The notes below the pieces were generated by a model. It was not told where the DNA came from, did not search any database, and was given only the letters and a program-made list of their open reading frames with translations. This document shows positions 1-64,000 of a stretch of DNA of 64,000 nt, piece by piece. The stretch is from a virus. Location: the IMG/VR virus record IMGVR_UViG_3300050026_000055, positions 1 through 64,000 of that record. One strand, given 5' to 3'. The translations under genes and the position numbers were made by a program. Numbering within the stretch: position 1 is the stretch's first letter; each line of letters begins with the position of its first letter.

Positions 1-78
1 GCCAGCACGCCGTCCGATGGCCAGCGGTGAGCCAGCACGCCGTCCGATGGCCAGCGGTGAGCCAGCACGCCGTCCGAT
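1..78. repeat. 30-bp GC-rich tandem repeat, 2.6 copies, possibly cut by the window edge
   Basis: GCCAGCACGCCGTCCGATGGCCAGCGGTGA at 1-30 and 31-60, partial at 61-78. Confidence 0.95.
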
Positions 79-204
79 TATTCGATTCGCAGTTATCTCA
101 TTTTAAATCAGTTACATGCATTATTCTGCATATTCACATATTCAGATATTTGCAGATTACTGCTTCCGGCGGTGCGCGGCGGTCCCGGCTGACCGCAGTG
201 CTCA

Positions 205-300
205 TATATTCTATGCATAATGGCTCGGTACTTGGAATAAAGTCTATATGTAATGGCTCGGTACTTGGAATAAAATCTATATGTAATGGCTCGGTACTTG
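205..300. repeat. 33-bp tandem repeat, about 3 copies, each containing AATGGCTCGGTACTTG
   Basis: 16-mer at 219-234, 252-267 and 285-300 (period 33). Confidence 0.95.
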
Positions 301-309
301 AAAAAGTTC

Positions 310-338
310 TTGACAAAAGCTATTGGAAGCTGTAATAT
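310..338 (+). promoter_or_regulatory. sigma70-type early promoter
   Basis: TTGACA-17-TAATAT. Confidence 0.85.
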
Positions 339-370
339 GTATTCAGTAAGAGATTAAAGGAGCCAATCAA

Positions 371-529
371 ATGACGCGCTGGATGGAAACCTGCAAATGT
401 GGCAAGCTGACTCTCTCAACAATCAAACTTAATGGGCAAGTGGTTTGTCTATCTTGCTTAGAAAATTTAGCACCTGCCTTGCAAACAATTGCAAGCCAAC
501 CCAAGACGACGAAAGAGGTAACAGCATGA
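371..529 (+). CDS. small Cys-rich hypothetical protein (not in ORF track)
   Basis: AAAGGAG SD; MTRWMETCKCGK...VCLSCL; ATGA overlap with the next gene. Confidence 0.65.
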   Translation: MTRWMETCKCGKLTLSTIKLNGQVVCLSCLENLAPALQTIASQPKTTKEVTA

Positions 530-723
530 ATCACGTATACGCTGTATACCATGAATACGAGGAAGAATTAGGATGTGAATACTCAACATGGCATGAAGAA
601 TTAGCAGGCTTGTTTGCAACGGAAGCACTGGCCGAGCAGTGTGTTGCAAAGCGGTCACCTGACATTTGTAATCTAAATGGACGCTATTTTGTAAGAGCTG
701 TAACAATTCAAACGGAGGTTTAG
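526..723 (+). CDS. small early hypothetical protein
   Basis: GAGGT SD, ATG 526 (MNHVYAVY...). Confidence 0.7.
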   Translation: MNHVYAVYHEYEEELGCEYSTWHEELAGLFATEALAEQCVAKRSPDICNLNGRYFVRAVTIQTEV

Positions 724-725
724 AA

Positions 726-941
726 ATGACGCAGATTATTGATCTTGTTCCTAGCAGGAATAAAGAATTGACGAAATCAGATGAATATGTTTTGATTCGT
801 ATGCTTAGGACTAAAGGAGTTGTGACTATATTATACCGCGTTGCGGATTACAGCTTGCGAAAACGCTTGCTAGGAATTAACCGAGCAGTATTAAACGCTA
901 TTGACGAAATTAATCAAGAGATATATTATGACTTACACTAG
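726..941 (+). CDS. hypothetical protein
   Basis: GGAGG SD, tight packing. Confidence 0.65.
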   Translation: MTQIIDLVPSRNKELTKSDEYVLIRMLRTKGVVTILYRVADYSLRKRLLGINRAVLNAIDEINQEIYYDLH

Positions 942-1101
942 AAAAACTCGAACATGCTGGCGGTTCTTTGTAAACTACGGGCAGGGCTGGGAGCACGAAG
1001 CTACCAAATACACTGTACCCGAAATGAAAGACAACAGGCAGGCGTATTTTGAGAATTGCAGATACCCGCTGAAGATCGTGCGAGGACGAGAACGAATTTA
1101 A
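928..1101 (+). CDS. small phage hypothetical protein
   Basis: ATG 928, MTYTRKTR...NYGQGWEHE. Confidence 0.65.
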   Translation: MTYTRKTRTCWRFFVNYGQGWEHEATKYTVPEMKDNRQAYFENCRYPLKIVRGRERI

Positions 1102-1130
1102 TTGACAGCGCGTAGCAAACCTGCTAGTAT
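1102..1130 (+). promoter_or_regulatory. sigma70-type promoter with extended -10
   Basis: TTGACA-17-TAGTAT with TGn. Confidence 0.8.
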
Positions 1131-1175
1131 TAGCATATTGATTCGGTACTCGTTCGGTACTTAGAAGGAGACGTT

Positions 1176-1682
1176 ATGCCAAAGTATCTAAAGTTGTGGA
1201 AGTGTCCGAAGTATTACATCGGCAAGCACTGGCCGGAATACTACGTTGTAACTGGACGTAACCGTGACTCTGGTTTGCTTGATAATCACAACTTTGACGT
1301 TATCGTTGAGGCACTGCGCGAAGTTGCCGAAAAGATGCCGGATTGGAAAGAAAAAATTTGGGATAAGTGGCTAATATCTCCATATGAATCGCATTGGGCG
1401 GTCGGTTGGGTTGAATGGATTGGAATACACAAGGATGCACCGCCACAATTGATTGATACGGCTGATAAGCTATTAGGTGAGTTGGAAGATTATCCAACTC
1501 TAAATGAAGATGAATTATCAGAAAAGGAATGGACAGCCGCGCAAGAATTTTGGGAACGAATGAGTGTCAAGGAACGGCTTGAATTGTGTCAGAAGAACCG
1601 TTGTAGTATCTTTGCAGCACGGCATCCATGGATACCGCAAGATGATAACGGCGGCATTTTTGAAGATTGCAGACCAGAATAG
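1176..1682 (+). CDS. hypothetical phage protein
   Basis: AAGGAG SD, 168-aa ORF. Confidence 0.8.
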   Translation: MPKYLKLWKCPKYYIGKHWPEYYVVTGRNRDSGLLDNHNFDVIVEALREVAEKMPDWKEKIWDKWLISPYESHWAVGWVEWIGIHKDAPPQLIDTADKLLGELEDYPTLNEDELSEKEWTAAQEFWERMSVKERLELCQKNRCSIFAARHPWIPQDDNGGIFEDCRPE

Positions 1683-1685
1683 TAC

Positions 1686-1714
1686 TTGACAATGCGGCTG
1701 TAATCTGTTATTAT
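1686..1714 (+). promoter_or_regulatory. sigma70-type promoter with extended -10
   Basis: TTGACA-17-TATTAT with TGn. Confidence 0.85.
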
Positions 1715-1735
1715 TGTTTCAGTAAGGAGAACGAA

Positions 1736-2287
1736 ATGAAAAATAAAAAGATTAACAATGGCATGGATGTGATAGACAGCCGTGACGTAATCGCCCGCAT
1801 CGAAGAGTTGGAAGCGTTGCAGGAAGAGGCGAAAGACGCCGCAAGCGAGCAGATAGAAGCGATTGAAGTTGAAGAGGCGAAATTAACGGATTGGCTCAAA
1901 GACAAAAATGTTTTTGAAATCCTAACATCCGAAGAGTTGACAAAAAAGCTGGCGCAAATCTCAGACATGAAAGACGCGATTTTGTCTGACGATGAGGGCA
2001 ACCCGCTGTCTGATGACTTCGGTACAGACGAAGCTTACGAATTGCAGGCGCTAAAGTCTTTGGCCGATCAAGCTGATGGTTGCGGCGATTGGGCCTACGG
2101 CGCACAGCTAATAGCTGATGATTATTTTGAAAAATTCGCCAGAGAGTTTGCCGACGAAATCGGCGCAATTCCGAAAAACGCAAACTGGCCATGCACTTGT
2201 ATTGATTGGACTGAGGCAGCGAGCGAGTTACAGCAGGATTATACAGCGGTTGAGTTCGACAGCGCAACGTATTGGATACGTGATTAA
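1736..2287 (+). CDS. ArdA-like acidic antirestriction (DNA-mimic) protein
   Basis: Very D/E rich; C-terminal FEKFAREFADE...CIDWTEAASELQQDY...YWIR resembles the ArdA C-terminal domain; SD before ATG 1736. Confidence 0.6.
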   Translation: MKNKKINNGMDVIDSRDVIARIEELEALQEEAKDAASEQIEAIEVEEAKLTDWLKDKNVFEILTSEELTKKLAQISDMKDAILSDDEGNPLSDDFGTDEAYELQALKSLADQADGCGDWAYGAQLIADDYFEKFAREFADEIGAIPKNANWPCTCIDWTEAASELQQDYTAVEFDSATYWIRD

Positions 2288-2312
2288 TTGATTCGGTACT
2301 AAGAGGAGCACC

Positions 2313-2471
2313 ATGAAAAAATTCAACGTGTTTGAAAGCAATCAATTGGCAATCGCCGTTCAAACTATAAAGTACCCGCAAGCTATGGCTACGGCTCTGG
2401 GCGGCATGACTAAGGACGAAGCAAGAGCAGTCATTCTCAAGCTGACAGGCAGGCCAGCAAAGGAGCAATAA
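2313..2471 (+). CDS. small hypothetical protein (not in ORF track)
   Basis: GAGGAG SD, 52 aa, TAATG overlap. Confidence 0.65.
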   Translation: MKKFNVFESNQLAIAVQTIKYPQAMATALGGMTKDEARAVILKLTGRPAKEQ

Positions 2472-2704
2472 TGCTGACGACTACGCGATTGGTTACGTCT
2501 CACCGTCGATTGACAGCCTATGCACTGGCCTGCGGATATGTGGAGCGCAAAGGCGAGGGCGATAATCGCACGGTACTTGATCGTGAGAATGGCTGTTATA
2601 ACGTCAAAGGCTTCAAAAATGGGAAGCACTTTTGGGAATCGTTCGGTACTCTAACCGCAGCGCGGAAGTTCTATTCCGGTTGCTTGAAAGCGAGAACAAA
2701 ATGA
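2471..2704 (+). CDS. hypothetical protein
   Basis: AAGGAG SD, coupled. Confidence 0.7.
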   Translation: MLTTTRLVTSHRRLTAYALACGYVERKGEGDNRTVLDRENGCYNVKGFKNGKHFWESFGTLTAARKFYSGCLKARTK

Positions 2705-2880
2705 AGGTACAAACCAAGATCGTATACAGATTTCAAGGTGAGAAGGAAGAGAAGCATATAAACGATGTAGCTCTAGCATTGTCAGACTTGTTGGTGTTTA
2801 ACAACAGAGTCATAGCCGTTCAAGAGTCTGGTTATAACTCTTCCACCGTGATTTATTTCACGCCTGAGTACTCATTTTAA
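2701..2880 (+). CDS. hypothetical protein
   Basis: ATGA overlap at 2701. Confidence 0.6.
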   Translation: MKVQTKIVYRFQGEKEEKHINDVALALSDLLVFNNRVIAVQESGYNSSTVIYFTPEYSF

Positions 2881-2891
2881 GGAGTTCTGTT

Positions 2892-3107
2892 ATGAAGGTT
2901 TCTGAGTTGATTAACAAGTTGCAAGGTTTTCAACAAGACCGCCCGGTCAAGCTGAACTGGGAAGGCGAAATCGTAGAAATTAAGACCGTGGTTTTGATCG
3001 ACGTAAAACAGTACCATCCTGACGAAGATCACGGCTCGGAAGATTACTGGCCGGAACTAGAACTGGAAGATGAAGCGATTCGATACAAGGCGGTCCTGAT
3101 TAATTGA
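2892..3107 (+). CDS. hypothetical protein (MKVSELINKL-type N-terminus)
   Basis: AAGGAG SD. Confidence 0.7.
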   Translation: MKVSELINKLQGFQQDRPVKLNWEGEIVEIKTVVLIDVKQYHPDEDHGSEDYWPELELEDEAIRYKAVLIN

Positions 3108-3127
3108 TTCGGTACTAAAAAAATCTG

Positions 3128-3156
3128 TTGACATTATGGCTTGCATGTGTTAATAT
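3128..3156 (+). promoter_or_regulatory. sigma70-type promoter with extended -10
   Basis: TTGACA-17-TAATAT with TGn. Confidence 0.85.
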
Positions 3157-3181
3157 AAGAGAGTCGAAAAAGGAGAATACA

Positions 3182-3412
3182 ACGGTTACGGTACAGGTTC
3201 ACACGACAGCAATTAAGCCTCACGGCTGCGTAAAGGGCGGTCCGATCAAGGCAAAGACGGGCGCATCCAAAGAGAAGGCAGTAGCAGAACAGCCTTTTCC
3301 TTACACTAACGGAGCGGTCTACCAAGACGCAAAGTTTGGCAAGGGTATGCGGCCGATGAATTCGGTTCGCGGCGGCGGTTTTCGCTGCACCGTTTGCGGC
3401 AATCTTGCATAG
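3182..3412 (+). CDS. small zinc-ribbon-like protein with probable ACG start
   Basis: AAGGAG 6 nt before an in-frame ACG; YQDAKFGKGMR...RCTVCG. Confidence 0.55.
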   Translation, partial: TVTVQVHTTAIKPHGCVKGGPIKAKTGASKEKAVAEQPFPYTNGAVYQDAKFGKGMRPMNSVRGGGFRCTVCGNLA

Positions 3413-3421
3413 GAGCAAGTC

Positions 3422-3577
3422 ATGGACAACAAATTTCCGTATAAGCATACACTGAGAGTCTCATTGACTACTCAGTTCCCAAAAGACAAGGAATATCTTG
3501 AGGCTCTGATTAAAATTATGTTAGGGCCGTGGTGCGACAAAGTACAGGCCGAAAAGTTAAACGAGATTGAGAACTAA
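3422..3577 (+). CDS. small hypothetical protein (not in ORF track)
   Basis: AGGAG SD, 51 aa. Confidence 0.6.
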   Translation: MDNKFPYKHTLRVSLTTQFPKDKEYLEALIKIMLGPWCDKVQAEKLNEIEN

Positions 3578-3827
3578 GTTCACTTGCTAGAAGTGCCAGT
3601 GTAAGGCTTGCCGAAATATAAGGCTGTAAAGCACGGTGCGATGAAAAGGCTGTGTAAAGCTGACTGTTGGCTAAACGACTAACCTATATAACCCCGGCGT
3701 GCGCGGCCGGATCATAAGATAAATTAGAATATATAAATGTGATGGTATAGAGTAAGGTCCGAGCTAGAGAATAGCAGTCTAACTCTAGCTCGGTATATAA
3801 ACCATTTGGTACTTAGAGGATGACACA

Positions 3828-4004
3828 ATGAAAGTAACAACAGCGATACGCACAGTACTAGATCAGAAAAACGGCGGTGTCTATGTGCATACTCATGACA
3901 TAGCCAAGATAATCGAAGAATTTGCCGCAGAAGCCGAGCTAATATCGAAAGCGTCAGTGTTAGAATTGGCACGTGATTTCCTGAGAATTGAGGTAACAAC
4001 ATGA
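3828..4004 (+). CDS. small hypothetical protein (not in ORF track)
   Basis: GAGGA SD, 58 aa, ATGA overlap. Confidence 0.6.
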   Translation: MKVTTAIRTVLDQKNGGVYVHTHDIAKIIEEFAAEAELISKASVLELARDFLRIEVTT

Positions 4005-4387
4005 CAAAGCGTTTGGTACTTGCTTTGCTAATTTGTTCGGTACTTGTCGGTGCGGCTCAGGCGCAGGACGAACACAAGTTTTTCGATAAGACTAACATTG
4101 TTTTGTTTTCGGTGAGCACTGGCGCAATGGTCGCAGATTTGACTCAGACTGTTGTAATGGTGGGAACAGGCAACTATCACGAAGTTAACCCGATGGTGGC
4201 AGGATTGATTAACAGTCGCACTGTTGCTGGTGATGTAACCGCCGGGGTACTTGCTGAATCACTGACGGTAGGCATAGCCTACTTGTTCCATCGTACCGGA
4301 CATCATAGGCTTGAAAGACTTGTTCCTGTGGTATCAGCTACAGGCAATGTGACGGCCATAGTTCATAATAATTTGTCGGTGTGGTAA
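4001..4387 (+). CDS. signal-peptide membrane protein, DUF5658-like
   Basis: Signal peptide ending AQA; D-xxx-T and E-x-NP motifs; hydrophobic helices. Confidence 0.65.
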   Translation: MTKRLVLALLICSVLVGAAQAQDEHKFFDKTNIVLFSVSTGAMVADLTQTVVMVGTGNYHEVNPMVAGLINSRTVAGDVTAGVLAESLTVGIAYLFHRTGHHRLERLVPVVSATGNVTAIVHNNLSVW

Positions 4388-4397
4388 AAAATAATGC

Positions 4398-4426
4398 TTG
4401 ACAAAGTGGTTTGTGTGTGTTAACAT
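4398..4426 (+). promoter_or_regulatory. sigma70-type promoter for the tRNA pair
   Basis: TTGACA-17-TAACAT with TGn. Confidence 0.8.
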
Positions 4427-4442
4427 TTGAGAATCAATTTAT

Positions 4443-4534
4443 GCAAGAGAGGCGGATATGGTTGGCCGCGACAGCCTGTAAAGCTGTTCTCCGTGTGAGT
4501 AACATTGGGGGTTCAAATCCCTCCTCTTGCACCA
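4443..4534 (+). tRNA. tRNA-Tyr(GTA), long variable arm, encoded CCA
   Basis: Acceptor GCAAGAG/CTCTTGC; anticodon arm ACAGC-CTGTAAA-GCTGT; T-loop TTCAAAT; ACCA end. Confidence 0.9.
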
Positions 4535-4539
4535 TTCGT

Positions 4540-4615
4540 GGGCCTGTAGCTCAGTTGGGAGAGCACCCGCCCTGCAAGCGGGGGGTCGCGAGTTCGACTC
4601 TCGCTAGGTCCACCA
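4540..4615 (+). tRNA. tRNA-Ala(TGC), encoded CCA
   Basis: Acceptor GGGCCTG/TAGGTCC with G3:U70; anticodon arm CCCGC-CCTGCAA-GCGGG; T-loop TTCGACT; 76 nt. Confidence 0.92.
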
Positions 4616-4697
4616 AGATCACAGTGGGAAGTAACACGGTAAGCACCATTGGATAGAGGCCAACACCGCCGTGCATAAGATAGGCTAGGTCCACCAA
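4603..4697 (+). repeat. 14-bp direct repeat of the tRNA-Ala 3' end
   Basis: GCTAGGTCCACCAA at 4603-4616 and 4684-4697. Confidence 0.9.
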
Positions 4698-4720
4698 TTT
4701 TTTCGGTACTGGAGAACATC

Positions 4721-4978
4721 ATGCTCGGAACTGTAGAATATTCAGTCGCAGAAATGATATTGTTTGACCACTTTGGCATGGCTGATATTGCACCGAACAT
4801 ACAGCCACCTATGCTTTATACAATGCTCGCAAGCAAAGCATTTATAATGAACGATCAAACATCGTGGTCTGACAGTTTGAGGCGCTGCATTACGGCGCTG
4901 GAAAAAGGTACAACGTATCGCATGACCCCTGAATGGGATCGCTTGATATTTAAAGGCATAGAGGATCGGTACTTATGA
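4721..4978 (+). CDS. hypothetical protein
   Basis: GGAG SD. Confidence 0.65.
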   Translation: MLGTVEYSVAEMILFDHFGMADIAPNIQPPMLYTMLASKAFIMNDQTSWSDSLRRCITALEKGTTYRMTPEWDRLIFKGIEDRYL

Positions 4979-5002
4979 AGCAACTAAACACAGGAGCGAA
5001 GC

Positions 5003-5179
5003 ATGAATTTTCACATTATACAGCCATGCACAAATTGCGGCTTTATACCGAACGATGTTAATTGGATGTGTTGCCCGAATTGTGGCCAGCATCGCAAAGT
5101 AGTCTGCAAATGCTTGAACTGCTTACGCAAGCGGTGGAGTTATCAAACACGCAAACAAATTGCTAGGAGTATACAATGA
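5003..5179 (+). CDS. small Cys-rich zinc-binding protein (not in ORF track)
   Basis: AGGAG SD; CTNC...CPNC...CKCLNC. Confidence 0.6.
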   Translation: MNFHIIQPCTNCGFIPNDVNWMCCPNCGQHRKVVCKCLNCLRKRWSYQTRKQIARSIQ

Positions 5180-5574
5180 AAATTCTAATAGTCGATGACG
5201 AGCAGTACGTCCGTGAGCATTTGCGACAGGTACTTTGTGACCATGAGGCAATCACAGCGATAAACGGCAAGCATGGGCTGGAGATATATAACAAAGAGCA
5301 CGATTTTGATCTGGTTATCTCGGACTACTGTATGCCGGGAATGAGCGGCGTTGAGTTCCTAGATCGCGTACACAGCTTGAACAACGAGCAGCCGATGGCG
5401 CTATTTACCGGTCACTCAACGGACTTTAGCAAGTATCTACCAAAGCACGCCAAGGGATTTTGTAAGCTATACCTTGAGGAATTGTTGGAGTACGTTGCAG
5501 AGGTAGCCGGGGAGACGTACCACGAACCGGACATTGGTGATTGGGATCAAGAGTGGTACTCACAACGAGCATAA
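5176..5574 (+). CDS. stand-alone response regulator receiver (CheY-like) domain
   Basis: ILIVDDE, DLVISDYCMPGMSG (phospho-Asp), FTG, conserved Lys in GFCK. Confidence 0.9.
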   Translation: MKILIVDDEQYVREHLRQVLCDHEAITAINGKHGLEIYNKEHDFDLVISDYCMPGMSGVEFLDRVHSLNNEQPMALFTGHSTDFSKYLPKHAKGFCKLYLEELLEYVAEVAGETYHEPDIGDWDQEWYSQRA

Positions 5575-5586
5575 GAGAGGCATATC

Positions 5587-5802
5587 ATGAACCGATTTCT
5601 AAGCTGGATAGGACAAAGAGTTTGCACGCATCCTACGAATAGAATCATCCGTCATTTGTCACACCGGACGGACATGGGCGTGCCTGATCCATACCTACAG
5701 TGTACTAGTTGTATGAAGATTTGGCCAATTTCTAAGGAGCTGTACCACGATAAGGCAATGAACTTGTCAATTCGTTCGGTACTTGAACGGAGTGAGCTGT
5801 GA
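5587..5802 (+). CDS. hypothetical protein with zinc-ribbon-like CxH/CxxC
   Basis: GAGG SD. Confidence 0.65.
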   Translation: MNRFLSWIGQRVCTHPTNRIIRHLSHRTDMGVPDPYLQCTSCMKIWPISKELYHDKAMNLSIRSVLERSEL

Positions 5803-5830
5803 GTTACACTCCATTTTCCAAACAAAAGTA

Positions 5831-5860
5831 TTGACAATGGCTCGGTACTTGTGATATAGT
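5831..5860 (+). promoter_or_regulatory. promoter of the recombinase gene with the repeat motif in its spacer
   Basis: TTGACA-18-TATAGT with TGn; AATGGCTCGGTACTTG at 5836-5851. Confidence 0.8.
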
Positions 5861-5880
5861 TGGTTTGTGAGGAAAAGACT

Positions 5881-6408
5881 ATGCAACACTTAACGAGAGA
5901 AGAATTACTGAGGCTTCTAGGCGCGGCTAAAGCCAAGTCAGATCGAGATTGGGCAATGATTTTAGTCGCGTTCTGGCACGGGCTGAGAGCATCTGAAGTA
6001 ATAGGCTTGACAGGCAAAAACATTAAAGACGGTTACATAACAGTACAGCGATTAAAAGGCAGTATGAGAACCATACAGCCGTTAATCGCTCACACTGATC
6101 CGTTGCTTAATGAGAAGCCTGCTCTGGAAGAACTGGTTAGGCAAAGAGGCACGGAGCGGTTGTTTCCTATGACTCGCGCTTGGTTCTGGTCAATTGTTCA
6201 GAAGCATGGGGCGACGGCCGGTATACCAGCACAAAAGCGGCACCCTCATACTCTGAAGCATTCAACGGCCATGCAGTCGATCAAAACGGCAGGCATTGAG
6301 AACGTCCGTCAGTATCTCGGACATAAGAACATTAGCAGTACTGGAGCATACTTAAAGGTCAGTGACGACGAAGCAAGCGAAGCGTTCGCACTGGCGGCAG
6401 CAGTTTAA
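5881..6408 (+). CDS. short tyrosine recombinase, catalytic domain only (FimB/FimE-like)
   Basis: HGLRASEV, RLKGS, HPHTLKHS, YLGH, GAY. Confidence 0.88.
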   Translation: MQHLTREELLRLLGAAKAKSDRDWAMILVAFWHGLRASEVIGLTGKNIKDGYITVQRLKGSMRTIQPLIAHTDPLLNEKPALEELVRQRGTERLFPMTRAWFWSIVQKHGATAGIPAQKRHPHTLKHSTAMQSIKTAGIENVRQYLGHKNISSTGAYLKVSDDEASEAFALAAAV

Positions 6409-6419
6409 AGGAGAATATT

Positions 6420-6839
6420 ATGAAAGTAGTCATCAACAAGTGTTTCGGCGGATTTAGTTTGTCACCGAAGGCAATTCGTCGGTTGGCTGAGTTAAAGGGC
6501 AGGAAGTGTTTTTTCTTTGACGGCTGGCGAAAGCCTTACACACCAATCTCTGATGAAGAAGCAGCGAAGTGCTTTGCTGCTACAGCATTTGATGTAGCAA
6601 ACCCTAACGAAATAGATGATAGTGAATATAGAGAACATTCTTTGTATTTTTGTGATATTGACCGGACTGATGCCGATTTAGTCAAGGTTGTCGAGGAGTT
6701 GGGCGCAGGACACCGAACCGGAGCCAGCGGTAGTTGTGCTGATTTGCGAATCGTTGAGATACCGGACGGCGTTAATTACGAGATTGCAGAATATGATGGC
6801 AGTGAGCACATTGCCGAAATTCACAGAACTTGGGGATAA
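6420..6839 (+). CDS. phage hypothetical protein
   Basis: MKVVINKCFGGFSLS...IVEIPD...EYDG; SD. Confidence 0.8.
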   Translation: MKVVINKCFGGFSLSPKAIRRLAELKGRKCFFFDGWRKPYTPISDEEAAKCFAATAFDVANPNEIDDSEYREHSLYFCDIDRTDADLVKVVEELGAGHRTGASGSCADLRIVEIPDGVNYEIAEYDGSEHIAEIHRTWG

Positions 6840-6843
6840 GAAA

Positions 6844-7077
6844 ATGGCATCGCAGAAGTTAAACCAAAAGAAGTGTGATATTTGTAGTCGTATCGTTGGG
6901 CAACCCGTTATCTCTGCCTTTGCTAACGGTGATGGGTTGCCCCATTATGTCTATCTTGCATTTACCTCCGGTACTAATGCCTTTCTAGTTAACATTAGGC
7001 GAAAGGGATTTCGGCAGTACGTCAAGGATGGAAAGTTCGTGATGAAGCGAGTACGCAAAGAAATTAAATATTCCTAA
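6844..7077 (+). CDS. hypothetical protein
   Basis: ATG just after the previous stop; CxxC. Confidence 0.55.
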   Translation: MASQKLNQKKCDICSRIVGQPVISAFANGDGLPHYVYLAFTSGTNAFLVNIRRKGFRQYVKDGKFVMKRVRKEIKYS

Positions 7078-7085
7078 TTTTTCGC

Positions 7086-7114
7086 TTGACAAAACGGCTT
7101 TGGAAGAGTATTAT
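7086..7114 (+). promoter_or_regulatory. sigma70-type promoter
   Basis: TTGACA-17-TATTAT. Confidence 0.8.
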
Positions 7115-7136
7115 ATACACAGTTGGAGAGAAACTA

Positions 7137-7274
7137 ATGAAATATCGTGTTGAATTTTGCGGCGAAGTCGAGGTTGAAGCTGAGTCTGAGCTGGAAGCTG
7201 AATGCTATGCGGCGTTTGACTGCAAACCTGACAACTGCCGTGTTCTAGAAATCGACGAGTTTACAGAAGAATAA
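7137..7274 (+). CDS. small acidic protein (VEVEAESE motif)
   Basis: GGAG SD, ATG 7137. Confidence 0.65.
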   Translation: MKYRVEFCGEVEVEAESELEAECYAAFDCKPDNCRVLEIDEFTEE

Positions 7275-7372
7275 AAGTTTCGGGTGTCGCACATACTGAC
7301 ATGGACAAGGATTCGGCATTGTGTTAAAAAGGCACCCGATTGTACAATATACCGCTTGAAAGGACTAAAGTA

Positions 7373-7834
7373 ATGACAAAGACGCGATTCAAGCATTGCG
7401 ACTATTTGCGTAACTTTATTATTCCTAATAGGTTACAAGAACGAATTAAATTGGCGCACCGTGCATTGGAGTACCACGATTTTGAGGCGATTGCGTTCCG
7501 TGGCATGTCAGGCGCGTTGGTTTCTATTCCACTTGCGCTGGAAATGAACAAGACATTGATTATGGTTCGCAAGCCAAAAGAGGATACTCACAGCAGCTAT
7601 CCAGTAGAGGGAGACACTCAGGCCAAGCGGTATGTCATTGTAGATGACTTTGTAGCATCCGGAGACACGGTAAAGGCAGTTAAAAAGGCAGTCTCAAAGT
7701 TCGCGCCGGATTCGGAATGTATTGGTGTATTAGAAGTAAACCACATTGAAACACATTTTTTTAAGAAGTATAAGTATGGCCGAGAGAATCTGTATCCGTT
7801 GTGGAACAAGCCTTACGTTGAAGAAGGAGAATAA
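7373..7834 (+). CDS. type I phosphoribosyltransferase-family protein
   Basis: PRPP loop YVIVDDFVASGDT; IMVRK; GMSGA. Confidence 0.85.
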   Translation: MTKTRFKHCDYLRNFIIPNRLQERIKLAHRALEYHDFEAIAFRGMSGALVSIPLALEMNKTLIMVRKPKEDTHSSYPVEGDTQAKRYVIVDDFVASGDTVKAVKKAVSKFAPDSECIGVLEVNHIETHFFKKYKYGRENLYPLWNKPYVEEGE

Positions 7835-8026
7835 TTGCTGAGTAATTACGAAAAAAATCAACCATCGGTAGTTTTTGTTCACGCAGGACAAAATGCATTT
7901 TTGATTGGCATAAGCCTTTCAAACAATCCTTATACTGATCCGGTAGCCAAAGAGCTATGGGACAAGGGGTTTAGGTCAGCGCGTCGGAAGTTTGACGCAA
8001 ACAAGCGGCCAGCAACACGGCGCTAG
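7835..8026 (+). CDS. Rmf/CrpP-fold small protein
   Basis: G-xx-A-xxx-G...NPY...W-xx-GF pattern as in ribosome modulation factor. Confidence 0.55.
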   Translation: MLSNYEKNQPSVVFVHAGQNAFLIGISLSNNPYTDPVAKELWDKGFRSARRKFDANKRPATRR

Positions 8027-8035
8027 GAGACTATC

Positions 8036-8197
8036 GTGGATTATACTGATCCAGTTTACAAGCGTATGGACCGTTGTATTAGGCATCTTGAAAAGCTGTT
8101 AGAGATTGCCAGCGACGAAATGAATACTGCTCACGCTACAAAGCGTGTAGATTTTCGTAAACAATGGGAGTTGATCGCACTGAAGGAAGCCAATTAG
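8036..8197 (+). CDS. small hypothetical protein (not in ORF track)
   Basis: AGGAG SD, GTG start. Confidence 0.5.
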   Translation: MDYTDPVYKRMDRCIRHLEKLLEIASDEMNTAHATKRVDFRKQWELIALKEAN

Positions 8198-8373
8198 TGA
8201 CAGAGAGCGAACAGTTAGACGCACTGTGGGTTGCTGCTGAAGAATTAGCTAGATCAATCGGACACCATACTGTTTGCAATTGTAAGGGATGCACCTGCGG
8301 AACTGCCGCAAAGCAGGCCGAAGCGTTGACCAAGTACGAGCGTTTAAAAGGAGAGCAAGTTAATGATCGGTGA
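8197..8373 (+). CDS. small Cys-containing hypothetical protein
   Basis: GTG coupled to the previous stop; CNCKGCTC. Confidence 0.5.
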   Translation: MTESEQLDALWVAAEELARSIGHHTVCNCKGCTCGTAAKQAEALTKYERLKGEQVNDR

Positions 8374-8525
8374 CATTGCATATTTACTTGGAGTTAAGTA
8401 TGGACGCAACGAGTCAGAAGGAAAAATTCTGGCACTTGAGTTTGAGTTAGAGATTTATAAAGAGACTGTTAAACTATTGGTAAAAAAGTATTTGGAACTA
8501 GCCTCTAGGAATTAAAAAGGAGAAA

Positions 8526-8999
8526 ATGAAAAAGATCAAACTAACCAAGGGCTATGTTGCACTGGTTGATGACGAAGATTACGAACGAGTAGTCAAAGCT
8601 GGCCCTTGGTTTGCTAATGCGCGCAAAGATGGTGTAGTATATGCTATACGCAATGTAAAAAGAAACGGCAAGCGCACGATGGAGTACATGCACCAATTTA
8701 TAACAGGAAAGCGCCATCAGGATCACCGAAACCGTAATAAATTGGATAATTGTAGGCTAAACTTCAGATCATGCAATCAATCACAAAATTCAGCTAATGC
8801 AAACAAACGCAAAACACTGTCATCCTCGCTATTTAAAGGGGTAAGTTGGGATAAAGTTAACAACAAATGGAAAGCGCAAATTATGCTAAACTATAAAAGC
8901 AAAAATTTGGGACGATATAAGACAGAGGCAGAAGCCGCCAACGCTTATAAAGCAGCAGCTAAGACGCTTTTTGGAGAATTTGCCAATGCAGGATGTTGA
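8526..8999 (+). CDS. HNH homing endonuclease with AP2 domain
   Basis: DHRNRNKLDNC; FKGVSW...KWKAQI...LGRYKTEAEAANAY. Confidence 0.9.
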   Translation: MKKIKLTKGYVALVDDEDYERVVKAGPWFANARKDGVVYAIRNVKRNGKRTMEYMHQFITGKRHQDHRNRNKLDNCRLNFRSCNQSQNSANANKRKTLSSSLFKGVSWDKVNNKWKAQIMLNYKSKNLGRYKTEAEAANAYKAAAKTLFGEFANAGC

Positions 9000-10149
9000 A
9001 AACCTTATAAATAGATTTGGAGGTTGGACGGAAAGTTACTGGTTTTATGATAACACAGTAGAGTTGAGATACGATCCAAAAGAGCATTTGTATTTTTTAA
9101 TTCAGGATGGTAAACTAACTCCTGTTTCTGGTGTTAGCACAATTACTCACATTGTGGACAAATCGAGCGCGCTGATCCCGTGGGGAGTTAAAATGAGTAT
9201 GGAGAAGCTACTTCGTCTCATTCCTATACTAACGCTTCCCACGGGAGAAAAGCACGTTGGTGCGCTAACACTTGACGAATTGAACAGGCTTATTGTTGAA
9301 GCTAAAACTGCGCCTAAAGACAAGCTGGAAGAGGCAGGAGACATCGGTTCTATTGCTCACGCTTGGCTTGAGACATATGCAAAATCGCAGATTGCCGGGA
9401 CAGATGAGTATAAATCTCTGGTATGGCCATTAGACGAGAAGGCGACGAGTTGCTGTAGGGCCGGATTGAAGTGGATTACGGCCCATAATGTTAGGTTTAC
9501 TTATGCTGAACGTAAGGTTTATTCATGCAAGCACAATTACGCCGGAACGCTAGATGCAATTGGGCTAGTAGACTCATGTTCTGATCCTTTGTGCTGTCCC
9601 GAACGGTTTGTAGATCGCCTGAGTCTCATTGATTGGAAGAGTAGTAACTACCTGTATATTGAGTACTTGTTTCAGACGGCGGGGTACGAACACGCAGTTG
9701 AAGAGGAACTAAAGTTAGATATTGTTGACAGATGGGTAAACAGACTCGGTAAATTAGACGGGGAATATGAACCTTGGCACATCGGACCAGAAGGCTTTAA
9801 AGAAGACTTTGACGGATTTTTAAACTGTCTAGCGCTTAGTCGTTCGGTACTCAAAGTAGAATCTCGGATGCGACAAGTGCGTGCTCACATTAAAGACGAG
9901 AAGAAGAAGGTGCGAGAGGCTGCGAAGGCGGCGAAGTTAGCTGCTGAGAAATTGGCTAAAGCTGAGACAAAGGCAATTAAGAAGGCAGCGAAAGAGGCAG
10001 CAAAGGCTGAGTTGAAACAGGCTAAATTGGAAGCAAAGTTAGCAAAAAAGAAAGGCAAAAATGCAGGAGCAGACACAGCAGCACCAACCCGGAATGAAAG
10101 CCAAGACGATAAAGGCAATCCTTCGCAAGAAGATCGACCAGTGGCTTGA
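8986..10149 (+). CDS. PD-(D/E)XK exonuclease with Lys/Ala-rich C-terminal tail
   Basis: GVSTI, GSIAH, E...YAGTLDA, LIDWKSS, QTAGY. Confidence 0.8.
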   Translation: MQDVENLINRFGGWTESYWFYDNTVELRYDPKEHLYFLIQDGKLTPVSGVSTITHIVDKSSALIPWGVKMSMEKLLRLIPILTLPTGEKHVGALTLDELNRLIVEAKTAPKDKLEEAGDIGSIAHAWLETYAKSQIAGTDEYKSLVWPLDEKATSCCRAGLKWITAHNVRFTYAERKVYSCKHNYAGTLDAIGLVDSCSDPLCCPERFVDRLSLIDWKSSNYLYIEYLFQTAGYEHAVEEELKLDIVDRWVNRLGKLDGEYEPWHIGPEGFKEDFDGFLNCLALSRSVLKVESRMRQVRAHIKDEKKKVREAAKAAKLAAEKLAKAETKAIKKAAKEAAKAELKQAKLEAKLAKKKGKNAGADTAAPTRNESQDDKGNPSQEDRPVA

Positions 10150-11038
10150 AACTATTGAGGATGTAAAACTGCGTCAACTCGCTTCAAAGAACATCATCGT
10201 CACTGGCGGCTGTATAGCCAGTATGCTGCTCGGTGAGCAGGTCAACGATTTTGATCTTTATTGTCGTGACCATGCAACGACTTTAGGATTAGCTAATTAT
10301 TATTTAGCACACTTCAAGCCGCGTATGTCCAAAGGAATCGCAGTTCCGTTAAAGGTTAAGGACGAAGATGGGCGTGTCAGCATTGTAGTAAAGTCTGCTG
10401 GCATCGTCTCAGAAAATGGTACTGAGAAGGCGTATGAGTATTTTGAAGGATCGCCGGATCAGGCGGCAGCGGCTTATGTTGGCGAAGTGATGAACGATCC
10501 CGGAGAAATTGAGGACACCTATCAGGAAGTTGAAAAGCTGTCTCAAAATGAGACAACTGATGAAGGCAAGCCTAAGTACCGTCCGGTATTCTTGACTACT
10601 AATGCCATTACACTAAGCGACAAGATTCAAATTATCATGCGGTTCTACGGTGAGCCGGATGAAATACACAAGAATTACGACTTTGTACACTGCACGAATT
10701 ATTGGTCAAGTTGGGACAGCCAGTTAGTACTCAGGCAGGAAGCATTGGAGGCATTGCTTTCTAAAGAACTTAGGTACATCGGCAGCAAGTACCCGATTTG
10801 CTCGGTTGTCCGGTTGCGTAAGTTTATTGCTCGCGGCTGGCAGGTAAACGCAGGCCAGATTCTCAAGATGGCAATGCAGATTAGTGCGCTGGATTTGAAC
10901 GATCTGGAAGTGTTGCGGGATCAGTTAACAGGAGTTGACACGGCGTATTTTATGCAGTTGATCGACAGGCTGAAAGAGAAAGACCCGGTTCGTGTTGAGT
11001 CGGTCTATCTCGTTGAAATCATAGACAGGATGTTCTAA
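10061..11038 (+). CDS. Pol-beta-superfamily nucleotidyltransferase, possibly Gad2-like (start may be 10094)
   Basis: TGGCIAS...VNDFDLY signature; NAITL; YDFVHC. Confidence 0.7.
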   Translation: MQEQTQQHQPGMKAKTIKAILRKKIDQWLETIEDVKLRQLASKNIIVTGGCIASMLLGEQVNDFDLYCRDHATTLGLANYYLAHFKPRMSKGIAVPLKVKDEDGRVSIVVKSAGIVSENGTEKAYEYFEGSPDQAAAAYVGEVMNDPGEIEDTYQEVEKLSQNETTDEGKPKYRPVFLTTNAITLSDKIQIIMRFYGEPDEIHKNYDFVHCTNYWSSWDSQLVLRQEALEALLSKELRYIGSKYPICSVVRLRKFIARGWQVNAGQILKMAMQISALDLNDLEVLRDQLTGVDTAYFMQLIDRLKEKDPVRVESVYLVEIIDRMF

Positions 11039-11226
11039 TGACAAACGAACAAAAAGCAAAGATAGACGCAATGTCTCAGTATCAATTGTGTGAGCTGTGG
11101 CGATTTGCTAAGTGTCCAAATCCGCTGCTGCAAGGCGACACAGGCGATTATTTTGCAGAACGGCTTAAACAAATGGGCGGATTTACACCTGAAATAAGCA
11201 GGGATTTGGGATGGGGAAAGCGATGA
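11038..11226 (+). CDS. small hypothetical protein
   Basis: TAATG coupling. Confidence 0.65.
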   Translation: MTNEQKAKIDAMSQYQLCELWRFAKCPNPLLQGDTGDYFAERLKQMGGFTPEISRDLGWGKR

Positions 11227-11483
11227 CAAAAGCAATTTGGAAGTATACATTAGAACGTGATACACAAAGCATAGCGGCACCGATAGGTGCCAAGTGGCTC
11301 TGCGCTCACGAACAAGGCAATGACGTTTGTGTGTGGGCAGAAGTTGATACAGCCGAAAAGGAACTAATACTTTACTGTTTTGAAGAATACTGTACCGGTG
11401 AGCCATTCAGAGTAAATGGCAAATATCTCGGTACTTGCTTCTTTAATAATGGCTCTTGTGTGCTACATGTTTACCTAAAATAG
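11223..11483 (+). CDS. small phage hypothetical protein
   Basis: AIWKYTL...VWAEVD...YLGT...LHVY; ATGA overlap. Confidence 0.7.
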   Translation: MTKAIWKYTLERDTQSIAAPIGAKWLCAHEQGNDVCVWAEVDTAEKELILYCFEEYCTGEPFRVNGKYLGTCFFNNGSCVLHVYLK

Positions 11484-11486
11484 TCC

Positions 11487-11515
11487 TTGACAAAATCGTT
11501 CTGAGCGTGTATACT
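11487..11515 (+). promoter_or_regulatory. sigma70-type promoter
   Basis: TTGACA-17-TATACT. Confidence 0.85.
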
Positions 11516-11537
11516 TGTTTTAAATGGAGAGAAATTA

Positions 11538-11699
11538 ATGGCAAAGATTTGTAAAAATCCACAGTGCGACAGCCATAAGTTCGGCTGGACGTTCACCGTC
11601 AGTACAGCAGAAGATGAGAATAGTTATTGCAGTTCGACGTGTGAGAATCAGGCGTTGGGCAAAGAAATCGCAACAGACAAACGAAAGAGGGGGCAATGA
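11538..11699 (+). CDS. small Cys-rich protein (not in ORF track)
   Basis: GGAG SD; CKNPQC...YCSSTC. Confidence 0.55.
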   Translation: MAKICKNPQCDSHKFGWTFTVSTAEDENSYCSSTCENQALGKEIATDKRKRGQ

Positions 11700-12232
11700 G
11701 TAGGCCCAAAGTTTATGATTTAGTTGGTAAGACTTTTGAGCGTTTGCTGGTACTAAATAGAGAAGGGTCAGACAGCCAGCACCGTTCATTGTGGAAGTGT
11801 AGATGTATTTGTGGCAAAGAGTTAATAATCATTGGCAGTAGTTTGGTTGGTGGTAAAACCAGAAGTTGTGGCTGTATTAAGATAAAATCAGATGCAGCCA
11901 GAAACCAAGTTGTAAGAGGTTATATCAAAGGGGCTAAAACACGCGGTTTACTTTATGAACTATCTCTAAATGACTTTGTGGCTATAACTCAAAAAAATTG
12001 CCACTATTGTGGACAAAAACCGATCAATGTTTATACCGCGCGCGGTGGTTCCATATATACATACAATGGCATTGATCGTCTTGATAATACGAGGGGTTAT
12101 GTATCAGGCAATTGTATGCCGTGCTGTGCTGTATGTAATTATATGAAAACTAATTTTACGGTTGACAAGTTTTTAACGAAGATAAAAGAAATATATCTTC
12201 ATAGCTTTAACAACGAAAGGAAGGAAAATTGA
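11696..12232 (+). CDS. HNH homing endonuclease
   Basis: DLVGKTFERL...WKCRCICG...SCGC; CHYCG; GIDRLDN...GNCMPCC. Confidence 0.85.
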   Translation: MSRPKVYDLVGKTFERLLVLNREGSDSQHRSLWKCRCICGKELIIIGSSLVGGKTRSCGCIKIKSDAARNQVVRGYIKGAKTRGLLYELSLNDFVAITQKNCHYCGQKPINVYTARGGSIYTYNGIDRLDNTRGYVSGNCMPCCAVCNYMKTNFTVDKFLTKIKEIYLHSFNNERKEN

Positions 12233-13053
12233 GCGAAGCATTAGCTGTAGTCACACCTGAAGCATTACAAAGAGGTGGTCAAGGAATTGATTTTGGATCG
12301 AAATTGTTCCAATTGCGCCCAGCCACCGTGTCAATTAATCAACCGCTAACGCAAGCAGAAAACGCCATCAAAGGCAAATTGCGGATCGCAGAAACGGGGC
12401 AGCAGTTTGACGAAATGAAGGTCGCACTTCTGGCAATGCCGCAAGAGGCGCGTTCGTATAACATCGGAGAAATACCTTCAGCAGACACATTGATGTGTTT
12501 TTCTCGCGACATGGAAAAGCCGGATGCAAAGGCTCGCGTTCCGCAAGCGTTGCGATGTAACGGCTGTCCGAAGGCGGATTGGTCTAAGTGGCGCGAAACT
12601 AAAAACATCAAAGATTTGCCGCCGTGCGGTGCGTATTATTATTGTATTCTTGTTGATACAGTTTACAAGATGCCGTTGCAAATGTACATCCGTGGCGGTA
12701 GTCGTAGTCCGTTTGAAACGGGTATGCAGAATCTTGCTAGGACGTTCGCTATGCTGAAGTCACAAAACAAAAGCCCAAATATTTACGACATTTCTTTTAC
12801 CCTTGCCGCTGAGAAGGCAAAGAAGGGCGTCAACTATGTAGTTAAGCTTTCGGATTTTAAAGCAATTGCTGAGTCTGAGCAGGAAGCGTTTGGTGATTTG
12901 TATCTTCAGTATGTCAATCGTGGACGGAAAACTGAGGAACAGTTAGCTGAAGAGGAAGCAGCTTCGCAGGAAGCGGCCGTCGATGCGGCGATGGTACAGC
13001 CGGGAAGTCCTAGCGCACCAGCCGGTGTTCAGGAAGAGGAGATTACAATCTAA
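12229..13053 (+). CDS. putative ssDNA-binding or annealing protein
   Basis: C-x-S-x-D...PQ...CxxCP motif; acidic C-terminal tail; replication context. Confidence 0.55.
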   Translation: MSEALAVVTPEALQRGGQGIDFGSKLFQLRPATVSINQPLTQAENAIKGKLRIAETGQQFDEMKVALLAMPQEARSYNIGEIPSADTLMCFSRDMEKPDAKARVPQALRCNGCPKADWSKWRETKNIKDLPPCGAYYYCILVDTVYKMPLQMYIRGGSRSPFETGMQNLARTFAMLKSQNKSPNIYDISFTLAAEKAKKGVNYVVKLSDFKAIAESEQEAFGDLYLQYVNRGRKTEEQLAEEEAASQEAAVDAAMVQPGSPSAPAGVQEEEITI

Positions 13054-13188
13054 TGAAAACACCGACATCGCCATTCTGTTATTTGTGTATATGATACACC
13101 ATGCTGGTCAAAATCCTAGTTACGAAGATATGGGTTATGACATGAATGATCGCAGCGCGTTAGTTATGTTGGAAAGCTGCAACGAGTA

Positions 13189-13377
13189 TTGGAAAGGACA
13201 ACCGTGAGGCAAGCGACGAGGTTTGATTGGCTATCACTAAAGACACGAAAGCAAGCTGTACCAAACAAAAACAAACCGGGATTGAAACAGGAACATACAC
13301 AAGCAATACTTGAGGATGAAAGCAGGAACTTGTTACAGCTTATCGAACAAGAAAAGTACTTGAACAAGGAAGGATAA
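13189..13377 (+). CDS. hypothetical protein
   Basis: ORF track, packing; start uncertain. Confidence 0.45.
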   Translation: MERTTVRQATRFDWLSLKTRKQAVPNKNKPGLKQEHTQAILEDESRNLLQLIEQEKYLNKEG

Positions 13378-13378
13378 A

Positions 13379-13552
13379 ATGCCTATTGCGGACGTAATCG
13401 AAGCAACAGTTGATTTAGCCTACTCTAATCTAACCGAGCGCTGGTATGCCTCTTTGCTTGACATTGAGGGCGAAGTAATTGTGTATGCTACAGGCCGCAC
13501 TAGAGCAGATGCGCTGCGTAATCTGGCCGATGCGATGGAGGATTATGAATAA
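13379..13552 (+). CDS. HicB-like N-terminal domain protein (not in ORF track)
   Basis: AAGGA SD; WYASLLDIEG...ATGRTRADALRNLADAMEDY. Confidence 0.55.
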   Translation: MPIADVIEATVDLAYSNLTERWYASLLDIEGEVIVYATGRTRADALRNLADAMEDYE

Positions 13553-14240
13553 TGAACTAACCGCACCAACGGCTATCTACGGGCAACAGGAAGCCGGTAG
13601 GAGCAGTGAGGTAAGGAAGAAGTTAGAAAAGCTAATAGGCGGTCTGAATAAGTCCACAATGGACATTGCCGTACTATTATCAGAGACAAAGAAACAAGGT
13701 TATTTCAAGCAATGGGGATTTGATACCTTCAAAGATTACGTTCAAAACATAGATTTGAAACTGCGTAAAGCGCACTATTTGACGCGCATCGTAGATATAA
13801 TGGAGATAGTAGGAATTCAGCGTGAAGTTTATGAGCCGCTAGGTATTGCTAAGTTACGCGAAATTTCTAGCCTTGATCCCGGCGCTATCTATGTTGATCC
13901 TGAGAGTAATGTTCAGACTCCAATGAAGGATTTTATTACAGGGCTGATAGAAAAAGGCTCAGACATGTCTCTTGAAGAAATTAAGCAGCATGTAAAAACG
14001 CTGAAGGGACTGACGGGCGAGAACGACTTGATGTTTATCAATTTCTCCGTCAAACGCTCTGTTTGGGAAGAAACCATAAAGCCTGCGCTGGAACTGGCTA
14101 AAGCAAACATTGGTAGCGTTGGTAAGGATGAAGAAGGTAACGCTACGGATGCAAGCGACGGACGAGCATTGGAAATGATTGCCGTAGAGTTTTTGAACAA
14201 TCCGACCAATCAACCGTTTCCTGAGGAGATAAGAGAGTAA
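13545..14240 (+). CDS. hypothetical protein, possible DNA-binding helical domain
   Basis: GGAGG SD; YFKQWGFDTFKDY...LRKAHYL. Confidence 0.7.
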   Translation: MNNELTAPTAIYGQQEAGRSSEVRKKLEKLIGGLNKSTMDIAVLLSETKKQGYFKQWGFDTFKDYVQNIDLKLRKAHYLTRIVDIMEIVGIQREVYEPLGIAKLREISSLDPGAIYVDPESNVQTPMKDFITGLIEKGSDMSLEEIKQHVKTLKGLTGENDLMFINFSVKRSVWEETIKPALELAKANIGSVGKDEEGNATDASDGRALEMIAVEFLNNPTNQPFPEEIRE

Positions 14241-14241
14241 T

Positions 14242-14517
14242 ATGGAAGCACGAAAGTTTGTAATTTATGACGGTCCAAGTGTAACTGATCCGTCTTGGCA
14301 AGTAGTCGCAGCCGAGCTATTCCAAGGTGGAGGCCATACCTTATTTGCGGATTTCAGTGTCATTAAAACTGCAATCCAAGAGGTTGAAATTAGGCAGGCC
14401 GAAATTGCGGGGGCACAGACGAAAATGGAGCACGTTCTGAAGATGCTACACTTGGATTCGTATGCTGATTTCCTACAACTGGCTAAAGATCGAGGATGGA
14501 AAGGAAAAATATGTTGA
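14242..14517 (+). CDS. hypothetical protein
   Basis: ORF packing. Confidence 0.65.
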   Translation: MEARKFVIYDGPSVTDPSWQVVAAELFQGGGHTLFADFSVIKTAIQEVEIRQAEIAGAQTKMEHVLKMLHLDSYADFLQLAKDRGWKGKIC

Positions 14518-14813
14518 CAACTATTTTTGCCACTATGATGATTGTGTTTCTTATCTTTGATATATTCCAGATCGCAGAGATACACAGCAAAAACAAATTG
14601 TTGAACGAGTGTGCTGACCGTCTCAATGAAAGCAGGATATTAGAGACTAAACTGGTGGTTAAAAACACTTATCTGCTTAACACTATCACCAGTTTGCGGT
14701 GGGTGTTGACTTCAATTGGAGATTGTAATAATGGTGATCCAGTGTTTGAGATTTGGGCAAAGCAACTAGCCAAGGACTCACTGGAGCGCAGTAAGAAGGC
14801 TTATGACAACTGA
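14511..14813 (+). CDS. membrane-anchored hypothetical protein
   Basis: AAGGA SD; N-terminal hydrophobic helix. Confidence 0.6.
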   Translation: MLTTIFATMMIVFLIFDIFQIAEIHSKNKLLNECADRLNESRILETKLVVKNTYLLNTITSLRWVLTSIGDCNNGDPVFEIWAKQLAKDSLERSKKAYDN

Positions 14814-14947
14814 AGAATATATGGAAAAGAAAGCGTTGCAGGAAGAGGCTGAGTTGGTGAGAGAAACTGTTCGTTCTCTTTTGAAGTCTAATGATCTAGA
14901 CGAAATTAGGTGTACACTCAGGCAGTTGCTTGGAGAGGAAGCATAAT

Positions 14948-15322
14948 ATGCAGGGTTGGTACGCATTCGATTTAGATGGAACGCTGGCGGAATACCACGG
15001 ATGGGCCGGTGCAACCAGTATCGGAGCACCGGTGCCTAAAATGATCGAACGAGTCAAGCAAATGTTAGCCGATAGAAAATATGTTAAGATTTTTACTGCT
15101 AGAGTATGGCCTATCGGAACGCTAGAAGCGCAGCGGCCTGAGAATACTACGAGACTAAATGAAGCAGTGGCGGCGTTTATGGCAATTCAGTCATGGTGTG
15201 AAATACATATCGGAAAAGCGTTGCCAATTACATGCATCAAGGACTATAGCTTAATAACTCTTTATGATGACCGTTGTATCCAAGTTGAACAGAATACAGG
15301 GCGATTAATTTGTTATGAGTAA
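14948..15322 (+). CDS. HAD-superfamily phosphatase
   Basis: AFDLDGTL, IFTAR, K, LYDDR. Confidence 0.85.
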   Translation: MQGWYAFDLDGTLAEYHGWAGATSIGAPVPKMIERVKQMLADRKYVKIFTARVWPIGTLEAQRPENTTRLNEAVAAFMAIQSWCEIHIGKALPITCIKDYSLITLYDDRCIQVEQNTGRLICYE

Positions 15323-15836
15323 AAATATAAGAACAATTGTCCATTGTTTTACATGTGACAAAGAGCTGATGCGTTCGCCTTCTCGAATACACAATCGCAT
15401 GTTTTGTAGCCGTAAATGTAGGCTCGGTGTAGGCGCTGTTTCACGGCCTTTTGCTACATGTCATCCTGATAGTCCACACTTAGCAAAAGGTTGGTGTAAA
15501 CAGTGTTATGATACAAACTATGAATCTATACACAGAGATTACAGAAACCGTAACCACAGGGTATATCGACAGAAACACCCAGATAGCGTTAGAAATTCTC
15601 AATTAAAGTATATGTACGGAATAACTAAAGAAGAATTTGACGCTAAGGTAACAAAACAAAGTAATCTTTGTGCAGCGTGCAAAACAGCTTTACCGACAGA
15701 TTTAGATCACAACCACTCTACCGGACAAAATCGTGGAGTACTGTGCGGCGACTGCAACCGGGGTTTAGGCTTGTTTAAGGATTCGCCAGAGAGGTTACGA
15801 AATGCTGCCGACTATTTAGTAGAGTGGCAACAATGA
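15315..15836 (+). CDS. endonuclease VII-type HNH endonuclease
   Basis: YGIT...CAAC...DHNHSTGQNRGVLCGDCNRGLG. Confidence 0.88.
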   Translation: MSKNIRTIVHCFTCDKELMRSPSRIHNRMFCSRKCRLGVGAVSRPFATCHPDSPHLAKGWCKQCYDTNYESIHRDYRNRNHRVYRQKHPDSVRNSQLKYMYGITKEEFDAKVTKQSNLCAACKTALPTDLDHNHSTGQNRGVLCGDCNRGLGLFKDSPERLRNAADYLVEWQQ

Positions 15837-16096
15837 TTGACCATAAATTATCGGTAGCGGTCTACACCAGAGACAATTGGAAATGCCGCCATTGTAACAG
15901 CCGCGCAGGGCTGCATCCGCACCATTTGGTGTACAAATCTAAGGGTGGTGAGGATGTTATTAACAATCTCATCACTCTTTGTTTTGTTTGCCATGAGGCA
16001 GTGCATAATCGAAAATTGTTGATTATTTTACTTGACAAAGTAGGCTCTGAGGGTGTAGTATCATTCAAGCGTCAAGGAAACTGGAAACCAAGATGA
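15833..16096 (+). CDS. small HNH endonuclease
   Basis: RDNWKCRHC...HHL...GG...NLITLCFVCH. Confidence 0.85.
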   Translation: MIDHKLSVAVYTRDNWKCRHCNSRAGLHPHHLVYKSKGGEDVINNLITLCFVCHEAVHNRKLLIILLDKVGSEGVVSFKRQGNWKPR

Positions 16097-16332
16097 AAAC
16101 TGACAAACAAATAGCCGAGTTGTTAGACGAAAAATTCAAAATTGGTGATGCGTTTCTGCGTATACAGTTGGTATTTTTAGTAAAATGGTTCTATGAATTA
16201 GGCCGTCAAGAGGGCGCTAAATTGCGAAATACTCTCAATTTGGTCTATCATTCCAACGATGAAGGATTAAATTATTGTTACGTTCATCCAAAAATAGTTG
16301 AAATGGCAGAGAAGGCACTAAAAGATGAATAA
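16093..16332 (+). CDS. hypothetical protein
   Basis: ATGA coupling. Confidence 0.6.
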   Translation: MKTDKQIAELLDEKFKIGDAFLRIQLVFLVKWFYELGRQEGAKLRNTLNLVYHSNDEGLNYCYVHPKIVEMAEKALKDE

Positions 16333-17308
16333 GCCAATTGTAAAAATACTGTTCGGATCACACTTGTACGGAACCACTACACCAGCTAGTGATCTTGATT
16401 ACAAGGCGGTACATATACCATCGGCACCAGATATTCTGTTGCGTCATTCTCAGGACTCTGTGCCGATTGGCAAGCGTGCCAAAGGCGAGAACGAAAAGAA
16501 TAACCCAGAGGATGTGGATTATGAAAGCTATTCGTTGCAGCGGTATCTACAGCTTTTGGCTGACGGTCAGACCGTAGCAATTGATATGTTGTTCGCTCCG
16601 GATGCGAATGTCTTAGAGACTTCGCGGTTATGGGAGCATATTAGACACAACAAAGAGCAGTTCCTTAGCAAGCGTAGTACAGCGTTTGTTGGCTACTGTA
16701 GGACACAGGCCAATAAGTACGGCATCAAGGGTAGCAGAGTCGCAGCGGCTCGTAAAGCGGCTGACTTCTTTGCAAAGATGTTAGAACAACTTGGCACTAC
16801 TGCTAAAATTAGCGAAGTAGCTTGGCGGTTGGCTGAACTGAAAGACGATCATACCGATTGTGTGCAGTTGCCAATGTCGTCCAACAAAGAAGTGCTTGGC
16901 TGGTACTTTGAGTGCTGTAATCGCAAGGTCTGTTTTACCAACACGATCAAGCAGGCGGCTGAAGTTTATGGAAAGGTATTTGCCAATTATGGCAGTCGAG
17001 CGCAATTGGCCGAAGCTAATGAAGGAGTTGATTGGAAAGCACTGTCTCATGCGGTGCGAGTCGGAGAAGAGGCGTTGGAGTTATTACAGACAGGCAAGAT
17101 CACGCTACCACTTCCTAATGCGCCCCATATTCTTGATATTAAATTGGGCTATTTACCGTATAATTTAGTGGCAAAAGAAATCGAAGAATTGCTAGAACGA
17201 GTCGAACAGGCGGCATTAGTATCAAGTCTGCCCGAATCACCGAATCTAGAATTCATCGACAAACTTGTTTTCAATGTATATAGAGAGCAGGTTATTTGCT
17301 ATGATTAA
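16325..17308 (+). CDS. nucleotidyltransferase, RlaP/T4 NrdC.11-like Pol-beta family
   Basis: FGSHLYGTTTPASDLDYK; DWKALSHAVR. Confidence 0.82.
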   Translation: MNKPIVKILFGSHLYGTTTPASDLDYKAVHIPSAPDILLRHSQDSVPIGKRAKGENEKNNPEDVDYESYSLQRYLQLLADGQTVAIDMLFAPDANVLETSRLWEHIRHNKEQFLSKRSTAFVGYCRTQANKYGIKGSRVAAARKAADFFAKMLEQLGTTAKISEVAWRLAELKDDHTDCVQLPMSSNKEVLGWYFECCNRKVCFTNTIKQAAEVYGKVFANYGSRAQLAEANEGVDWKALSHAVRVGEEALELLQTGKITLPLPNAPHILDIKLGYLPYNLVAKEIEELLERVEQAALVSSLPESPNLEFIDKLVFNVYREQVICYD

Positions 17309-17468
17309 TAATGAAAAGATAAAACTATTGAAGGCATTAGCGTATCGACAAGTTCGGTATACACACGAGCACTCAGATTCACCGGGAATACCATATGAGG
17401 TAGTCTTTACGATGCCACAATGGAAAGCTGTACTGGAGTCGATAGGAATAAAAGATGGCACCATATAA
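17301..17468 (+). CDS. hypothetical protein
   Basis: overlap packing. Confidence 0.5.
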   Translation: MINNEKIKLLKALAYRQVRYTHEHSDSPGIPYEVVFTMPQWKAVLESIGIKDGTI

Positions 17469-17601
17469 GTCAGAAGCACAAGAAAAGTTTTTTAATGCGA
17501 ACCGAAAAAAGTTAGAGAAGAAGGGGGTCAATGTAGGGGAGTGGAATGCGGCCAGCAAAGGAAAGAAGCTGCCTAAAAAGGCCAAGAAGAAGGGAAAGTA
17601 G
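17455..17601 (+). CDS. small very basic protein (not in ORF track)
   Basis: AGGA SD; MAPYKSEAQEKFF...KGKKLPKKAKKKGK. Confidence 0.65.
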   Translation: MAPYKSEAQEKFFNANRKKLEKKGVNVGEWNAASKGKKLPKKAKKKGK

Positions 17602-17741
17602 TTTATGAACAAACCGGTATTGACCATTTACCATCAAAATGACACAGAGCGGGTATTGTTGGGCGCGTTATATGCCGGGTTTAAGAGCTGTTCGCTTGAG
17701 TCAGCTGACGATAATAATCTAGAACTTATATTTGAGGATCA

Positions 17742-18050
17742 ATGAGTAAATCTAACAATCGGTACGGCAAGACACTTTACACAATGACACTTAGAACTGA
17801 TGCCGTTGTGCAACCAACTCAAAACATGAAGGATCAGGTTATCTATTTAGATTGGGCTAGTAAGAAGGAATTCAGCAAGCCATATGACAATCTGGACGAC
17901 TTGCAAAAAACACAGATTCACATGAACATCAAGATGGGCGTTTACAAGGAGAAGCGTGAATCTACTAGACCTAATCAAAAAGCCGCAGGCAGTCAAGGCA
18001 GTCCGACGAGTACGAGCGGAACCAGTCGAACCGGAACTGCCACAGCTTAG
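17742..18050 (+). CDS. hypothetical protein
   Basis: GAGGA SD. Confidence 0.6.
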   Translation: MSKSNNRYGKTLYTMTLRTDAVVQPTQNMKDQVIYLDWASKKEFSKPYDNLDDLQKTQIHMNIKMGVYKEKRESTRPNQKAAGSQGSPTSTSGTSRTGTATA

Positions 18051-18228
18051 AGTTGTCGAACCGCTAGCCGAAGGAGCATTGGTTTGCTATTACCTTGAAG
18101 GCTGGCGCTACGGTTACGTGGAGCAAATAAAACCTAAGACGGTAAAGATTAGACCAATCACGCCGTATAGAGGCACTCAGCCGCGAAGCGTAACCGTTTC
18201 TATTGAGAATTTGGAGAAGCCCAAGTGA
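17956..18228 (+). CDS. hypothetical protein, possible SH3-like beta-barrel
   Basis: AAGGAG SD with GTG start. Confidence 0.6.
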   Translation: MNLLDLIKKPQAVKAVRRVRAEPVEPELPQLRVVEPLAEGALVCYYLEGWRYGYVEQIKPKTVKIRPITPYRGTQPRSVTVSIENLEKPK

Positions 18229-18394
18229 ACGAAGAACAGTTGAAGTTTATGGGTTGGCAAGAATGTTTAGACAGTGTTCGTGGAAGTTTGCGCGGCTATC
18301 CTGACTGCGGTGGTGATGTAGAGATAATGCGAGAAATAGAGCGAATTGTCGCGCAGCGAATAGCCGAGTACAATAAACAACGAAAGGAACAATA

Positions 18395-18589
18395 ATGGAG
18401 CAATTGTGGTTGCCGTTTCCCGACGACGAGTATAGGCCCATATATCCAGCATATTATTCACCAGCATTTGTTGAACTGCTGAAGCGGCAGACAAGTGTAG
18501 AGGTAATTAAAAAGGCCAACAAGGAAGCGCGCAAACGAGCAAAGAAAATGTTTGCCAACAAAGGCCAGACGATACGTTTTGTATTCTAA
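18395..18589 (+). CDS. hypothetical protein
   Basis: AAGGA SD. Confidence 0.6.
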   Translation: MEQLWLPFPDDEYRPIYPAYYSPAFVELLKRQTSVEVIKKANKEARKRAKKMFANKGQTIRFVF

Positions 18590-18600
18590 AAGGACAGACA

Positions 18601-20316
18601 ATGGAACTTAGACCGTACCAACAAGCAGCAATTAATGCAATAAAAACGGAGTACCAAAAGGGAGTACACCAACAGTTATTATCTGCTGCCACTGGTACAG
18701 GAAAGACGTGTATATTTAGCTCGTTGCCAGAAAGTCTGAAGGACATTCTGCCGGGTCAAACTATGGTTCTGGCTCATAGAGAGGAGCTGATAGACCAGTC
18801 TATCGACAAAATGAGGCTTATCAACCCGAACTTGAAGGTTGATAAGGAGATGGCCGAACACGTAGCAGACCCTAACGCTGACGTTATTGTGGCCTCTGTA
18901 GCGACTCTGGGCAGAAAAGGTACTAAGAGAGCCAACCAGTTTAATTGGGAGCGTATAGACAAGCTGGTGACGGACGAAGCGCACCACTCGGTTGCGACTA
19001 CATACCAGAACATCTACGATGTATCTGGAGTATTGCAGCCAGATTCGAAGAAATTGCTGCTTGGCGTAACTGCTACACCGAGCCGAGGAGACGGGCAGGC
19101 TCTAGCCAAAATATACAAGAAAATTGTATATGTGTATAGTATACGTCAAGCGATTGAGGATGGCTGGCTGGTGGACATCCGTGGCGTGCGTATAAGCACT
19201 AAGACGAATCTTGATACTGTAAAGACAGTAGGCGGTGACTTTGCTCAAGACATGCTGGCCGATGCAGTCAACAATCCGCAAAGGAATCAACTTGTGGCAA
19301 AGGCGTGGCTGGATCATGGCGGAAACAGGCAGACGCTTGGCTTTTCTGTTGACATTAAACATGCACAAGACTTGGCTGAAATGTTCAAGCAGTACCATGT
19401 TAAGGCCGAGGCAGTGTGGGGCACTGATCCTGACCGTGCTGAGAAGCTGTTGAAGTTGCGCAACGGTGAGATTACGGTGTTGTTTAACTGTGGCGTGCTG
19501 ACAGAGGGATATGATGACTGGCACATCGGCTGCATCATCCTTGCGCGGCCTACCAAAAGTAGCACACTGTTTACGCAAATGGTCGGACGTGGCACACGGT
19601 TGCAGGATGGTACAGGAAATCTAAAAGTTGCGTTGGACAAATCGTTTAATTACGGCACAATGGATAATATCCGGTTCGGTGGCCTTAAAAAAGATTGCAT
19701 TGTCATTGACGTTGTTGATAACACGTTTAAGCATAGTCTGGTGACTCTGCCGACACTGATGGGAATGAATGGCACACTTGATCTTAGTGGTAAGAGTTTA
19801 GTCGGTGCAATTAAGAGTATTGAAGAAGCGCAGAAGCAATATTCGCACATTGATTTTAGCAGCCTGAAAAACATTGACCAGTTACAGACATTCATTGAAT
19901 CTGTAAACTTGTTTGAAGTTAAGTTTCCGCCTGAAGTAGAAGAGTGCAGCAAGTTGAGTTGGCACACAAGCGCAGACGGCGGTTTTATTCTTCTGCTTCC
20001 GAATCGCGAAGAAGTTCGAATCAAACAGAATATGCTTGACAAGTGGGATTTGACAGCCGTTATTCGTGGTCAGAAGTATCGTGGCGAACGCAATTCAATT
20101 GAAGAGGCGTTTGCGGCGGCTGACAACTTGGTTAATGAAAAAGCAGTGGAGAGTCTAAAGATTCTTAGGCGAGAAGAAAAATGGCATTCAGCACCGCCAA
20201 CAATCGCACAGTTAAACCTGTTGCGTAAGTTCTACCGCGGCCGCGCAATCCCGGATTCGCTCACCAAAGGAAGTGCATCAAAATTAATCGGCAGTTTTCT
20301 TGCCGGAAAAGCATAA
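18601..20316 (+). CDS. superfamily 2 DEAH helicase (Irc3/ResIII-like)
   Basis: LRPYQ, ATGTGKT, DEAHH, TAT, LTEGYD, QMVGRGTR. Confidence 0.93.
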   Translation: MELRPYQQAAINAIKTEYQKGVHQQLLSAATGTGKTCIFSSLPESLKDILPGQTMVLAHREELIDQSIDKMRLINPNLKVDKEMAEHVADPNADVIVASVATLGRKGTKRANQFNWERIDKLVTDEAHHSVATTYQNIYDVSGVLQPDSKKLLLGVTATPSRGDGQALAKIYKKIVYVYSIRQAIEDGWLVDIRGVRISTKTNLDTVKTVGGDFAQDMLADAVNNPQRNQLVAKAWLDHGGNRQTLGFSVDIKHAQDLAEMFKQYHVKAEAVWGTDPDRAEKLLKLRNGEITVLFNCGVLTEGYDDWHIGCIILARPTKSSTLFTQMVGRGTRLQDGTGNLKVALDKSFNYGTMDNIRFGGLKKDCIVIDVVDNTFKHSLVTLPTLMGMNGTLDLSGKSLVGAIKSIEEAQKQYSHIDFSSLKNIDQLQTFIESVNLFEVKFPPEVEECSKLSWHTSADGGFILLLPNREEVRIKQNMLDKWDLTAVIRGQKYRGERNSIEEAFAAADNLVNEKAVESLKILRREEKWHSAPPTIAQLNLLRKFYRGRAIPDSLTKGSASKLIGSFLAGKA

Positions 20317-20324
20317 GGAGAATA

Positions 20325-20657
20325 ATGGTAGACTTTGAGTTGACAGAATTTCAATATAATACTTTAGAAGCAGTATGTAAACAGCGAAAAGGTTTGGGTG
20401 ATACCAAGGATATTTGCTGGTTCGCTCTAGTTGGGCCATCGCCCGATGATCCTTTAGAAAAGGCTGGTATAGTGGGCGACCAGTGTAAACAGATTAAACA
20501 GTTGGAAAATTACGGACTGTTGGAAGATATTTCTGGCAAGTTTGCCGAAAGCATTGAGAAATGTAAGAAGGAAAATAACAGGACATTTTATGTCATGGCG
20601 ATTACTCAGCTTGGCATGAAGATGTTTGGTAACTGCACAGATCGGCTGGTGTGCTAA
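20325..20657 (+). CDS. hypothetical protein
   Basis: AAGGAG SD. Confidence 0.7.
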   Translation: MVDFELTEFQYNTLEAVCKQRKGLGDTKDICWFALVGPSPDDPLEKAGIVGDQCKQIKQLENYGLLEDISGKFAESIEKCKKENNRTFYVMAITQLGMKMFGNCTDRLVC

Positions 20658-20869
20658 TGGCTAGTAAAAATGGGCTTCTATTACAAGACTTTGCATTATA
20701 TTGTCTAGATCATCCAGAGGAACGATTCTGGCAAGCGTTGCGTAATTGGTCGCGCATTAATTTTATCATTGCTGCCGACAGCATTGCTTGGAATTGTGGT
20801 GAACCTGAAGGCTGGACAAACGAACGAGATACATTTTATTGGGAAGGTAAAAATGGAGAAAAAAAGTAA
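20657..20869 (+). CDS. hypothetical protein
   Basis: TAATG coupling; HPEERFWQALRN...DTFYWE. Confidence 0.65.
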   Translation: MASKNGLLLQDFALYCLDHPEERFWQALRNWSRINFIIAADSIAWNCGEPEGWTNERDTFYWEGKNGEKK

Positions 20870-21050
20870 TCATCAAGCCGGTGAGGCTGACCAATGAACG
20901 CCGGTAAAGTGTTAGGCTGGACGATGGCCGTTCTGAGTATCGCTGCGGCCATCGGTTATTTCTGTGTTGGTGATACTCGCAGAGGGTTTTATTGGCTGTT
21001 CGCAGCCGGGATTACAGGAACGGTGACATGGTAAAGTGTATAGTATACAC

Positions 21051-21092
21051 AAAAAAAAAGCAAGACATTTAAAGAAATGTCTTGCTTTTTTT
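21051..21092. terminator. bidirectional intrinsic terminator
   Basis: A9-GCAAGACATTT-aaag-AAATGTCTTGC-T7. Confidence 0.88.
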
Positions 21093-21110
21093 ACGTCCGT
21101 GTGGTACTAT
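21082..21110 (+). promoter_or_regulatory. promoter overlapping the terminator 3' arm
   Basis: TTGCTT-17-TACTAT with TGn. Confidence 0.55.
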
Positions 21111-21125
21111 TAGAATAATGAAAAC

Positions 21126-21626
21126 ATGATGATACCAAGTTATCAAAAGTATAAACAAAAAGGCGTGTGCTCTCAATGCGGAAAAGAAAAACAACAGCCT
21201 AACAAAGATCAGTGTGATGTATGCTTAGAGAAAGATGTCGTTATTCACAGACAGCGCCGAGCCGAAAGAAAACAAAACGGGCAGTGCCAAAGAGGTTCAT
21301 GCAAAAACTTTGTAGAAAAGAATGGCGAATATTTTTGCAAAAAGTGCCGAGAATTACATAAACTACGAAGGTTTACTCTTCGTGGCATAAAGATAACAAA
21401 AGAACAGTATGACAAAATGGTAGAAGAACAGCGCGGTTTGTGCGCCATTACTGGACAGGCTCCCGCTGACGGCTCTATTCTAAACATAGACCACGATCAC
21501 GCAACAGGCAAAGTAAGGCAGTTATTAGACCGTAACATAAACAAAGCATTAGGTTTATTTCAAGATAACCCAGAGTGGTTAAGAAAAGCGGCAGACTATT
21601 TGGAGTTCCATGCAAACAGAGAATAA
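21126..21626 (+). CDS. endonuclease VII-type HNH endonuclease
   Basis: IDHDHATGKVRQLL...NKALGLFQD...AADYL. Confidence 0.85.
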   Translation: MMIPSYQKYKQKGVCSQCGKEKQQPNKDQCDVCLEKDVVIHRQRRAERKQNGQCQRGSCKNFVEKNGEYFCKKCRELHKLRRFTLRGIKITKEQYDKMVEEQRGLCAITGQAPADGSILNIDHDHATGKVRQLLDRNINKALGLFQDNPEWLRKAADYLEFHANRE

Positions 21627-24600
21627 CGCAGCATTGCAGTATATAATCTCGAAAGGATGGAAATACAAACCATCCGGTGATGATAAAATTGAGTTAGAAG
21701 TGTGTATATTTTGTCAGAAATCAGGCTATGGGCATTTTTACATGGTTACTGACGATACAAACAGAAATGGGCTATGGGCGTGCCACCGCTGCGGAAAGTC
21801 AGGTAATCTAACAACTTTACGCGAAGAAATGGGAGACAAGATCAAGGATGTTGAGTCTCGTTCGGATTGGGGCAAAAAGGAAATAGAATCTCTGCCGAAC
21901 GTCGAAGAGGCGCATGAAGCGCTGCTTGCTGACGAAGATGCTATGGACTACTTAGTAAACACTCGCGGTTTCAGCCGAGAGGCAATTGAGCAGTTCAAAA
22001 TTGGGTATTTTCCGAAGAAGTATTTTAGAGAGTGCGGAGAAGTAAAGGCGATTATGTACCCATATCTTGTGCAAGGCAACTGTGTCTTTGCACACTGGCG
22101 TACACTGCCGCCTGCTCCGAAGGCTTTTAACAGTCCGACAGGCTGGGATGCACCGCTATTTAACGGCGAGATTATAAAAGACGGACTACATGAATTAACG
22201 ATGGTAGAAGGAGAAGCGAATGTTATTGCCGCTTATGATAATGGTATTGTTGATCTTGTTGGTGTGCCGGGCGCTAACTTCAAAAAAGCGCTCTGGATAG
22301 ATACACTGGATTCACTTAATCTGGAAAAGATTTACATCTGTTATGACAAGGATAAGGTTGGCCAGAAAGCCGCACAGACTCTAGCTTCCAGAATTGGAAT
22401 CGAGAAGTGTTACAAAATTGTGCTTCCTGACTTTTGGATCAAGGTAGACGAGGTAGAGGAACGACTTGGTAAGGATTTGAATGAGTGGTTCAAGTATGGT
22501 GGCGGTAACAAAGAGGCTTGGGATAAGTTAAAAGAAGAGTCTGTATTGTTCGATGTGCAAGGTGTAGTCTCACCGAACAACGCTCTGGACGAATTAGAGG
22601 AGTTCCTTAACGGCAAGGAGACGTTAGAGCCTACATACAAGACTCCGTGGGAACCGTTGAACAGGTTGTTAGGTTGGGAAGATGGGGACGTCATTGATAT
22701 AGTTGCACCAGAAAAGATCGGTAAAGGCGGAAGGCTGACTACACCTGTTCTTACTCCCTTAGGCTGGAAGACAATGGGGGAATTAAAAATAGGAGACGAA
22801 TTGGTATCAATTGATGGAAAACCGTCATTTGTAACAGGCATATACCCACGCGGTATAATGGAGTTCTTTAGAGTTACGTTTTCTGATGGACGTAGTACTG
22901 AAACTACTGCTGACCATTTGTGGAAAGTACGCTGCACTACCGAATGGGAACGTCAATCAGAGCGTATTTACACCACTGATGCAATTGCCAATGAGTATTG
23001 CTATCCCGGCTCAAGGCGAGTCAGTAAGTTGTATATACCGTTAATGTCAGGTGATTTTGGAAAGGCCGATTTGCCGATTGATCCGTGGCTATTAGGTGTG
23101 CTAATTGGCGATGGCTGCTTATCCGATAGCCAAAAACTATCATTTTCAACTGAAGACGGCGAAATCTTAGCCAGAGTGTCTGAAATTGTAGAAAGTTATG
23201 GGCATGAAGTTAAACTGAGCAGTAAATGCAATTATCGTATAAATAACAATAAGAGTTCATTTCTACGAAACAAATTAGAAGAGTTAGGTCTGTGGGGGCA
23301 CCTAGCAGAATCAAAATTTATACCAAAGGTTTACCTACAATCGTGTAAAGAACAGAGATTAGAACTTTTACGTGGGCTTATGGATACGGACGGTACTGCG
23401 TCCAATAAACACGGGGTTATATCCTATTGTACTGTGAGCAAACAGTTGGCCGATGATGTGGTGTATTTAGTGCGCTCTCTTGGTGGCATAGCTGAAAGAC
23501 GGCCTCCACAGAAAAAACATTTTAGATACAAAGGAGAATTAAAGACAGGACAACCAGCGTACATTATTGTTGTTAGGTTGCCAGAACGAGAAAAAGCATT
23601 CTTTTTACAACGAAAATTAGATCGTGTACAAATACGAAATAATCAGCCTAGGCTTACATTTAAGTCTATCGAACAAACAGAAAGCGGAGAAGCAGTTTGC
23701 ATCTCAGTGAGTCATCCGTCAAAGCTGTATATTACTAATGACTTCATTGTTACACATAATACAACTCTTGGCATGAACATCATGGAGTACGAAGTCGATA
23801 CATACAATGAAGACGGAATTATCATATGTCTTGAAATGTCTACAATGCGAATGGCCCGAAAATGGGTATCGCATGTAACGCAGACTGATGATTCAATTCC
23901 CAAAACAAAGGAAGAGGCTGTTGCGCGGCTGAATGCAATGAAGTCAGCTATTCCGTTAGCCAGAGACAAGGCGGCAAATCGCAAAGGTGATTTGTACTTC
24001 TGTTATCCGCAGATTAAGGACGCAGAAGATGTTTACAAGTTGATTCGCGATTGTATCCGGCGATATGGAGTCAAATGGGTTATGTTCGACAATGTTCAGT
24101 TACTTGCTGACAGGACGTTGAAAAACAATAATCACCGAACGATTCACTTGAGTCAGATCAGCAAGACTCTGGCCGGGATCACGAAAGATTACGGCATAAA
24201 AATGATTCGTATTCTTCAGCCTCATCGCATTGGTAAAGGCGATATGATTACCACAGATGATGTTGATGGTGCTAGTCAGATTGCTAAAGATTGTGACTGC
24301 ATGATGACAGCATGGAGAGCTAGAATAGGGGAAATGAAGGCGGCAGATTTTGCTGGTATGGGCTATGTGGAAACAGAAGCATCGTTTGATTCTAAGATGC
24401 TACTTGGAGTTGGACTTACACGATACTCGGGTGGCGGTTCAGTAACTCTTGAATTTGATGGAGCTACTAGCACGATTAGAGAATACAACGTGGCACGCAT
24501 AGCTGCGATGCAGGCAGCAAAGCCTGCCATCGGACATGAGGCTCAATTGGCAGAATTAGGAATAAAAGCAGCGCAGTCAGCGGAGGGTATTCAACCATAG
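21610..24600 (+). CDS. T7 gp4/Twinkle-like primase-helicase containing an intein
   Basis: Zn finger CIFC...CHRC; TOPRIM EGE...CYDKD...KDLNE; Walker A APEKIGK/TT split by the intein; LEMS; MFDNVQ. Confidence 0.9.
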   Translation: MQTENNAALQYIISKGWKYKPSGDDKIELEVCIFCQKSGYGHFYMVTDDTNRNGLWACHRCGKSGNLTTLREEMGDKIKDVESRSDWGKKEIESLPNVEEAHEALLADEDAMDYLVNTRGFSREAIEQFKIGYFPKKYFRECGEVKAIMYPYLVQGNCVFAHWRTLPPAPKAFNSPTGWDAPLFNGEIIKDGLHELTMVEGEANVIAAYDNGIVDLVGVPGANFKKALWIDTLDSLNLEKIYICYDKDKVGQKAAQTLASRIGIEKCYKIVLPDFWIKVDEVEERLGKDLNEWFKYGGGNKEAWDKLKEESVLFDVQGVVSPNNALDELEEFLNGKETLEPTYKTPWEPLNRLLGWEDGDVIDIVAPEKIGKGGRLTTPVLTPLGWKTMGELKIGDELVSIDGKPSFVTGIYPRGIMEFFRVTFSDGRSTETTADHLWKVRCTTEWERQSERIYTTDAIANEYCYPGSRRVSKLYIPLMSGDFGKADLPIDPWLLGVLIGDGCLSDSQKLSFSTEDGEILARVSEIVESYGHEVKLSSKCNYRINNNKSSFLRNKLEELGLWGHLAESKFIPKVYLQSCKEQRLELLRGLMDTDGTASNKHGVISYCTVSKQLADDVVYLVRSLGGIAERRPPQKKHFRYKGELKTGQPAYIIVVRLPEREKAFFLQRKLDRVQIRNNQPRLTFKSIEQTESGEAVCISVSHPSKLYITNDFIVTHNTTLGMNIMEYEVDTYNEDGIIICLEMSTMRMARKWVSHVTQTDDSIPKTKEEAVARLNAMKSAIPLARDKAANRKGDLYFCYPQIKDAEDVYKLIRDCIRRYGVKWVMFDNVQLLADRTLKNNNHRTIHLSQISKTLAGITKDYGIKMIRILQPHRIGKGDMITTDDVDGASQIAKDCDCMMTAWRARIGEMKAADFAGMGYVETEASFDSKMLLGVGLTRYSGGGSVTLEFDGATSTIREYNVARIAAMQAAKPAIGHEAQLAELGIKAAQSAEGIQP
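22726..23760 (+). mobile_element. class 3 intein (345 aa) with LAGLIDADG endonuclease
   Basis: Starts GGRLTTPVLTPLGW, ends FIVTHN/T; W in ADHLW, C in AVCISV, T in VTHN; LLGVLIGDG and LRGLMDTDG. Confidence 0.9.
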
Positions 24601-24603
24601 CAT

Positions 24604-25092
24604 ATGACAATCACAGAGATTGTGGCTCTTTTTAAAAAACATAAACCGAATACAGCCAAGGCTGCTACTAAGCTTGGCTTAAAATTACAAGCATTGGGAT
24701 CAGGATTGTACCGCAGAGTGTACGTTATCCGTGGTTATGATCTTGTTGTAAAATTCAATGCCGGTGAGGATGACGGAGAACATGCTGCACAGGAAGTGAA
24801 AACTGTGTGGCGTGTGTTGAGGTATAAAAAATATGCTTCTATTAGAAAGTATATGCCTAAGATTTATTACTTTGACAAAAAAACCGGCACCACGCTGGTT
24901 AAAAAGTACGAAACATTTAGAGAAGATTTTGTAGAATCAGGTTTAAATGCTAAATTTGATGTCATTGAGGATAAAGTGATGCAGCTTTTTCCTGACGGTT
25001 GCTGCGATCTTCATGGCGGTAATTTTGGTGCAGAGTATACCAAAACAGGACGACAAGTAATTAAAATCATAGACTTGGGATTATGCGAATAA
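24604..25092 (+). CDS. minimal protein kinase-like protein
   Basis: LGSGLYRRVY, LVVKF, helix-C Glu, DLHGGN, IIDLG. Confidence 0.8.
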   Translation: MTITEIVALFKKHKPNTAKAATKLGLKLQALGSGLYRRVYVIRGYDLVVKFNAGEDDGEHAAQEVKTVWRVLRYKKYASIRKYMPKIYYFDKKTGTTLVKKYETFREDFVESGLNAKFDVIEDKVMQLFPDGCCDLHGGNFGAEYTKTGRQVIKIIDLGLCE

Positions 25093-25763
25093 ACGATTTA
25101 ATTAAAAAAAAAATAGGCGGTTACAACAAAAAACCACGATATTGTAAGCGGTGTAAAAAAGAAATACCTAGAGAGTTTTATCCCGGCAGTCTTGCTGACC
25201 AGAACTATCAGAATAAGAAGTATTGTAGCTCTGATTGTGCTAGAGGCCATAAACTAAGAGTACAAAGCGGTAAGGCAGTGTGCATAAAATGTCTTATAGA
25301 AAAAACTATAACTGAGTTCCCGTTGGGAAAGAAAAGACGAGATGGTACAGAGCGGTATTCATATTGCAAAGAATGCCACCTTATTTACCAACGAGATTTG
25401 AGACTAAAGAGACTATTTAGAATAAGCGAGGAAGAGTACCAAAAGATAATAAACCACCAAGGCAATGTGTGCGCTATTTGTAAACAGCCGAAAAGAGGCA
25501 AAAACAATTTTAGCGTAGATCATTCGCATAAAACTGGTCTTATACGCGGAGGTTTATGCTGGTTATGCAACAGAGCGTTAGGATTATTTAAAGACAACAT
25601 AGAGTTGTTTAAGAATGCTGTTGAGTATTTAGCAAATCCACCGGCCATCGCTGCTCTCGGAGAGCGGCGTTACGGACTAATAGGCAAAGCAAAAAGTAAG
25701 AAAAAAATGATTTATGGTGGCGATACGTTATTGAAGGGAAGTGATGAGCAAGCGGTACGCTAG
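25083..25763 (+). CDS. endonuclease VII-type HNH endonuclease
   Basis: CAIC...VDHSHKTGLIRGGLCWLCNRALG. Confidence 0.88.
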   Translation: MRINDLIKKKIGGYNKKPRYCKRCKKEIPREFYPGSLADQNYQNKKYCSSDCARGHKLRVQSGKAVCIKCLIEKTITEFPLGKKRRDGTERYSYCKECHLIYQRDLRLKRLFRISEEEYQKIINHQGNVCAICKQPKRGKNNFSVDHSHKTGLIRGGLCWLCNRALGLFKDNIELFKNAVEYLANPPAIAALGERRYGLIGKAKSKKKMIYGGDTLLKGSDEQAVR

Positions 25764-26136
25764 TGCAACAAAGACAAGGGAACGCAGAGCATTAAATCAC
25801 AGAGCATTTACCGAGACAGTTGATGCGTATGTAACATTGAAGTCACGGTCAACTATTTCTTCGGTTGATGCATCACAAGAAGTAGGTGGTTCGGTAAATC
25901 TAGCAAAACCAAGTGCATTAGATTTCTTCTGTGATGTTGACAACCAAGTAAGCATTGTTGTCAAGGGGGACATGTTACAGGTATTTATAGAACGGTTTAT
26001 CGTAGGCAATGAGTTGGCGCTTACACTTGAGCAGGCCAACTACTTTGAGCAACGAATCGGGCAGCTTTTCGTTTCTCGTGGAATTTGGCCAACACAAAAG
26101 TACTTCAAGGTTATGAGGCAAAAGAACAATGAGTAA
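25744..26136 (+). CDS. hypothetical protein
   Basis: ORF packing. Confidence 0.65.
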   Translation: MSKRYASATKTRERRALNHRAFTETVDAYVTLKSRSTISSVDASQEVGGSVNLAKPSALDFFCDVDNQVSIVVKGDMLQVFIERFIVGNELALTLEQANYFEQRIGQLFVSRGIWPTQKYFKVMRQKNNE

Positions 26137-26545
26137 AGCTAAAGCTAAGGCAAGAACTGCACCAACAGAACTTGATTTACAAGCTTTAATGCAAAAATGG
26201 CAAAAGATTTTGCGACTACAGGATTGGGAAATAGATATTCAATTTATTGAACCAATGCTGATTGGCGGGTCGCTCGGTGAAACACACCCGTCGATTATTA
26301 CTAAGTCTGCTAAAATTTTTGTTTCTAGGCCGGACATGGCATATCCAAGATCGGTTTCTCTGGAAAACGTTATCAAGGATATAGAAAACACAGTTGTGCA
26401 TGAATTATTGCATGTTGTGTTTGCAGCAGTAACAAGTGACATTAAGTACGCAGAAGAACACGCAGTCATTGCAATCGCAGACGCGCTGCATAAAGGATTG
26501 GATTGGACAGGAAATGACGACAAGCTTAAACGACAAAGTTATTAA
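26129..26545 (+). CDS. HEXXH zinc metallopeptidase-like protein
   Basis: VVHELLH with downstream EE. Confidence 0.7.
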   Translation: MSKAKAKARTAPTELDLQALMQKWQKILRLQDWEIDIQFIEPMLIGGSLGETHPSIITKSAKIFVSRPDMAYPRSVSLENVIKDIENTVVHELLHVVFAAVTSDIKYAEEHAVIAIADALHKGLDWTGNDDKLKRQSY

Positions 26546-26699
26546 GGCGATTAATGAGCAAATGGCAGAGGAAATTGGTGACGACGAATTGAACTTTGAA
26601 GAGAAAAGGATGCTTCTTCAGAAGTTCGGGGTTATACCTCCTAAGTTTACGCCGTCAGAGCGAAATCTAATCCTGAAGGACGAGAGGAAGGCTCGGTAA
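26514..26699 (+). CDS. hypothetical protein
   Basis: ATG 26514. Confidence 0.5.
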   Translation: MTTSLNDKVIKAINEQMAEEIGDDELNFEEKRMLLQKFGVIPPKFTPSERNLILKDERKAR

Positions 26700-26874
26700 T
26701 GCACACGCCAGAAGAGTTTGCAGAAGAAATGCAAACAGCATGTAACTTGTATTATGGCGATGAAGAGACGGCGCATATAACGGCTGATGATATACTGATG
26801 GAACAGTTGGAAGAATTAGGTTACAGTGCTGGCGTAGAAATCTTCCGGCAGAATCAAGAACGGTGGTGGTACGC

Positions 26875-27153
26875 ATGAACCCAGATTTTGTACCTTACAA
26901 TGGGACTAAGCTTATTGACGAGCGAAGCCCAGATGAAGTCATGTGGGTAACATCCACTAGTGTACACAGTGGTTCTATATTTGTCGAAGCTGTAGAGTTA
27001 AATGTTGTTAAAGAGGTTTTTCGTAAAACACTGTTTAATTATACGGCTCATTCACCATATTTGCATATGATGTCGGTAGACGATCTAATACGCCTTGATG
27101 CTGATAATTTTGATGAAATGATGAACGAGGCGCTGGCGCATTATGGACACTAA
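26875..27153 (+). CDS. hypothetical protein
   Basis: ORF packing. Confidence 0.55.
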   Translation: MNPDFVPYNGTKLIDERSPDEVMWVTSTSVHSGSIFVEAVELNVVKEVFRKTLFNYTAHSPYLHMMSVDDLIRLDADNFDEMMNEALAHYGH

Positions 27154-27451
27154 CAAGCAGTTAACAAGTATCGAACGCGGCAAGATAATGAAGCTATACT
27201 GGACTCAGACCAACGGTGTTGTGGCTGCTTGTGGTCATAAACTAGGAGAGCACGCAGAACCTAAAAACAACTGCACAGATTGCTGGGTAGCGTTTTTCAC
27301 CAATCACGGTGAGCTGACACAGCTTGCTGAAGAGTGTTTTCAAAAAGAAGGACGAGCGGTGTTAGTTAATTTCCGTGGTGAGAAGTTCGTCAAGCAGTTT
27401 TTACGATTCATAGGAACACTGGCAGCTAGCCTAAAAGGAGCGAATGAGTAA
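27143..27451 (+). CDS. hypothetical protein with CGH/CxxC
   Basis: overlap packing. Confidence 0.65.
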   Translation: MDTNKQLTSIERGKIMKLYWTQTNGVVAACGHKLGEHAEPKNNCTDCWVAFFTNHGELTQLAEECFQKEGRAVLVNFRGEKFVKQFLRFIGTLAASLKGANE

Positions 27452-28535
27452 AGCGTTAGACGAGTTAAAGAGTATAGTAGATGAACCTAAGAAAGCGGCA
27501 GCAGTCGTTAAGTCGGCTGCTCCACAGACGATGGCTGAGAAGTGGAAGGTATTAGACCGTCTTGAAAAAAGTCTGAATGAGCAGCTCAAGACAACTACAT
27601 CACTTGTTAAGTTAGGCAGCAAAGTTGGTCAACTAATGCCTAGCATTAGCACCGGGTTGTACACACTGGACTTCGGCGCTATCGGTTGCGGCGGTATTCC
27701 TAGAGGCAGAATCATTGAGCTATTCGGACCGGAATCGTCCGGTAAGACTACAATAGCTCTGCATGTCGTTGGCATGGAACAAAAGAATGGCGCTATCTGT
27801 GCTTTTATTGATGCAGAACACGCTCTTGATCCGACATATGCCGCCAAGCTTGGAGTAGACGTTGACAACTTGGTGGTTAGCCAACCAGATTCAGGTGAAG
27901 ATGCATTGGAAATAGCTGAAGCATTGGTTGATTCTCAATCTGTTTCATTGATAGTTATAGACTCTGTGGCCGCACTTGTGCCACAAGCAGAGTTAGATGG
28001 CGAAATGGGCGAGTCTCATATGGGCCTACAGGCTCGGTTGATGTCTCAAGCATGTCGTAAACTTCGTGGTAAATGTGCTGTAAATGGCGTTACCATTGTG
28101 TTCATTAACCAGATTCGTGAGAAGATTGGTGTAATGTTCGGAAGTCCTGAGACTACGACTGGTGGCAGAGCGTTGAAGTTTTATGCCAGTGTCAGGATTG
28201 ATGTTCGCAAGGTTTGGAAAAGTGAGATTAAGAGCGGCGAGATAATTCTCGGTCACAGCATTAAGCTGAAGATTGTGAAAAACAAGGTTGGACCGCCATT
28301 CCGAGAGGCATTTGCGACATTGATTTATGAAACAGGCATAGACATTACTTCAAACTTCTTGGACTATGCAATCGACATAGGCGCTATTCAGCAAAACGGC
28401 GCGTGGTTCGTAGTAAACGAAGAGAAGATTCAAGGCAAGGATAAAGTCAAGAAACTGTTCCTTGATGATTCTGAAGCTATGACTAATTTGAAGGTAGAAG
28501 TAGCACGTATCCAGAAGATACAGAGAGAGCAATAA
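27444..28535 (+). CDS. recA: RecA recombinase
   Basis: GPESSGKTT, IDAEHALD, VIDSVAAL, QARLMSQA, FINQIR, GGRALKFYAS. Confidence 0.97.
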   Translation: MSKALDELKSIVDEPKKAAAVVKSAAPQTMAEKWKVLDRLEKSLNEQLKTTTSLVKLGSKVGQLMPSISTGLYTLDFGAIGCGGIPRGRIIELFGPESSGKTTIALHVVGMEQKNGAICAFIDAEHALDPTYAAKLGVDVDNLVVSQPDSGEDALEIAEALVDSQSVSLIVIDSVAALVPQAELDGEMGESHMGLQARLMSQACRKLRGKCAVNGVTIVFINQIREKIGVMFGSPETTTGGRALKFYASVRIDVRKVWKSEIKSGEIILGHSIKLKIVKNKVGPPFREAFATLIYETGIDITSNFLDYAIDIGAIQQNGAWFVVNEEKIQGKDKVKKLFLDDSEAMTNLKVEVARIQKIQREQ

Positions 28536-29107
28536 TGACAAGCACGGCAGCATTAGCGGCAGTTAGAGACGAGCTGCCTTATATTAGAACATTCACTGGC
28601 AAGCGGTTTAGACATATGGACCCGTTGCCAGAGGATGTTTGTATCGAAGATATAGCGCATCATTTATCAAATATTTGTCGTTTCTCGGGCGCATGTCGTC
28701 GGTTTTACTCAGTCGCGGAGCACTCATGGCGAGTCTCTTATGTCTGCAAGCCTGAGAATACAATGTGGGGGCTGTTGCACGATGCCAGCGAAGCTTATTG
28801 TTCGGACCTTTGCCGTCCATTGAAGTACGCACCCGGACTAGAAGGTTATCGTAAATATGAGAAGCTGGCTATGAACGCAGTTTGCTGTAAATTTGGTTTA
28901 CCTTACGAAGAACCGGCAGATGTAAAGGCAGCGGATCAGATTATGCTGGCAACGGAGGGTCGCGATCTTATGGACAGTAGAGCAACGTGGGGCAGGGCGC
29001 AACCATTAGCAACGCACATTATAACGCCGATGCTTCCAAGTACAGCAGAGTCAATGTTTAAAATTAGATTTGAAGAATTGGAGAGACACCTAAAATGGAG
29101 AGGGTAA
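28535..29107 (+). CDS. HD-domain 5'-deoxynucleotidase-like protein (YfdR/YfbR family)
   Basis: DIAHHLS...CRF...YSVAEHS...LLHDASEAY. Confidence 0.85.
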   Translation: MTSTAALAAVRDELPYIRTFTGKRFRHMDPLPEDVCIEDIAHHLSNICRFSGACRRFYSVAEHSWRVSYVCKPENTMWGLLHDASEAYCSDLCRPLKYAPGLEGYRKYEKLAMNAVCCKFGLPYEEPADVKAADQIMLATEGRDLMDSRATWGRAQPLATHIITPMLPSTAESMFKIRFEELERHLKWRG

Positions 29108-29277
29108 AAGAAGCAAAGTCAGTGTTCGTATATGTCAGTAAATGTTGCAATGCTCAGGCTACCAAAGAGCCTTGCGTTAAGGTTAAGGACTCTAAAGTAC
29201 CTATGTCTTTAGGTTCATGGCACTGTTCTACCTGTGGAAAAAGCTGCTCTGTCAACAGAAGCAAAAATGTACAATAA
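29095..29277 (+). CDS. small zinc-binding hypothetical protein
   Basis: SKCC...CSTCGKSC. Confidence 0.6.
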   Translation: MERVKEAKSVFVYVSKCCNAQATKEPCVKVKDSKVPMSLGSWHCSTCGKSCSVNRSKNVQ

Positions 29278-29804
29278 TAGGTATACAGGTAGAATTGATT
29301 TAACCGGAAAGAAGTTTGGCAGGCTTACTGTATTAAAAGCACTTCCTAAAGTAAACTTTATGTATTACTGGGAAGTACAATGTGATTGTGGAACTATAAA
29401 AAAAAGTAGATGGCAAAGCTTTACGTGGCGGATTCACTGAAAGCTGCGGCTGTCTACGAATTGAGGCTAACAGAAAACGAAGACAAAAGAGGCCATTTGA
29501 ATCGTTGTATAACATACTTGTCAGCAGAGCGAAGTATAAGGTGGAGTTAACATACGAAGATTTTCTAGAATACACTAAAATCAATTGTTGTTACTATTGT
29601 GGAGCTGAAATTGTGTGGGTTCCTTATTATAAATTCTTCAAGTATAATTTAGACAGAAAAGATAGTAATAAAACCTATACTAAAGAAAACTGTGTTGTAT
29701 GCTGTACAAGATGCAACTTTGGCAAAAGCAACCGATTCACATCCGAAGAGTGGCTAATTATGACAAAAGCTTTAAAGGAATACCAAACCAAATGCAAGAG
29801 TTAG
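29267..29804 (+). pseudogene. HNH endonuclease split by one extra A in an A8 run
   Basis: Removing one A at 29398-29405 joins ...CDCGTIKK to VDGKALRGGFTESCGC... and restores a paralogue of 11696-12232. Confidence 0.8.
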
Positions 29805-30067
29805 ATTCTAGTCTCTTTGATTGGTTGACATGGCGTGGCGGTTCGTTGTATGATGTCTTTGGGATACCATGCAGGACCGCTGCGCTGATACAAAACCGTA
29901 AGATGCTGCGACGATATGCATACGGCTGGACACCGAGCTACAGGTTGATGTGCCGTCCTAAGCCTGACCAAGTAGCCATCATGTTTCACAAGAACGGCAG
30001 AGATTTTTGGTTCCATCTTAGAAAACACGAATTTGAGGCCATCTGGCCAGAACAGGTGAAACAATAA
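29792..30067 (+). CDS. hypothetical protein
   Basis: AAGGA upstream, ATG 29792. Confidence 0.6.
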   Translation: MQELDSSLFDWLTWRGGSLYDVFGIPCRTAALIQNRKMLRRYAYGWTPSYRLMCRPKPDQVAIMFHKNGRDFWFHLRKHEFEAIWPEQVKQ

Positions 30068-30203
30068 TGTTCGAGATTTTTAAAATAATTATGACTATAT
30101 CCGCCATCTTGATGGCAGTAATTTTTTGTGGCATAACTATGGTTGTGTTTATGGCAAAATACGCAAAATGGCTTTGCAAAAAAGTTTTGGGAGAAGAGTT
30201 CTA

Positions 30204-31163
30204 ATGAAACTCGAAGAGATAGGTTTCTACACAATGTCGGACGAACGCTGCGCCAAAGCAAGCGGAAGTTCTCCGTTATCGCGCTGCGAGTTGATTCTGA
30301 CTTCGCGCTGCAACTTCAAGTGCCCCTATTGCCGTAGAGTCGGCGGTGACGATCTAAAGTTTAGCGAAGCAGCTAAGACCGTGATGATGTGGGCTGCTGA
30401 CGGTCTAAAAGCCATCCGTTTCTCTGGTGGTGAGCCAACGATCTATCCCGGCATCTACGGTCTGGTTGCTATGGCTCGTGATTTAGGTATTGAACATGTA
30501 GCTATCTCTACCAACGGTTCAGCGAATCGTATCGTATACGAAAGGTTGCTGGCGTGCGGTGCTAACGATTTCTCCGTGTCTTTGGATGCTTGTTGTGCTG
30601 AAGATGGTGAGAAGATGTCTGGGGGCGTTAAAGGCTCATGGGAGACGGTTGTAGACAACATTCGGTTCCTATCCAGCAAGACTTATGTGACGGTTGGTGT
30701 AGTATTGACCCCGTTTAACATTGCTTCCGTCAACAGCATTATTGAGTTTGCTGACTCTTTAGGAGTTGCCGACATTCGCATTATACCGGCAGCGCAGGAC
30801 GGCGATTCGCTGAAAGAAGTGAAAGTCAGAGATTATATATTGAAAAAGCATCCGATACTTAGTTACCGAATTGCTAATATCAAAGCAGGCAAGTCTGTTC
30901 GCGGCTTGGAATCTTGTGATTATAATCGCTGCGGTCTAGCGTTGGATGATATGGCAGTGTGTGGCAACAAACATTATCCGTGTATTATTTACATGCGTGA
31001 GTCCGGTAAACCTATCGGAGATGTAGGTCCGAATATGCGCCAAGAGCGCGAAGCATGGGCGTTGACTCACAATACGTGCGCTGATCCGATCTGTTCAAAG
31101 AATTGTTTGGATGTGTGCCGAGATTATAATAACAAATTTGTCGATTTGCTATGGACAAAATGA
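30204..31163 (+). CDS. radical SAM enzyme with Cys-rich C-terminal (SPASM/twitch-like) region
   Basis: CNFKCPYC, FSGGEP, STNG, SVSLD. Confidence 0.9.
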   Translation: MKLEEIGFYTMSDERCAKASGSSPLSRCELILTSRCNFKCPYCRRVGGDDLKFSEAAKTVMMWAADGLKAIRFSGGEPTIYPGIYGLVAMARDLGIEHVAISTNGSANRIVYERLLACGANDFSVSLDACCAEDGEKMSGGVKGSWETVVDNIRFLSSKTYVTVGVVLTPFNIASVNSIIEFADSLGVADIRIIPAAQDGDSLKEVKVRDYILKKHPILSYRIANIKAGKSVRGLESCDYNRCGLALDDMAVCGNKHYPCIIYMRESGKPIGDVGPNMRQEREAWALTHNTCADPICSKNCLDVCRDYNNKFVDLLWTK

Positions 31164-31180
31164 CTGAAAGGGTGTATAAT
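31152..31180 (+). promoter_or_regulatory. promoter, probably giving a leaderless PP2C mRNA
   Basis: TGGACA-17-TATAAT; ATG begins 7 nt after the -10. Confidence 0.55.
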
Positions 31181-31186
31181 AGGAAA

Positions 31187-32014
31187 ATGAAAATCACAGA
31201 GGCGACAGCACAAGGACCGCTACCTTACCAAGAGGATCGTAAGATTGTCTATCAAGACATGGACGGCAACACGCTGCTGGCTGTTTTTGACGGTCACGGC
31301 GGGGATACGGCAGCAGTTCTGGCTGCTTCCAGTTTAGTTGACAGTTATTTGACTCGCCAGCATTGCGAAAATAAAATTGGAATACTGACTGGCATTTTTG
31401 AAGATTTAGACTTCGTTACATCGGCGTCTGAGTCAGGCACCACAGCTTCAATTGTTTATATAAATCCAAACCAAGACAAAGCATATGTGGCTGTGCTTGG
31501 TGATTCTCCGGTACTGATTTGCGGAAAAGAAGGATTGATAGTTAGCCCTGAGCACAACATAAGGTCTAATGCTGTAGAACTGTCGCGTGCTGTTCAGCGC
31601 GGCGGGTATGAATTCAACGGTTATGTATTTGGTCCGTCTAAAAATTGGAACGAACCGTCAAAGGGGTTGCAGATGTCACGTGCGTTAGGTGATCGTGACT
31701 TACGCCAAATTTTGTCACAGAAGCCTGAGACATATAGCGTCAATCTTGACGGCGATAGTTATGTTTTAGTTGCGACGGACGGACTATTTGATCCTAAGCA
31801 TCAAGACGTGGATGCAGCAAATCGCATACATGATTTCATTGTCAATGGCAAAGTAAATGCTAACGCTTTAGTTGATTATGCGCTTACGCACCTTAACAAC
31901 GACAATGTGACCGTCATTCTGGCTCATATGAATGATACAGCAGACGTATTGTTTGCTTTTGGCAACAATCTTAATTATTCTAAAACAGAGCGTACCAGTA
32001 GCCTAGCGGCTTAG
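31187..32014 (+). CDS. PP2C/PPM Ser/Thr phosphatase
   Basis: QED, VFDGHGG, SGTTA, LGDS, MSRALGD, ATDGLFD, DNVT. Confidence 0.92.
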   Translation: MKITEATAQGPLPYQEDRKIVYQDMDGNTLLAVFDGHGGDTAAVLAASSLVDSYLTRQHCENKIGILTGIFEDLDFVTSASESGTTASIVYINPNQDKAYVAVLGDSPVLICGKEGLIVSPEHNIRSNAVELSRAVQRGGYEFNGYVFGPSKNWNEPSKGLQMSRALGDRDLRQILSQKPETYSVNLDGDSYVLVATDGLFDPKHQDVDAANRIHDFIVNGKVNANALVDYALTHLNNDNVTVILAHMNDTADVLFAFGNNLNYSKTERTSSLAA

Positions 32015-32026
32015 AGAGAGGGTATT

Positions 32027-33100
32027 TTGAAGGTAACACGGTTTCTTGATACAAATTTAGAAAGTACGAGAGGCAAAGTAATCCGAGAAAGTCTAGAGAA
32101 TAAGATTATCGGACAACCAGAGGCGATTGATGCGCTCGTTAGTACATCTGAAAAGTTCCACAGCCAACTGTTTGACAACAGTCGGCCGATAGCTAGTCTA
32201 TTGTTTCTCGGACCTACTGGTACAGGAAAGACTCGCACTGTGGAAGCGTATTGTGAGGCGTTATTTTCAAATGCCAATGCCTGCATCAAGATTGATTGCG
32301 GAGAGTATCAACTAGACCATGAAATTACCAAGCTAGTTGGTTCGCCTCCCGGTTATCTTGGTCACTCTGCGACAGCTCCACGCTTTAATACTGAAAAGGT
32401 ACGCGAGCATTGGACAGAGCAATATCCGTTGACTGTGATTCTTTTCGATGAAATTGAAAAGGCAAGTCCTGATCTTCAAAATATTTTGCTTGGTATTTTG
32501 GACAAAGGAGTTATCACCACAGGCAGAAACGAGCGAGTTGATCTTACCAAGAGCATCGTCGTTATGACTTCAAACGAGGGGTCAGCGAAGATGAATCAAG
32601 CATTAGAAGGTGGTATGGGGTTTGGTGGAATGACAGGAGCCAATACTCACGAAATCAACAGCATCGGACTGGCGGCTGTACGTCATAAATTTTCACCAGA
32701 GTTTGTCAATCGCTTAGATAAGATAGTGACATTCAATTCTTTGTCTAAGGCAAACATAACAAAGGTGTTGTTTACGGAAATACACCGTCTTCAGGATACC
32801 ATTTTTCAGAAAACCTTTGCTGCACCGTTGCTAAGGATTTCCAACAAAGCGAAGGAAGCGTTGGTAGCGGAAGGATTTGATCCGAAGTATAATGCTCGTA
32901 ATATCCGGCGTGTACTTGAACACAATATTCAAGAACCTCTGGCTAGAGCAATTGCCAGCGAACAATTAAAGCACTCGGAGACGATTTTTGTTGACATTAA
33001 CAAGTCGGGGGCGTATACTTTCGGTGTAGTCGATGATCCAGAAAATAGCAAAAAAGCTATAGCATGTCCTAATCCAAAGATCGAGAGAGGTATGAATTGA
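32027..33100 (+). CDS. single-ring ClpB/ClpA-like AAA+ ATPase (second nucleotide-binding domain only)
   Basis: IIGQPEA, GPTGTGKT, KLVGSPPGYLG, FDEIEKA, MTSN, PEFVNRLD. Confidence 0.88.
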   Translation: MKVTRFLDTNLESTRGKVIRESLENKIIGQPEAIDALVSTSEKFHSQLFDNSRPIASLLFLGPTGTGKTRTVEAYCEALFSNANACIKIDCGEYQLDHEITKLVGSPPGYLGHSATAPRFNTEKVREHWTEQYPLTVILFDEIEKASPDLQNILLGILDKGVITTGRNERVDLTKSIVVMTSNEGSAKMNQALEGGMGFGGMTGANTHEINSIGLAAVRHKFSPEFVNRLDKIVTFNSLSKANITKVLFTEIHRLQDTIFQKTFAAPLLRISNKAKEALVAEGFDPKYNARNIRRVLEHNIQEPLARAIASEQLKHSETIFVDINKSGAYTFGVVDDPENSKKAIACPNPKIERGMN

Positions 33101-33510
33101 GAGCGGAGGCAGTTGGATTTACAGGAACATCACAAATCGGTGCAGTAACCGCCAAGCAGTTAAAAGATGGTGAGCGGTTACTGTACTCACTGTATTCGGA
33201 AGGATACAAAGAGTTCCACCACGGAGACTGTATAGGAGCTGACGAACAGTTTCATGCTATTGCCAAGCGCATTGGCTTTAAAATTATCATACATCCACCG
33301 GAGAACAATAGCAAGCGCGCTTTTTGTTTTGGTGCAGACACAGTTTTAGAAGAAAAAGCTTATCTAATACGCAATCACGACATTGTTGATGAGACTAATG
33401 TATTGATTGCTGTTCCTAAATCAGCAGCGGAGGAGTTGCGGAGCGGAACATGGGCCACTGTTCGATATGCTCGTAAAGCGAAGCATCGTATTTACATATT
33501 AATGCCGTAA
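33097..33510 (+). CDS. SLOG-superfamily (DprA/YpsA-like Rossmann) protein
   Basis: VGFTG, HGDCIGAD, RNHDIVD, SGTWATVRYA. Confidence 0.72.
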   Translation: MRAEAVGFTGTSQIGAVTAKQLKDGERLLYSLYSEGYKEFHHGDCIGADEQFHAIAKRIGFKIIIHPPENNSKRAFCFGADTVLEEKAYLIRNHDIVDETNVLIAVPKSAAEELRSGTWATVRYARKAKHRIYILMP

Positions 33511-33518
33511 AGGAGATT

Positions 33519-33767
33519 ATGCCATATATTAAAACTGAGGGCAGAGACACATTGGACAAATTAATTCGGCAGTTTGGTCCAATGTCGGCAGGTGAATTAA
33601 ATTATTGCATGACGCGATTGTGCTCTAGATTTCTGGCATCTCGCATGAACTATGAAGGTATCGCTTTGGTAACAGGCGTGATCGAGAACGTCAAGCAAGA
33701 ACTGTACCGACGCGTGGCCACTCCTTACGAAGATCAGAAAATGAAAGCGCACGGCGATGTCTATTAG
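33519..33767 (+). CDS. small phage hypothetical protein
   Basis: MPYIK...GELNY...ELYRRV..PYED.K...GDV; AAGGAG SD. Confidence 0.75.
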   Translation: MPYIKTEGRDTLDKLIRQFGPMSAGELNYCMTRLCSRFLASRMNYEGIALVTGVIENVKQELYRRVATPYEDQKMKAHGDVY

Positions 33768-33776
33768 GAGTTAATA

Positions 33777-34328
33777 ATGAAGTTAGCAACACTGTGCTCT
33801 CATGTTGATCGTAAACATTACAGCAAAGGTCTTTGTGAATCTTGTTATAAAACTTACACCAACCGAAACAATCCTGTAGCCAGATTACAAGCAAGGGCGA
33901 GATACAATAAATGGAAGGCCGCTAATCCAGGCAAAACGGCTGAATATAATAAAAAAAGTCGTGAAAAATATCGTGCTCCTTGTAGGCGGTGTGGTGCTAC
34001 AATGCCGTTTCCGTCAATGGGCAAGAGATATTGCAATGAATGTTTGCCATTGGTTAGAAAAGATGGCAACACAAAAAGATATGAACTGCTGTCGGTAGAG
34101 TGGGATGAATACAAGCGCAGTTTAGGATGTTCAAGGTGTGGTTACAACAGGTGCGGAGCTGCTCTTGATTTTCATCATTTTGATGATAATAAAGAGCAGC
34201 GTATAACAGTCTCAAGTTGGAAGATGCCAAAAAGCCAAAACGAAATAAGTAAATGTGTTTTGTTATGTTCTAATTGTCATCGCGAAATTCATAATGGTAT
34301 AAAGGAAAAGATATGCGAGACTTTTTAG
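33777..34328 (+). CDS. HNH endonuclease
   Basis: CSRCGY...LDFHH...EISKCVLLCSNCHREIH. Confidence 0.85.
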   Translation: MKLATLCSHVDRKHYSKGLCESCYKTYTNRNNPVARLQARARYNKWKAANPGKTAEYNKKSREKYRAPCRRCGATMPFPSMGKRYCNECLPLVRKDGNTKRYELLSVEWDEYKRSLGCSRCGYNRCGAALDFHHFDDNKEQRITVSSWKMPKSQNEISKCVLLCSNCHREIHNGIKEKICETF

Positions 34329-34837
34329 TTTATTTGGCCGGACCTATCGACGGACTTCTGTATAGTGAAGGTCAAGATTGGCGTAACTATGTCTCTACGC
34401 GCCTCCCTGTTGAAATACGGGGCATTTCTCCGCTACGCGGCAAGGCTCAACAGAACAGCCGTCTGGGTAAAATTTCAGGAACCAATGAGTCCTGCCCGTT
34501 GACTTCGCAAGCTGGATTGACGACTCGGGATCGTAATGATTGTATCCGTGCTGATGCAGTCATTGTGAATCTCTTGGGGGCTACGAAAGTTAGTATTGGA
34601 ACCATGATTGAGGTCGGTTGGGCAGATTTGTCAAGACGGCCTTTGATTCTGGTGATCGAAAAGCAGGGAAATATCCACGATCATCCGATGCTCAAACATT
34701 GTGCCGGATTTAGGGTTGAGAGTCTAGATGAAGCCGTTAGCGTCTGCACGGCCATTTTGATGCCGGAAGGTTATGGAACAAATAGGACGCTTGACGAATT
34801 AGAAATTGAAGAGTTAGTTCCTAAGTGGCATGAATAA
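34313..34837 (+). CDS. nucleoside 2-deoxyribosyltransferase-like protein
   Basis: VYLAGPI, SPLR, RD...ADAVIV, SIGTMIEVGWA. Confidence 0.85.
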   Translation: MRDFLVYLAGPIDGLLYSEGQDWRNYVSTRLPVEIRGISPLRGKAQQNSRLGKISGTNESCPLTSQAGLTTRDRNDCIRADAVIVNLLGATKVSIGTMIEVGWADLSRRPLILVIEKQGNIHDHPMLKHCAGFRVESLDEAVSVCTAILMPEGYGTNRTLDELEIEELVPKWHE

Positions 34838-34841
34838 AGAC

Positions 34842-34876
34842 AAAAAAAGAAGGACAGCTTTTTAGGCTGTCCTTTT
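34842..34876. terminator. bidirectional terminator between the convergent genome arms
   Basis: A7, AAGGACAGC/GCTGTCCTT stem, T-run. Confidence 0.85.
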
Positions 34877-34879
34877 GTG

Positions 34880-35563
34880 TTATAACAAAAATTTAACTAA
34901 GAATCCCGAAACAAATCCTGCACCAAACCATCGTTTCTTAGCCTTGCGGTCTGCCGCTTTCACAGCGGCGATTTCTGTTTTACAAGCAACATTGCTGTCT
35001 ACGATTTGTTTATTCAATCCTACAATCAAGTTTGTCTTGTCATTGAGTAGTATTCCTAATCCTGTGATCTGTTTGTCCTTATTGGCATTAACCGTGGTCA
35101 AATCAGTAACGCTGGTTTGCAAAACAGGAATACGTTCCAGTTGGTTGACTGTTGAGCGTGCTCCTTGATCTGTAACGGTAATGCCAGTAGTGGTAGCAGC
35201 AATATCGCTGTCACCGAGATTGCCCAAAGCCTTCCAGCGATTAGCTAGTTCAGGCAAGGGAAGAGTCTTGTCGATTGCTTGCTGCTTCGACAATGCAGCA
35301 TTATTGGCCGCTATCGTAGCAAGTAGTACTTGATTCTGATGAGTAAGGCTGGCTACCATTGCTTGATATTGAGCCTGCTGTGAAGCGGTCTGAGATGCTA
35401 ATGCAGCGTTAGATTGCTCCTGCTTAACTAATGCCGCCTGAGCCGCAGCAGCTTTACCGGCAGTCTCCGCAGCCGAATAATTCAAGTACTTATTGCCTAC
35501 AAATAAAAGACCAGTCATAACAATAAACGTTATGACTGTCTTTTCTAACTCTTTAAATGTCAT
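34880..35563 (-). CDS. putative spanin-like lysis accessory protein
   Basis: N-terminal TM, long coiled coil, C-terminal Gly-rich hydrophobic segment; last gene of the late arm. Confidence 0.5.
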   Translation of the reverse strand: MTFKELEKTVITFIVMTGLLFVGNKYLNYSAAETAGKAAAAQAALVKQEQSNAALASQTASQQAQYQAMVASLTHQNQVLLATIAANNAALSKQQAIDKTLPLPELANRWKALGNLGDSDIAATTTGITVTDQGARSTVNQLERIPVLQTSVTDLTTVNANKDKQITGLGILLNDKTNLIVGLNKQIVDSNVACKTEIAAVKAADRKAKKRWFGAGFVSGFLVKFLL

Positions 35564-35931
35564 TTTACTCCTTTGCCAACATCTCTATCTAACAAAACTT
35601 CATACAGCAGTCCCTTAGCATTAAAAATAACGGCGCATAAAACCTCTTGCAAATCAGGGTCGTTTGCTTCTTTAGAATATCCACGATGAATTAGTCTGGC
35701 ATCCATAAAGTGACGCGATAATGACTTCATGTACGCATCTCTAGGTATTCCCAATGTCCAGTTATCCGAATTACGCATCGTGCCGTCCTTCTGCTTTCTA
35801 TGCTTGTGCATATACTGTGCATATCTTTTTTCAACGATAGGCGACAGAAATCCTTCATAGTCAATCTTCTCATTATCATTGTCGCGAGTTGCCCCCGATG
35901 TAAACTCTCGCAAATAATTACCTTCGCTCAA
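35560..35931 (-). CDS. dATP/dGTP diphosphohydrolase-domain protein (DUF5664-like)
   Basis: FTSGATRD...K...NW..GIP...S..RH. Confidence 0.7.
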   Translation of the reverse strand: MSEGNYLREFTSGATRDNDNEKIDYEGFLSPIVEKRYAQYMHKHRKQKDGTMRNSDNWTLGIPRDAYMKSLSRHFMDARLIHRGYSKEANDPDLQEVLCAVIFNAKGLLYEVLLDRDVGKGVK

Positions 35932-36109
35932 ATTTCCTCCCTAATTTTTCAAACATCCGATCAAACCAATACCAACGAATTATAGATAACGCTGTGCTTG
36001 TTTTCTTTGTTATTTTATACGATTTGCCTTGTAAGAGGATAATATCTCCTACATCATTGTCCTCTATCTCAGCGCCGTCATAATTCCAGCTTACCATTTT
36101 CTCCTCCAA
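35918..36109 (-). CDS. hypothetical protein
   Basis: ORF packing; start uncertain. Confidence 0.55.
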   Translation of the reverse strand: MEEKMVSWNYDGAEIEDNDVGDIILLQGKSYKITKKTSTALSIIRWYWFDRMFEKLGRKFERR

Positions 36110-36181
36110 AGAGATAGCAGAATGCTGACACCAAGCACAACAAGAACTACAAACAGAAATTCAATTAACTTTTCCATAGTA

Positions 36182-37447
36182 TCAATCCACGTCTGTATAA
36201 ACTACAGTGCCAATCAATCCTTCGTTTCGATTCCAGATGAATCCTTCTGCACTTCGTAGGTTACCAACGTAGCCCTGCTCCGCGTGCCAATCGTCCGGAG
36301 AACAAAGAGCACTAAGCGTGCGAACACGTACACCATACTTTTCTTCAAGACGAGTCTGGTGAATATGCCCGACATGCGCCTCACGGAACTTAGTCTCACC
36401 AAAATCCTTTGAGCATTCAGTTGCCATTAACAAAGGATACTCGTTCTTTTTTCCTTTGTCTCCGTGTGTCAGCATGAGTAAAACATTGCCAAATCTATGA
36501 TACTTTCGGTAACGTGGCATGTTATCAATTTTAACATCCGCATAATTGTGAAACCAACATTCCAAAGAATCGCCCAAATGCCAAACCGAAAGAGTGTCGT
36601 GGTTTCCTTGAACCATGATTACCTTTACAGGAGCAATCTGCCGTAGCCTCTCAATGGAGTCAATAATCACATTACGAACTGTGGCAAACGTCTTTTGATA
36701 ACGTCCGTCAGTGGTTACGACTGTACCGGATGTAGTCCTAGATTCAGCATCATCCGAATTAAAAAGATCATTACCAACAATATAAACCAGTTCGTCAAAC
36801 GAGTAGCCAGCGGAACGGCTGAGTAAGCAGTCCAACGCTTTTTTGTAGATACTGGCGGCTATCTTAACGTCATAGTTCTTTCCGCCTGTCTCAACGGCCC
36901 ACGCCAGTTTGCCAAAGTGCATGTCAGGAAGATTTACTTCCAGCATGTTTCCTGATGGCTGTTGTCTAGTAATAAACGCTGGTGATGGAGGCGCATAACA
37001 GATTGCAGCAATCTTTAACGACTCCAGTTCGTCTTTAGCGTCAACGATATGCGTCTTTTTGCTACAGAACGCCTTGACCTGAAACAGCGGAGTTTGCGAA
37101 ACGCCGACATCCCATTTATTGAATATGCATTTGTCAATGTTCCACACCGAAAGGTCAATCTTGCAATGTTCGATTAATTGCGCCTCGGTGCAAATCTGTG
37201 TCTTTGGCAAAGATATTATCCACTTGTCACCAGCAACCTCAGAAGATTCGTTTGGCTTCTGAGTTGGCTGTGTTTGGCACAATCCTGCAGCATTCAAAAA
37301 ATCTGTAAAGTTTGCGAAGACTTTGCGGTATGTGCGTTCTGAATAAACGCCCTGTGAACGATATGTTTTACGAGTAACTTTTCCTGAAAACTTGCTTGCC
37401 AATCTCTGAATATCCTTGATTAATTCTTCTTTGGTTATTTTATTCAT
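36182..37447 (-). CDS. calcineurin-like metallophosphoesterase with N-terminal homing-endonuclease-associated repeat
   Basis: DMHFG, GNDLF, GNHD, THGD, GHIH; TKEELI...F..AAGL. Confidence 0.82.
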   Translation of the reverse strand: MNKITKEELIKDIQRLASKFSGKVTRKTYRSQGVYSERTYRKVFANFTDFLNAAGLCQTQPTQKPNESSEVAGDKWIISLPKTQICTEAQLIEHCKIDLSVWNIDKCIFNKWDVGVSQTPLFQVKAFCSKKTHIVDAKDELESLKIAAICYAPPSPAFITRQQPSGNMLEVNLPDMHFGKLAWAVETGGKNYDVKIAASIYKKALDCLLSRSAGYSFDELVYIVGNDLFNSDDAESRTTSGTVVTTDGRYQKTFATVRNVIIDSIERLRQIAPVKVIMVQGNHDTLSVWHLGDSLECWFHNYADVKIDNMPRYRKYHRFGNVLLMLTHGDKGKKNEYPLLMATECSKDFGETKFREAHVGHIHQTRLEEKYGVRVRTLSALCSPDDWHAEQGYVGNLRSAEGFIWNRNEGLIGTVVYTDVD

Positions 37448-37464
37448 GCTCTCCATTTGAATAC

Positions 37465-37493
37465 ATAATACCACACGAACGATAATTTGTCAA
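37465..37493 (-). promoter_or_regulatory. sigma70-type promoter
   Basis: TTGACA-17-TATTAT with TGn on the minus strand. Confidence 0.8.
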
Positions 37494-37496
37494 GCG

Positions 37497-37982
37497 TTAT
37501 TTCTTATTTATTGCTATTAATGTGCCGATAACACGATCAGAGCTACTGTTTATAGCATCCACCAATTTCTCATGGTTGTTTTGTGTTTTTTCAGCCACTC
37601 TCGCAATACCTGCTTCACTGATTTTCAAGGCTTCTTGCGTTTTTTCAGCCACTTTAGCGATGCCTTTTTCGCTAATTCTCAGGGCTTCTTCTGTTTTTTC
37701 GGCCACTTTAGCGATGCCTGCCTCACTAGTTTTTACAGCTTCGATCAGCTTTGCATGCCGTTTTTCTTCCATTTCTTTCTCTAACTCAGTATTTTTAGCA
37801 ATTGCACTAACAATTTCTTCTTTGGCACCTACTAAGTGTGTATGAATAAAATGGTTAACAAATGTTTTTGTTTTCCAGCCTAATAAAAATAAGCCTGATA
37901 AAACTGAAAGAGGAGTCATATATGGATGAAATGCTTTAATTAAGTCAGATAAATTTCTTGCTGGATCATCGGTTACGAACAT
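37497..37982 (-). CDS. membrane protein (holin-like?) with three 16-aa repeats
   Basis: One TM plus coiled coil; SE(A/K)GIA(K/R)VAEKT x3. Confidence 0.65.
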   Translation of the reverse strand: MFVTDDPARNLSDLIKAFHPYMTPLSVLSGLFLLGWKTKTFVNHFIHTHLVGAKEEIVSAIAKNTELEKEMEEKRHAKLIEAVKTSEAGIAKVAEKTEEALRISEKGIAKVAEKTQEALKISEAGIARVAEKTQNNHEKLVDAINSSSDRVIGTLIAINKK

Positions 37983-37994
37983 AGTGTTACCTTC

Positions 37995-38375
37995 TTATTT
38001 CTTTACATTCAGCGCGATCAGTGTGTCTATCAGTCGATCAGAGCTGGCCTTTAAAGCGTCAACAATTCTTTCGTGACCCTCGACTGCCTTTTTGGCCATA
38101 GCGTTCGAGTTTTCGGCGTTTTCTTTTATGGCTTCTACAATTCTTTCGTGCCCCTCATCTTCCGCCTTTATGATTTTTTCTAGAGACTCTTCGTTACGTT
38201 TTACTGCATCGGAAATATCTTGTTTGATATGTGCCAAATGGTTATTGATAAGTGTATCCACAAATCCCCTTACTCTCCAAGCGATTACTGCTAAGGTAGT
38301 AATGATGGATAGAGGAGCGACATAAATCTTGAGTGTTTCATAAAGTCCTATAACAGGATCAGAGTTAACAAACAT
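37995..38375 (-). CDS. membrane protein, paralogue of 37497-37982
   Basis: Shared MFV..DP, PLS, FV...I..HL, SSDR.I.TLIA.N.KK. Confidence 0.65.
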   Translation of the reverse strand: MFVNSDPVIGLYETLKIYVAPLSIITTLAVIAWRVRGFVDTLINNHLAHIKQDISDAVKRNEESLEKIIKAEDEGHERIVEAIKENAENSNAMAKKAVEGHERIVDALKASSDRLIDTLIALNVKK

Positions 38376-38394
38376 GACAAAAAGAGCCCTTTAC

Positions 38395-38598
38395 TTAATT
38401 AAATATTCGATAGTCCGCGACTTGGGTGTGTTTGCTGTAATTACACGGACCGCAAAGTGGCTGGATGTTATCAATATTGCTGGAGCCACCCTTAGATACG
38501 GGAATTATGTGATCCGCAGTTGGCTTGTTAGTTGATGTGTATTCTATACCGCAGCATAGACATTTATTTCCATGCGATATTCTTGGGTTGACATGCAT
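38395..38598 (-). CDS. minimal or remnant HNH endonuclease
   Basis: CLCCG...DHIIPVSKGG...NIQPLCGPCN. Confidence 0.7.
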   Translation of the reverse strand: MHVNPRISHGNKCLCCGIEYTSTNKPTADHIIPVSKGGSSNIDNIQPLCGPCNYSKHTQVADYRIFN

Positions 38599-38603
38599 TT
38601 TCC

Positions 38604-39011
38604 TTACTTGAAGATGGTTAAAGGCCCCATATCCACAATCCGAGGATGAAGCTCTGGCTGGCCGATGATTATGTCCAAAAAAAACCTTGATTCCACATGG
38701 CGCAGGTCGGCCCAGAACATTCCGCCTTTTGCATAATCCTGAGTGTTATCGTAAATTGCCTCAATTTCGTGCAGCAATTTCACAAACGAGGGTTCCCAAA
38801 TCGAAGGGAATACCAATTTTGGCTGTTCAATCGTCGCACTAAATTTGTGTAAATTCTGTAGAACTTCTAAATGCGTTCCCCATCCCGCTCGTATCCTGTT
38901 CATTATACAGGACATAATAAGACAGGACGCAAGGTGTCCACCATAAGGTAAACCGTGCGTGTAACCAACCAATACAATTTGTCCACGAAGGAAATCATCT
39001 TGACGTAAAAT
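38604..39011 (-). CDS. divergent SleB-like cell wall hydrolase with probable ATT start
   Basis: IMNR..AGW, KFS, DYAKGGMFW, MGPLTIF; AGGAGG 6 nt before ATT. Confidence 0.5.
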   Translation of the reverse strand: MLRQDDFLRGQIVLVGYTHGLPYGGHLASCLIMSCIMNRIRAGWGTHLEVLQNLHKFSATIEQPKLVFPSIWEPSFVKLLHEIEAIYDNTQDYAKGGMFWADLRHVESRFFLDIIIGQPELHPRIVDMGPLTIFK

Positions 39012-39036
39012 TTTGCTCCTCCTTATAAATGTATAT

Positions 39037-39217
39037 CCCGGCCAGTCGGCATTAACCAACCGTCCGGGGCTGTGCAAATGTTCGCGACCAGTCAGCCTTT
39101 GCACAACGATGTATAATAAACGAGTCAGGCCATTTGGGACGCGCCCCACGGCTAACTTTGTTCCTGACTCGTATCTTTTCAGACAAACAGATAATACCAT
39201 GACGCCGTCCGTTTGTC
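39037..39217 (-). ncRNA. putative structured RNA leader with four hairpins
   Basis: Stems at 39182-39217, 39120-39172, 39071-39105 and 39037-39068; G-U pairs favour the minus strand. Confidence 0.5.
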
Positions 39218-39232
39218 AAGAGCTGTTCTTGA

Positions 39233-39529
39233 TTATTTTTCAGGCAAATGTAAGGTCGAATCAGGTTCGTACTTTTTGAAATACTGCTGCAATTCACTGG
39301 CCGAATGTTGTTTTAGGTTGAATGGAGAGGCATAGAAATGCCATTTACCGCCAACTTTCTTCCAATCGCCGCCTTCTTGCTCAGGTGTATTGTGTACACT
39401 TTCCTTAGAAAATGTAATATGATTTGGAAGTTTAAACTCGTCAGTCAAATGCTTACCGCCTGATTGATCCGGTTCTCCGTACTTGGCCCTATATCCGGCG
39501 TAGTCATAGTCGTTAGACTCCTTTTTAGG
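39233..39529 (-). CDS. C-terminal extension of 39525-41750 reached by +1 frameshift (no plausible own start)
   Basis: HLTDEFKLPNHITFSKES...GGDW domain opens in the +1 frame at CCC TAA. Confidence 0.6.
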   Translation of the reverse strand, partial: PKKESNDYDYAGYRAKYGEPDQSGGKHLTDEFKLPNHITFSKESVHNTPEQEGGDWKKVGGKWHFYASPFNLKQHSASELQQYFKKYEPDSTLHLPEK

Positions 39530-41750
39530 GAGCCTCCTTCGCGCTATTACCGCCAAGCGGCAAGGCAGTACCTTGGTAGACATCACGTATACCAGCTCTG
39601 TCAGACTTCGGCGGTTTGTTGCCTTTGCCGACTCCCTGAGTCACGGCAGTACTTTGAGCTGCATTTGCCAAACCTGTAGTCACCGGACTACTGGCAATTT
39701 TGCTACCAGCCCCAAATGTTTTCCAAAGAGCAGGATGAGTGCTCAAAAATTCCAAAACACTCTGGCCTGCCTTCATACCGCCAGCAGCACAAGAAAGCCC
39801 AACAATAACGGCGGCAGTTTCTACAGTATTATGACCAGTCAATTCAGTTGCTACACCGGCTCCACCAGCTACGCCAGCAATTACACCAGCTTTTACTAAT
39901 CGCTGCACCATCTGTGCGTTCTTAGCGTTAGAGATTACCTGTTGAGCAAACTTTCCGATTTCAGGCGGCATGTTTACCGGGCTTGGTCCTGTGCCAAACA
40001 ATAGATTGAAGTTATCTTCCGTCAGCGTCTTTTGTGCTTTCGTAACCTGTTTTAACAAATCGCCCGGATCAAAACGACCGGTTTCCTTGTTTACAGCATC
40101 ATCCATCCATGTCTTGAAAACATCTCTGCCGATTGGAAGCATTTTTTCACGGCTACCGATTAGATCACGTAGCGCGCTTACCTTGCCATTAGAATCTCCT
40201 GACAACAGTTCTTTGCCTAAATCGTTGACAGCTTTACCCGGCTCTGTCTCAGCTAATCGTGAGATAGCCTTTGACTCCATAAGAGCATTAGTGGTTCTAT
40301 AATTACCACGCAACTTGGTATACTGATCTGCAACGGATTTAAGTTGAGGATCAGTCTTACCAGCTTTGTCAGCCATTTGTTGAATCGTGTCGTCCACGGA
40401 TGTCATCATTTGCCGCCAAGTACGAGAATTGATGTCACCAAAGCCCATTCGACTCGTCGCGGCGTAATCATCTGCTCCTTTTCTAAGAGCCTGACGAAAT
40501 GAAATAAGATCATTAATGGACCACGGTTTTACTTCCACTGGTTCAGCTTTTCCAGCAGGAGAAAAACCTTCCTCATAATTAAAAGTTCCCTCAGCCGCAT
40601 CAGCCGCCTTAGCTGCCGGAAGTTCTCCCTTTTCTAAATTAGAAAGAAGATTCTTGGTTTTAGCATCAAATCCTTCCGGTGCTCTAGCTTGTGCAACAAA
40701 TGGGTGTGTCTGTGCCGCTTCGTCTTCAGTGCCGGCCAGTATTTTACCTGCACGGCTAGCGATGGGATTGTCTTTAATATCTATTGTTTGACCTTGCAAT
40801 TTTTCTTTAATGTCATTAATACCGTGTTCAAAGTCGGTATGCATCTGCAATCGTTTGGCTTCAATCTCACTTCTGACTGCACCGACAACTTCAGTCTTTT
40901 CCGGCGCTGTCTTTGCAACTTTAGCTAACTCATCAAGAGTCTTACCGGCTTTTGCACCAGCAGCCAAACCGCCTTTAATAGCCGCACCAGCCGCACCAAC
41001 CGTGCCAGAAAGAGCAGCCATTGCACCGCCCTCTTTCAAAGCCTGACCGGTGTCACCAGTTTTAACTTTAGTCTGACCTGCCTGTACTGCGCCTTGACGA
41101 ACGGCGTTGCCGACCACATTAGCAGCTTCAGGATGCTTTGCTACCATCTCTGTTCCATACTTCAACGCATTTACAATGCGTGGAGATAGTTCAAGAGTCT
41201 GAGCAATTTTAGCAGCCTTCATTAACTTAGCTCCGGTAGCTAACCCAGCCAAAGCAGGATCACCAAGAATAAATTCTGTCAAACTTTCGCCAGCATATCC
41301 TATACTTTCTGCAGTACCTTTAGGCGTAAGATCGGTTTGAAGTTGGCCTTGTGCATCTCGCATCTCAGAGCCGGTGGGTGAATCTTCAGGATTGATGCCG
41401 GAATATTCGGACGGCAACATTTGTTTGGTATTAGTAGGCACCGCATTTACAGCAGACCTAGCAATTCCTGAAATAGTTGATCCAATGCCCTTCATGTATC
41501 CAGTAGCCGCGCCAAGCAAACCACCGGCTACTCTGGTAGCCCCCGCTTGGTTAGTGGCTGCATCTGAACCACTTAAAGGACCGGCAGGAATAGCCTTCAT
41601 TCCGTTTTGTGGAATCTCGACATTGCCGCTAGTATAGCCAGAACTAGACGCACCATTGCCCGCCTGAGATTGATCTTCAGGAGCAGGTGTAGAAGTTGGA
41701 GTCTGCCCCGGAAAGCTAACATTACCTGATGTATAGTCATTGCCTGCCAT
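39525..41750 (-). CDS. internal virion / DNA ejection protein
   Basis: 741 aa, Ala/Gly-rich helical, hydrophobic C-terminal segments; adjacent to the SLT protein. Confidence 0.65.
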   Translation of the reverse strand: MAGNDYTSGNVSFPGQTPTSTPAPEDQSQAGNGASSSGYTSGNVEIPQNGMKAIPAGPLSGSDAATNQAGATRVAGGLLGAATGYMKGIGSTISGIARSAVNAVPTNTKQMLPSEYSGINPEDSPTGSEMRDAQGQLQTDLTPKGTAESIGYAGESLTEFILGDPALAGLATGAKLMKAAKIAQTLELSPRIVNALKYGTEMVAKHPEAANVVGNAVRQGAVQAGQTKVKTGDTGQALKEGGAMAALSGTVGAAGAAIKGGLAAGAKAGKTLDELAKVAKTAPEKTEVVGAVRSEIEAKRLQMHTDFEHGINDIKEKLQGQTIDIKDNPIASRAGKILAGTEDEAAQTHPFVAQARAPEGFDAKTKNLLSNLEKGELPAAKAADAAEGTFNYEEGFSPAGKAEPVEVKPWSINDLISFRQALRKGADDYAATSRMGFGDINSRTWRQMMTSVDDTIQQMADKAGKTDPQLKSVADQYTKLRGNYRTTNALMESKAISRLAETEPGKAVNDLGKELLSGDSNGKVSALRDLIGSREKMLPIGRDVFKTWMDDAVNKETGRFDPGDLLKQVTKAQKTLTEDNFNLLFGTGPSPVNMPPEIGKFAQQVISNAKNAQMVQRLVKAGVIAGVAGGAGVATELTGHNTVETAAVIVGLSCAAGGMKAGQSVLEFLSTHPALWKTFGAGSKIASSPVTTGLANAAQSTAVTQGVGKGNKPPKSDRAGIRDVYQGTALPLGGNSAKEAP

Positions 41751-41759
41751 TATTTGTCC

Positions 41760-44678
41760 TTATTTTGTCGCTCCCACACCAAGATCGTTGGGGTGTGCCC
41801 ATTGTCCGGTCTGAGGATTCTTAACTGCAATTAATGCTCCATTTTTATACAAAGCGTTGCCTTGTATTGTCTTAGGATCAGGAAGATCGTTGGGTAATTC
41901 CACAGAAGGTGCCTGTGTCTTTCCCGTTAGTTCATTGACAGTCTTTCCACCCTTACCTGCGCCAGAAGCACTACCTGTAATGCTGCCGCCACTCTTCATG
42001 TTTCCTAACAATTCGTTTACATAAGGATTGTTAATTTTCTGAATGGCCTTTACGGTATCTGGATAAATTAGATTATGGAAATCTTCATTGAATGATTGCT
42101 TCCATTCTTCATTCAACGGAACAATACGAACAGCAGCCGTATGTGCCATTTCTTGAATTGAAGAATAAACGTTTTGCCATGGTGATGTATCCTGAGATAC
42201 CTGTGCTGCCATCTTTCTAGCGTCATCTGTCAAAGCGTGCTGATTGTTCAACAAGTTCTGCCAATCGGTAGAAGCCGTCTGCATGGCAACTTTAAATGCA
42301 TTCCAGTCTGTATTGGTTCCAAATTTATCGTTCAACCATGCCATAGTCTTGTTGCTGTATTCAGAACTATTAAGATCAATGCCGCTGCTTGCTTTAAGTT
42401 TATCCAAAGCGGTCAATGCGCCAGCCATGTGACCAAGAGACGTGTTGGCATTTTTAATGGCTGCTCCCTGACTAGTGGTGTTCGATCTGCCACTACCGGC
42501 AAAGTTTTCAAACAAACGAACCTTAGATTCAACTTCTTCTGGATTAAAGTCAGGATTACGCTTGTGGGCTTCTTGCTCCAAAGCTTGTCTACTGGCTTCA
42601 TTACGAAGACTGGTGACATGCTTCAAATCAACCATTGACGGTCCACCCGGCACTTTATTTCCGTTTTTGTCAACACCGGACAGTTGTGTAATTAGGTCGT
42701 CATTGTTTCGGATTGTATCCTCTCTAGACTGTTCCTTCAGACGCTCTGTTTTACCAACTGCCGCGTCAGCCTTTGTCTGCTCCGTGTTATGCAGTTCAGC
42801 CAAACGCAGTTTTTCTCTGTAATCGTTGATGAAGGATTGTCCTTGTAATTTGCCGTCTGGACTTTGCAGCAGACTCTTCAATCGGTTTCCTGATTGCGGG
42901 TCGAAAGTGACTTTACCGCTCTTTGCCTGTTGGTCCAACATTTTGTCAATAGAAGATGGTTCGTTGCCTTTGCCGTCCAAAAATCCATTCATTCCACCGG
43001 GCAAACGATTGTACACGCCTACATCAGCTTTGGTTATACGTCCGGAACCTGCTGCGTCCATTACATCAACAGGTTTCATAGTAGGTTGAGGTAGTTCGCC
43101 TGATTCCTTTTGATCCTGTTGCTGCTGTTCAGTAGGCATTCCAGCCTTGTTGTGTACATCGTTGACGTACTTCTTAGTTTCAGGATAATTAGGCACTCCT
43201 CCGGCCTTGTTTACCGCAGGTTCACCAGCATTGTAGGCAGCTATAGCCTTTGTAGTATCTCCTTTGTATGCCTTCAACAAATCGGACAGTAAATGCGTAC
43301 CAGCATCTATGTTCTGTGCAGGATCAAATGCATCAGTAACTCCATACTTCTTGGCGGTTGCTGGCATTAATTGCATCAATCCTTGAGCACCCTTTGGACT
43401 TAACGCATTAGGATTTCCCTTTGATTCAGTGTGCAATACAGCATTTACTAGACTGACAGGAACATCATACTTTGTAGCTGCTGTCTGAGTAGCGTCAGTA
43501 ATATTTGTCGGAAGCGTAAAGTTTGTTTTCTTTATCTCAGTCGCAGGTTTTGCTGCTCCTGCCCCAACTACCTCAGTCTTTGTGGCAGATTTTCCTGTTG
43601 CATAACCATCCAAGTCTTTTTGCATATTCTTATAACCAGCTACTTCATTGATACCAGCTATAATTCGATAAGCACGTTCCTGATAGTCTTTGGGCAAGTT
43701 TAACATCTTTCCGTCTTTATCGACGTAACCTTGCACTTTATACTTAGCCAACAAATCTTTTACATCTTGCGGGAAGTCAACCACTTTGCTTGGATCAATA
43801 ATGGCGTATTTAAATTCGTATTGTTCTACACCATTTTGCATTAATGGCATTCCATCATCACCAATTTTTGGCACAATTCCAATGGGGATAGCACCATCTT
43901 TTGTTACATGATATTGCGCTAATTTGCTTGGCAGTTCACTAGCAGTGGCATAATCCTGAACACCATTAATACTCTGCAAAGCTGTGTGCAAAGATGTATA
44001 CATGTCTACCATCGACTGTTGGTGTTCCATGCCCAATTTGTTTGCCTTCAACTGGTTGGTATATAAATCAAGGTTATTTTTAGTGATAGATGCCTGACGA
44101 GCAAAATCATCTTTCGCTCGTTGCTGTTGGCTTTGATCTATTTCTTTTGCATGAGCCATGCCGGCCTGACCGCCAGCAGCCAACCCGCGAGCGCCTGCTC
44201 CCGGACCACGCTGACCAGCACCAGCAAATAAACCTGTCAATGCGCCAGCAACAATGGAGTTGGCAAGTTGTGATTTAGTCTGTTGAACCTGAGTCCTTTC
44301 CATCTTGCCTGTATCAGCGTTCAAATTGTAGGTATATTTTGGGCCAGCTAACGCGCCCATTATGCTCCTAAAAATATCGTGCGGCTGATGTGACTGACTC
44401 GGACCGGCACCGGTGCCACTCTTATCAATGCCATTGTCATTCGATTGCATCGTTTTTTGAACGTCATTGTCAGCCGACTGCATAGTTTTTTGGACATCAT
44501 TCGGCTGTGCTGCCGATTGTGCTGGCGGTTGAGCCGCTGGCTGTCCCATAGATTGTGCTGGCGGCTGAGTCGTGCCAGATGCAGACGAAGAACTGTCTAC
44601 AGGCGTACTAGACACAGGCATACTAGCCTGCGGCTGTATCTGATCGTTCGGTTGTTCGTTAGGAGCGTCGAGTGCCAT
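41760..44678 (-). CDS. internal virion / ejection protein with lytic transglycosylase (SLT) domain
   Basis: TESKGNPNALSPKGAQGLMQLMP, AAYNAG, ETKKYV. Confidence 0.88.
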   Translation of the reverse strand: MALDAPNEQPNDQIQPQASMPVSSTPVDSSSSASGTTQPPAQSMGQPAAQPPAQSAAQPNDVQKTMQSADNDVQKTMQSNDNGIDKSGTGAGPSQSHQPHDIFRSIMGALAGPKYTYNLNADTGKMERTQVQQTKSQLANSIVAGALTGLFAGAGQRGPGAGARGLAAGGQAGMAHAKEIDQSQQQRAKDDFARQASITKNNLDLYTNQLKANKLGMEHQQSMVDMYTSLHTALQSINGVQDYATASELPSKLAQYHVTKDGAIPIGIVPKIGDDGMPLMQNGVEQYEFKYAIIDPSKVVDFPQDVKDLLAKYKVQGYVDKDGKMLNLPKDYQERAYRIIAGINEVAGYKNMQKDLDGYATGKSATKTEVVGAGAAKPATEIKKTNFTLPTNITDATQTAATKYDVPVSLVNAVLHTESKGNPNALSPKGAQGLMQLMPATAKKYGVTDAFDPAQNIDAGTHLLSDLLKAYKGDTTKAIAAYNAGEPAVNKAGGVPNYPETKKYVNDVHNKAGMPTEQQQQDQKESGELPQPTMKPVDVMDAAGSGRITKADVGVYNRLPGGMNGFLDGKGNEPSSIDKMLDQQAKSGKVTFDPQSGNRLKSLLQSPDGKLQGQSFINDYREKLRLAELHNTEQTKADAAVGKTERLKEQSREDTIRNNDDLITQLSGVDKNGNKVPGGPSMVDLKHVTSLRNEASRQALEQEAHKRNPDFNPEEVESKVRLFENFAGSGRSNTTSQGAAIKNANTSLGHMAGALTALDKLKASSGIDLNSSEYSNKTMAWLNDKFGTNTDWNAFKVAMQTASTDWQNLLNNQHALTDDARKMAAQVSQDTSPWQNVYSSIQEMAHTAAVRIVPLNEEWKQSFNEDFHNLIYPDTVKAIQKINNPYVNELLGNMKSGGSITGSASGAGKGGKTVNELTGKTQAPSVELPNDLPDPKTIQGNALYKNGALIAVKNPQTGQWAHPNDLGVGATK

Positions 44679-44680
44679 AA

Positions 44681-45556
44681 TTAATCCTTACCTACCTTAA
44701 AATTTGCTTTAAAGTATAACTTAGCTTTACGTAAACCAAAATCAAATATCGGTTTTAACAATCCACGCACTATTTTATACTTGTATACCAACGGTGCTAC
44801 ATCTCTGCCTACCAAAGTATAAAGCCGCATAATTGCACGACCGAATAGACTCTCCTCAACCCACACCTTATTCAGCCAATAGCGCATCATATAAGTATCC
44901 GGTGAGTAAGTTCCATATATCGCTTCTGCAATCCAACAGGTTCCCCAATTCTGTCCTACCTGAGTGATTGCATTTCCAGCAATTCCACCAAGAGCACCGG
45001 TAACCGAAGATACCCAAGAATTGTTTGCATTGGTAATGTTGTTGGCTGAAGTACTAGCCGCACTGCCTGCTCCGGTAGCTGCATTGTTTACATTAGCGGT
45101 GGTGTTAAACACACCGGGTGCTAACTCCAAAGCAGTTAGAGCAGAGTTATAATTTTTATTACCTTGATCGTAACTTGCTGATGTAATGCCTAACTCTTGG
45201 TTTGACAACTGGTTAGCAGCAGAAACACCTAGTTGTTCTCTTTGCTGTAATTCTGCACCACTTGACACACTTGATCCACCGCCGTTGGCGGCTATTTTTG
45301 CATTCAATGCTTTACTAAGATTATCATAGCTACCGGCAGTGCTGCTGATTGCTTGTGAATTAAGAACCTGCTTTTCTTCTGCCGAATAGCCTTCCTGCGA
45401 TGGACCGGCAGCCACAATGGGAGCAGTGGCAGCAGTAATCTCGCCAAACACTGCATTGGCCTTTCCAAATACTTCAGCGGCCTGTGCTGTGGTCTGAGCA
45501 TAGAAATCTGCCTGTTCTTTTTCTAATTGCTTTTGTTCTGAACTAGCTCCACACAT
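44681..45556 (-). CDS. putative ejection/pilot protein with C-terminal CFI-box-CTERM-like domain
   Basis: MCG start; A/S/N-rich body; CWIAEAIYG...GR....LY. Confidence 0.65.
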   Translation of the reverse strand: MCGASSEQKQLEKEQADFYAQTTAQAAEVFGKANAVFGEITAATAPIVAAGPSQEGYSAEEKQVLNSQAISSTAGSYDNLSKALNAKIAANGGGSSVSSGAELQQREQLGVSAANQLSNQELGITSASYDQGNKNYNSALTALELAPGVFNTTANVNNAATGAGSAASTSANNITNANNSWVSSVTGALGGIAGNAITQVGQNWGTCWIAEAIYGTYSPDTYMMRYWLNKVWVEESLFGRAIMRLYTLVGRDVAPLVYKYKIVRGLLKPIFDFGLRKAKLYFKANFKVGKD

Positions 45557-45557
45557 G

Positions 45558-45947
45558 TTATTTCCCCACTCTCGGTAAAACCTTTTCATAAAGATTTGGC
45601 TCGTGTCTAAATCCTAGTCGTTTGTTGGTAAAGAAAGCGACCAACGATTTTACCTTGGAATCAAATTCTATTTTCAAACAACCAGCAGTAGACAGAAACC
45701 CCTCCAACATCGGAAAACCTTTGCTGATAATCTTTGCATTTCTAAGTGTCTTTTTGGTGTCCATTTGTAAGTCTATGCGAGCGACCGGATTTATGCGAAC
45801 AAACGCGGCCACACCATCTTCGTCTTCAAACACCAAAAGCTTCTTAGAAATCCAGTCGTCAGGCTTTAACTCTTTATGATCGTCATCAGCCAGCATCCAT
45901 TCACACAATAAAGTTTTATCTTCGTCTTTAAAATCTCTCATTATCAT
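45558..45947 (-). CDS. GNAT-like virion assembly protein
   Basis: MIMRDF...LVAFF..RLGF; position between tail and ejection genes. Confidence 0.5.
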   Translation of the reverse strand: MIMRDFKDEDKTLLCEWMLADDDHKELKPDDWISKKLLVFEDEDGVAAFVRINPVARIDLQMDTKKTLRNAKIISKGFPMLEGFLSTAGCLKIEFDSKVKSLVAFFTNKRLGFRHEPNLYEKVLPRVGK

Positions 45948-45949
45948 AT

Positions 45950-47260
45950 TTAACCTAACTCTATAATTTGAAACTCACTCCAGTTTACAAGGCCTTGATC
46001 GAAAGTTGAAGCTGCTGCGGCAATAATTTGATAGTTATGCGATCCTGCTGTTGGATTATCCAAATAAGAAAGTGATGATGTAGTGAATAACGTTAATGAA
46101 GTACCAGTGCCAGTTTTGGCTTCACAGGTACAGGTGGCATTACCACTTACCAAAGAACCGTCTCTAAACAGAAAAAATGCACCACCAGATAATAATGCAC
46201 TACCTGTAGTTGCCAAAACAACATTAGCGTGAAATGTAATAAGTACTGGATTGCCTTTAAAGGTAGCTGTGATCGTATTAGTACCTAACTGTGCTGGTGT
46301 TGAAGACGGCGGAAAAGAAAGATTCGCCACACCTTGGTTGGCAGTCAGGATATTCTTTAACTGCAAATTACCGTTGGCATAAATAGGAGTAATAGCTGTA
46401 GCATCTCCAGCAAACTCAGGAGTGCTCTCCAGTCCTATCTGATTTACAGATGTCACCCAATAGTAATCAACTGATCCTAATGGCACCGTCTCTTGATATG
46501 TATATATACCGGTAGCTGATGGATCGGCTGTTAGGTTGGAAGGTTGTGACACAGCCTTTAGAAATCCTGCTGTTCCGGGAAATGAGTTACTTGAGTTTTT
46601 GTATATGTTATATCCCATTATAACATCTGCTGCTAAACCGGCTATATAATTAAACTGAAATTGATAACCAGTTGGTGTAACACTTAACGAATTTGCAATT
46701 GATGGAGGCGACGGATTGGAAAGCACACCATTTATAGTAAGTGTAGTAGTCGGTGCAGTAGCAAATAATGGAAATACTCCTGATGGAGAAACCGAGTTAA
46801 CGGTAATTAATACCGTTTCTTTTGTGGTTTCCACCAAAAAACTAACAGGAGAAATGTGCCCTGTAGTCATCAATTGAGGATAGGGATTTCCGTTATACCC
46901 GGAAAACCATATCTGTATTCCAGACCAATTTACATCAACAGGAGGATCAAAACTAACAGATACCGCTGTAAACATCTGTCCATTCTTGTTCTTATAAGGA
47001 GACTCTGCAGCCGCCACAGAAGTGACATATGCTGGTATACCGCTAGGACTGCCACCACCACCACTAGTACCGCCAGTGCCGGGAACCACTATTGTATTGC
47101 TTACTGCTTGAGTAGGCGATACAATAGTGGTTGGAGCAGCTAGTGGTGTTTGCCAAGCAGCTTCAGTTGGAACAGAAGCAGACAAATTGGTTATATTCGT
47201 TTGTGTTATTGTATCCAAAACTGAATTTGGTATTTGACTTACTGTTGGAACACTACTCAT
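45950..47260 (-). CDS. tail protein with fibronectin type III-like domains
   Basis: GYNIYK...YYWVTSVN..GLES. Confidence 0.65.
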   Translation of the reverse strand: MSSVPTVSQIPNSVLDTITQTNITNLSASVPTEAAWQTPLAAPTTIVSPTQAVSNTIVVPGTGGTSGGGGSPSGIPAYVTSVAAAESPYKNKNGQMFTAVSVSFDPPVDVNWSGIQIWFSGYNGNPYPQLMTTGHISPVSFLVETTKETVLITVNSVSPSGVFPLFATAPTTTLTINGVLSNPSPPSIANSLSVTPTGYQFQFNYIAGLAADVIMGYNIYKNSSNSFPGTAGFLKAVSQPSNLTADPSATGIYTYQETVPLGSVDYYWVTSVNQIGLESTPEFAGDATAITPIYANGNLQLKNILTANQGVANLSFPPSSTPAQLGTNTITATFKGNPVLITFHANVVLATTGSALLSGGAFFLFRDGSLVSGNATCTCEAKTGTGTSLTLFTTSSLSYLDNPTAGSHNYQIIAAAASTFDQGLVNWSEFQIIELG

Positions 47261-47280
47261 ATTTTTCCTTTATTCAATCT

Positions 47281-49581
47281 TTACTCTGGAATTGTTGATC
47301 CATAAATACTAAAACCTAAAATCTCATTAGGATAGTTTTCGGCAATGAAGTTAAGTTGAAGCTGCATGTGTCTCAACACCGTTGCTTGACTACTTTGTAA
47401 CAAGTACCAGCGATAACTATACAACGACATGCTGGTTGGTAAGTTAGGAGGATCGGGAACAAATTGAGGCAAATAAGTAAATGGACCAGATATTTCATCT
47501 AATAGTACTGAAACTAATGGCACAGCACCTATAGCCTTTGATTCAACAACGATAGAATCTACATCTGCCAGTTGACCGGGTTGTGCCAATGTAAAACTTC
47601 CCCATGTTGCACTAGCCAAATAGGTACTTCCGTTGTCCAGATTTGATGTCCAATCTCTGTACAAAATATTGTTACCAGACCCAATCAACAATTGAATGAC
47701 ACCGTATGATGTCTCAACTGCCTTCATAGCTCCTACACCACCTGCAACCACTGCTGGTGGTGACCAACAAATACCGCTTTCTGGCATTTGTACTGGATTG
47801 CATCTCCAAGTATTACCAAGACCGTCATCAAAAAACAATGCTTGATCTTGTGTACCAAAGGCATAATAAGAGACGAAGACATTCGATGGAACAACACTAC
47901 CCCAAAGATTAGACACAGGAAATCCCAAATCCGATACACTGGCAGATGGTGTTATCTGTAATAACCGTTTGTCGGTAGTATAAGCGTAAATATTGCTACC
48001 AAAAACATCTGCTGCATTGTATGATGACAATCCCATTCCGGGCTGAAATATAGTGCAGTTAAATATAGTTCCACTAACAAACTGCGCTCCTATCGCAGAT
48101 ATATTTCCCTGAACAATGTATACATCATCAGCAGTCCACACAATCAACCCTTGACTATATGGTATCAACTTATTGATTCTTGAAGGCACTTGAAAGTAGT
48201 TTAATGCAGGCCATGAAGCCTGACCGTCACCTGTAGTGGTATCCGGTCCTGCTGCATAGTATACATAGTTTCCTATAGTACCCCACAAACGACCTGCCCA
48301 GTATTCCAAATTAATTAGACCTCCCGGCGGCGGAGAATTTCCACCAGCCAAAGGAGCCACAATAAAAGCATTTAACGATGTATCAGGCAATTCATCCCAC
48401 TGATAAGTCCATTGTGCTCCCGGAACAGTTGAGTTTGGCACTGATGCGTCATAAAGATATGTCGCACCGCCATCAGTCGTCCTGAAAATCAAAATGGTGG
48501 TGACTTGTGGGTCAGTAGTACAAAATCCAGTCAAGCCTGTTTTAAACAGAAGTCGTGGACCTGTGTTTGCAGCAGCGCTGGCATTGCTAACACTAAAATA
48601 GCCCGGATCACCCGGAACCTCAGTCGCATAAGCATATACATATGACCAACCGGTAGGTTGGTAGGTATTAGCAGTACCTGCTGCAAACGAAAGAATCGGA
48701 GGAGTATTAGGAAACAATACGTCTGGTCCTGCTATGCCCCAATTCGATACTGTTGTTCCATTAAAAATTATCTGATCTTTTCCGTCGCCTATATAAATAA
48801 GGTTGCCAACTTCTTGATAAAATGCTTGACCTGCTCCTGCTGTCTTTGTAAAGATCGGTGTTATTGCGTTTGGATTGACCACGTTTATGTTGGTAGCTGT
48901 ATCGGCAAATAGAAGTACCGAGTTATTCAAACCGTGCCAAGAATAAAATGACATGGCTGGACTAGGCAATGACAAGGATGCAGTTGATGGCAATACACCG
49001 AAAGGAATAACACTGCCACTATCAGTAAACGTTTGAGTTGTAGACGCAAGCGGAATCGAAGTAAGCAGTTGCTCACCACCGGTAGTTCTGCCGTAGATAT
49101 TATATCCAGTCGCGCCAATAACTGCTCCCCAATTGATTGTGGCAGTATTCAAATCGTTACCTGTAGCTGTATGTTGTGAATACTCAGTTGAAGCTAAGGT
49201 AGTTCCAGAAGCATTAATAGCTGCCACTCTATAGTAATATGTTGTATTTCCAAGCAATGATCCGCCGCTATTAATCGTAGAAGCTGAAGCAATAACTGGA
49301 ACCGCAAGAATACCAGGATCAACTATCGAGTTTTTTATGAAACTTGTATACCCCGGACGGCGAACTAGTGTAGTCTTGTTGGTAATCTCTACGTTGTAAC
49401 CGCCAATAAGAGTGTCCGGGTGTCCACCATAAAACTTAATGTCAGGACGAGCGCCCGGACCACACAGCACGTTTCTATTAGTATACAGTCCAGTAAACTG
49501 AGTTCGTACAGTCAACGGAGTGTATTTTGTGGGTTTTGTGGGCTGATTGCCTAATGCTGCTAAAAGTGCTACATCTGACAT
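47281..49581 (-). CDS. podoviral tail nozzle / head-closure protein with FN3-like insert
   Basis: N-terminal F.GL...NV...L.RRPG; GRLWG; beta-propeller-like composition. Confidence 0.65.
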   Translation of the reverse strand: MSDVALLAALGNQPTKPTKYTPLTVRTQFTGLYTNRNVLCGPGARPDIKFYGGHPDTLIGGYNVEITNKTTLVRRPGYTSFIKNSIVDPGILAVPVIASASTINSGGSLLGNTTYYYRVAAINASGTTLASTEYSQHTATGNDLNTATINWGAVIGATGYNIYGRTTGGEQLLTSIPLASTTQTFTDSGSVIPFGVLPSTASLSLPSPAMSFYSWHGLNNSVLLFADTATNINVVNPNAITPIFTKTAGAGQAFYQEVGNLIYIGDGKDQIIFNGTTVSNWGIAGPDVLFPNTPPILSFAAGTANTYQPTGWSYVYAYATEVPGDPGYFSVSNASAAANTGPRLLFKTGLTGFCTTDPQVTTILIFRTTDGGATYLYDASVPNSTVPGAQWTYQWDELPDTSLNAFIVAPLAGGNSPPPGGLINLEYWAGRLWGTIGNYVYYAAGPDTTTGDGQASWPALNYFQVPSRINKLIPYSQGLIVWTADDVYIVQGNISAIGAQFVSGTIFNCTIFQPGMGLSSYNAADVFGSNIYAYTTDKRLLQITPSASVSDLGFPVSNLWGSVVPSNVFVSYYAFGTQDQALFFDDGLGNTWRCNPVQMPESGICWSPPAVVAGGVGAMKAVETSYGVIQLLIGSGNNILYRDWTSNLDNGSTYLASATWGSFTLAQPGQLADVDSIVVESKAIGAVPLVSVLLDEISGPFTYLPQFVPDPPNLPTSMSLYSYRWYLLQSSQATVLRHMQLQLNFIAENYPNEILGFSIYGSTIPE

Positions 49582-49590
49582 ATTATGCTC

Positions 49591-50493
49591 CTATTGGTTA
49601 GAACGTACTTGCATTCCTTGCTTAAGATTAGCCTGTTGTTCGCCGGAAATGTTACTCCAGTTTTGAAGAAAAATGGAACGTGCTGTTTCATCCAATCCTT
49701 CGTTAGCTCCCAACAAATGTGCCACAAACTTTGCATTAGCCATTTGCCAACGCGGATCATCGGCAAATAACCACATCATTGTCAAGAATCCCCAGTTGTA
49801 TATATACGAAAGTTCGTCTGGTATCGGTGCCCATGTTTGTAAAATATCAGAAAATACAGGGGACTTTTTCTGAATGTGAATTGTTACCGGATATGCCTGA
49901 TTAGGAACTGGAGTCATTGTAAAGCCAATATTACCGTTTCCATCATCATAATGAGCTGAAATGAAGCGCGGTCTTGCCGTAGATGAATCTAACGACAAGG
50001 ACATTTCCGGCTGCATATCATACCATTTAGGAGGAGTCAATGTAATATCTTGAACAGAAGCGTGCTCTATCCATGCAAAATCAGGACAACTAATAATGTA
50101 CGTCTGTATATCACCAACAGTCCATGTCAAGTTTCCGTCGCTAGTAGTGCTCATGTTGGCTAGATTGGTGCCCCAAGTCGGTTGAGTGCCGCCACTCTGA
50201 AATGGTGTAGAACCTATAGATGTTACTGTCTGCATGTTACCATTCGGGTCTTTAAAACTATAACCCAATGGGTATGCTGTACCTGCAGTCCATACGGCGG
50301 CCGGACTAAGACAAGTAAACTGATATTGGTTTCTATTCCAGCGCCACTCAAAAGGTGGACCTAAAATTGCCTGTATCACACAATTAGCTGAAGTCAAAGC
50401 TGGTTCATTGCCAACTAAAGCACACGGCCTGCCTCTATTAAAGAAACTCGCCCATGTCATCGTTTTGTTTAGTGTATTTGTTGCATTAGGCAT
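49591..50493 (-). CDS. head-tail adaptor-like protein with inserted carbohydrate-binding-like module
   Basis: FEWRWNR, PVPNQAY, PIPD; WTAGTAY...DPNGN...PTW...DGNLTW. Confidence 0.6.
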   Translation of the reverse strand: MPNATNTLNKTMTWASFFNRGRPCALVGNEPALTSANCVIQAILGPPFEWRWNRNQYQFTCLSPAAVWTAGTAYPLGYSFKDPNGNMQTVTSIGSTPFQSGGTQPTWGTNLANMSTTSDGNLTWTVGDIQTYIISCPDFAWIEHASVQDITLTPPKWYDMQPEMSLSLDSSTARPRFISAHYDDGNGNIGFTMTPVPNQAYPVTIHIQKKSPVFSDILQTWAPIPDELSYIYNWGFLTMMWLFADDPRWQMANAKFVAHLLGANEGLDETARSIFLQNWSNISGEQQANLKQGMQVRSNQ

Positions 50494-50502
50494 TGTTTAT
50501 CC

Positions 50503-52572
50503 TTATAACTCCGCTGACAATGTTACATAGGTTGATGTACCAGTAGTCCACCATTGCGCCGGATTACTGACTGTAACCACTGTTGTCATACCAATAGTCG
50601 ATGTTCCGGCTCCTGCAACATTAGGTTGAGAACAATTAGATGCCCCCCACGTGCCTACTACAACGGCAGTTGGTGATGTACGCATTGTCACTGGCAAACT
50701 AAGATTGGTAGTTAGATTAGTACCTGTCTCGTTGTATCCGGCGACTAATATGTCGTAAACTACGGAACCACCTAACTTCTGGTAATACCGCTGACACATA
50801 ACCAACTCTCTACCATAATCTCTGCGCTCAAACGGAGTAGCTACAGAACCCACCTCAAACTGAGTTTTACCGAGAGTGCCTGCATTGAATTCAACAGTCG
50901 CACTAGTGGCAGCCGTCAATCCAGTTACAGTAATTGGACTGGCCGCATAACTTCCAGCACCAACACGTCCCTGTGCGGTACCTGCCCATGAAAGAGTATA
51001 AGTTCCGCCTTCGGGCAGATTCAAATCTTCAATAACCTGTTGTATTGTGCCAGCAGTAATAGTAATGGTTGTATCACCTTTAGTCTGAGTAAAGGTGTAA
51101 GTTCCACCACCAGCGCCAGCCTTCCATCTATCGTGCATATACACACCGGCAGAAGTGGCTGTACCTGACACATAAACACGTTGATTTATAACAAAATTGC
51201 CATTTATCAGTCTGTTCCGAAATCCATTCACGCTGGCGAGAGAAAGTCCAGAATCTTCAAGTAAAGTGCCTATTGTATTGTTAAATGATGCAATGTTGCC
51301 AGACACAGAACTGGCAGGACCAATCACGTTCCCCCCACTAGCAGGGGCAGCCCATGAAGTAGTGGTTCCATTAGAAGTCAATATCTGACCGTTTGTTCCA
51401 ACCCCCCCACTAATCTCTATAGCACTAGTAACATTGATGGTGGGTGTAGTTACTATTCCAGTAAATGTCGGATTGGCGATAGGAGCATAAATAGTGTTTA
51501 TATTTGCCCCACCGATCTGCAAAATAGAACTAGCATTAATAGTTGGTGCTGCCAGCGTTCCCGTAAAAGTCGGATTAGCCAGCGGTGCACGGCTGGTGTC
51601 GCTAGCATGAACGTGATCTTGACGGGAATATAGGGTAGACACACCTACGGCCACCGAACCGTCCATTACAGGATTTGAAGTTCCAGCTTGACCTAAAACA
51701 AAAGCTGTAGTTGCTAAATCTGTAGTATTATTATTAACACTCTGAGTAGTAGCTGTAGTACCATTAGGCAATGCTGGAGTACCGCTCAAATTTCCTGCTG
51801 TAGTTGCAGAAGTAGCAGTAGTAGCATTTCCGCTGGTATTACTAGTGATACTACTCGGTAAATCGGCTGCTACTAGCGCCCTAAGAGTCGGAACTGCTGC
51901 CGTAACTCCGCTTGTATTCGTAGCATAGACATAATTAGGAATACCAGTAGTCGATATATTAGATGCTGTTCCAGTTGTACTTTGATTCCATGTAGGAACT
52001 GTACCCGTTAACCCGGCATAAGGTGCAGATGTAGCAATAATACTGCCTGATCCACTTGCAGACAAACTGCCTAACGAACCAACATACATTGTAGCTGTAC
52101 TAGTACCACTTAGTATACTAGAAAAAGGTACATCGCTAGTAATGCCCCCAGTGACAACTAATGATCCATAAATAGTTTGTACCGCAGAACTTGGCGGATT
52201 GGAGACTATATAGTTAGGCAAATAAGGATTTGGTGTAGAAATCATAGGCGCAACTGCGCTCAAATCGAATGTCCCTGTGCCATTCAGAATGTATGGAATC
52301 TGAGCTATTTGAAGTCCTGCGTCAGAAACAAACGTAACCAAATAGTATGTACCAGACGGTGTAATTACATCATTTCCCCATAATGCGGTGCTAAAAGCGC
52401 CCGAACCGTTGGCGGTAACGGATTGTACGGTTTCAACCAAAAATCCGGTGCCAGACACTCTCGGAACATTTAACCCATAATTCTCAAGGGAAAAAATTAT
52501 CTTATCATTAGGGTAAAGCACACCAAAGATATTTTCCAGATTTCCAGTTATAATAATTGTGGGGCTGCTCAT
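50503..52572 (-). CDS. tail fibre protein
   Basis: ATTAFV, SRQDHVH, APLANPTFTG repeats; FRNRLINGNF and ELVMCQRYY head domain. Confidence 0.8.
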   Translation of the reverse strand: MSSPTIIITGNLENIFGVLYPNDKIIFSLENYGLNVPRVSGTGFLVETVQSVTANGSGAFSTALWGNDVITPSGTYYLVTFVSDAGLQIAQIPYILNGTGTFDLSAVAPMISTPNPYLPNYIVSNPPSSAVQTIYGSLVVTGGITSDVPFSSILSGTSTATMYVGSLGSLSASGSGSIIATSAPYAGLTGTVPTWNQSTTGTASNISTTGIPNYVYATNTSGVTAAVPTLRALVAADLPSSITSNTSGNATTATSATTAGNLSGTPALPNGTTATTQSVNNNTTDLATTAFVLGQAGTSNPVMDGSVAVGVSTLYSRQDHVHASDTSRAPLANPTFTGTLAAPTINASSILQIGGANINTIYAPIANPTFTGIVTTPTINVTSAIEISGGVGTNGQILTSNGTTTSWAAPASGGNVIGPASSVSGNIASFNNTIGTLLEDSGLSLASVNGFRNRLINGNFVINQRVYVSGTATSAGVYMHDRWKAGAGGGTYTFTQTKGDTTITITAGTIQQVIEDLNLPEGGTYTLSWAGTAQGRVGAGSYAASPITVTGLTAATSATVEFNAGTLGKTQFEVGSVATPFERRDYGRELVMCQRYYQKLGGSVVYDILVAGYNETGTNLTTNLSLPVTMRTSPTAVVVGTWGASNCSQPNVAGAGTSTIGMTTVVTVSNPAQWWTTGTSTYVTLSAEL

Positions 52573-52582
52573 ATTTTTTCCT

Positions 52583-52915
52583 CTAAAATGGTGTTAAGGT
52601 CGATAAATCAACCGTACCAGAACCAACCAAGCTGTATCGGCACTGTGCTGTCTGCAAATTCTTGTCAGACATAAATGTTACTAAATAGTATGTACCGCTT
52701 GGGGCAATAAGATCGTTGCCCCAAATCAAAGTAGAAATCAGACCATTTATATCGGCAGTTGCAGTTACTCTAGGCGAAACCACGAATCCAGTGCTTATGA
52801 CTCTTGGAACACTTGATCCATAGTTTTCTAACTGAAAAACAGGTGTTCCTTTTGGATAATTGGCACCGAATATGGACTGAATATTGGCTGTAATTGTTAA
52901 ACTCGGAGTTATCAT
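52583..52915 (-). CDS. stand-alone paralogue of the tail fibre N-terminal domain
   Basis: Shares LENYG..VPRV..TGF, WGND.I.PSGTYYLVTF with 50503-52572. Confidence 0.75.
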   Translation of the reverse strand: MITPSLTITANIQSIFGANYPKGTPVFQLENYGSSVPRVISTGFVVSPRVTATADINGLISTLIWGNDLIAPSGTYYLVTFMSDKNLQTAQCRYSLVGSGTVDLSTLTPF

Positions 52916-52922
52916 AATTACT

Positions 52923-53549
52923 TTACTTTATTTTCGATAAATCATTTTTATTGAAGTGCAACGCAAACGCACCGGCTAAATGAAAGCTGTTGTATACATA
53001 ACTAATGCTGTCTACATCCACAATTTCTCCAAAACTATTAAAAATGGCTGACCCAGAATCACCATTAGTGCTATTAAGATCATATAGATATATATCATAT
53101 ACACCATTGAGTATTCCGGGTGCAGGGTCAGTTTCGGAAATACTTCCTGCAAAAGTGCCTTCCCTTACTATATTAGGAAGACCTTTGGGATTACCACAAA
53201 TCCATACATGCTGCCCAATTCTGGCTTTTTCATTAGAAAATCTAGCAAAATGTTTAAATTCTGTTTTTACAATCATCAATTCATGGTCATAGTGGTCAAA
53301 CACTTTCTCAATTATTATTGTAGATTCACCGTCTATAATTACAACATTATTTTCTGAATCACAATGTGTTGCAGTCAGTAAAGTATGCTTGCCCACAGCC
53401 GTAGCAGAACAGATTTTAGTGCCGTACCCTTCAGTAATTTCTATACGATGCGATGTATTAATAGCTATTTTAGTAGGATTACACGCGGTACAACAAATAA
53501 TCAATGACAGTAAAAATACAGATAGACTTTTCACAACTATGTCTCCCAT
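52923..53549 (-). CDS. trypsin-like serine protease, possible lipoprotein
   Basis: LTATHC, D, GDSGS; hydrophobic N-terminus ending CTAC. Confidence 0.85.
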   Translation of the reverse strand: MGDIVVKSLSVFLLSLIICCTACNPTKIAINTSHRIEITEGYGTKICSATAVGKHTLLTATHCDSENNVVIIDGESTIIIEKVFDHYDHELMIVKTEFKHFARFSNEKARIGQHVWICGNPKGLPNIVREGTFAGSISETDPAPGILNGVYDIYLYDLNSTNGDSGSAIFNSFGEIVDVDSISYVYNSFHLAGAFALHFNKNDLSKIK

Positions 53550-54136
53550 TTATTCAAATAGTCCAAAAATTTTTGAATATACTTCTTGTCATCTTCCAGC
53601 TTTCCTAACAACAGACTGCACTTGGCGCAAAGTATGCCCCTGTGAGTACCCGGTTTAGTATGGTCGTGGTCAATGTGCCAAGTATTGTTAAATCCTTGCC
53701 CCCAATCACACCCGCCGGTGCCACAAACAGCGCAACGGTTACTCTGGGAGGCCAACAGAGCGTCACGGCTGTCTTCATCCAGCCCATAAAGGATTCTATT
53801 CTGTCGATTCATTTTTCCTCTTGCTCGTAACTCTGGGTGTCTTTTGTTGTATTTTAAACCATCTATACGATTACATATCCGGCATCTCCTACCATTCTTT
53901 TTGCCATTTTTTGTAAATAACGGAATGATGTTGTTGCCGACTAATTCGTGACCGTGCTTACAAAATTGACGCGGAATGCCGCCAGTTTTCTTAATCTCAG
54001 GGTTTTTAATCCTATACGACTTCATTGCCGCGATTGCATGACATTGTTTACAGTAATATTTGTCGTTACCGTTGCGTTTATACCGGTAAATATTTTCTTC
54101 AACCAATACATGACCTAAGTTACATAAGTTCTTCAT
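53537..54136 (-). CDS. endonuclease VII-type HNH endonuclease
   Basis: CAVCG...HIDHDH...RGILCAKC. Confidence 0.85.
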   Translation of the reverse strand: MKNLCNLGHVLVEENIYRYKRNGNDKYYCKQCHAIAAMKSYRIKNPEIKKTGGIPRQFCKHGHELVGNNIIPLFTKNGKKNGRRCRICNRIDGLKYNKRHPELRARGKMNRQNRILYGLDEDSRDALLASQSNRCAVCGTGGCDWGQGFNNTWHIDHDHTKPGTHRGILCAKCSLLLGKLEDDKKYIQKFLDYLNKWET

Positions 54137-54150
54137 TCTAAACCGTTTAA

Positions 54151-55212
54151 TTAGAAGGGGCCATAAGGACGAGCGGGTGTTATCTGGTATCCGGCCCAAC
54201 CAACGTCCATGATGGACTGACTGGGGTAGAATCCAAAATCATCCATCTCGCGCTGGCCTGATCTTAGCGAATTATCTAATGCTTTTAACCATAATGCGTA
54301 TTCTTCTTTAAACTTTGTTCTTACTTTAGGATCGGGACTTCTACGGAAGCATTGAGCATAAAATCCTTGCTTAAAAAATGTTACATAATCATCAGGAATG
54401 GGCTCAAGCGTCTGCGCTAAATTAAGAAATGTTGGTGCTCGCATCTGTGAGACTACGTTTATCATCCATACCACTCCTGTTTGCGGAGGCGTAGGATTGA
54501 GTCTAAATGCCTGACCCTTTGGGTTGATTGCAGTCCATACGCAAGAACCGTCTGCAACTGTAGTGGCAACTATGTGTTGACTGTTAAATGTAGGATAGAC
54601 CGGAGTGGTCGGCCATGTCGGTTGCACTGAACCACAGACACCAAACGTGGTCAAACACCAAAGATTACCATTAGGGTCTTTAATGCAAGTCGTTGGATTG
54701 TTTGGCTGTGTAATCTGATTAATCGGATTTATATATACAACACCGGGACCGGGATTAGTCAAACCAGAGTCACTCACTAATGCAGTTTGTCCCCATGTTC
54801 CTGAAATAGCCTGATCGTTAGGAATCCAGCAAATCTTGTCTGGATAACCGGTTTGCGAATAAGTTACCAGAAGATCACGTCGAACTTCTAGATCGACCTT
54901 CTCTTTTGGAATTGAAGTGCTATTGATGTTCGATGCCCATGCGTACTCTAACCAAGAAACATTGACCACACCGGGTACAAAATAATCTTGCTGCAAGGTA
55001 ATGGTAGTAAATGGAGTCACATTAAAGCGATTCCACTTCCAATTAAAAGGCTGGCCGTCTGGACCCCCGAACAGCATATCGGCCATAACATCATTTGCCA
55101 CACTCAATGCTGGAAGATCGGAATAACCGCCTGTGGCTAAAGCCGGCGCTAGATCACCAAATGAGTTGGCATCGTCTACGATTTGCTGCAATGGTATTGT
55201 ACTGTTGGGCAC
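54151..55212 (-). CDS. head-tail adaptor-like protein, paralogue of 49591-50493
   Basis: FNWKWNR, DPNGN...QPTW, PTPP, PIPDD. Confidence 0.6.
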   Translation of the reverse strand: MPNSTIPLQQIVDDANSFGDLAPALATGGYSDLPALSVANDVMADMLFGGPDGQPFNWKWNRFNVTPFTTITLQQDYFVPGVVNVSWLEYAWASNINSTSIPKEKVDLEVRRDLLVTYSQTGYPDKICWIPNDQAISGTWGQTALVSDSGLTNPGPGVVYINPINQITQPNNPTTCIKDPNGNLWCLTTFGVCGSVQPTWPTTPVYPTFNSQHIVATTVADGSCVWTAINPKGQAFRLNPTPPQTGVVWMINVVSQMRAPTFLNLAQTLEPIPDDYVTFFKQGFYAQCFRRSPDPKVRTKFKEEYALWLKALDNSLRSGQREMDDFGFYPSQSIMDVGWAGYQITPARPYGPF

Positions 55213-55229
55213 ATTATCTCCTTAGACAC

Positions 55230-55262
55230 AAAAAAAAGCAGGCCATGACATTAATCATGGCC
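55230..55262 (-). terminator. intrinsic terminator within the late arm
   Basis: GGCCATGA-ttaatg-TCATGGCC-tgc-T8. Confidence 0.75.
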
Positions 55263-55268
55263 GAATAA

Positions 55269-55850
55269 TTACCGCAAGTTCACGTCAGCCATTTTCAAAC
55301 GAGCATCGTCGCCTCCGTCACTATATCTGTATTGAATACTGCCGCTCGTAACATTTCTAGTCTGGAACTGAAGTGCGGTTTGATAATCGGAAACTGCTTT
55401 ATTAAAGGACGCTTCATTAAACTTGCCGTTAGGAACAACCACGCCCTTTTCGTTGAACATAAACTGTTCTTTAATGGGCGGTTTCCAAGTCTGACCACAA
55501 CGCAGACAGCGAACCCAGGTGTCTCCCCAAGGCATGATATGCTTCAGCACGCAGAACTGAGAGTCATCTCCCTGTCCACCTATAATGCCTTCAGCGCCAT
55601 TGCCACCCTTTTTGTGGTTGCAGCGAGCCTGAGTTGCCTCGAATCCGCGCTTAATCTGTGCAAGAGTCTGTCCATTTGTAGTACTACGCTGACGTTTATT
55701 GTCGCGCTTTAATTCTCGTTCTTGAAGACGCTCTTCCAAATCCTGAAGTTCTGCCTTCTTTGCTTTGATTTCAAGCTGTTTTAGTTCTAACTCAGCTTTC
55801 TTCATTTCTGCATCACTAGGTTCTACAATTTTCATAAGATTTTCTGCCAT
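55269..55850 (-). CDS. coiled-coil and zinc-binding hypothetical protein
   Basis: CNHKKG, CLRCG; SD. Confidence 0.75.
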   Translation of the reverse strand: MAENLMKIVEPSDAEMKKAELELKQLEIKAKKAELQDLEERLQERELKRDNKRQRSTTNGQTLAQIKRGFEATQARCNHKKGGNGAEGIIGGQGDDSQFCVLKHIMPWGDTWVRCLRCGQTWKPPIKEQFMFNEKGVVVPNGKFNEASFNKAVSDYQTALQFQTRNVTSGSIQYRYSDGGDDARLKMADVNLR

Positions 55851-55861
55851 TTCCTTCTCCT

Positions 55862-56512
55862 TTAAACAGCCGTTACCATTTTATTCCGCGCTTCATAAAA
55901 CAATGAATTGTATTTAAAAGCTGCTGGACCTGTGGCTTTACCGAATACTCTTTCGATGACCGCCTCAGAAAGAAATCCTTTCAGCAGTATTTGCATCAAA
56001 CAAGTACGCCATCCTCGATATTTTTCATTCAAAGGAATGCCGCGCTCATCGAACCGCATTATGGTAAACTCAGTCGTATATCCGTTTTGTACCCAACATG
56101 CCACTTCGGGGTACGCATTTTTGTCTTTGCGTTGTACAAGAAGTGTTAATTTATCTGGATGTGGATGTTGACGATACCAGCAATTCAAGTTGCACTCTTC
56201 TCGCAGTTTTTTGATAAACTCGCTAGAGTGCATAACCTTGCCTTTTCTAGCCTCTTCATCGGCATAATCAGCAGGATCAAGCCAGCGATAATCTTTAACC
56301 ACTTCGGCTGTCAATTCTTGCTGTCTACACAATTCTTCTTCATTTTGCTGGCTGCTGTGTTCGTGAACATGTTCAGCATATCGCTCAATCTCACCTTCTA
56401 ATTGTGGATCAAGTTTCTCCTCAAAACTGGCAGCATATGTTTCCCAAGGAGGCGCATCTTGCTTGCGAGTGCCTTGGTTTTTCATCATCTCTTGATACTG
56501 TTCTTGTTCCAT
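55862..56512 (-). CDS. hypothetical protein
   Basis: GGAGG SD, ATG 56512. Confidence 0.75.
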   Translation of the reverse strand: MEQEQYQEMMKNQGTRKQDAPPWETYAASFEEKLDPQLEGEIERYAEHVHEHSSQQNEEELCRQQELTAEVVKDYRWLDPADYADEEARKGKVMHSSEFIKKLREECNLNCWYRQHPHPDKLTLLVQRKDKNAYPEVACWVQNGYTTEFTIMRFDERGIPLNEKYRGWRTCLMQILLKGFLSEAVIERVFGKATGPAAFKYNSLFYEARNKMVTAV

Positions 56513-56810
56513 TTTCCTCCAAAAATCTACCACACCGCCGAAGGCAATCACTCTCGGCGGGGGCAGTGCCACAACTCGGCTGGCCTGCCTGACAGTGTGG
56601 CAAAAGACTGTTGCATTTACTTTGGTATAAATAGTAATCCAACTATTGATACCATTCAATACAGCAGACAAAAAATTTATTAATTTTTTCTTGACAAAAC
56701 ACCGGTGCCTATACTATTTTATACAACCTCGTTACCTGCCTAAAACCAGTTCCCCACCCATTTGCCCCCGGTGATGTAGTTGGAAATCGTGGTGCTGTTA
56801 ACGACAGTCC

Positions 56811-57596
56811 CTACCTAAACACGCCCTTGCCAACCCCGTAGAGCACCGTACCGCCAGAACCGCCACCTGAATAACTCAGCGCGTGCATCGCATTTCCCAG
56901 TGCCGTGCGGGCCGACTGCAAGCCCGTTCCACTGGTTTCAAACGTGTAGGAGTTTGTGATCCAACTTGAAATTTGCGCTGAGACCAAAGAGCTTTTTCCG
57001 TTGTTCTTCAAGACATTCAGATATTCGTAATCCTGTACTCCGTCGCGGATTAACTTGAGACGCACACTGGGAAGAATGAGCGGCGTGGTTACACCGGAGC
57101 CCATGTAACACACTGCACTGCTATTACTGCTGCCTACGCACCCTGGATAAACGAGTGTTCCATCACCCCAACCGCCAGAATAGTAAATCCCATTCCAGGG
57201 GTTCCACGTCACGCCAGACGGGACGCAATAGGGGTTGTAAGAAGGAGTGTTGCAGACATCAGCAGCATAGTAGAGTTCGCCCGTTTGTCCGTGCAAATAG
57301 GTTAGCCACTCCATCGCGCGGGCCGCTGCTGGTTTGCCATCGACGTTATAGTTCGGCCATGTGGTGTATGTGTATCCTGACGGACTAGGACCAGGTACTC
57401 CATTCGAACAGGTTCCGGCTTCTGAACACGATTGATAAGACCACTCGGTGCCAGTAAGGGCGCAGGCTGATGGGCAGCCGTTTGATGTGGGAGCGGTCGC
57501 TGTTACCGTTTGCGCCGGAAGGCTGCTGACGTTTTTCTGCGCCTGAGCGACACACGAGATAAGTAAAAGAAGCGAGATTGCTAAAATCTTTTTCAT
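56811..57596 (-). CDS. secreted DUF4091/GH123-C-terminal-like protein, apparently lacking the N-terminal part
   Basis: Signal peptide ending AQA; GDGTLVYPG; SVRLKLIRDGVQDYEYL. Confidence 0.7.
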   Translation of the reverse strand: MKKILAISLLLLISCVAQAQKNVSSLPAQTVTATAPTSNGCPSACALTGTEWSYQSCSEAGTCSNGVPGPSPSGYTYTTWPNYNVDGKPAAARAMEWLTYLHGQTGELYYAADVCNTPSYNPYCVPSGVTWNPWNGIYYSGGWGDGTLVYPGCVGSSNSSAVCYMGSGVTTPLILPSVRLKLIRDGVQDYEYLNVLKNNGKSSLVSAQISSWITNSYTFETSGTGLQSARTALGNAMHALSYSGGGSGGTVLYGVGKGVFR

Positions 57597-57649
57597 GTTA
57601 GTTCACCTGCTCTAAAGTGCAAGCTGCGTTCGCTAGTACCGTAATCTCG

Positions 57650-59401
57650 TTACCTGTAAACCCCTGCCCGATTGTTGCTCCCACGATTCGGGGGAGGCAT
57701 TGAACCACTCGGGTTAAACGTTGCGGTTACTGTGCAGTTGCTCGCTGGCATGTTGCCCGTGAAAGTTGTCGTGCCCGAACCGCCGCAACCGCTTACGGTC
57801 GCCAGGGTCGAACCGCCCGACGCTGATACTGTGCAGGAGTATGCCGTGCCGCTGCTTATACCGCTCCCAGATGGCGAGCATGACACTGTGCCTGATCCGG
57901 TGCCAGCCGTAGCCGTGCTTAGGGTGTAGGTCGATCCACCGCAGCTCTGTGTGATTGTCGGAGTAAGCCCAAGAAGCGAGCTATCAATCCCGACCGTTCC
58001 CACATTGCAATAGGTGAGGCTCACGGTATCATTCACTAAGTTTCCGCTAGTGGCCGCAGTGCGCTCGTTTTGCGCGGTGAACTTGTCACCAGTGCCAGCT
58101 TGCCCAGGGATTGCCGATGCGTTCTCATTATTCAGGGTAATAATCGAGCGTGTCCCGTTGCCTTGCGGCTGTACAGCTCCACCGCCCCAAGCGCCAGTGC
58201 AGCCACCCGCATTGCAGGTGTAGGTGTTGCCTGAAAAGAGAATACCGTTCGTCGATGACCAGGCGCGAAGGAAATAAATGCCAGACCTTCCTGGCCCCAG
58301 GTCACACTGATTATTGGTTACGGTTAAGCCTTGCAGGTCGTTATCTCCGTTGTCCGGGTCGCCGATGTGGAAGCAATGGGCATTCGTACTATTACTTGGG
58401 TCGAGCACAGATAAGCACTGGTTATTGTTCCAGGTCGTGTTGATGGAGTTGCGGGTGCGGAAGCAACGATTGTTATTGGCAATGACCGTGTTGTTATATG
58501 CCTGCGCTCCTGCGCTGCCTATTACATTCAATGGCGAAGTGTACGTACCGCTAACAGCTTCTCCCCCATCCAAGATGATACCGCGACCAAAGCTGTTATT
58601 TGGATAGCTGCTCTCGGGAAGTAGAGTGTTGGCGACCAGATTGATGTAGTTGTTGTGGACGAGGCTGTTGGCGATGTTGTAGAGCGCTATTCCTTGGCAG
58701 CTTGAAGACGTTGCCGGACAGGTCAGGTTGTTGTAGTAGACCTCAAACGGATCGTAACCCGCGCTGCTGCCCAACAGGTAAAAGTTTGCCGTTCTGGAAC
58801 TGGTGGTGTTCGCCGGGGCGGTTGAGGTGATGTTGTAAATTTGGACTGTCGGGTTCACTGAGCACTGACTTGCCGGTGGTCCCGAACTCACGAACAAATT
58901 GAAATCAGCGTCCACGCCAGAGGTGACGGTTAGGTGGTGCAACCGAAGCGGAGACGACGCGGGGCAACCCAAACCCGTGAAGTAAATTCCCGCATAAGAG
59001 TACATGCCAGCGGCGATCTGTTGGTCGTACCCTATGTCGTGGGTCACGGAGCCGTTATAAATTTCTGCATCCTGGGCGGTGCTGTTGGCGTAGATGCCGC
59101 CAGTGACCGTGTGACCGTTCAGGTTCAGCGTGATCCCTGTACCGGCCAAACTAAAACAAGCCGACTGTGCTGCCGTGTTCGTGCTATAGGGGGTGGCAGT
59201 CACGTCTTGCGTGAGATAGTAACTTCCTGCTCCAAGTGAGAGGTTGCAGGCCGAGAGCGGTGTTTGCCCGACGGTCGAGAAACTGCCACCTACGTTGCCG
59301 CAAGTGCTTTGATCGGTTCCAGTCCCGCAGCCCGCTGGTAAAGCGAAAGACAAGCGGGCTGCCAGCAGGAGAACACAAGCGAGTTGAAATAGTCGCCTCA
59401 T
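57650..59401 (-). CDS. secreted right-handed beta-helix protein with C-terminal InlB-B-like repeat
   Basis: Signal peptide; YYLTQDV...ITLNLNGHTV; Asn ladders; YTLS...GSGTV...VTATF. Confidence 0.72.
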   Translation of the reverse strand: MRRLFQLACVLLLAARLSFALPAGCGTGTDQSTCGNVGGSFSTVGQTPLSACNLSLGAGSYYLTQDVTATPYSTNTAAQSACFSLAGTGITLNLNGHTVTGGIYANSTAQDAEIYNGSVTHDIGYDQQIAAGMYSYAGIYFTGLGCPASSPLRLHHLTVTSGVDADFNLFVSSGPPASQCSVNPTVQIYNITSTAPANTTSSRTANFYLLGSSAGYDPFEVYYNNLTCPATSSSCQGIALYNIANSLVHNNYINLVANTLLPESSYPNNSFGRGIILDGGEAVSGTYTSPLNVIGSAGAQAYNNTVIANNNRCFRTRNSINTTWNNNQCLSVLDPSNSTNAHCFHIGDPDNGDNDLQGLTVTNNQCDLGPGRSGIYFLRAWSSTNGILFSGNTYTCNAGGCTGAWGGGAVQPQGNGTRSIITLNNENASAIPGQAGTGDKFTAQNERTAATSGNLVNDTVSLTYCNVGTVGIDSSLLGLTPTITQSCGGSTYTLSTATAGTGSGTVSCSPSGSGISSGTAYSCTVSASGGSTLATVSGCGGSGTTTFTGNMPASNCTVTATFNPSGSMPPPNRGSNNRAGVYR

Positions 59402-59402
59402 G

Positions 59403-61757
59403 TTATTGATGCTCCAACAGCAAGTTGAGTGCAGACCATCCAGTACTCCAACTAAGGGTTCCGGTACACCCCTTTGACCCGTTGCTGCTTATTAGTTGAT
59501 CACCCACCACAAGGTAGTTATCGTCTACGGATAACCGTGTGGTTGCACCATTAGTCCAAGTAATGCCTGGATCACCGCCGCCAGAGTTATAAAACGCGCA
59601 AATCTGCGTGTCCGGTTGTGCCGATGCCGTGACGGAGCCGCTAGACAATGCCGTGCCTGTCCCGCCGGTTACAACGGGAGTACCATCCAGCGTGCATGAT
59701 CCGCTGCTGTGCTCGAGCTCTACTATTCCGCCGTAGTTCGTCACGTTCGATAGAGTAATGGTTCGACTTCCGCCCGGAGAACTTGCCAGACAAAAAGCGT
59801 AGAAAGAATGTCCAGTACCGTCAGGAATACCGCCAGTGCCAAGCAAAGGCGTATAGGCGTTGCTTAGATCATCGACCATTGAAACACCGTAGAAGTTTGC
59901 TGCGCCCGAAAAGAATAAGGTAATTCGGTTTCCTGATGTCGAACTAAACGCCGTCAGATTGCAGGGTTCTGATGAGCAAGTGCCAAGAGGATGTGCAACG
60001 ACAAACGCCGGATTAGACGCAGCTATCGTGTACACTGCGTCATGCTCCGCGCTGGCTGCATAATTGGCTTTATACCCGATGCTCTTGAGCGTGAACGTTG
60101 AACCCGGAGAAGTGAACGCGCCTGTATAATGCGTGCCTGTTGAGCAGCTCGAAGCTGTCCCCGCTGGCGTCGAACCGTTCGCCGTGTAGCACTTGTAATC
60201 ACCACTCGATCCACCGCCAAGCGTTACCGACTGCGCCCCTCCATAGCTGCCAACTCCCGGCGAGTCAGTAATCGCACCGACTTGGAAAGTCAGATCACTT
60301 CGCACCGGAGCCGAGGTCTGGAAGTGTGCTTCCTCGCACCGTGAGGCAAAACTGGCCTTAGTGCTGGAATCTGGCACAACCGAAACGCCCGTAGTGTAAG
60401 CGGTGACTCCAGCAAGCGTGCAAGACGTTCCTTGGCAGCTTGAATAATAGGGAGTGCCGCCGCTGCACCCTGTAACGGTTTCAGTCACGTCATTGTTGAC
60501 CGTCGCTGTGGTCTGCGAATTGACCGTTACGGGAGCCGTGGGCCAATCCGTTGAGCCTGCCGAAACCGTGCAGCTACCACCCAAGGCGCAAGTCTGACCA
60601 TTGACCGTGGTGCTAGCGTTCGAGGCTGCCTTGGTGTCGGCGTAGGTCTTGACGGCTTTCTGTGACGGAACTTTCGTATCGTCAGTGCCGAGCGTTCCGG
60701 TTGTGTCCAGCTTTGCCGAAGGAATAAACGTACTTTGCGGAACTGAGCCACCGTTCGTTTGCAGATCGCCCGACGATCCGGCAGCAGGACTTCCGCCCTT
60801 GAGCGTCCACGTATCGCAATTTCCGGTCGTCAAGTGCGTGCAAGCGTAATCCTGCTGTTTCGTTCCGCCACCAGCCGGACAATCACCGTCGTAGACGCTC
60901 ACCGTTTCATACAGGGTTGATCCGGTCAAAGCCGCCATTTGAGCGCAGGTTTTCGGGCCGCCTCCAGCTACTATCGCGCTTGCCTCGAGGGTACCTGGCG
61001 TCGAGATGTTTCCAGAGCTGTCGATGGTCACCGGCGTAGTCTTCACGTCGCCGTTGCCGGCCACCACCACCACCTTGCTGGCGTTGCCGCTGCTCAGATC
61101 GGCCGCGGTGTTGGTCACCGTTGTGGCGCAGGACACAGATCCATCCGTGCCGATGGATTGTACAAATTGGCTGGGGCAGGCATTTGACTCCACCCCACCC
61201 AACGTGGATGCGGTTGGTGCTGGCAGTTGTGCTGCTGGAATCTTTGTATTTGAATCCAGTGAAGCTATGCCGCTCGCTGCGCCTACCGATGAGGTTGGAA
61301 CCTTGGTTGAATCGTAAACCGTGCAACTGGAGCCTAGAGCGCAGGTCTGACCATTTACAGAAGTGGAAGCACTGGAAGCAGCCTTCGCATCGAGCGCAGT
61401 CTGAGTGGCGGAACTGATTGGCTTGTTGGCGTCGGATGTGTTGTCCACGTTCCCCAGGCCGACATCGCCTTTAGCCTTTGCACCAACTGCTACCCAAGCC
61501 GAGCCGTTGGACCGGCAAAGCGCGGGCGTCGTCCCGCTGCCGACTGTGCAATCGGTTACGCTTGCCGCATCGCTGACGATGGTTGTGCAGCCCGAACAGG
61601 AGGCCGCAGCTGGAAGCTGATTTGCGCCTGAGCCGATGGTCTTGGGACCGAGTATTATCGTGCCCGCCGCGGATGAACCCGCCGCGGATGAAGGATTTTG
61701 TATTTGGCTAAATAGTGGCATTGATAATAGGCACATAATAATAAATAATTTTTTCAT
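59403..61757 (-). CDS. signal-peptide mosaic protein with tail-fibre-type repeats and a chitobiase-C/FN3-associated domain
   Basis: VGLGNVDNTSD, IASLD..KIP.AQLP, VPSQKAVKTY; CYTANGSTP...YTG. Confidence 0.7.
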   Translation of the reverse strand: MKKLFIIMCLLSMPLFSQIQNPSSAAGSSAAGTIILGPKTIGSGANQLPAAASCSGCTTIVSDAASVTDCTVGSGTTPALCRSNGSAWVAVGAKAKGDVGLGNVDNTSDANKPISSATQTALDAKAASSASTSVNGQTCALGSSCTVYDSTKVPTSSVGAASGIASLDSNTKIPAAQLPAPTASTLGGVESNACPSQFVQSIGTDGSVSCATTVTNTAADLSSGNASKVVVVAGNGDVKTTPVTIDSSGNISTPGTLEASAIVAGGGPKTCAQMAALTGSTLYETVSVYDGDCPAGGGTKQQDYACTHLTTGNCDTWTLKGGSPAAGSSGDLQTNGGSVPQSTFIPSAKLDTTGTLGTDDTKVPSQKAVKTYADTKAASNASTTVNGQTCALGGSCTVSAGSTDWPTAPVTVNSQTTATVNNDVTETVTGCSGGTPYYSSCQGTSCTLAGVTAYTTGVSVVPDSSTKASFASRCEEAHFQTSAPVRSDLTFQVGAITDSPGVGSYGGAQSVTLGGGSSGDYKCYTANGSTPAGTASSCSTGTHYTGAFTSPGSTFTLKSIGYKANYAASAEHDAVYTIAASNPAFVVAHPLGTCSSEPCNLTAFSSTSGNRITLFFSGAANFYGVSMVDDLSNAYTPLLGTGGIPDGTGHSFYAFCLASSPGGSRTITLSNVTNYGGIVELEHSSGSCTLDGTPVVTGGTGTALSSGSVTASAQPDTQICAFYNSGGGDPGITWTNGATTRLSVDDNYLVVGDQLISSNGSKGCTGTLSWSTGWSALNLLLEHQ

Positions 61758-61769
61758 TTAAAATCCTTG

Positions 61770-62054
61770 TTAAACAATATACAAAACATCTATTACATCG
61801 TTTTGTGTACCTATAATATACCACTCATTCAAATTAGTAACATTATTAATATTAAAGGCTCCTGCGTTAATGGACCCTCCTCCACCACCGCTTTGTGTTA
61901 CTAATTCAATGCCTTTAGTCGTTGAAACAGTAGAATCTCCAACTCTACAACTATGTGCGGCATTATTTTGAATCATTAATTGCCGTATTCCGACTTTTGT
62001 AGCTGAAATCTGTGTAGCTCCTGCTCCTAATGTTATTTGTAAAAGATTAAGCAT
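61770..62054 (-). CDS. small beta-rich virion-associated protein
   Basis: LMIQNN...VGD; GAGG SD. Confidence 0.6.
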   Translation of the reverse strand: MLNLLQITLGAGATQISATKVGIRQLMIQNNAAHSCRVGDSTVSTTKGIELVTQSGGGGGSINAGAFNINNVTNLNEWYIIGTQNDVIDVLYIV

Positions 62055-62071
62055 AATTTTTTCCTCAAGAT

Positions 62072-62097
62072 AAAAGGGGAGAATTAAGTCTCCCCTT
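62072..62097 (-). terminator. intrinsic terminator
   Basis: AAGGGGAGA-cttaat-TCTCCCCTT plus T-run. Confidence 0.65.
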
Positions 62098-62107
62098 ACT
62101 ACACAAA

Positions 62108-62731
62108 TTACTCCATAGACATTGTGAATTCAGTGATTGCACATGTCTCAGACGTATCAGATACACTATTCAAAACCGATGCACAGAACGAAATGGCCGG
62201 GGTATTATTACCAAGCGGGGGCGTTATATAGCCCGAACTCGGGGTCGAATTGGCGAACAAAGCTGTGTTCAAATTCGGACAAGTCAAAGCAGCAGTAACG
62301 GTACTAATCGAAACCGCAGCTCCACAAATCATAACCGAAGGCAAAACAGCAACTATTGTTCCAGCATTTACATCACCAAAGAATTCCTGCTCAACACAGA
62401 AATCATAGTATGTGCCTGCTGTCAATGTTCCAGATGCAGCCGTGGTAAAGGTATCAGCTGGAGAGCCAGTCAATGCCAGCCCAGACCATGCCTGCCACAA
62501 AAGACCAAGTTTCACAGTCTGAGAAGTACCGTGAGCCTTAATCCATCCACCAAGGTTAACCTTAAATCGCTTGCCCTGCATCTGATTCGCAGAAGGGCCA
62601 TTCAGATAAAGATTACCGGCAGTTTGACCAGCAAGTACACCAGCAGCATCAACCTGTATAATCTGCTCCGCTAATCCAGCAGCGGTAGTGAAAGCACTGT
62701 AAATTTCATATGCTCTTGCAACGATAGCCAT
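62108..62731 (-). CDS. putative capsid decoration protein
   Basis: Beta-rich; tandem paralogue of 62770-63405. Confidence 0.55.
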   Translation of the reverse strand: MAIVARAYEIYSAFTTAAGLAEQIIQVDAAGVLAGQTAGNLYLNGPSANQMQGKRFKVNLGGWIKAHGTSQTVKLGLLWQAWSGLALTGSPADTFTTAASGTLTAGTYYDFCVEQEFFGDVNAGTIVAVLPSVMICGAAVSISTVTAALTCPNLNTALFANSTPSSGYITPPLGNNTPAISFCASVLNSVSDTSETCAITEFTMSME

Positions 62732-62769
62732 AAAAATCTCCTTAAAAATTGTGTGTTCCTTGGTCTAAA

Positions 62770-63405
62770 TTACTCCATAGACAAAGTGAACTCAGTCAAA
62801 GCGCATGTCTCAACCAAATCAGAAACCTGCGTGTTTGTTATCGAAGCACAGAACGCTATCACCGGAAGGTTCATACCAACCGTAGGTGTAAGATAACCAG
62901 TGCTCTGTCCAGAGGCTTGCCATGCGGCACTCGCATTTAGGTTCGGACACGTTAATGGGGCAGTCACAGTGATGGTAGTCACCGGAACGCCTGCAATCGT
63001 AACCGAAGGCAGATAAGCGATTATCTTTCCGGCATTAGCATCACCAAAAAACTCCTGTTCAATTACGAAGTCATAATAAGTGCCAGCCGTAAGTGCAGCC
63101 GATGCAACCGGGGTAAACGTGTCAGCCGGTGTAGAATTCAATGCACCTGCCGAAGTATATGCCTGCCACAAAAGGCCGAATGCTACAGTCTGAGAGGCAC
63201 CGTGGGCCTTCAACCAGCCGCCAACATTAACCTTAAATCGCTTTCCAGAAAGTTTATTACCGTCAGGACAGTTGTTAAGATAAAAATTGCCAGCAGTTAG
63301 ACCGGCGATAACTCCGCTAGTACTAACAGGAATAATCTGTTCAGATGTTCCCGCAATCGACGTGTATGCGGAAAATGCAACTGGCGCTTGTGCTAGAATA
63401 GCCAT
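62770..63405 (-). CDS. putative capsid decoration protein (tandem paralogue)
   Basis: Shared GKRFKVN.GGW.KAHG, LTAGTYYDF, TEFT.SME. Confidence 0.55.
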   Translation of the reverse strand: MAILAQAPVAFSAYTSIAGTSEQIIPVSTSGVIAGLTAGNFYLNNCPDGNKLSGKRFKVNVGGWLKAHGASQTVAFGLLWQAYTSAGALNSTPADTFTPVASAALTAGTYYDFVIEQEFFGDANAGKIIAYLPSVTIAGVPVTTITVTAPLTCPNLNASAAWQASGQSTGYLTPTVGMNLPVIAFCASITNTQVSDLVETCALTEFTLSME

Positions 63406-63428
63406 AAAAATCTCCTTTACTACTTTGA

Positions 63429-63584
63429 TTACTCTTTAACCGGAACGTCAAGAACTGGAGTTAATTGGGCCAACCAATATTCACAATCCTGAACAGCACC
63501 GTTCAAAGCATTATAATTGGCGTGGACTGCTGCCATTTGATTCTTCAATTCAGCAATCCGCGCCTCAAGTGCTTCTTTATTCAT
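63429..63584 (-). CDS. small coiled-coil protein (not in ORF track)
   Basis: GGAGGAG SD; MNKEALEARIAELK...GAVQDCEYWL. Confidence 0.65.
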   Translation of the reverse strand: MNKEALEARIAELKNQMAAVHANYNALNGAVQDCEYWLAQLTPVLDVPVKE

Positions 63585-63620
63585 TTTCTCCTCCATTATT
63601 AGTATTACGCATACAACTCG

Positions 63621-64000
63621 TTACCCAAGATACTTCAGACGAAGATGAAATGAGTATTTCATTTGAGCAGCAGTATCCGAAGTATATCCAACAGCATACT
63701 GGATTACCGAAGCAGCCTTAGCATTAACTGTAGCCGAACCGGAAAGCATTGTGGTCGTCAAGTTACCAGACGAACCGGCAACACCAACTGTGCTAGGAAT
63801 CGTAGAATCATCTTTATCTGTGTAAGTAAAGACAACTCCAGTAGAACCAGTCAACGTAGATGTTCCAGCACCAGTGCTAGCAACAGTCGTTACCTTTGCT
63901 TCCCAATCAATTTTATAAAGACCCGCCATATTAGCCGGAACTGTATAAAACGTTGTTGCGCTAATCGCTGCGGCCTGTGCCAATAAATCTAGTTTAGTTA
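63621..64000 (-). CDS. virion protein, 5' end outside the window
   Basis: Open frame running to the window edge; beta-rich T/S/A composition. Confidence 0.6.
   Translation of the reverse strand, partial: TKLDLLAQAAAISATTFYTVPANMAGLYKIDWEAKVTTVASTGAGTSTLTGSTGVVFTYTDKDDSTIPSTVGVAGSSGNLTTTMLSGSATVNAKAASVIQYAVGYTSDTAAQMKYSFHLRLKYLG

Follow-up and report, generated by a model that had tools for sequence, protein, structure and literature searches.

The operator/stoperator network of Cluster A mycobacteriophages, with L5 gp71 and the TipsytheTRex repressor, provides a precedent, in which monomeric repressors recognise asymmetric sites whose orientation follows transcription (PMC9283540). A second kind of polar array is formed by the Chi sites of the lambdoid phages LLS, where 20 of 23 have one orientation near one end, and MD8, where the ratio is 32 to 0 (PMC12315714). 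The array reported here belongs to an uncultured peat phage of ~96 kb, a podovirus-type relative of Tunturi_3 that is probably virulent. Its genome is one contig of 96,280 bp, of which bases 1-64000 make up the 64,000-bp stretch analysed (the window).

In phage T4, MotA boxes act on DNA at promoters, and RegB targets early mRNAs at the GGAG of their SDs. As with the present motif, these are short sequences with an orientation that recur across the early or middle region; they time early gene expression, a role that is only predicted here. T4-type phages reportedly also carry PeSL (promoter-early stem-loop) cassettes, repeated regulatory linkers flanking small early ORFans, which Arbiol et al. 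are said to have described in 2010.

Enrichment, polarity and conservation of the motif

A preliminary description of this DNA had listed 15 copies of TCGGTACT on the + strand between 225 and 11435, and a single - copy at 48914; all of these coordinates are exact. No + copy is found beyond 11435, the last 32 kb of the genome included, and the - copy is the only one genome-wide. About one copy is expected: over 100 dinucleotide shuffles the mean was 1.08 and the highest count 4. The strand-specific k-mer check that had been suggested was run, and an unbiased ranking, with an order-2 Markov model as background, placed TCGGTACT first among all 8-mers of the genome. When the degenerate form T[CT]GGTACT was counted, positions 1-11600 yielded 17 sense copies (0.5 expected) and 0 antisense copies, and everywhere outside this block counts were at or below expectation. 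The near matches reported earlier are real as a group, with 8 one-mismatch + copies in the first 11.6 kb, except that the one at 4244 carries two mismatches.

Copies are also concentrated at gene junctions: 11 of the 15 lie outside gene bodies or at most 30 nt from a stop codon, a zone amounting to 20% of the region (p = 1e-5), and with tandem copies collapsed the bias is 8/12 (p = 6e-4). T(C/T)GGTACT is a real signal under selection. The earlier view that this selection acts on the nucleic acid is supported, and the array is polar and limited to one region. Polarity alone does not separate a DNA-level from an RNA-level reading, since the genes of the block are all on one strand.

An equivalent motif, on which the preliminary description had made its reading depend, exists in related phages. 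Arrays of T(C/T)GGTACT occur in this phage and in at least 10 related soil phages, which are Tunturi_3-like, with about 15-25 copies; in whole records the (T)TGGTACT array forms a single early block of 9-15 kb. Counts of TGGTACT (+/-) were 21/0 in L209, 20/0 in L187, 19/0 in L211, 19/2 in L174, 22/1 in L274, 11/2 in L277, 10/2 in L229 and 7/0 in L040. The block frequently begins with 2-5 tandem copies. In L174, a terminator is followed by a non-coding stretch of 600 bp, then by 5 tandem copies and the first TTGACA promoter; in L277, TAATGGCTGGTACTTTGG is present twice in tandem and junction copies adjoin SDs. In most relatives copies are mainly intragenic. Their early ORFs are without mutual homology and the sites are conserved. 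Where the array extends over the exonuclease gene, the conserved protein motif YAGT(M/L)D is coded GCT-GGT-ACT in 5/5 phages, against 0/24 others, and this synonymous overprinting is seen in four lineages.

These data bear on the possibility that the repeats are passive, that is, a promoter/stop/SD linker spread by recombination, together with codon-pair bias, and served by no dedicated reader. TGG-TA is a generic extended -10 in this phage family, GGTACT is enriched about two-fold in the sense of late genes, and junction cassettes are duplicated (see below). We nevertheless hold this explanation to be very unlikely, as the full 8-mer is enriched ~30-fold and in the early block only, the word is written synonymously into a conserved gene, and the same element of ~17 nt persists in phages that have G+C contents of 44% and 54% and unrelated early genes.

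Genome layout and anatomy of the array

The preliminary description needs correction as to the contig, which is a circular-type assembly (IMG/VR class 'direct terminal repeats'). A non-coding 30-bp tandem repeat, GCCAGCACGCCGTCCGATGGCCAGCGGTGA (1-78), precedes the array, resumes at the opposite contig end and so bridges both ends. Genes on the + strand are continuous from ~79 kb across the contig junction up to 34.8 kb. Given these genes and the circular-type contig, the array starts directly past a non-coding repeat region. The contigs of several relatives break at the repeat-rich non-coding region, and the side bearing repeats and array may be the first-injected end.

Past the repeats, a 33-bp tandem unit in 2.8 copies (218-307, +) contains TAATGGCTCGGTACTTG three times, with cores at 225, 258 and 291. 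This trio, spaced by 33 bp, stops 11 bp ahead of the -35 of P310 (310-338, +; TTGACA-17-TAATAT), the first early sigma-70-type promoter, relative to which the centres lie at about -118, -85 and -52. Promoter P1102 (1102-1130, +) has two copies in its 5′ leader (1143-1161, +), at 1143 and 1154, 11 bp apart, the latter stopping 1 nt short of the SD AGAAGGAG of gene 1176-1682. A junction cassette, TGATTAATTGATTCGGTACTAA (2281-2302, +), associates a three-frame stop with the motif at 2293, followed immediately by an SD and the ATG at 2313. The repetition of this 22-mer at 2281 and 3097, reported earlier, is real, with stop codons in all three frames (TGATTAATTGA); its second copy (3097-3118, +; motif at 3109, centre about -52) ends the same 11 bp before the -35 of P3128. 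Between the two, a copy in gene 2471-2704 (2643-2650, +) is followed 50 nt downstream by the next start codon.

Further along, the variant TTGGTACT is found 1 nt ahead of the SD of gene 3828-4004 (3806-3813, +), and again at 4013, with an exact copy at 4037 (4013-4044, +; 24 bp spacing), at the start of gene 4001-4387. Downstream of two tRNA genes, one copy (4703-4710, +) adjoins the SD GGAGA of gene 4721-4978, and another (4966-4973, +) covers the final codons of this gene, the next start codon being 29 nt on. The copy at 5776-5783 (+) is 19 nt short of the stop of gene 5587-5802, with the -35 of P5831 47 bp downstream. P5831 itself (5831-5860, +; TTGACA-ATGGCTCGGTACTTGTGA-TATAGT), the promoter of a recombinase-like gene, has copy 5842 in its spacer, within AATGGCTCGGTACTTG, which is also present in the left-end repeats. 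The two remaining copies are in the RecB/Cas4-type exonuclease gene 8971-10149 (9844-9851, +) and in gene 11211-11483 (11428-11435, +), the latter with the -35 of P11487 51 bp downstream of it.

Over 11 loci, GGTACT starts in the promoter spacer (-20 to -26) in 6 promoters and forms the -10 (TGGTACTAT/CT) in 8. MotA-type geometry is absent, as the spacing between the word and the -10 varies (2-5 nt, where the word does not itself serve as the -10). Six copies, in this phage and L277, end 0-2 nt upstream of an SD. Extended forms of ~15-18 bp are TAATGGCT(C)GGTACTT(T)GG and, at junctions, TTAWTTGAKYYGGTACT. Helical phasing between neighbouring copies is weakly supported by our own tally of copy spacings. 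No common hairpin around the copies was noticed on reading the sequence, the core has no visible inverted binding arms on its flanks, and the genome yielded no antisense partner RNA.

Recombination, nicking and Chi-like readings

The tyrosine-recombinase-like gene (5881-6408, +) codes for 175 aa comprising a catalytic domain, without the N-terminal DNA-binding domain, and its product is a candidate partner of the sites. The oriented copies would then be crossover sites, at which early-gene cassettes are gained, lost or swapped by genomes infecting the same cell, in the manner of integrons or PeSL; uniform orientation would prevent inversions, and integron attC sites are likewise all in one orientation. 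The gene is present in 8/8 motif phages, and its motif, in the promoter spacer here, forms the -10 in L187 and L040. A strain variant from another peat metagenome has 2294 joined to 3808, a deletion of 1513 bp with loss of small genes, and the joint falls exactly between the TCGGTACT copy at 2293 and the TTGGTACT copy at 3806, which have GGTACT in common. The duplication of the 22-mer at two junctions, and conserved sites among non-homologous early ORFs, point the same way. However, illegitimate or short-homology recombination of the ordinary kind can also produce a single joint with 6 bp shared, many copies in relatives fall within genes that are conserved and probably essential, and the recombinase-like gene is also present in relatives without a dispersed array. 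The protein moreover has no core-binding domain, a Lys stands where the second catalytic Arg is expected, and inverted arms are not visible, which makes this role unlikely. As for PeSL cassettes, the array resembles them by its linkers around small early ORFans, the strain deletion between two copies and the hypervariable early gene content. It differs in having no stem-loop, in that the conserved unit is an oriented word of 8-18 nt rather than a promoter plus hairpin, and in the presence of the word in conserved genes and in tandem before the first promoter.

Strand-specific interruptions are known in T5 and in the Pseudomonas phages tf/LUZ24, with the consensus TACT/RTGMC in the latter. A phage enzyme nicking one strand at GGTACT would account for an array on one strand and for the TACT core in common with that consensus, and HNH endonucleases are abundant in the genome. 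This seems most improbable to us, as the HNH-AP2 gene (8526-8999) has homologues only in relatives without the motif, and the promoter geometry would be left unexplained.

The preliminary description had also raised a Chi-like or end-protection role. The word, or its complement AGTACCRA, would be read by a host RecBCD/AddAB-type enzyme or another DNA motor entering from a nearby genome end, with the effect of shielding the DNA that enters first or of stimulating recombination. As in LLS and MD8, an 8-mer is repeated 20-30 times, almost always with the same orientation, in one terminal part of the genome, although here the array is placed on a contig map. Tandem copies open the array, beside a repeat-rich non-coding region that may be a physical end. 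Over phages of 40-54% G+C, the motif follows the exonuclease tree less closely than it does phage G+C, taken as a proxy for the host, and its reader could for this reason be host-encoded.

In contrast to what is expected of a Chi site, namely a several-fold enrichment in the host, T[CT]GGTACT was over-represented in 0/121 genomes of Terriglobia (mostly 0.2-0.6 times the reversed-word control), an indirect measure for this phage, based on the class of an Acidobacteriales MAG, which holds the only known host genus of the phage family. The outcome is unchanged when the three unpublished genomes in this set (G076, G098, G107) are left out. The analogous word of Tunturi_3, CCAGCGGA, has no strand skew on a 360-kb contig. 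The phage family has its own exonucleases, and Tunturi_3 also a UvsX-like recombinase, whereas Chi-rich lambdoid phages are those without Rec modules. The host counts and the phage-borne recombination genes weaken the earlier proposal, and the association with promoters and junctions, which differs from LLS and MD8, is not expected of Chi. We regard a Chi-like role as quite unlikely.

A possible RNA signal or oriented operator array

Position relative to SDs makes it conceivable that U(C/U)GGUACU is read in early mRNAs by an RNA-binding protein or an endoribonuclease, an alternative that the preliminary description does not raise. Such a reader would repress translation, or would cut and retire early messages at the early-to-middle switch, as do T4 RegA and RegB, the latter being a precedent for a sequence-specific phage RNase acting on early mRNAs. 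Every copy of T[CT]GGTACT in 1-11600 is in the mRNA sense, the six copies of this phage and L277 mentioned above lie next to an SD, and the junction bias is strong. Transcription of the tandem copies that precede the first promoter could yield a decoy or sponge RNA, and promoter-like sites are found upstream of the tandem clusters (near 96.05 kb here, at 926 in L174); the block also encodes an RMF-fold protein, expected to act on the anti-SD region of ribosomes. On the other hand, the fixed distances before -35 elements and the spacer copies are easier to explain on DNA, the L174 terminator that precedes the non-coding region with the tandem cluster is intrinsic, no RNase or RNA-binding family was detected, and neither a hairpin (by eye) nor an antisense partner came to light. 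This possibility is real but doubtful.

The earlier remark that no obvious repressor gene is visible stands: no reader protein was found, and no gp71-like or HTH repressor detected. HTH_3, sigma-70 and NusG had no Pfam match in the genome, Pfam and PHROGs were blank for the early ORFs, and no MotA/AsiA or RegB homologue was detected.

We tentatively favour an oriented, stoperator-like operator array controlling early transcription by host RNA polymerase, in line with one suggestion of the preliminary description. Its anatomy fits, with tandem copies before the promoter and others in spacers, leaders and junctions; the reader is the part of that suggestion for which no protein was found. As in Cluster A, a short asymmetric site is present in multiple copies, oriented with transcription, at promoters and gene junctions. 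In both, the site covers part of the core promoter: the L5 site includes the complement of a -35-like TTGACA, and in the present phage the overlap is with the extended -10 or the spacer. The array nevertheless occupies one early block of 9-15 kb instead of the whole genome, and binding and elongation block are here only predicted. In most relatives copies are mainly intragenic, in contrast with L5 stoperators, the majority of which occupy short intergenic regions, and as the phage looks virulent there is no prophage to silence, which, with the lack of a reader, counts against an operator array.

The term 'undescribed', applied earlier to the array, is true for this phage family. T(C/T)GGTACT would be the core of an asymmetric protein-binding site, with TAATGGCTCGGTACTTGG as the candidate bound double-stranded sequence. 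We infer that the reader is a protein, probably phage-encoded, acting on DNA rather than RNA as a repressor. This sequence-specific factor would nucleate just before the first early promoter, on the tandem copies, and would also fill those that lie in promoter spacers or over -10 elements, in the 5′ leaders and within early genes. With a single binding orientation, it would control transcription of the early block by host RNA polymerase, the likeliest effect being that initiation is shut off and elongation blocked, as with an L5-type repressor at operators and stoperators. Since sigma-70-type promoters are found throughout the genome, and neither a sigma factor nor a T7-type RNA polymerase was found in it, a DNA-binding regulator is plausible as a timing device for this phage.

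Count and position of the oriented word

The window (bases 1-64000) belongs to a single-contig genome of 96,280 bp, recovered from peat metagenomes and classed in IMG/VR as 100% complete with repeated ends; the contig ends are spanned by a 30-bp tandem repeat. Genes lie on the + strand from about 79 kb, over the contig junction, to 34.8 kb, and the late genes occupy the − strand at 34.9-75.8 kb. The preliminary description had reported 15 copies of an 8-mer on the + strand between 225 and 11435, and one on the − strand at 48914. All coordinates proved exact, and the 32 kb outside the window held no further copy. Shuffled sequences contained 1.08 copies on average, and 4 at most. The claimed enrichment by strand and position held in the full count, and an unbiased ranking gave TCGGTACT as the most over-represented 8-mer. 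For the form T(C/T)GGTACT, 17 sense copies (0.5 expected) and no antisense copy were found in 1-11.6 kb, and the middle, late and right-hand regions were at or below expectation. For bare GGTACT the late genes show a sense enrichment of only about 2 fold, an effect at the level of codon pairs. At least two variant copies accompany the 15 exact ones, conservation extends over 15-18 nt, and many copies share an AAT placed 3-4 nt upstream of the core (AAT-N3-4-TCGGTACT).

Eleven of the 15 copies fall outside gene bodies or at most 30 nt from a stop codon, a zone covering 20% of the region (p = 1e-5); when tandem copies are collapsed, 8 of 12 do so (p = 6e-4). The early block is free of oppositely transcribed genes, and its polarity therefore fits any directional process. 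Copies acting as nick sites are the least probable reading, and we give it hardly any credit. A check for avoidance of GTAC, as expected under restriction, showed that it is not avoided. Many 6-bp palindromes are strongly avoided over the whole genome (observed/expected: CGATCG 0/13, GATATC 1/16, TGATCA 2/34, GTGCAC 1/15, CAGCTG 3/28; likewise GGATCC, AGATCT and GTCGAC), the pattern that restriction avoidance usually leaves.

Strong sigma-70-type promoters, of the form TTGACA-17-TAnnAT and frequently with an extended −10, crowd the stretch 310-7086 and are present in other parts of the genome too. Three TAATGGCTCGGTACTTG copies at 33-bp spacing end 11 bp before the −35 of P310, the first early promoter, and copy 3109 stands at the same 11-bp distance from the early promoter P3128. 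Copy 5842 lies inside the spacer of P5831, within a 16-mer (AATGGCTCGGTACTTG) that it shares with the left-end repeats; this promoter drives a tyrosine-recombinase catalytic domain of 175 aa. Two copies, 11 bp apart, are found in the leader of P1102. Copies 1154, 2293 and 4703 and variant 3806 have their 3′ ends 0-1 nt before a Shine-Dalgarno sequence (SD), and a 22-mer consisting of a three-frame stop and the motif (TGATTAATTGATTCGGTACTAA) is present at two junctions. That the word is a passive linker repeat seems to us very improbable. Upstream of copy 4703, the 3′ end of the tRNA-Ala gene (CTAGGTCCACCAA) recurs about 70 bp further downstream (window 4680-4702); a T run separates this repeat from the copy. 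Most copies have no adjacent promoter. Reading of their contexts in this phage gave no −10 at a fixed downstream distance, and we therefore rejected the motif as a promoter by itself. No stem-loop was seen at the copies on reading the sequence. PeSL cassettes, which combine an early promoter and a stem-loop at ORFan boundaries, are not matched here.

Arrays in related phages

Among named phages, Tunturi_3 (97.6 kb, a podovirus) and Tunturi_4, both of Acidobacteriota (PMC11924767), are the nearest relatives, and their replication proteins share 45-60% amino-acid identity with those of this phage; homologues of the small early ORFs were looked for in both and none was found. When 1-12000 was compared with GenBank phages by megablast, nothing matched. 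Scanning IMG/VR with one protein at a time, the recombinase-like or the Cas4-like, retrieved no relatives, and exact-pattern scans of the same collection (ATGGCTCGGTACTTG; two cores at most 30 nt apart) returned chance matches or unrelated coding and iteron repeats. Related loci were obtained through alignments of the exonuclease (metagenomes) and of the recombinase-like protein (IMG/VR).

The search for an equivalent motif in related phages, named in the preliminary description as a way to refute the array, found one, and it is a family trait. Counts of TGGTACT (+/−) were 21/0 in L209, 20/0 in L187, 19/0 in L211, 19/2 in L174, 22/1 in L274, 11/2 in L277, 10/2 in L229 and 7/0 in L040, and in several of these loci it ranks first among 7-mers. 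Whole records show a single block of copies, 9-15 kb long, per genome: 19 of 20 + copies at 71.6-86.3 kb of a 98.6-kb genome, 11 of 12 copies at 19.2-29.0 kb of a 91-kb genome, and all 22 − copies at 79.9-88.8 kb of an 89-kb genome. All 7 copies of L040 (29.9 kb) lie in its first 8.7 kb.

Tandem copies often open the array in relatives. In L174 a terminator comes first, then about 600 bp of non-coding sequence, a cluster of five copies spanning 70 bp and finally the first TTGACA promoter. L277 carries TAATGGCTGGTACTTTGG twice, 23 bp apart, which is nearly the 17-mer of this phage, and its junction copies read TTATTGAGCTGGTACT, followed by an SD at 1-2 nt. Eight canonical promoters in relatives have TGGTACTAT/CT as extended −10, and the word is inside the spacer of six more across the set, P5831 included.

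In most relatives the copies are mainly intragenic. The codons GCT-GGT-ACT encode part of the exonuclease motif YAGT(M/L)D in all five phages whose array covers that gene, and in none of 24 others, low-G+C ones and this phage among them. This is selection acting on the nucleic acid by way of synonymous sites. In the exonuclease tree the motif phages do not form one clade; they are the lower-G+C members (44% G+C for this phage, 54% for L277).

Across the family the motif takes the forms TCGGTACT, TTGGTACT or CTGGTACT, or is absent. Tunturi_3 (L001, PP885686) is among the relatives that lack TGGTACT; its equivalent early region has 24 sense and 3 antisense copies of CAGCGGA (4.4 expected), on the reverse strand at about 23.3-33.1 kb of the reversed locus, mostly inside genes and with all three frames represented. 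CCAGCGA and CAGCGATG are likewise enriched there, and the 18 CAGCGG copies of locus L041 all fall within its first 8.2 kb. Strongly polar 8-mers of four other loci (L272, L279, L294 and L260) were rejected as dispersed arrays, being plain tandem repeats. We conclude that the motif array is a conserved feature of a large soil and peat phage family; array-bearing phages may form a widespread family of about 90-100 kb, related to Tunturi_3.

What the array could do

The reading we favour, though tentatively and short of an even chance, is an oriented operator-type array, a protein-binding site that would control early transcription. It draws on promoter geometry: a position at −52 occurring twice with the same spacing, copies in spacers, overlap with a −10, copies in leaders, and tandem clusters. 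Its nearest known parallel is the operator/stoperator system of Cluster A mycobacteriophages, whose sites are asymmetric and oriented with transcription (PMC9283540). The likeness to stoperators put forward in the preliminary description stands in part. As in Cluster A, where the asymmetric site has about 13 bp, the site is present in many copies, and sites lie in early promoters and short intergenic regions, although those of most relatives are mainly intragenic. Orientation with transcription is also shared (17 sense, 0 antisense), but it is a weak test in a block whose genes are all on one strand; in relatives it amounts to 19-22 copies against 0-2. The likeness fails on two points. Cluster A sites are spread genome-wide in a temperate phage, whereas here they form one block of 9-15 kb in a probably virulent phage, and no cognate repressor was found: Cluster A has a two-domain HTH repressor, whose binding stops initiation and elongation depending on orientation, while this genome gave no HTH_3 match and the ORFs scanned no regulator family; a repressor of novel fold is conceivable. 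Neither a full integrase nor a repressor was found in this phage.

Domains of sigma-70, NusG and HTH_3 were not found in the genome. A Pfam RNA_pol search left a T7-type RNA polymerase unmatched, but control genomes were silent too, which makes that search uninformative; Tunturi_3 has no annotated RNA polymerase. The motif was rejected as a promoter read by a phage-encoded RNA polymerase. As they apparently encode neither an RNA polymerase nor a sigma factor, these phages would have to steer the host enzyme.

Copies could alternatively act in RNA, as a signal on early mRNA. Several adjoin an SD and all have the sense orientation, and this keeps the reading live, if rather unlikely; a search for an antisense partner RNA carrying AGTACC gave no convincing candidate.

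A Chi-like role, which the preliminary description had raised, gained no support when the word was counted in the candidate host class: none of 121 Terriglobia-class genomes, a class that may not be the host's, has it in excess, and counts were below the reversed-word control or at most slightly above it (G091). Leaving out the three unpublished genomes among them (G076, G098 and G107) does not change this result. T(C/T)GGTACT occurs only 55 + 53 times in a 4.3-Mb Acidobacteriales genome, more rarely than the control, and the Tunturi_3 word CCAGCGGA is only about 2.3 fold above control on a 360-kb contig, without skew. One orientation and clustering are seen in the assembled contigs; in Chi arrays the cluster lies near a DNA end. 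These phages moreover carry exonucleases (here at 8971-10149, 12229-13053 and 36182-37474), and Tunturi_3 a UvsX-like recombinase, while Chi-rich phages, as far as known, lack Rec modules (PMC12315714). Host-class counts, the phages' own Rec genes and the promoter and junction bias of the copies together make a Chi or translocase signal quite unlikely, with the reservation that the genomes tested may not include the host's class.

A use of the copies as recombination sites is also unlikely, in spite of some favourable evidence. The one direct observation is a variant strain from another peat metagenome that shows a joint, 2294-3808, between two copies, with GGTACT common to the joint; the conserved recombinase-like gene sits inside the array, and both this phage and L277 have small genes flanked by sites. 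Sites are nevertheless also found inside conserved genes, are short and have no inverted arms, and in the recombinase-like protein Lys replaces the second catalytic Arg. An integron has its tyrosine recombinase beside sites of the same orientation; here a gene for the catalytic domain only lies inside the array, and one deletion between sites was seen. Separately, a variant strain in another peat metagenome was found to lack 81 bp past tRNA-Ala (window 4616-4698), ending 5 nt before copy 4703, and ORF 11038-11226 (window 11037-11223) is precisely absent from it.

Candidate readers and meaning of the array

The tyrosine-recombinase catalytic domain (5881-6408, +) lacks an N-terminal DNA-binding domain. 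Its family is widespread in IMG/VR (96 matches), and all members have HxLKH for HxLRH and keep Arg-I, Lys, His and Tyr. Two families of small proteins occur only in TGGTACT phages, and neither could be assigned to a known family. Conserved small proteins of the block are encoded at window 6420-6839 and 17956-18228. The early/middle block also encodes, on the + strand, two free-standing HNH endonucleases, one with an AP2 DNA-binding domain (8526-8999) and one at 11696-12232, and a stand-alone response-regulator receiver domain (5176-5574; Pfam E = 1e-15) with a homologue in one relative only. The HNH-AP2 protein was rejected as reader of the motif, its homologues being found only in motif-less relatives.

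A 63-aa protein resembling the ribosome modulation factor RMF (7835-8026, +) co-occurs with arrays and is conserved across recombinase-bearing relatives. Six of eight members of its family match Pfam RMF, and the best Foldseek matches of its AlphaFold (AF2) model (pLDDT 85) are RMF chains of hibernating ribosomes (TM-scores 0.6-0.77). It probably acts on ribosomes, judging from the modelled fold. It was rejected as reader because such a fold suggests a ribosomal target and because motif-less relatives also have it. RMF covers the anti-SD region; the RMF-like protein could therefore shift translation away from SD-led mRNAs. Strong sigma-70-type promoters with an ATG only 6-9 nt past the −10 (e.g. 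TATAAT-aggaaaat-ATG) were noted at window 31152 (+) and at genome 64985, 78611, 79119 and 90756 (−) and 82990 (+). Leaderless mRNAs are predicted from them, unlike the SD-led early genes, and leaderless promoters and an RMF-like protein together suggest a possible translational early-to-middle switch.

More speculatively, and with little confidence, a single protein of an unrecognised kind, possibly the recombinase homologue, might read a conserved, oriented element of about 17 nt, silencing the early block transcribed by the host polymerase and mediating the exchange of early-gene cassettes at these very sites. If so, such an "early-block addressing system" would bring the stoperator principle to a virulent phage and combine it with an integron-like function.

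To our knowledge, almost nothing is known of gene timing in phages of Acidobacteriota and other soil bacteria. The array is a new, well-supported instance of a one-way early-region array, and its conserved, oriented early-block word gives a direct handle on control of the host polymerase. The word marks the early region in uncultured genomes, motif-bearing sequence (TAATGGCTCGGTACTTGG) offers a bait for the regulator, and the array is testable in cultured relatives, the Tunturi phages and Tunturiibacter.

Follow-up and report, generated by a model that had tools for sequence, protein, structure and literature searches.

The minus-strand hairpins H2 to H4 (39172-39037) form the 5' leader of a gene for a 135-aa protein with a SleB-like fold, and we propose that they represent a lineage-specific structured 5' untranslated region (UTR) of a probable lysis cassette, which most likely influences how stable the mRNA is or how it is processed, or serves as a protein-recognition site. 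We assign this reading a probability of about 0.5. The window, by which we mean the whole stretch of DNA analyzed here, comprises the first 64 kb of a virus record of 96,280 bp with direct terminal repeats, and nearly all public runs containing this stretch are peat metagenomes; runs X1-X10 contain the phage itself or near relatives. Burst size is decided by the timing and dosage of the lysis genes, and devices that control these genes at the RNA level are barely known outside a few model phages. In an uncultured peat phage of 96 kb, the present locus brings together a host promoter that looks constitutive, a conserved leader with three hairpins and an AUU codon as the weak start of a SleB-like gene; with promoter and leader contained within 230 nt, it makes a compact test case for the restraint of lysis genes. 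The general importance is limited, as the leader belongs to one narrow lineage and we infer its function. Carriers of the leader were found in three lineages only, namely the window, the metagenome contig L043, whose gene product is 73% identical in protein to that of the window, and the peat variant X5, which corresponds to protein P0001.

Promoter, leader and downstream genes

The plus strand carries early and replication genes and the minus strand a long virion operon reaching down to about 39.5 kb; the leader site lies on the minus strand between the virion operon and the next genes. The features discussed below are the following.

39191-39219, minus strand: sigma-70-type promoter, with -35 TTGACA at 39219-39214, a 17-nt spacer and an extended -10 TGgTATTAT at 39199-39191
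39182-39217, minus strand: H1, a 10-bp inverted repeat enclosing the promoter (stem 39217-39208 / 39191-39182)
39108-39178, minus strand: H2 block of 71 nt, composed of H2 and its U/A-rich tail UUUAUUAUACAUC (columns 60-130 of alignment A3, identical in window and L043)
39172-39120, minus strand: H2, with an outer stem 39172-39164 / 39128-39120 and an inner hairpin 39152-39145 / 39138-39129
39069-39107, minus strand: H3, a 10-bp stem (39107-39098 / 39078-39069) with a 19-nt loop
39037-39068, minus strand: H4, a stem of 5 + 8 bp (39068-39055 / 39050-39037) with a 1x1 A/G internal loop
39009-39036, minus strand: translation initiation region, made up of an unpaired A/U-rich spacer, AAGGAGG at 39024-39018, 6 nt and ATT at 39011-39009
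38604-39011, minus strand: gene for the 135-aa protein with a SleB-like (lytic transglycosylase) fold according to AlphaFold2 and Foldseek, first gene of the probable lysis cassette
38395-38598, minus strand: HNH endonuclease gene (67 aa), between the SleB-like gene and a pair of paralogues

In a simple promoter scan the promoter matched the sigma-70 consensus at 11 of 12 positions and had the upstream TG in addition; judged from the sequence, transcription is predicted to start near G39184, about 7 nt past the -10 hexamer. A genome-wide scan gave about 25 near-consensus sigma-70-type promoters over both genome arms, most of them lying some tens of bases ahead of a start codon with its ribosome-binding site, and a twin promoter (TTGACA-17-TGgTATTAT) was seen before the exonuclease gene (37465-37493, minus strand). 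L043 keeps the promoter as TTGACA-17-TGgTAGTAT. X5 also has TTGACA, its promoter lying near the contig end, where differences are unlisted. Since neither a phage RNA polymerase nor a phage sigma factor was detected, use of the host polymerase is plausible.

The earlier note on this DNA, made from the letters alone, had described a four-hairpin RNA at this site. We found all four stems on the minus strand at the places it gave, and the minimum-free-energy fold reproduces them; however, only H2 to H4 stood as an RNA leader, while H1 is the promoter, is not conserved and does not belong to the RNA. The 5' arm of H1, GACAAACGGA, starts within the -35 hexamer and the 3' arm at the last T of the -10 hexamer. 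As the 5' arm lies upstream of the predicted start (about 39184), H1 falls outside the promoter-derived transcript. A 10-nt gap in L043 takes out 7 of the 10 positions of the H1 3' arm (alignment A3). We rejected H1 as a conserved RNA element, given that its 5' arm coincides with the -35 box and its 3' arm is deleted in L043, the only fetched relative having the leader.

The AlphaFold2 model of the 135-aa gene product reached a pLDDT of 95.7, and its best three Foldseek matches in the PDB were SleB catalytic domains (4fet, 4f55; probability 0.99-1.0, TM 0.56-0.64, E 0.04-0.08). Searches of Pfam and PHROG gave no match, and a profile search of PDB sequences returned no SleB match. The SleB fold was thus found by Foldseek on the AlphaFold2 model and the Pfam family model was not matched, so we regard the protein as SleB-like in its modelled fold and do not assign it to the SleB / Hydrolase_2 family. 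The gene is followed by the HNH endonuclease gene and then by genes for two paralogues that each combine a single N-terminal membrane helix with a coiled coil. These paralogues of 126 and 161 aa (37497-38375, minus strand), whose tails are coiled coils or repeats, are possibly holin- or spanin-like partners of the SleB-like gene. The label 'lysis cassette' for the SleB-like gene and its followers is plausible, not proven.

Between the leader and the downstream genes, a simple terminator scan (37000-41000) detected nothing canonical, and its only minus-strand match was a weak 5-bp one inside the exonuclease gene; a compact canonical terminator is present only at the arm junction (34852-34872). 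A second, permissive scan returned 299 matches and was left out of the results. Compact bidirectional terminators with A- and T-tract flanks occur at 34852-34872 and 21058-21087 of the window and at 90083-90103 of the genome, and the 21-nt hairpin sequence at the junction of the convergent arms (34852) recurs near 90.1 kb in the opposite orientation.

The coding status of the leader region was judged from the relatives. The 198-aa open reading frame (ORF) 39200-38604 has 41 homologues, about 40 of which are of about 135 aa and cover only its last 68%; in the alignments these begin at M/L/V-LRQDD, which corresponds to ATT 39011 of the window. In L043 the codons before ATT are TAA AGG AGG CGC AAA, and because this in-frame TAA stands four codons before it, ATT is the sole possible start there. 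Relative to the window, the 39200 frame is disrupted in L043 by indels of 10 nt and 1 nt, and the 39297 ORF extends into a block that is missing from L043. On these sequence comparisons the leader region is non-coding in the relatives, and the suspicion that the 39200 or 39297 ORF might be conserved as protein, which would have spoken against a leader, was not borne out. An antisense ORF (39013-39279) was rejected as a gene, its frame not being kept in L043. A 9-codon upstream ORF (39023-39052, minus strand) begins with an AUG in the H4 loop (39052) and ends with a UAA overlapping the Shine-Dalgarno sequence; both the window and X5 have it. Absent from L043 and lacking a Shine-Dalgarno sequence of its own, it was discarded as a coupling device.

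Non-canonical ATA and ATT starts recur in the SleB-like family (window 39011; L009, L007, L022, L026 and L027 at about 3001 or at the match start). Among about 23 distinct lineages the first codon before LRQDD was ATG in 7, GTG in 5, TTG in 5, ATT in 2 and ATA in 4. Several of the ATA/ATT lineages have an in-frame stop 3-5 codons upstream and therefore have no possible canonical start.

Upstream of the leader, a 117-aa ORF (39233-39586, minus strand) follows the 741-aa virion gene in the +1 frame, with no usable start codon past the stop of that gene. A block of about 300 nt (39252-39552) is missing in L043 and in the X5 variant, and the 730-aa gene of L043 stops at the codon homologous to the stop of the 117-aa ORF (GGAAAATAA vs TGAAAAATAA). 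Contigs of runs X2 and X4 reproduce the window sequence at 39233-39586 with zero differences, so that an assembly error is unlikely. This picture fits a frameshift-dependent C-terminal extension, or a decaying one.

Folding, conservation and distribution of the hairpins

The minimum-free-energy fold of the four-hairpin region (39240-39005) has -79.9 kcal/mol (z -4.57; none of 200 shuffles was as good), and H2 to H4 alone (39178-39033) fold at -58.4 kcal/mol (z -3.96). The opposite strand of H2 to H4 reaches -48.1 kcal/mol (z -2.93), and overall the sense strand outfolds the antisense strand by 5-10 kcal/mol, in line with the earlier reading that the G-U pairs favour the minus strand. When 9614 windows of 146 nt from both strands of the whole genome were ordered by GC-adjusted folding energy, the leader came about 27th. 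The hairpins are real, strand-specific and unusual, yet not unique within the genome. In L043 the same three hairpins were predicted independently (z -3.87), and in both window and L043 the minimum-free-energy and centroid folds give these three hairpins with no conserved alternative. A structured non-coding leader ahead of the ATT-started gene, as the earlier note had supposed, is borne out by these folds and by the homologues that begin at ATT.

Elsewhere in the genome, a 22-bp inverted repeat with a 5-nt loop lies at 47084-47132 (plus-strand reading), inside the minus-strand virion gene 45950-47260. It is perfect as RNA if G-U pairs are counted, and the 241 nt around it fold at z -4.29, the most structured segment of the genome.

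H2, which alone folds at -22.0 kcal/mol, consists of a 9-bp outer stem, a one-sided 11-nt internal loop with the unpaired sequence AACAAAGUUAG, and an 8-bp inner hairpin with a 2-nt bulge. Its stem runs straight into UUUAUUAU (6 U in 8). The statement that no stem is followed by a U-tract holds for H3 and H4 and is not quite correct for H2, itself a branched hairpin of 53 nt that differs from the compact terminators of the phage. H4 adjoins H3 with zero linker, and the two may be seen as a coaxial stack of about 23 bp next to the 9 + 8 bp of H2. In the modelled folds the geometry of H2 and of H3 + H4 is compatible with an RNase III processing site (about two helical turns), as a candidate only. 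Two short motifs recur in the leader: UAUACA(U) appears after H2 and again after H4 just ahead of the Shine-Dalgarno sequence, and hexamers resembling CUGACU lie in the H2 3' arm, the H3 loop and the H4 3' arm, where they are only partly kept in L043. The Shine-Dalgarno sequence pairs with a non-conserved coding segment in the window and differently in L043, so no conserved pairing of it was found.

Next, we compared the leader between its carriers. Window and L043 share 71 consecutive identical positions (39178-39108, alignment A3), whereas their identity is 78% in the H3-H4 part of the leader and about 65% at the DNA level in the gene. The X5 leader was rebuilt by applying the differences listed for X5 to the window; as its translation equals P0001 exactly, the X5 variant exists independently in a JGI contig. 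In X5, H2 carries a single change (C39171 to U), by which a C-G pair becomes U-G. The H3 5' arm of X5 lies near the contig end, where differences are unlisted, and its listed 3' arm is of the L043 type. Between window and L043, 3 of the 10 pairs of H3 are changed on both sides and 2 on one side in a compatible way, leaving 100% of the cells paired; in slid controls, with the partners moved by 1-3 columns, 26-46% of the cells were paired. The 13 pairs of H4 show two compatible single changes in the same comparison, and H4 folds in all three alleles (-22.8 kcal/mol in the window, -20.1 kcal/mol in X5 and a perfect 12-bp stem in L043). Changes in its stem are only transitions among G-C, G-U and A-U, with G-C to G-U in X5, and its internal loop reads A/G in the window and C/U in X5, or is an A-U pair. 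The H4 loop is not conserved in sequence (UUAAUG, CGACA and CGAUG in the three lineages).

H3 and H4 thus vary among the relatives in ways that preserve the structure, and the lack of covariation that would have spoken against the RNA was not observed. Compensatory changes, the generic mark of a structured RNA, were found on two to three alleles, and the invariant H2 is uninformative for pairing. The covariation score was reached by 56 of 500 column shuffles, and the covariation rests on very few independent events, that is, three lineages and effectively two alleles for H3 and H4. X5 is mosaic at the hairpin boundaries: its gene has 2 listed differences in 412 positions and its H2 differs by 1 nt, while H3-H4 resembles L043, with 15 differences in about 50 nt (39037-39108). 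Because the genomes are mosaic in this way (a window-type gene beside L043-type H3 + H4), some of the perfect identity of H2 could stem from recent exchange of this segment instead of selection.

Neither of the two loop-loop pairings suggested earlier was supported. The pairing of H2 with the H3 loop (AGUUAGCC with GGCUGACU) has 8 pairs in the window, but L043 has GACUGACC, which breaks two of them (6 of 8), and part of AGUUAGCC is also used by the inner stem of H2; a core of 5 pairs is possible and does not exceed chance. The pairing of the H1 loop with H4 is present in the window, but the H4 loop varies, and L043 has lost most of the H1 3' arm.

The SleB-like gene is encoded at 41 viral loci and in most of them is adjacent to the large gene before it (gap of -8 to 44 nt). 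A strong promoter at this junction was found elsewhere only in the L002 lineage and in L014, and their leaders differ (almost none in L002, about 81 nt in L014). A blastn search of 38500-39700 against annotated phage records gave no match, and against the 41 related viral loci neither the leader (blastn) nor the 117-aa ORF (tblastn) gave more than chance-level matches. A covariance model of H2 to H4 (R1), searched against the window, the rest of the genome, 32 related loci, 2 metagenome-assembled-genome loci and the full records of 28 related phages, matched only the window and L043; the element is absent from all 28 phage records. Exact-pattern scans with three pieces of H2 against viral contigs yielded no matches, the cluster members of P0001 added no leader variants, and a protein profile scan of the genome collection returned only two metagenome-assembled-genome contigs, both without the leader. 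A single RNA-library contig spans only 38823-38974, within the gene, and is uninformative on the leader. As to known RNAs, Rfam gave no match for 38000-40500 with relaxed filters and E up to 10 and, at gathering scores, only two tRNAs in the whole window and L043, and ARAGORN reported nothing in the leader region. The view of the element as an undescribed RNA therefore agrees with our Rfam search, which found no counterpart, and we found nothing specific to such a leader in the literature.

Possible functions of the leader

In the reading we prefer, the strong sigma-70-like, host-type promoter would drive a leader of about 170 nt, from about 39184 to ATT 39011. This leader would fold as H2, H3 and H4, leaving the A/U-rich ribosome-binding region, with its strong Shine-Dalgarno sequence and weak AUU start, single-stranded. 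H2 to H4 may then act in cis on the lysis-cassette mRNA as stability or processing determinants, with the stacked hairpins near the 5' end as putative sites of the RNase III or RNase E type, and may insulate the initiation region from upstream sequence in promoter-derived as well as read-through transcripts. H2 would serve as a sequence-specific recognition element for a protein or nuclease, H3 and H4 as purely structural parts. Given the predicted start, 12 unpaired nt precede H2 in the window and about 3-6 in L043, so that a simple model of a stabiliser formed by a 5'-terminal hairpin suits L043 better than the window. Judged from the sequences of the relatives, most of which put the SleB-like gene directly after the large virion gene, the leader is an add-on module of a narrow phage lineage; since these relatives manage without it, the element is dispensable for the gene as such.

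Attenuation at H2 is the main rival, though we consider it rather unlikely. Here H2 and its U-rich tail would act as an attenuator close to the promoter or terminate a short RNA, so that transcription stops about 65-75 nt downstream until a late factor or condition permits read-through, and the product may be a small RNA. A near-consensus constitutive promoter before probable lysis genes would call for a delaying device, which we infer rather than observe. The H2 stem ends directly in the U-rich tract, H2 of L043 starts within a few nt of the predicted transcription start, and the entire 71-nt block is invariant including loops and tail, which suits a site for a factor or polymerase better than a mere hairpin. 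However, H2 is a 53-nt branched hairpin and differs from the compact A-tract/hairpin/U-tract terminators of this phage (34852-34872, 21058-87, 90083-103), and it was not flagged by the terminator scan. Ahead of H2 the transcript offers no sequence for an alternative antiterminator, and no Q-type antiterminator gene was found in the complete 96-kb genome, PF06530 and PF03589 being absent; the search for PF06323 carries no weight, as its control matched nothing in any genome. A -10-like AAAGAT is shifted by 10 nt relative to the promoter between window and L043, which argues against a conserved sigma-dependent pause, and no boxA/boxB-like nut motifs were seen on reading the leader sequence.

It is unlikely, in our estimate, that promoter and H2 together form an undescribed cis-regulatory RNA module in which a late factor of the phage, or RNA polymerase itself, recognises the invariant 71-nt element. 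This element would then control passage from the constitutive promoter into the lysis cassette at the level of transcription or translation. If true, this module would set the timing of lysis without a Q-type protein. An independent non-coding RNA is conceivable for promoter and H2 only. The more specific roles named before (switch, antiterminator, ribozyme) were not supported, since we found no conserved Shine-Dalgarno sequestration, no conserved alternative fold and no Q-type gene.

Next among the rivals, and quite unlikely, comes H2 as an operator at which an RNA-binding protein of phage or host would repress or activate translation, or a leader that pairs with a trans-acting RNA, either of which would set the timing or level of the AUU gene. 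The invariance of the unpaired parts of H2 (internal loop, bulge, apical loop and tail) would suit a binding site, as would the UAUACA(U) repeated after H2 and after H4 and the recurrent CUGACU-like hexamers, but these hexamers are only partly kept in L043. No candidate binding protein was identified, the leader has no significant complementarity to the rest of the genome, and H2 lies about 95 nt from the Shine-Dalgarno sequence (39024-39018), which makes direct occlusion unlikely.

The hairpins might also have no function of their own, being relics of mosaic recombination junctions or of an inserted module; the promoter cassette would then have moved together with its flank, and the apparent conservation would reflect recent common descent. 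The leader is missing in all other relatives, breakpoints flank the hairpins (the X5 gene and H2 are of the window type, H3 + H4 of the L043 type), and the 10-nt and roughly 300-nt indels lie immediately beside the leader. This account is improbable nevertheless, considering the three double compensatory changes in the 10-bp H3 stem, the exclusively wobble-compatible changes of H4 across three alleles, the conservation of H2 beyond both flanks and the protein-coding gene, and the strand specificity of the fold.

A ligand-sensing riboswitch, thermosensor or self-cleaving ribozyme is very improbable: the several stems and the conserved unpaired nucleotides of H2 would suit one, and as no known family fits an undescribed class is conceivable, but Rfam gave no match even at E up to 10 with relaxed filters, an expression platform is lacking (no alternate sequestration of the Shine-Dalgarno sequence or of a terminator is conserved), as is a conserved pseudoknot (both loop-loop pairings degrade in the relatives), and the element is confined to one narrow lineage, before a lysis enzyme rather than a metabolic gene.

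Comparison with known systems

The preferred reading, a structured leader acting in cis on the lysis-cassette mRNA, can be set beside several well-studied systems. The late leader of lambda consists of the pR' promoter, the 6S RNA, the tR' terminator and the Q antiterminator. Our locus resembles it in having a constitutive sigma-70 promoter just upstream of lysis genes, followed by a structured untranslated leader of about 170-190 nt. In contrast to lambda, the leader has no compact intrinsic terminator (only the U-rich tail of H2), no conserved sigma-dependent pause and no sequence similarity, and no Q-family gene was detected. With the RNase III signals of T7 (R1.1) it shares intergenic hairpins in a polycistronic phage mRNA and, in H2, an internal loop between two stems of about 9 bp. 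The internal loop of H2 is one-sided (11 nt vs 0), however, the sequences are not similar, the hairpins here follow a promoter of their own, and their cleavage would be putative.

Like the leaders of E. coli ompA, phage SP82 and T4 gene 32, the leader is a long 5' UTR whose hairpins stand close to the 5' end and whose A/U-rich ribosome-binding region stays single-stranded; unlike in these stabilisers, 12 unpaired nt would precede H2 in the window, given the predicted start. H1 of the window is reminiscent of the T4 lysozyme gene (gene e) as a hairpin with a promoter inside, placed before a lysis enzyme gene, and as in gene e read-through transcripts could form it while promoter-derived ones lack its 5' arm. 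It differs from gene e in that it excludes the ribosome-binding site, which is 160 nt away, and in not being conserved in L043. The weak AUU start behind a good Shine-Dalgarno sequence recalls infC and pcnB, with AUU/AUA starts in 6 of about 23 lineages of the SleB-like family; in contrast to infC, no link to IF3 is shown here, and leader structure plays no part in control of the infC type. Of the defining features of known elements, the locus has only the sigma-70 promoter and a structured RNA with compensatory change, and those of no specific family. Taken together, the leader is a new, narrowly distributed case of a known kind of element, the structured phage mRNA leader.

What the first reader, a model, noticed from the sequence alone, without database searches (positions are those of the whole stretch)
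39233..39539. Programmed +1 frameshift with a prfB-like SD extends an ejection protein
Seen: the 741-aa gene ends AAG GAG GCT CCC TAA; the +1 frame continues CCT AAA AAG GAG into a 98-residue domain with no usable start of its own; AAGGAG lies 3 nt before the CCC. Known: CCC-UAA causes +1 shifting in the SPP1 tail tube gene, and prfB uses an SD 3 nt upstream of the shift codon. Inference: two isoforms are made. Such shifts are mostly known for capsid and tail tube proteins, so an internal protein would be unusual, and the added domain may be a delivered effector.
Basis: partly seen in the sequence, partly recalled or inferred. Interest (0 to 1): 0.75.

Follow-up and report, generated by a model that had tools for sequence, protein, structure and literature searches.

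The report
Likely +1 frameshift adding phage cargo domain
In an uncultured peat phage, a small mobile protein domain with no proper start codon follows the last virion gene behind a textbook slippery site, so it is probably added to that protein by a +1 ribosomal frameshift, though this is unproven.

Summary
The sequence is as described. On the minus strand the 741-aa gene ends AAGGAG-GCT-CCC-TAA, and the +1 frame runs on for 97 more codons. Three independent assemblies show no indel. One detail is wrong: the +1 frame is open upstream to an SD-less ATG at 39583, which the IMG gene call uses for a 116-aa protein.

The extension is a ~300-nt cassette. The closest relative (77% aa identity) lacks it and stops directly before the same promoter. 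None of 16 related loci has it.

The cassette encodes a widespread phage domain (over 1000 cluster representatives). It has no Pfam, PHROG or PDB match, but the fold prediction is confident (pLDDT 94). Elsewhere it is fused in frame to portal C-termini, sits in polyvalent and SLT or lysozyme virion proteins, or stands alone. The stand-alone copies have a start at or close to the upstream stop, mostly a stop-start overlap. The window's 59-nt overlap with no SD is atypical.

Strain variants are all synonymous in the domain frame, so it is translated. CCC is the rarest Pro codon.

Best reading: a prfB/SPP1-like +1 frameshift giving an 838-aa fusion (about 0.5). Rivals are initiation at ATG 39583 (about 0.25) and a barely expressed remnant (about 0.15). 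This is a new variant of a known kind, of moderate interest.

The parts
39525..41750 (-). 741-aa gene (P0001), last gene of the virion operon. Zero-frame product ends ...LPLGGNSAKEAP. Putative internal or ejection protein, by position only.
   Evidence: Family of 16 related loci. No Pfam, PHROG or PDB match. Follows the SLT-domain 972-aa gene at 41760..44678.
39534..39539 (-). Internal Shine-Dalgarno-like AAGGAG (AAGGAGG if 39533 is counted), 3 nt (GCU) upstream of the shift codon.
   Evidence: The same motif serves as ribosome-binding site for most genes in the window. The 3-nt spacing is the one known for +1 stimulation (PMC5009743).
39528..39530 (-). CCC, last sense codon and proposed shift codon. 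The peptidyl-tRNA-Pro re-pairs with CCU (39529-39527).
   Evidence: CCC is the rarest Pro codon in the window (10.6%). This is the only one of 48 long ORFs ending CCC-stop.
39525..39527 (-). TAA stop of the zero frame (context UAA-A), the slow A-site codon.
   Evidence: No indel in three assemblies.
39233..39526 (-). +1-frame extension: 97 codons (KKESN...LHLPEK) plus stop TAA 39235-39233. The trans-frame product would be 741 + 97 = 838 aa.
   Evidence: Six of six listed strain variants (39452-39494) are synonymous third-position changes in this frame.
39242..39511 (-). Conserved domain core (DYD ... HLTDEFKLPNHITFS ... LHLP), about 90 aa.
   Evidence: 1078 cluster representatives at E<=1e-3. 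Alignment A2. AlphaFold pLDDT 94.1. No Pfam, PHROG or PDB sequence match. No PDB fold match: best Foldseek E 0.13, best VIA-align Z 2.5. BFVD matches to uncharacterised, structural and crAss-like phage proteins.
39220..39549 (-). Approximate extent of the cassette that is absent from the closest relative L004. The 5' boundary follows GGCGG and begins TAATAGCGCG. The 3' boundary is ill-defined, between AAAAATAA and the -35 box.
   Evidence: Comparison. No domain in any of loci L004-L019.
39581..39586 (-). Rival start codons GTG 39586 and ATG 39583 in the +1 frame, 59-62 nt inside the 741-aa gene. The IMG gene call starts at the ATG (116 aa).
   Evidence: No SD upstream. The same ATG exists in L004, which has no domain, because the zero frame there encodes R-D-V.
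39191..39219 (-). Sigma-70-type promoter (TTGACA, 17 nt, TATTAT) of the next operon. It marks the end of the late transcript unit that carries the cassette.
   Evidence: Conserved directly after the stop codon in L004.

Best explanation
A ~300-nt mobile cassette encoding a virion-associated domain of about 90 aa was inserted at the 3' end of the last virion-operon gene, in the +1 frame and without a start codon of its own. Most ribosomes terminate at CCC-UAA and make the 741-aa protein.

In a fraction of ribosomes three things coincide. The internal AAGGAG pairs with the 16S anti-SD 3 nt behind the P site. The rare-codon peptidyl-tRNA-Pro slips from CCC to CCU. The UAA in the A site is decoded slowly. 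Translation then continues in +1 to give an 838-aa protein carrying the domain on its C-terminus (junction ...NSAKEAP-KKESNDYDY...). This would dock the domain onto a virion-internal or ejection protein in sub-stoichiometric amounts.

Shown: the sequence elements, their geometry, cassette presence and absence, selection on the +1 frame, and the domain's architectures elsewhere. Inferred: that shifting occurs at a useful rate, that the 741-aa protein is virion-internal, and that the domain is cargo.
For: (1) The geometry is exact: AAGGAG, 3 nt, CCC, UAA. This matches the SPP1 CCCUAA +1 site (PMC6316719) and the 3-nt SD spacing for +1 shifts (PMC5009743). The same review reports that half of the E. 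coli genes ending CCC_UGA shift at more than 1% without help.

(2) CCC is the rarest Pro codon here (10.6%), and this is the only one of 48 long ORFs ending CCC-stop. The motif occurs once against 0.12 expected.

(3) The phage's genes use AAGGAG-type ribosome-binding sites, so the host ribosome has a matching anti-SD.

(4) There is no indel in three independent assemblies. The same zero-frame C-terminus appears on another contig (P0217).

(5) The +1 frame is coding: 6 of 6 listed variants are synonymous. A second strain's copy (P0156) is 86% identical over the whole ORF and intact.

(6) There is no start codon between the stop and the domain. The only upstream ATG has no SD and overlaps the upstream gene by 59 nt. 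In about 60 stand-alone homologues in viral contigs the start lies at or within some 20 nt of the upstream stop, mostly as a TAATG, TGATG or GTGA overlap, some also with an SD.

(7) The +1 'leader' looks like shadow-frame sequence. Between the two strains, 8 of 14 leader residues differ. The minimal nucleotide changes fall mainly on zero-frame third positions (8 of 11), leaving the zero frame with 3 of 14 changes. This is inferred.

(8) A C-terminal fusion makes biological sense. The domain is fused in frame to portal C-termini (L023, L035, L039), to an SLT protein's C-terminus (P0085), and sits in polyvalent proteins with MuF_C, ART-PolyVal, LPD3 and InPase.

(9) A second, independent recoding candidate leads into the same domain. 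In L029 a portal-like ORF ends AAC CCA AAG TCT TAG. The domain is in the -1 frame, a GGGGGA lies 11 nt before C_CCA_AAG, and the -1-frame linker matches in-frame linkers of fused homologues.
Against: No protein or ribosome data exist, so the shift efficiency is unknown. The AAGGAGG could be a leftover ribosome-binding site of a formerly stand-alone cassette gene: SD, then 6-9 nt, then AAA or AAG where an ATG would be expected. In that case its presence needs no frameshift role.

An in-frame ATG exists 18 codons upstream. It would give a 24-residue leader before the DYD motif, which is within the family's normal range of 2-70 residues. Roughly 10-15% of genes in the window also lack a clear SD.

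Conservation of the site cannot be tested properly. The closest relatives lack the cassette, and the DNA of the second strain (P0156) could not be fetched. No in-frame fused homologue of the 741-aa family exists. The local RNA fold is not significant (z = -1.1).
Confidence: 0.5

Rival explanations
1. Independent overlapping gene. The domain is made as a free 116-aa protein from ATG 39583 (or GTG 39586), as the IMG annotation has it. The CCC-UAA and SD arrangement is coincidental or a remnant.
For: The +1 frame is open to ATG 39583. The IMG gene call P0216 and the Logan call P0156 both start at the equivalent ATG. Stand-alone proteins of 105-145 aa with 2-70-residue leaders are the commonest form of this family. 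Some real genes in the window lack an SD.
Against: There is no SD, and the start lies 59 nt inside an actively translated gene. The ATG is also present in L004, which has no domain, simply because the zero frame encodes R-D-V. So it did not come with the cassette and needs no selection as a start. Leader residues differ at 8 of 14 positions between the two strains, in a pattern that fits zero-frame selection. All about 60 other stand-alone genes start at or close to the upstream stop.
Confidence: 0.25
2. Start-less remnant. The cassette once had its own start after AAGGAGG and lost it. The domain is now made only at the low adventitious rate of any CCC-stop site, or not at all, and is on its way to decay.
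For: AAGGAGG, CTCCCT, then AAA AAG has the spacing of this phage's own ribosome-binding sites but no start codon. The cassette is dispensable, since the closest relative lacks it. Insertion in one of three frames and a chance stop are cheap events.
Against: Two strains differing at about 10% of domain residues both keep the frame intact. Within-sample variants are 6 of 6 synonymous. This argues for ongoing purifying selection, and hence translation at a level that matters.
Confidence: 0.15
3. Artefact. An extra C in the assembly splits a true in-frame fusion (CC-TAA... read as GCT CCT AAA).
For: Removing one C of CCC would give exactly the fused frame.
Against: Contigs from three independent runs cross the site without any indel. 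Further JGI contigs encode a protein ending ...KEAP. A 3-nt homopolymer is not error-prone in short-read data.
Confidence: 0.03

Closest known systems
SPP1 tail tube gp17.1/gp17.1* (+1 shift at CCC-UAA) and Listeria phage PSA/A118/A500 tsh (+1 at CCC-UGA)
   Same: A rare CCC as last sense codon directly before a stop. Re-pairing on CCU. A folded, non-essential C-terminal accessory domain added to a fraction of a phage virion protein (PMC6316719, PMC5009743).
   Different: Those are tail tube or capsid proteins with FN3 or Ig-like extensions, and the papers read here do not mention an SD stimulator. Here the carrier is an unannotated last gene of the virion operon, the domain has no known fold, and an SD sits at the prfB spacing. 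The extension is a cassette missing from the closest relative.
prfB (release factor 2) autoregulatory +1 frameshift
   Same: An SD-like element 3 nt upstream of the shift codon, a stop codon in the A site, and a +1 slip of the P-site tRNA (PMC5009743).
   Different: prfB uses CUU-UGA-C and senses RF2 levels. The shift there is needed to make the only functional product. Here the codon is CCC, the stop is UAA (read by RF1 and RF2), and the shift would make a second isoform.
Polyvalent proteins of phages and conjugative elements (Pfam families MuF_C, ART-PolyVal, LPD3, InPase, ddrB-ParB)
   Same: The domain occurs inside such giant multi-domain proteins, as one module among many.
   Different: The domain has no Pfam model of its own. 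In the window it is not part of a polyvalent protein but a single module behind a 741-aa gene.
T7/T3 capsid 10A/10B and lambda G/GT -1 frameshifts; dnaX
   Same: Recoding to make a C-terminally extended second isoform of a phage structural or assembly protein. The L029 candidate (SD, 11 nt, C_CCA_AAG) is of the dnaX type.
   Different: The direction of the shift and the slippery-site type differ from the window's site.

Membership tests
Programmed +1 ribosomal frameshift site (prfB / SPP1 type) | P-site codon whose tRNA can re-pair in the +1 frame | tested here: met
   CCC to CCU, both Pro
Programmed +1 ribosomal frameshift site (prfB / SPP1 type) | Slow A-site codon (stop or rare codon) next to the shift codon | tested here: met
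   UAA directly follows CCC. CCC itself is the rarest Pro codon, 10.6%.
Programmed +1 ribosomal frameshift site (prfB / SPP1 type) | SD-like stimulator 3 nt upstream of the shift codon (prfB type only) | tested here: met
   AAGGAG 39539-39534, spacer GCT, CCC. Spacing rule from PMC5009743. The phage's genes use the same SD.
Programmed +1 ribosomal frameshift site (prfB / SPP1 type) | +1 frame open, coding and under selection, without its own initiation signal | tested here: inconclusive
   The frame is coding and selected. No start lies after the stop, but an SD-less ATG lies 18 codons upstream.
Programmed +1 ribosomal frameshift site (prfB / SPP1 type) | Shift site conserved among relatives that carry the extension | tested here: inconclusive
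   A second strain (P0156) keeps ...RRRLPKKESN in the +1 frame, which is compatible with the same nucleotides. Its DNA could not be fetched. All 16 other relatives lack the extension.
Programmed +1 ribosomal frameshift site (prfB / SPP1 type) | Trans-frame protein product demonstrated | not testable with these tools
   Uncultured phage from peat metagenomes. No proteomic or ribosome-profiling data.
Phage structural-protein C-terminal decoration by recoding (Ig-like / FN3 extensions) | The extension is an Ig-like or FN3 fold | tested here: inconclusive
   The AlphaFold model is mixed alpha/beta. No significant PDB match: best Foldseek E 0.13, best VIA-align Z 2.5. A missing match does not exclude a fold.
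Phage structural-protein C-terminal decoration by recoding (Ig-like / FN3 extensions) | The carrier is a known virion protein | tested here: inconclusive
   Position in the virion operon after an SLT-domain protein. The family itself is unannotated.
Polyvalent-protein-associated domains (Pfam LPD and related) | Matches a Pfam LPD or polyvalent domain model | tested here: not met
   No Pfam hit at E<=0.1 for the ORF
Polyvalent-protein-associated domains (Pfam LPD and related) | Occurs as a module in giant proteins with MuF_C, ART-PolyVal, LPD or InPase domains | tested here: met
   P0015 (InPase), P0030 (MuF_C), P0083 (ART-PolyVal, LPD3, MuF_C, ddrB-ParB)
Ordinary overlapping small gene | Start codon with a ribosome-binding site, or coupled to the upstream stop | tested here: not met
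   ATG 39583 has no SD and lies 59 nt before the upstream stop. Family members elsewhere start at or close to the upstream stop, mostly as a stop-start overlap.

The most novel reading that the evidence does not exclude
Phages use ribosomal recoding as a general way to dock a mobile, fold-novel cargo domain onto virion-internal scaffolds. Here a prfB-type SD-stimulated +1 shift would load it onto an ejection protein. In an unrelated phage (L029) a dnaX-type SD-stimulated -1 shift would load the same domain onto the portal. Other phages fuse it in frame to the portal or encode it separately. This would be the first SD-stimulated +1 frameshift outside prfB, and a new class of virion-delivered module.
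Probability: 0.3. Interest if true: 0.75.

Novelty: new variant of a known kind. Interest (0 to 1): 0.55.

Why it matters
SD-stimulated +1 frameshifting is essentially known only from prfB. A phage example that sets the dose of a cargo domain on a virion-internal protein would widen the known uses of that mechanism.

It would also explain how start-less mobile domain cassettes can be expressed straight after insertion.

Independently of the frameshift, the domain is abundant (over 1000 clusters at 50% identity), confidently folded and without a known fold. It is attached to portals, polyvalent proteins and virion lysozymes. That makes it a good candidate for an uncharacterised class of capsid-internal or injected phage proteins.

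Tried and rejected
Searches with no match:
- Near-DNA and protein searches of the INPHARED phage collection with the region, the 741-aa protein and the domain.
- The 741-aa protein in IMG/VR.
- The exact 20-mer around the site in IMG/VR.

Tools that did not help:
The DNA of P0005, P0006 and the second-strain protein P0156 could therefore not be read.
- The last homologue search, for short partial proteins, found only an identical fragment.
- The ESM Atlas gave no usable hit.

Fold and annotation:
- PDB sequence search, Foldseek on PDB and VIA-align wide (best Z 2.5) gave no convincing fold match for the domain.
- No annotation was found for the 741-aa family in the PDB profile search or in PHROGs.

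Structures and alternative mechanisms rejected:
- A 7-bp hairpin (AGGCUCC / GGAGUCU) spans the site, but the 161-nt fold is not better than shuffles (z = -1.1). I do not claim an RNA stimulator.
- The ATG at 39507, 10 nt behind the second AAGGAG, is in the third frame and gives only a 20-aa ORF inside the conserved DYD motif. I rejected it as the domain's start.
- Non-AUG initiation at AAA or AAG behind AAGGAGG is not a known start.
- Transcriptional slippage on A5 lies after the stop, so it cannot rescue the frame.
- No phage tRNA-Pro is present in the window.
Full report
**Context.** The window is the first 64 kb of a 96,280-bp IMG/VR viral record with direct terminal repeats. Near-identical sequence is held by several peat metagenome runs. 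Bases 39.2-63 kb of the minus strand carry a virion operon. It includes tail-fibre-like proteins, a 972-aa protein with an SLT transglycosylase domain (PHROGs 'internal virion protein with endolysin domain' and 'lytic tail protein'), and as last gene the 741-aa ORF 39525..41750.

**Observation.** The minus strand reads GCG AAG GAG GCT CCC TAA AAA GGA G.
- AAGGAG is 39539-39534, the 3-nt spacer GCT is 39533-39531, CCC is 39530-39528 and TAA is 39527-39525.
- The +1 frame (CCT AAA AAG GAG TCT AAC GAC TAT GAC ...) is open for 98 codons, to TAA 39235-39233.
- Contigs from three independent sequencing runs cross the site with no indel. Further JGI contigs encode a protein ending ...NSAKEAP. An assembly error is therefore very unlikely.
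- The motif RGGAG-N3-CCC-TRR occurs once in the window against 0.12 expected.
- CCC is the rarest proline codon (10.6%), and this is the only one of 48 long ORFs that ends CCC-stop.

One correction is needed. The +1 frame stays open upstream to ATG 39583 and GTG 39586. The IMG gene call uses that ATG for a 116-aa protein, P0216.

**The extension is a cassette.** A metagenome scan gave 16 loci encoding relatives of the 741-aa protein. None has the domain downstream.

In the closest relative (L004, 77% aa identity) the gene ends ...LPLGGK TAA. It is followed at once by the same TTGACA promoter and the same structured leader that lie downstream of the cassette in the window (one search compared; promoter).

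The two sequences part after GGCGG/GGTGG (window about 39549, where the insert begins TAATAGCGCG). They rejoin around AAAATAA and the -35 box. About 300 nt carrying the domain are therefore present in the window phage and absent in its relative. The zero frame simply runs 7 codons into the insert until CCC TAA.

**The domain.**
- A full HMMER scan of 1.84 billion cluster representatives found 1078 hits at E<=1e-3.
- It has no Pfam or PHROG model and no PDB sequence match.
- AlphaFold gives a confident mixed alpha/beta model, pLDDT 94.1. There is no significant PDB fold match: best Foldseek E 0.13, best VIA-align Z 2.5.
- BFVD matches are uncharacterised phage proteins. They include a 'putative structural protein' and crAss-like phage proteins, one carrying a glucosaminidase-like domain.

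Architectures are very diverse:
- N-terminal, internal or C-terminal in proteins up to 4230 aa, including polyvalent proteins with InPase, MuF_C, ART-PolyVal, LPD3 and ddrB-ParB.
- In virion lysozyme and SLT proteins (P0063, P0085).
- Fused in frame to the C-terminus of portal proteins in three viral contigs (L023, L035, L039).
- As a stand-alone gene of 105-145 aa, often directly after the portal gene or another head gene.

This points to a capsid-internal or virion-associated module. Its biochemical function is unknown. The nearly invariant residues are Tyr8, His27, Lys33, Pro35, His37, Thr39, Phe40 and Trp56.

**How is it expressed here?** The frame is translated. All six listed variants in a co-occurring strain (39452-39494) are synonymous third-position changes in the domain frame. 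A second strain's copy (P0156, 86% identical over the whole ORF) is intact.

There is no ATG, GTG or TTG between the zero-frame stop and the conserved DYD motif. Two routes remain.

*(a) A +1 frameshift at CCC-UAA.* The site combines the SPP1 shift sequence, CCCUAA with rare CCC re-pairing on CCU, which gives gp17.1 and gp17.1* at 3:1 (PMC6316719). It also has the one SD spacing known to stimulate +1 shifts, 3 nt, as in release factor 2 (PMC5009743). Even unaided CCC_UGA sites shift at more than 1% in half of the E. coli genes that end so. Most genes of this phage have AAGGAG-type ribosome-binding sites, so the host's anti-SD matches.

*(b) Initiation at ATG 39583.* This would give a 24-residue leader before the DYD motif, within the family's range. 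Several points count against it:
- The ATG has no SD and lies 59 nt inside the upstream gene.
- The ATG is also present in L004, which has no domain, because the zero frame there encodes R-D-V.
- In the 80 best viral loci, every stand-alone copy starts at or within some 20 nt of the upstream stop, mostly as a TAATG, TGATG or GTGA overlap, some also with an SD. The only exception is L029.
- The leaders of the two strains (MSTKVLPCRLAVIA... and MRIPALPCLLLAIV...) differ at 8 of 14 positions. The minimal nucleotide changes fall mostly on zero-frame third positions. The inferred zero-frame peptide would change at only 3 of 14 positions. This is my inference.

A caveat for (a): AAGGAGG followed by 6-9 nt and AAA AAG has exactly the spacing of this phage's own ribosome-binding sites. 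The SD could therefore be a relic of a once stand-alone cassette gene whose start was lost. It may not be an element selected for frameshifting.

**A parallel case.** In L029 a 706-aa portal-like ORF (PHROG 332) ends AAC CCA AAG TCT TAG, and the domain lies in the -1 frame.
- C_CCA_AAG is a classical X_XXY_YYZ heptamer.
- A GGGGGA lies 11 nt upstream, within the 9-14-nt window for -1 stimulation.
- The -1-frame linker (...QGYADGGMVDYD) matches the in-frame linkers of fused homologues P0032 and P0042.

This is one contig and was not verified by reads. It does suggest that recoding is used more than once to hang this domain on virion proteins.

**Verdict.** The most likely reading is a programmed, or at least exploited, +1 frameshift producing an 838-aa isoform (about 0.5). 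The rivals are independent initiation at ATG 39583 (about 0.25), a weakly expressed remnant (about 0.15) and an artefact (about 0.03).

The 'ejection protein' label is positional only. The 741-aa family has no match in Pfam, PHROGs or PDB.

Compared with known cases this is a new variant: a CCC-stop +1 site as in SPP1 and the Listeria phages, an SD stimulator as in prfB, a different carrier protein, and a mobile extension of unknown fold. That would have been the best available test of site conservation.

Noticed in passing
L029:2424-2510 (IMGVR_UViG_3300050139_000074): Candidate dnaX-like -1 frameshift. A portal-like 706-aa ORF ends AAC CCA AAG TCT TAG, with GGGGGA 11 nt upstream of C_CCA_AAG. 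The same domain follows in the -1 frame, with a linker homologous to in-frame linkers of fused proteins. It could also be an assembly indel.
   Followed up: partly
L023:455-2788, L035:473-2830, L039:206-2827: Portal proteins (PHROG 156) carrying the same domain fused in frame at their C-terminus. In many other contigs the domain is a small gene directly after the portal gene, overlapping its stop (TAATG or GTGA).
   Followed up: partly
window 39037-39232 (minus strand): A near-consensus promoter (TTGACA, 17 nt, TATTAT; 39219-39191) followed by a hairpin-rich leader. L004 has the same promoter arrangement and an almost identical leader. The ORF-list ATG at 39200 lies inside the promoter spacer, so the 198-aa ORF must start further downstream.
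   Followed up: partly
window 39375-39516: All four Logan assemblies break their contigs inside the N-terminal half of the cassette. X1 holds two haplotypes there (9 differences in 86 nt). This suggests microdiversity, or copies of the cassette in other genomes of the same samples.
   Followed up: no
window 39445-39526 (minus strand): A second AAGGAG (39523-39518) lies 10 nt before an out-of-frame ATG (39507-39505) that opens only a 20-codon ORF inside the conserved DYD region. Probably a by-product of the K-E and Y-D codons.
   Followed up: partly
window 39514-39534 (minus strand): A 7-bp hairpin, AGGCUCC / GGAGUCU with loop CUAAAAA, encloses the stop codon. The fold of the surrounding 161 nt is not better than shuffled sequence.
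   Followed up: yes
window 4443-4615: Two adjacent phage tRNA genes, Tyr (GTA) and Ala (TGC). No tRNA-Pro in the window.
   Followed up: no
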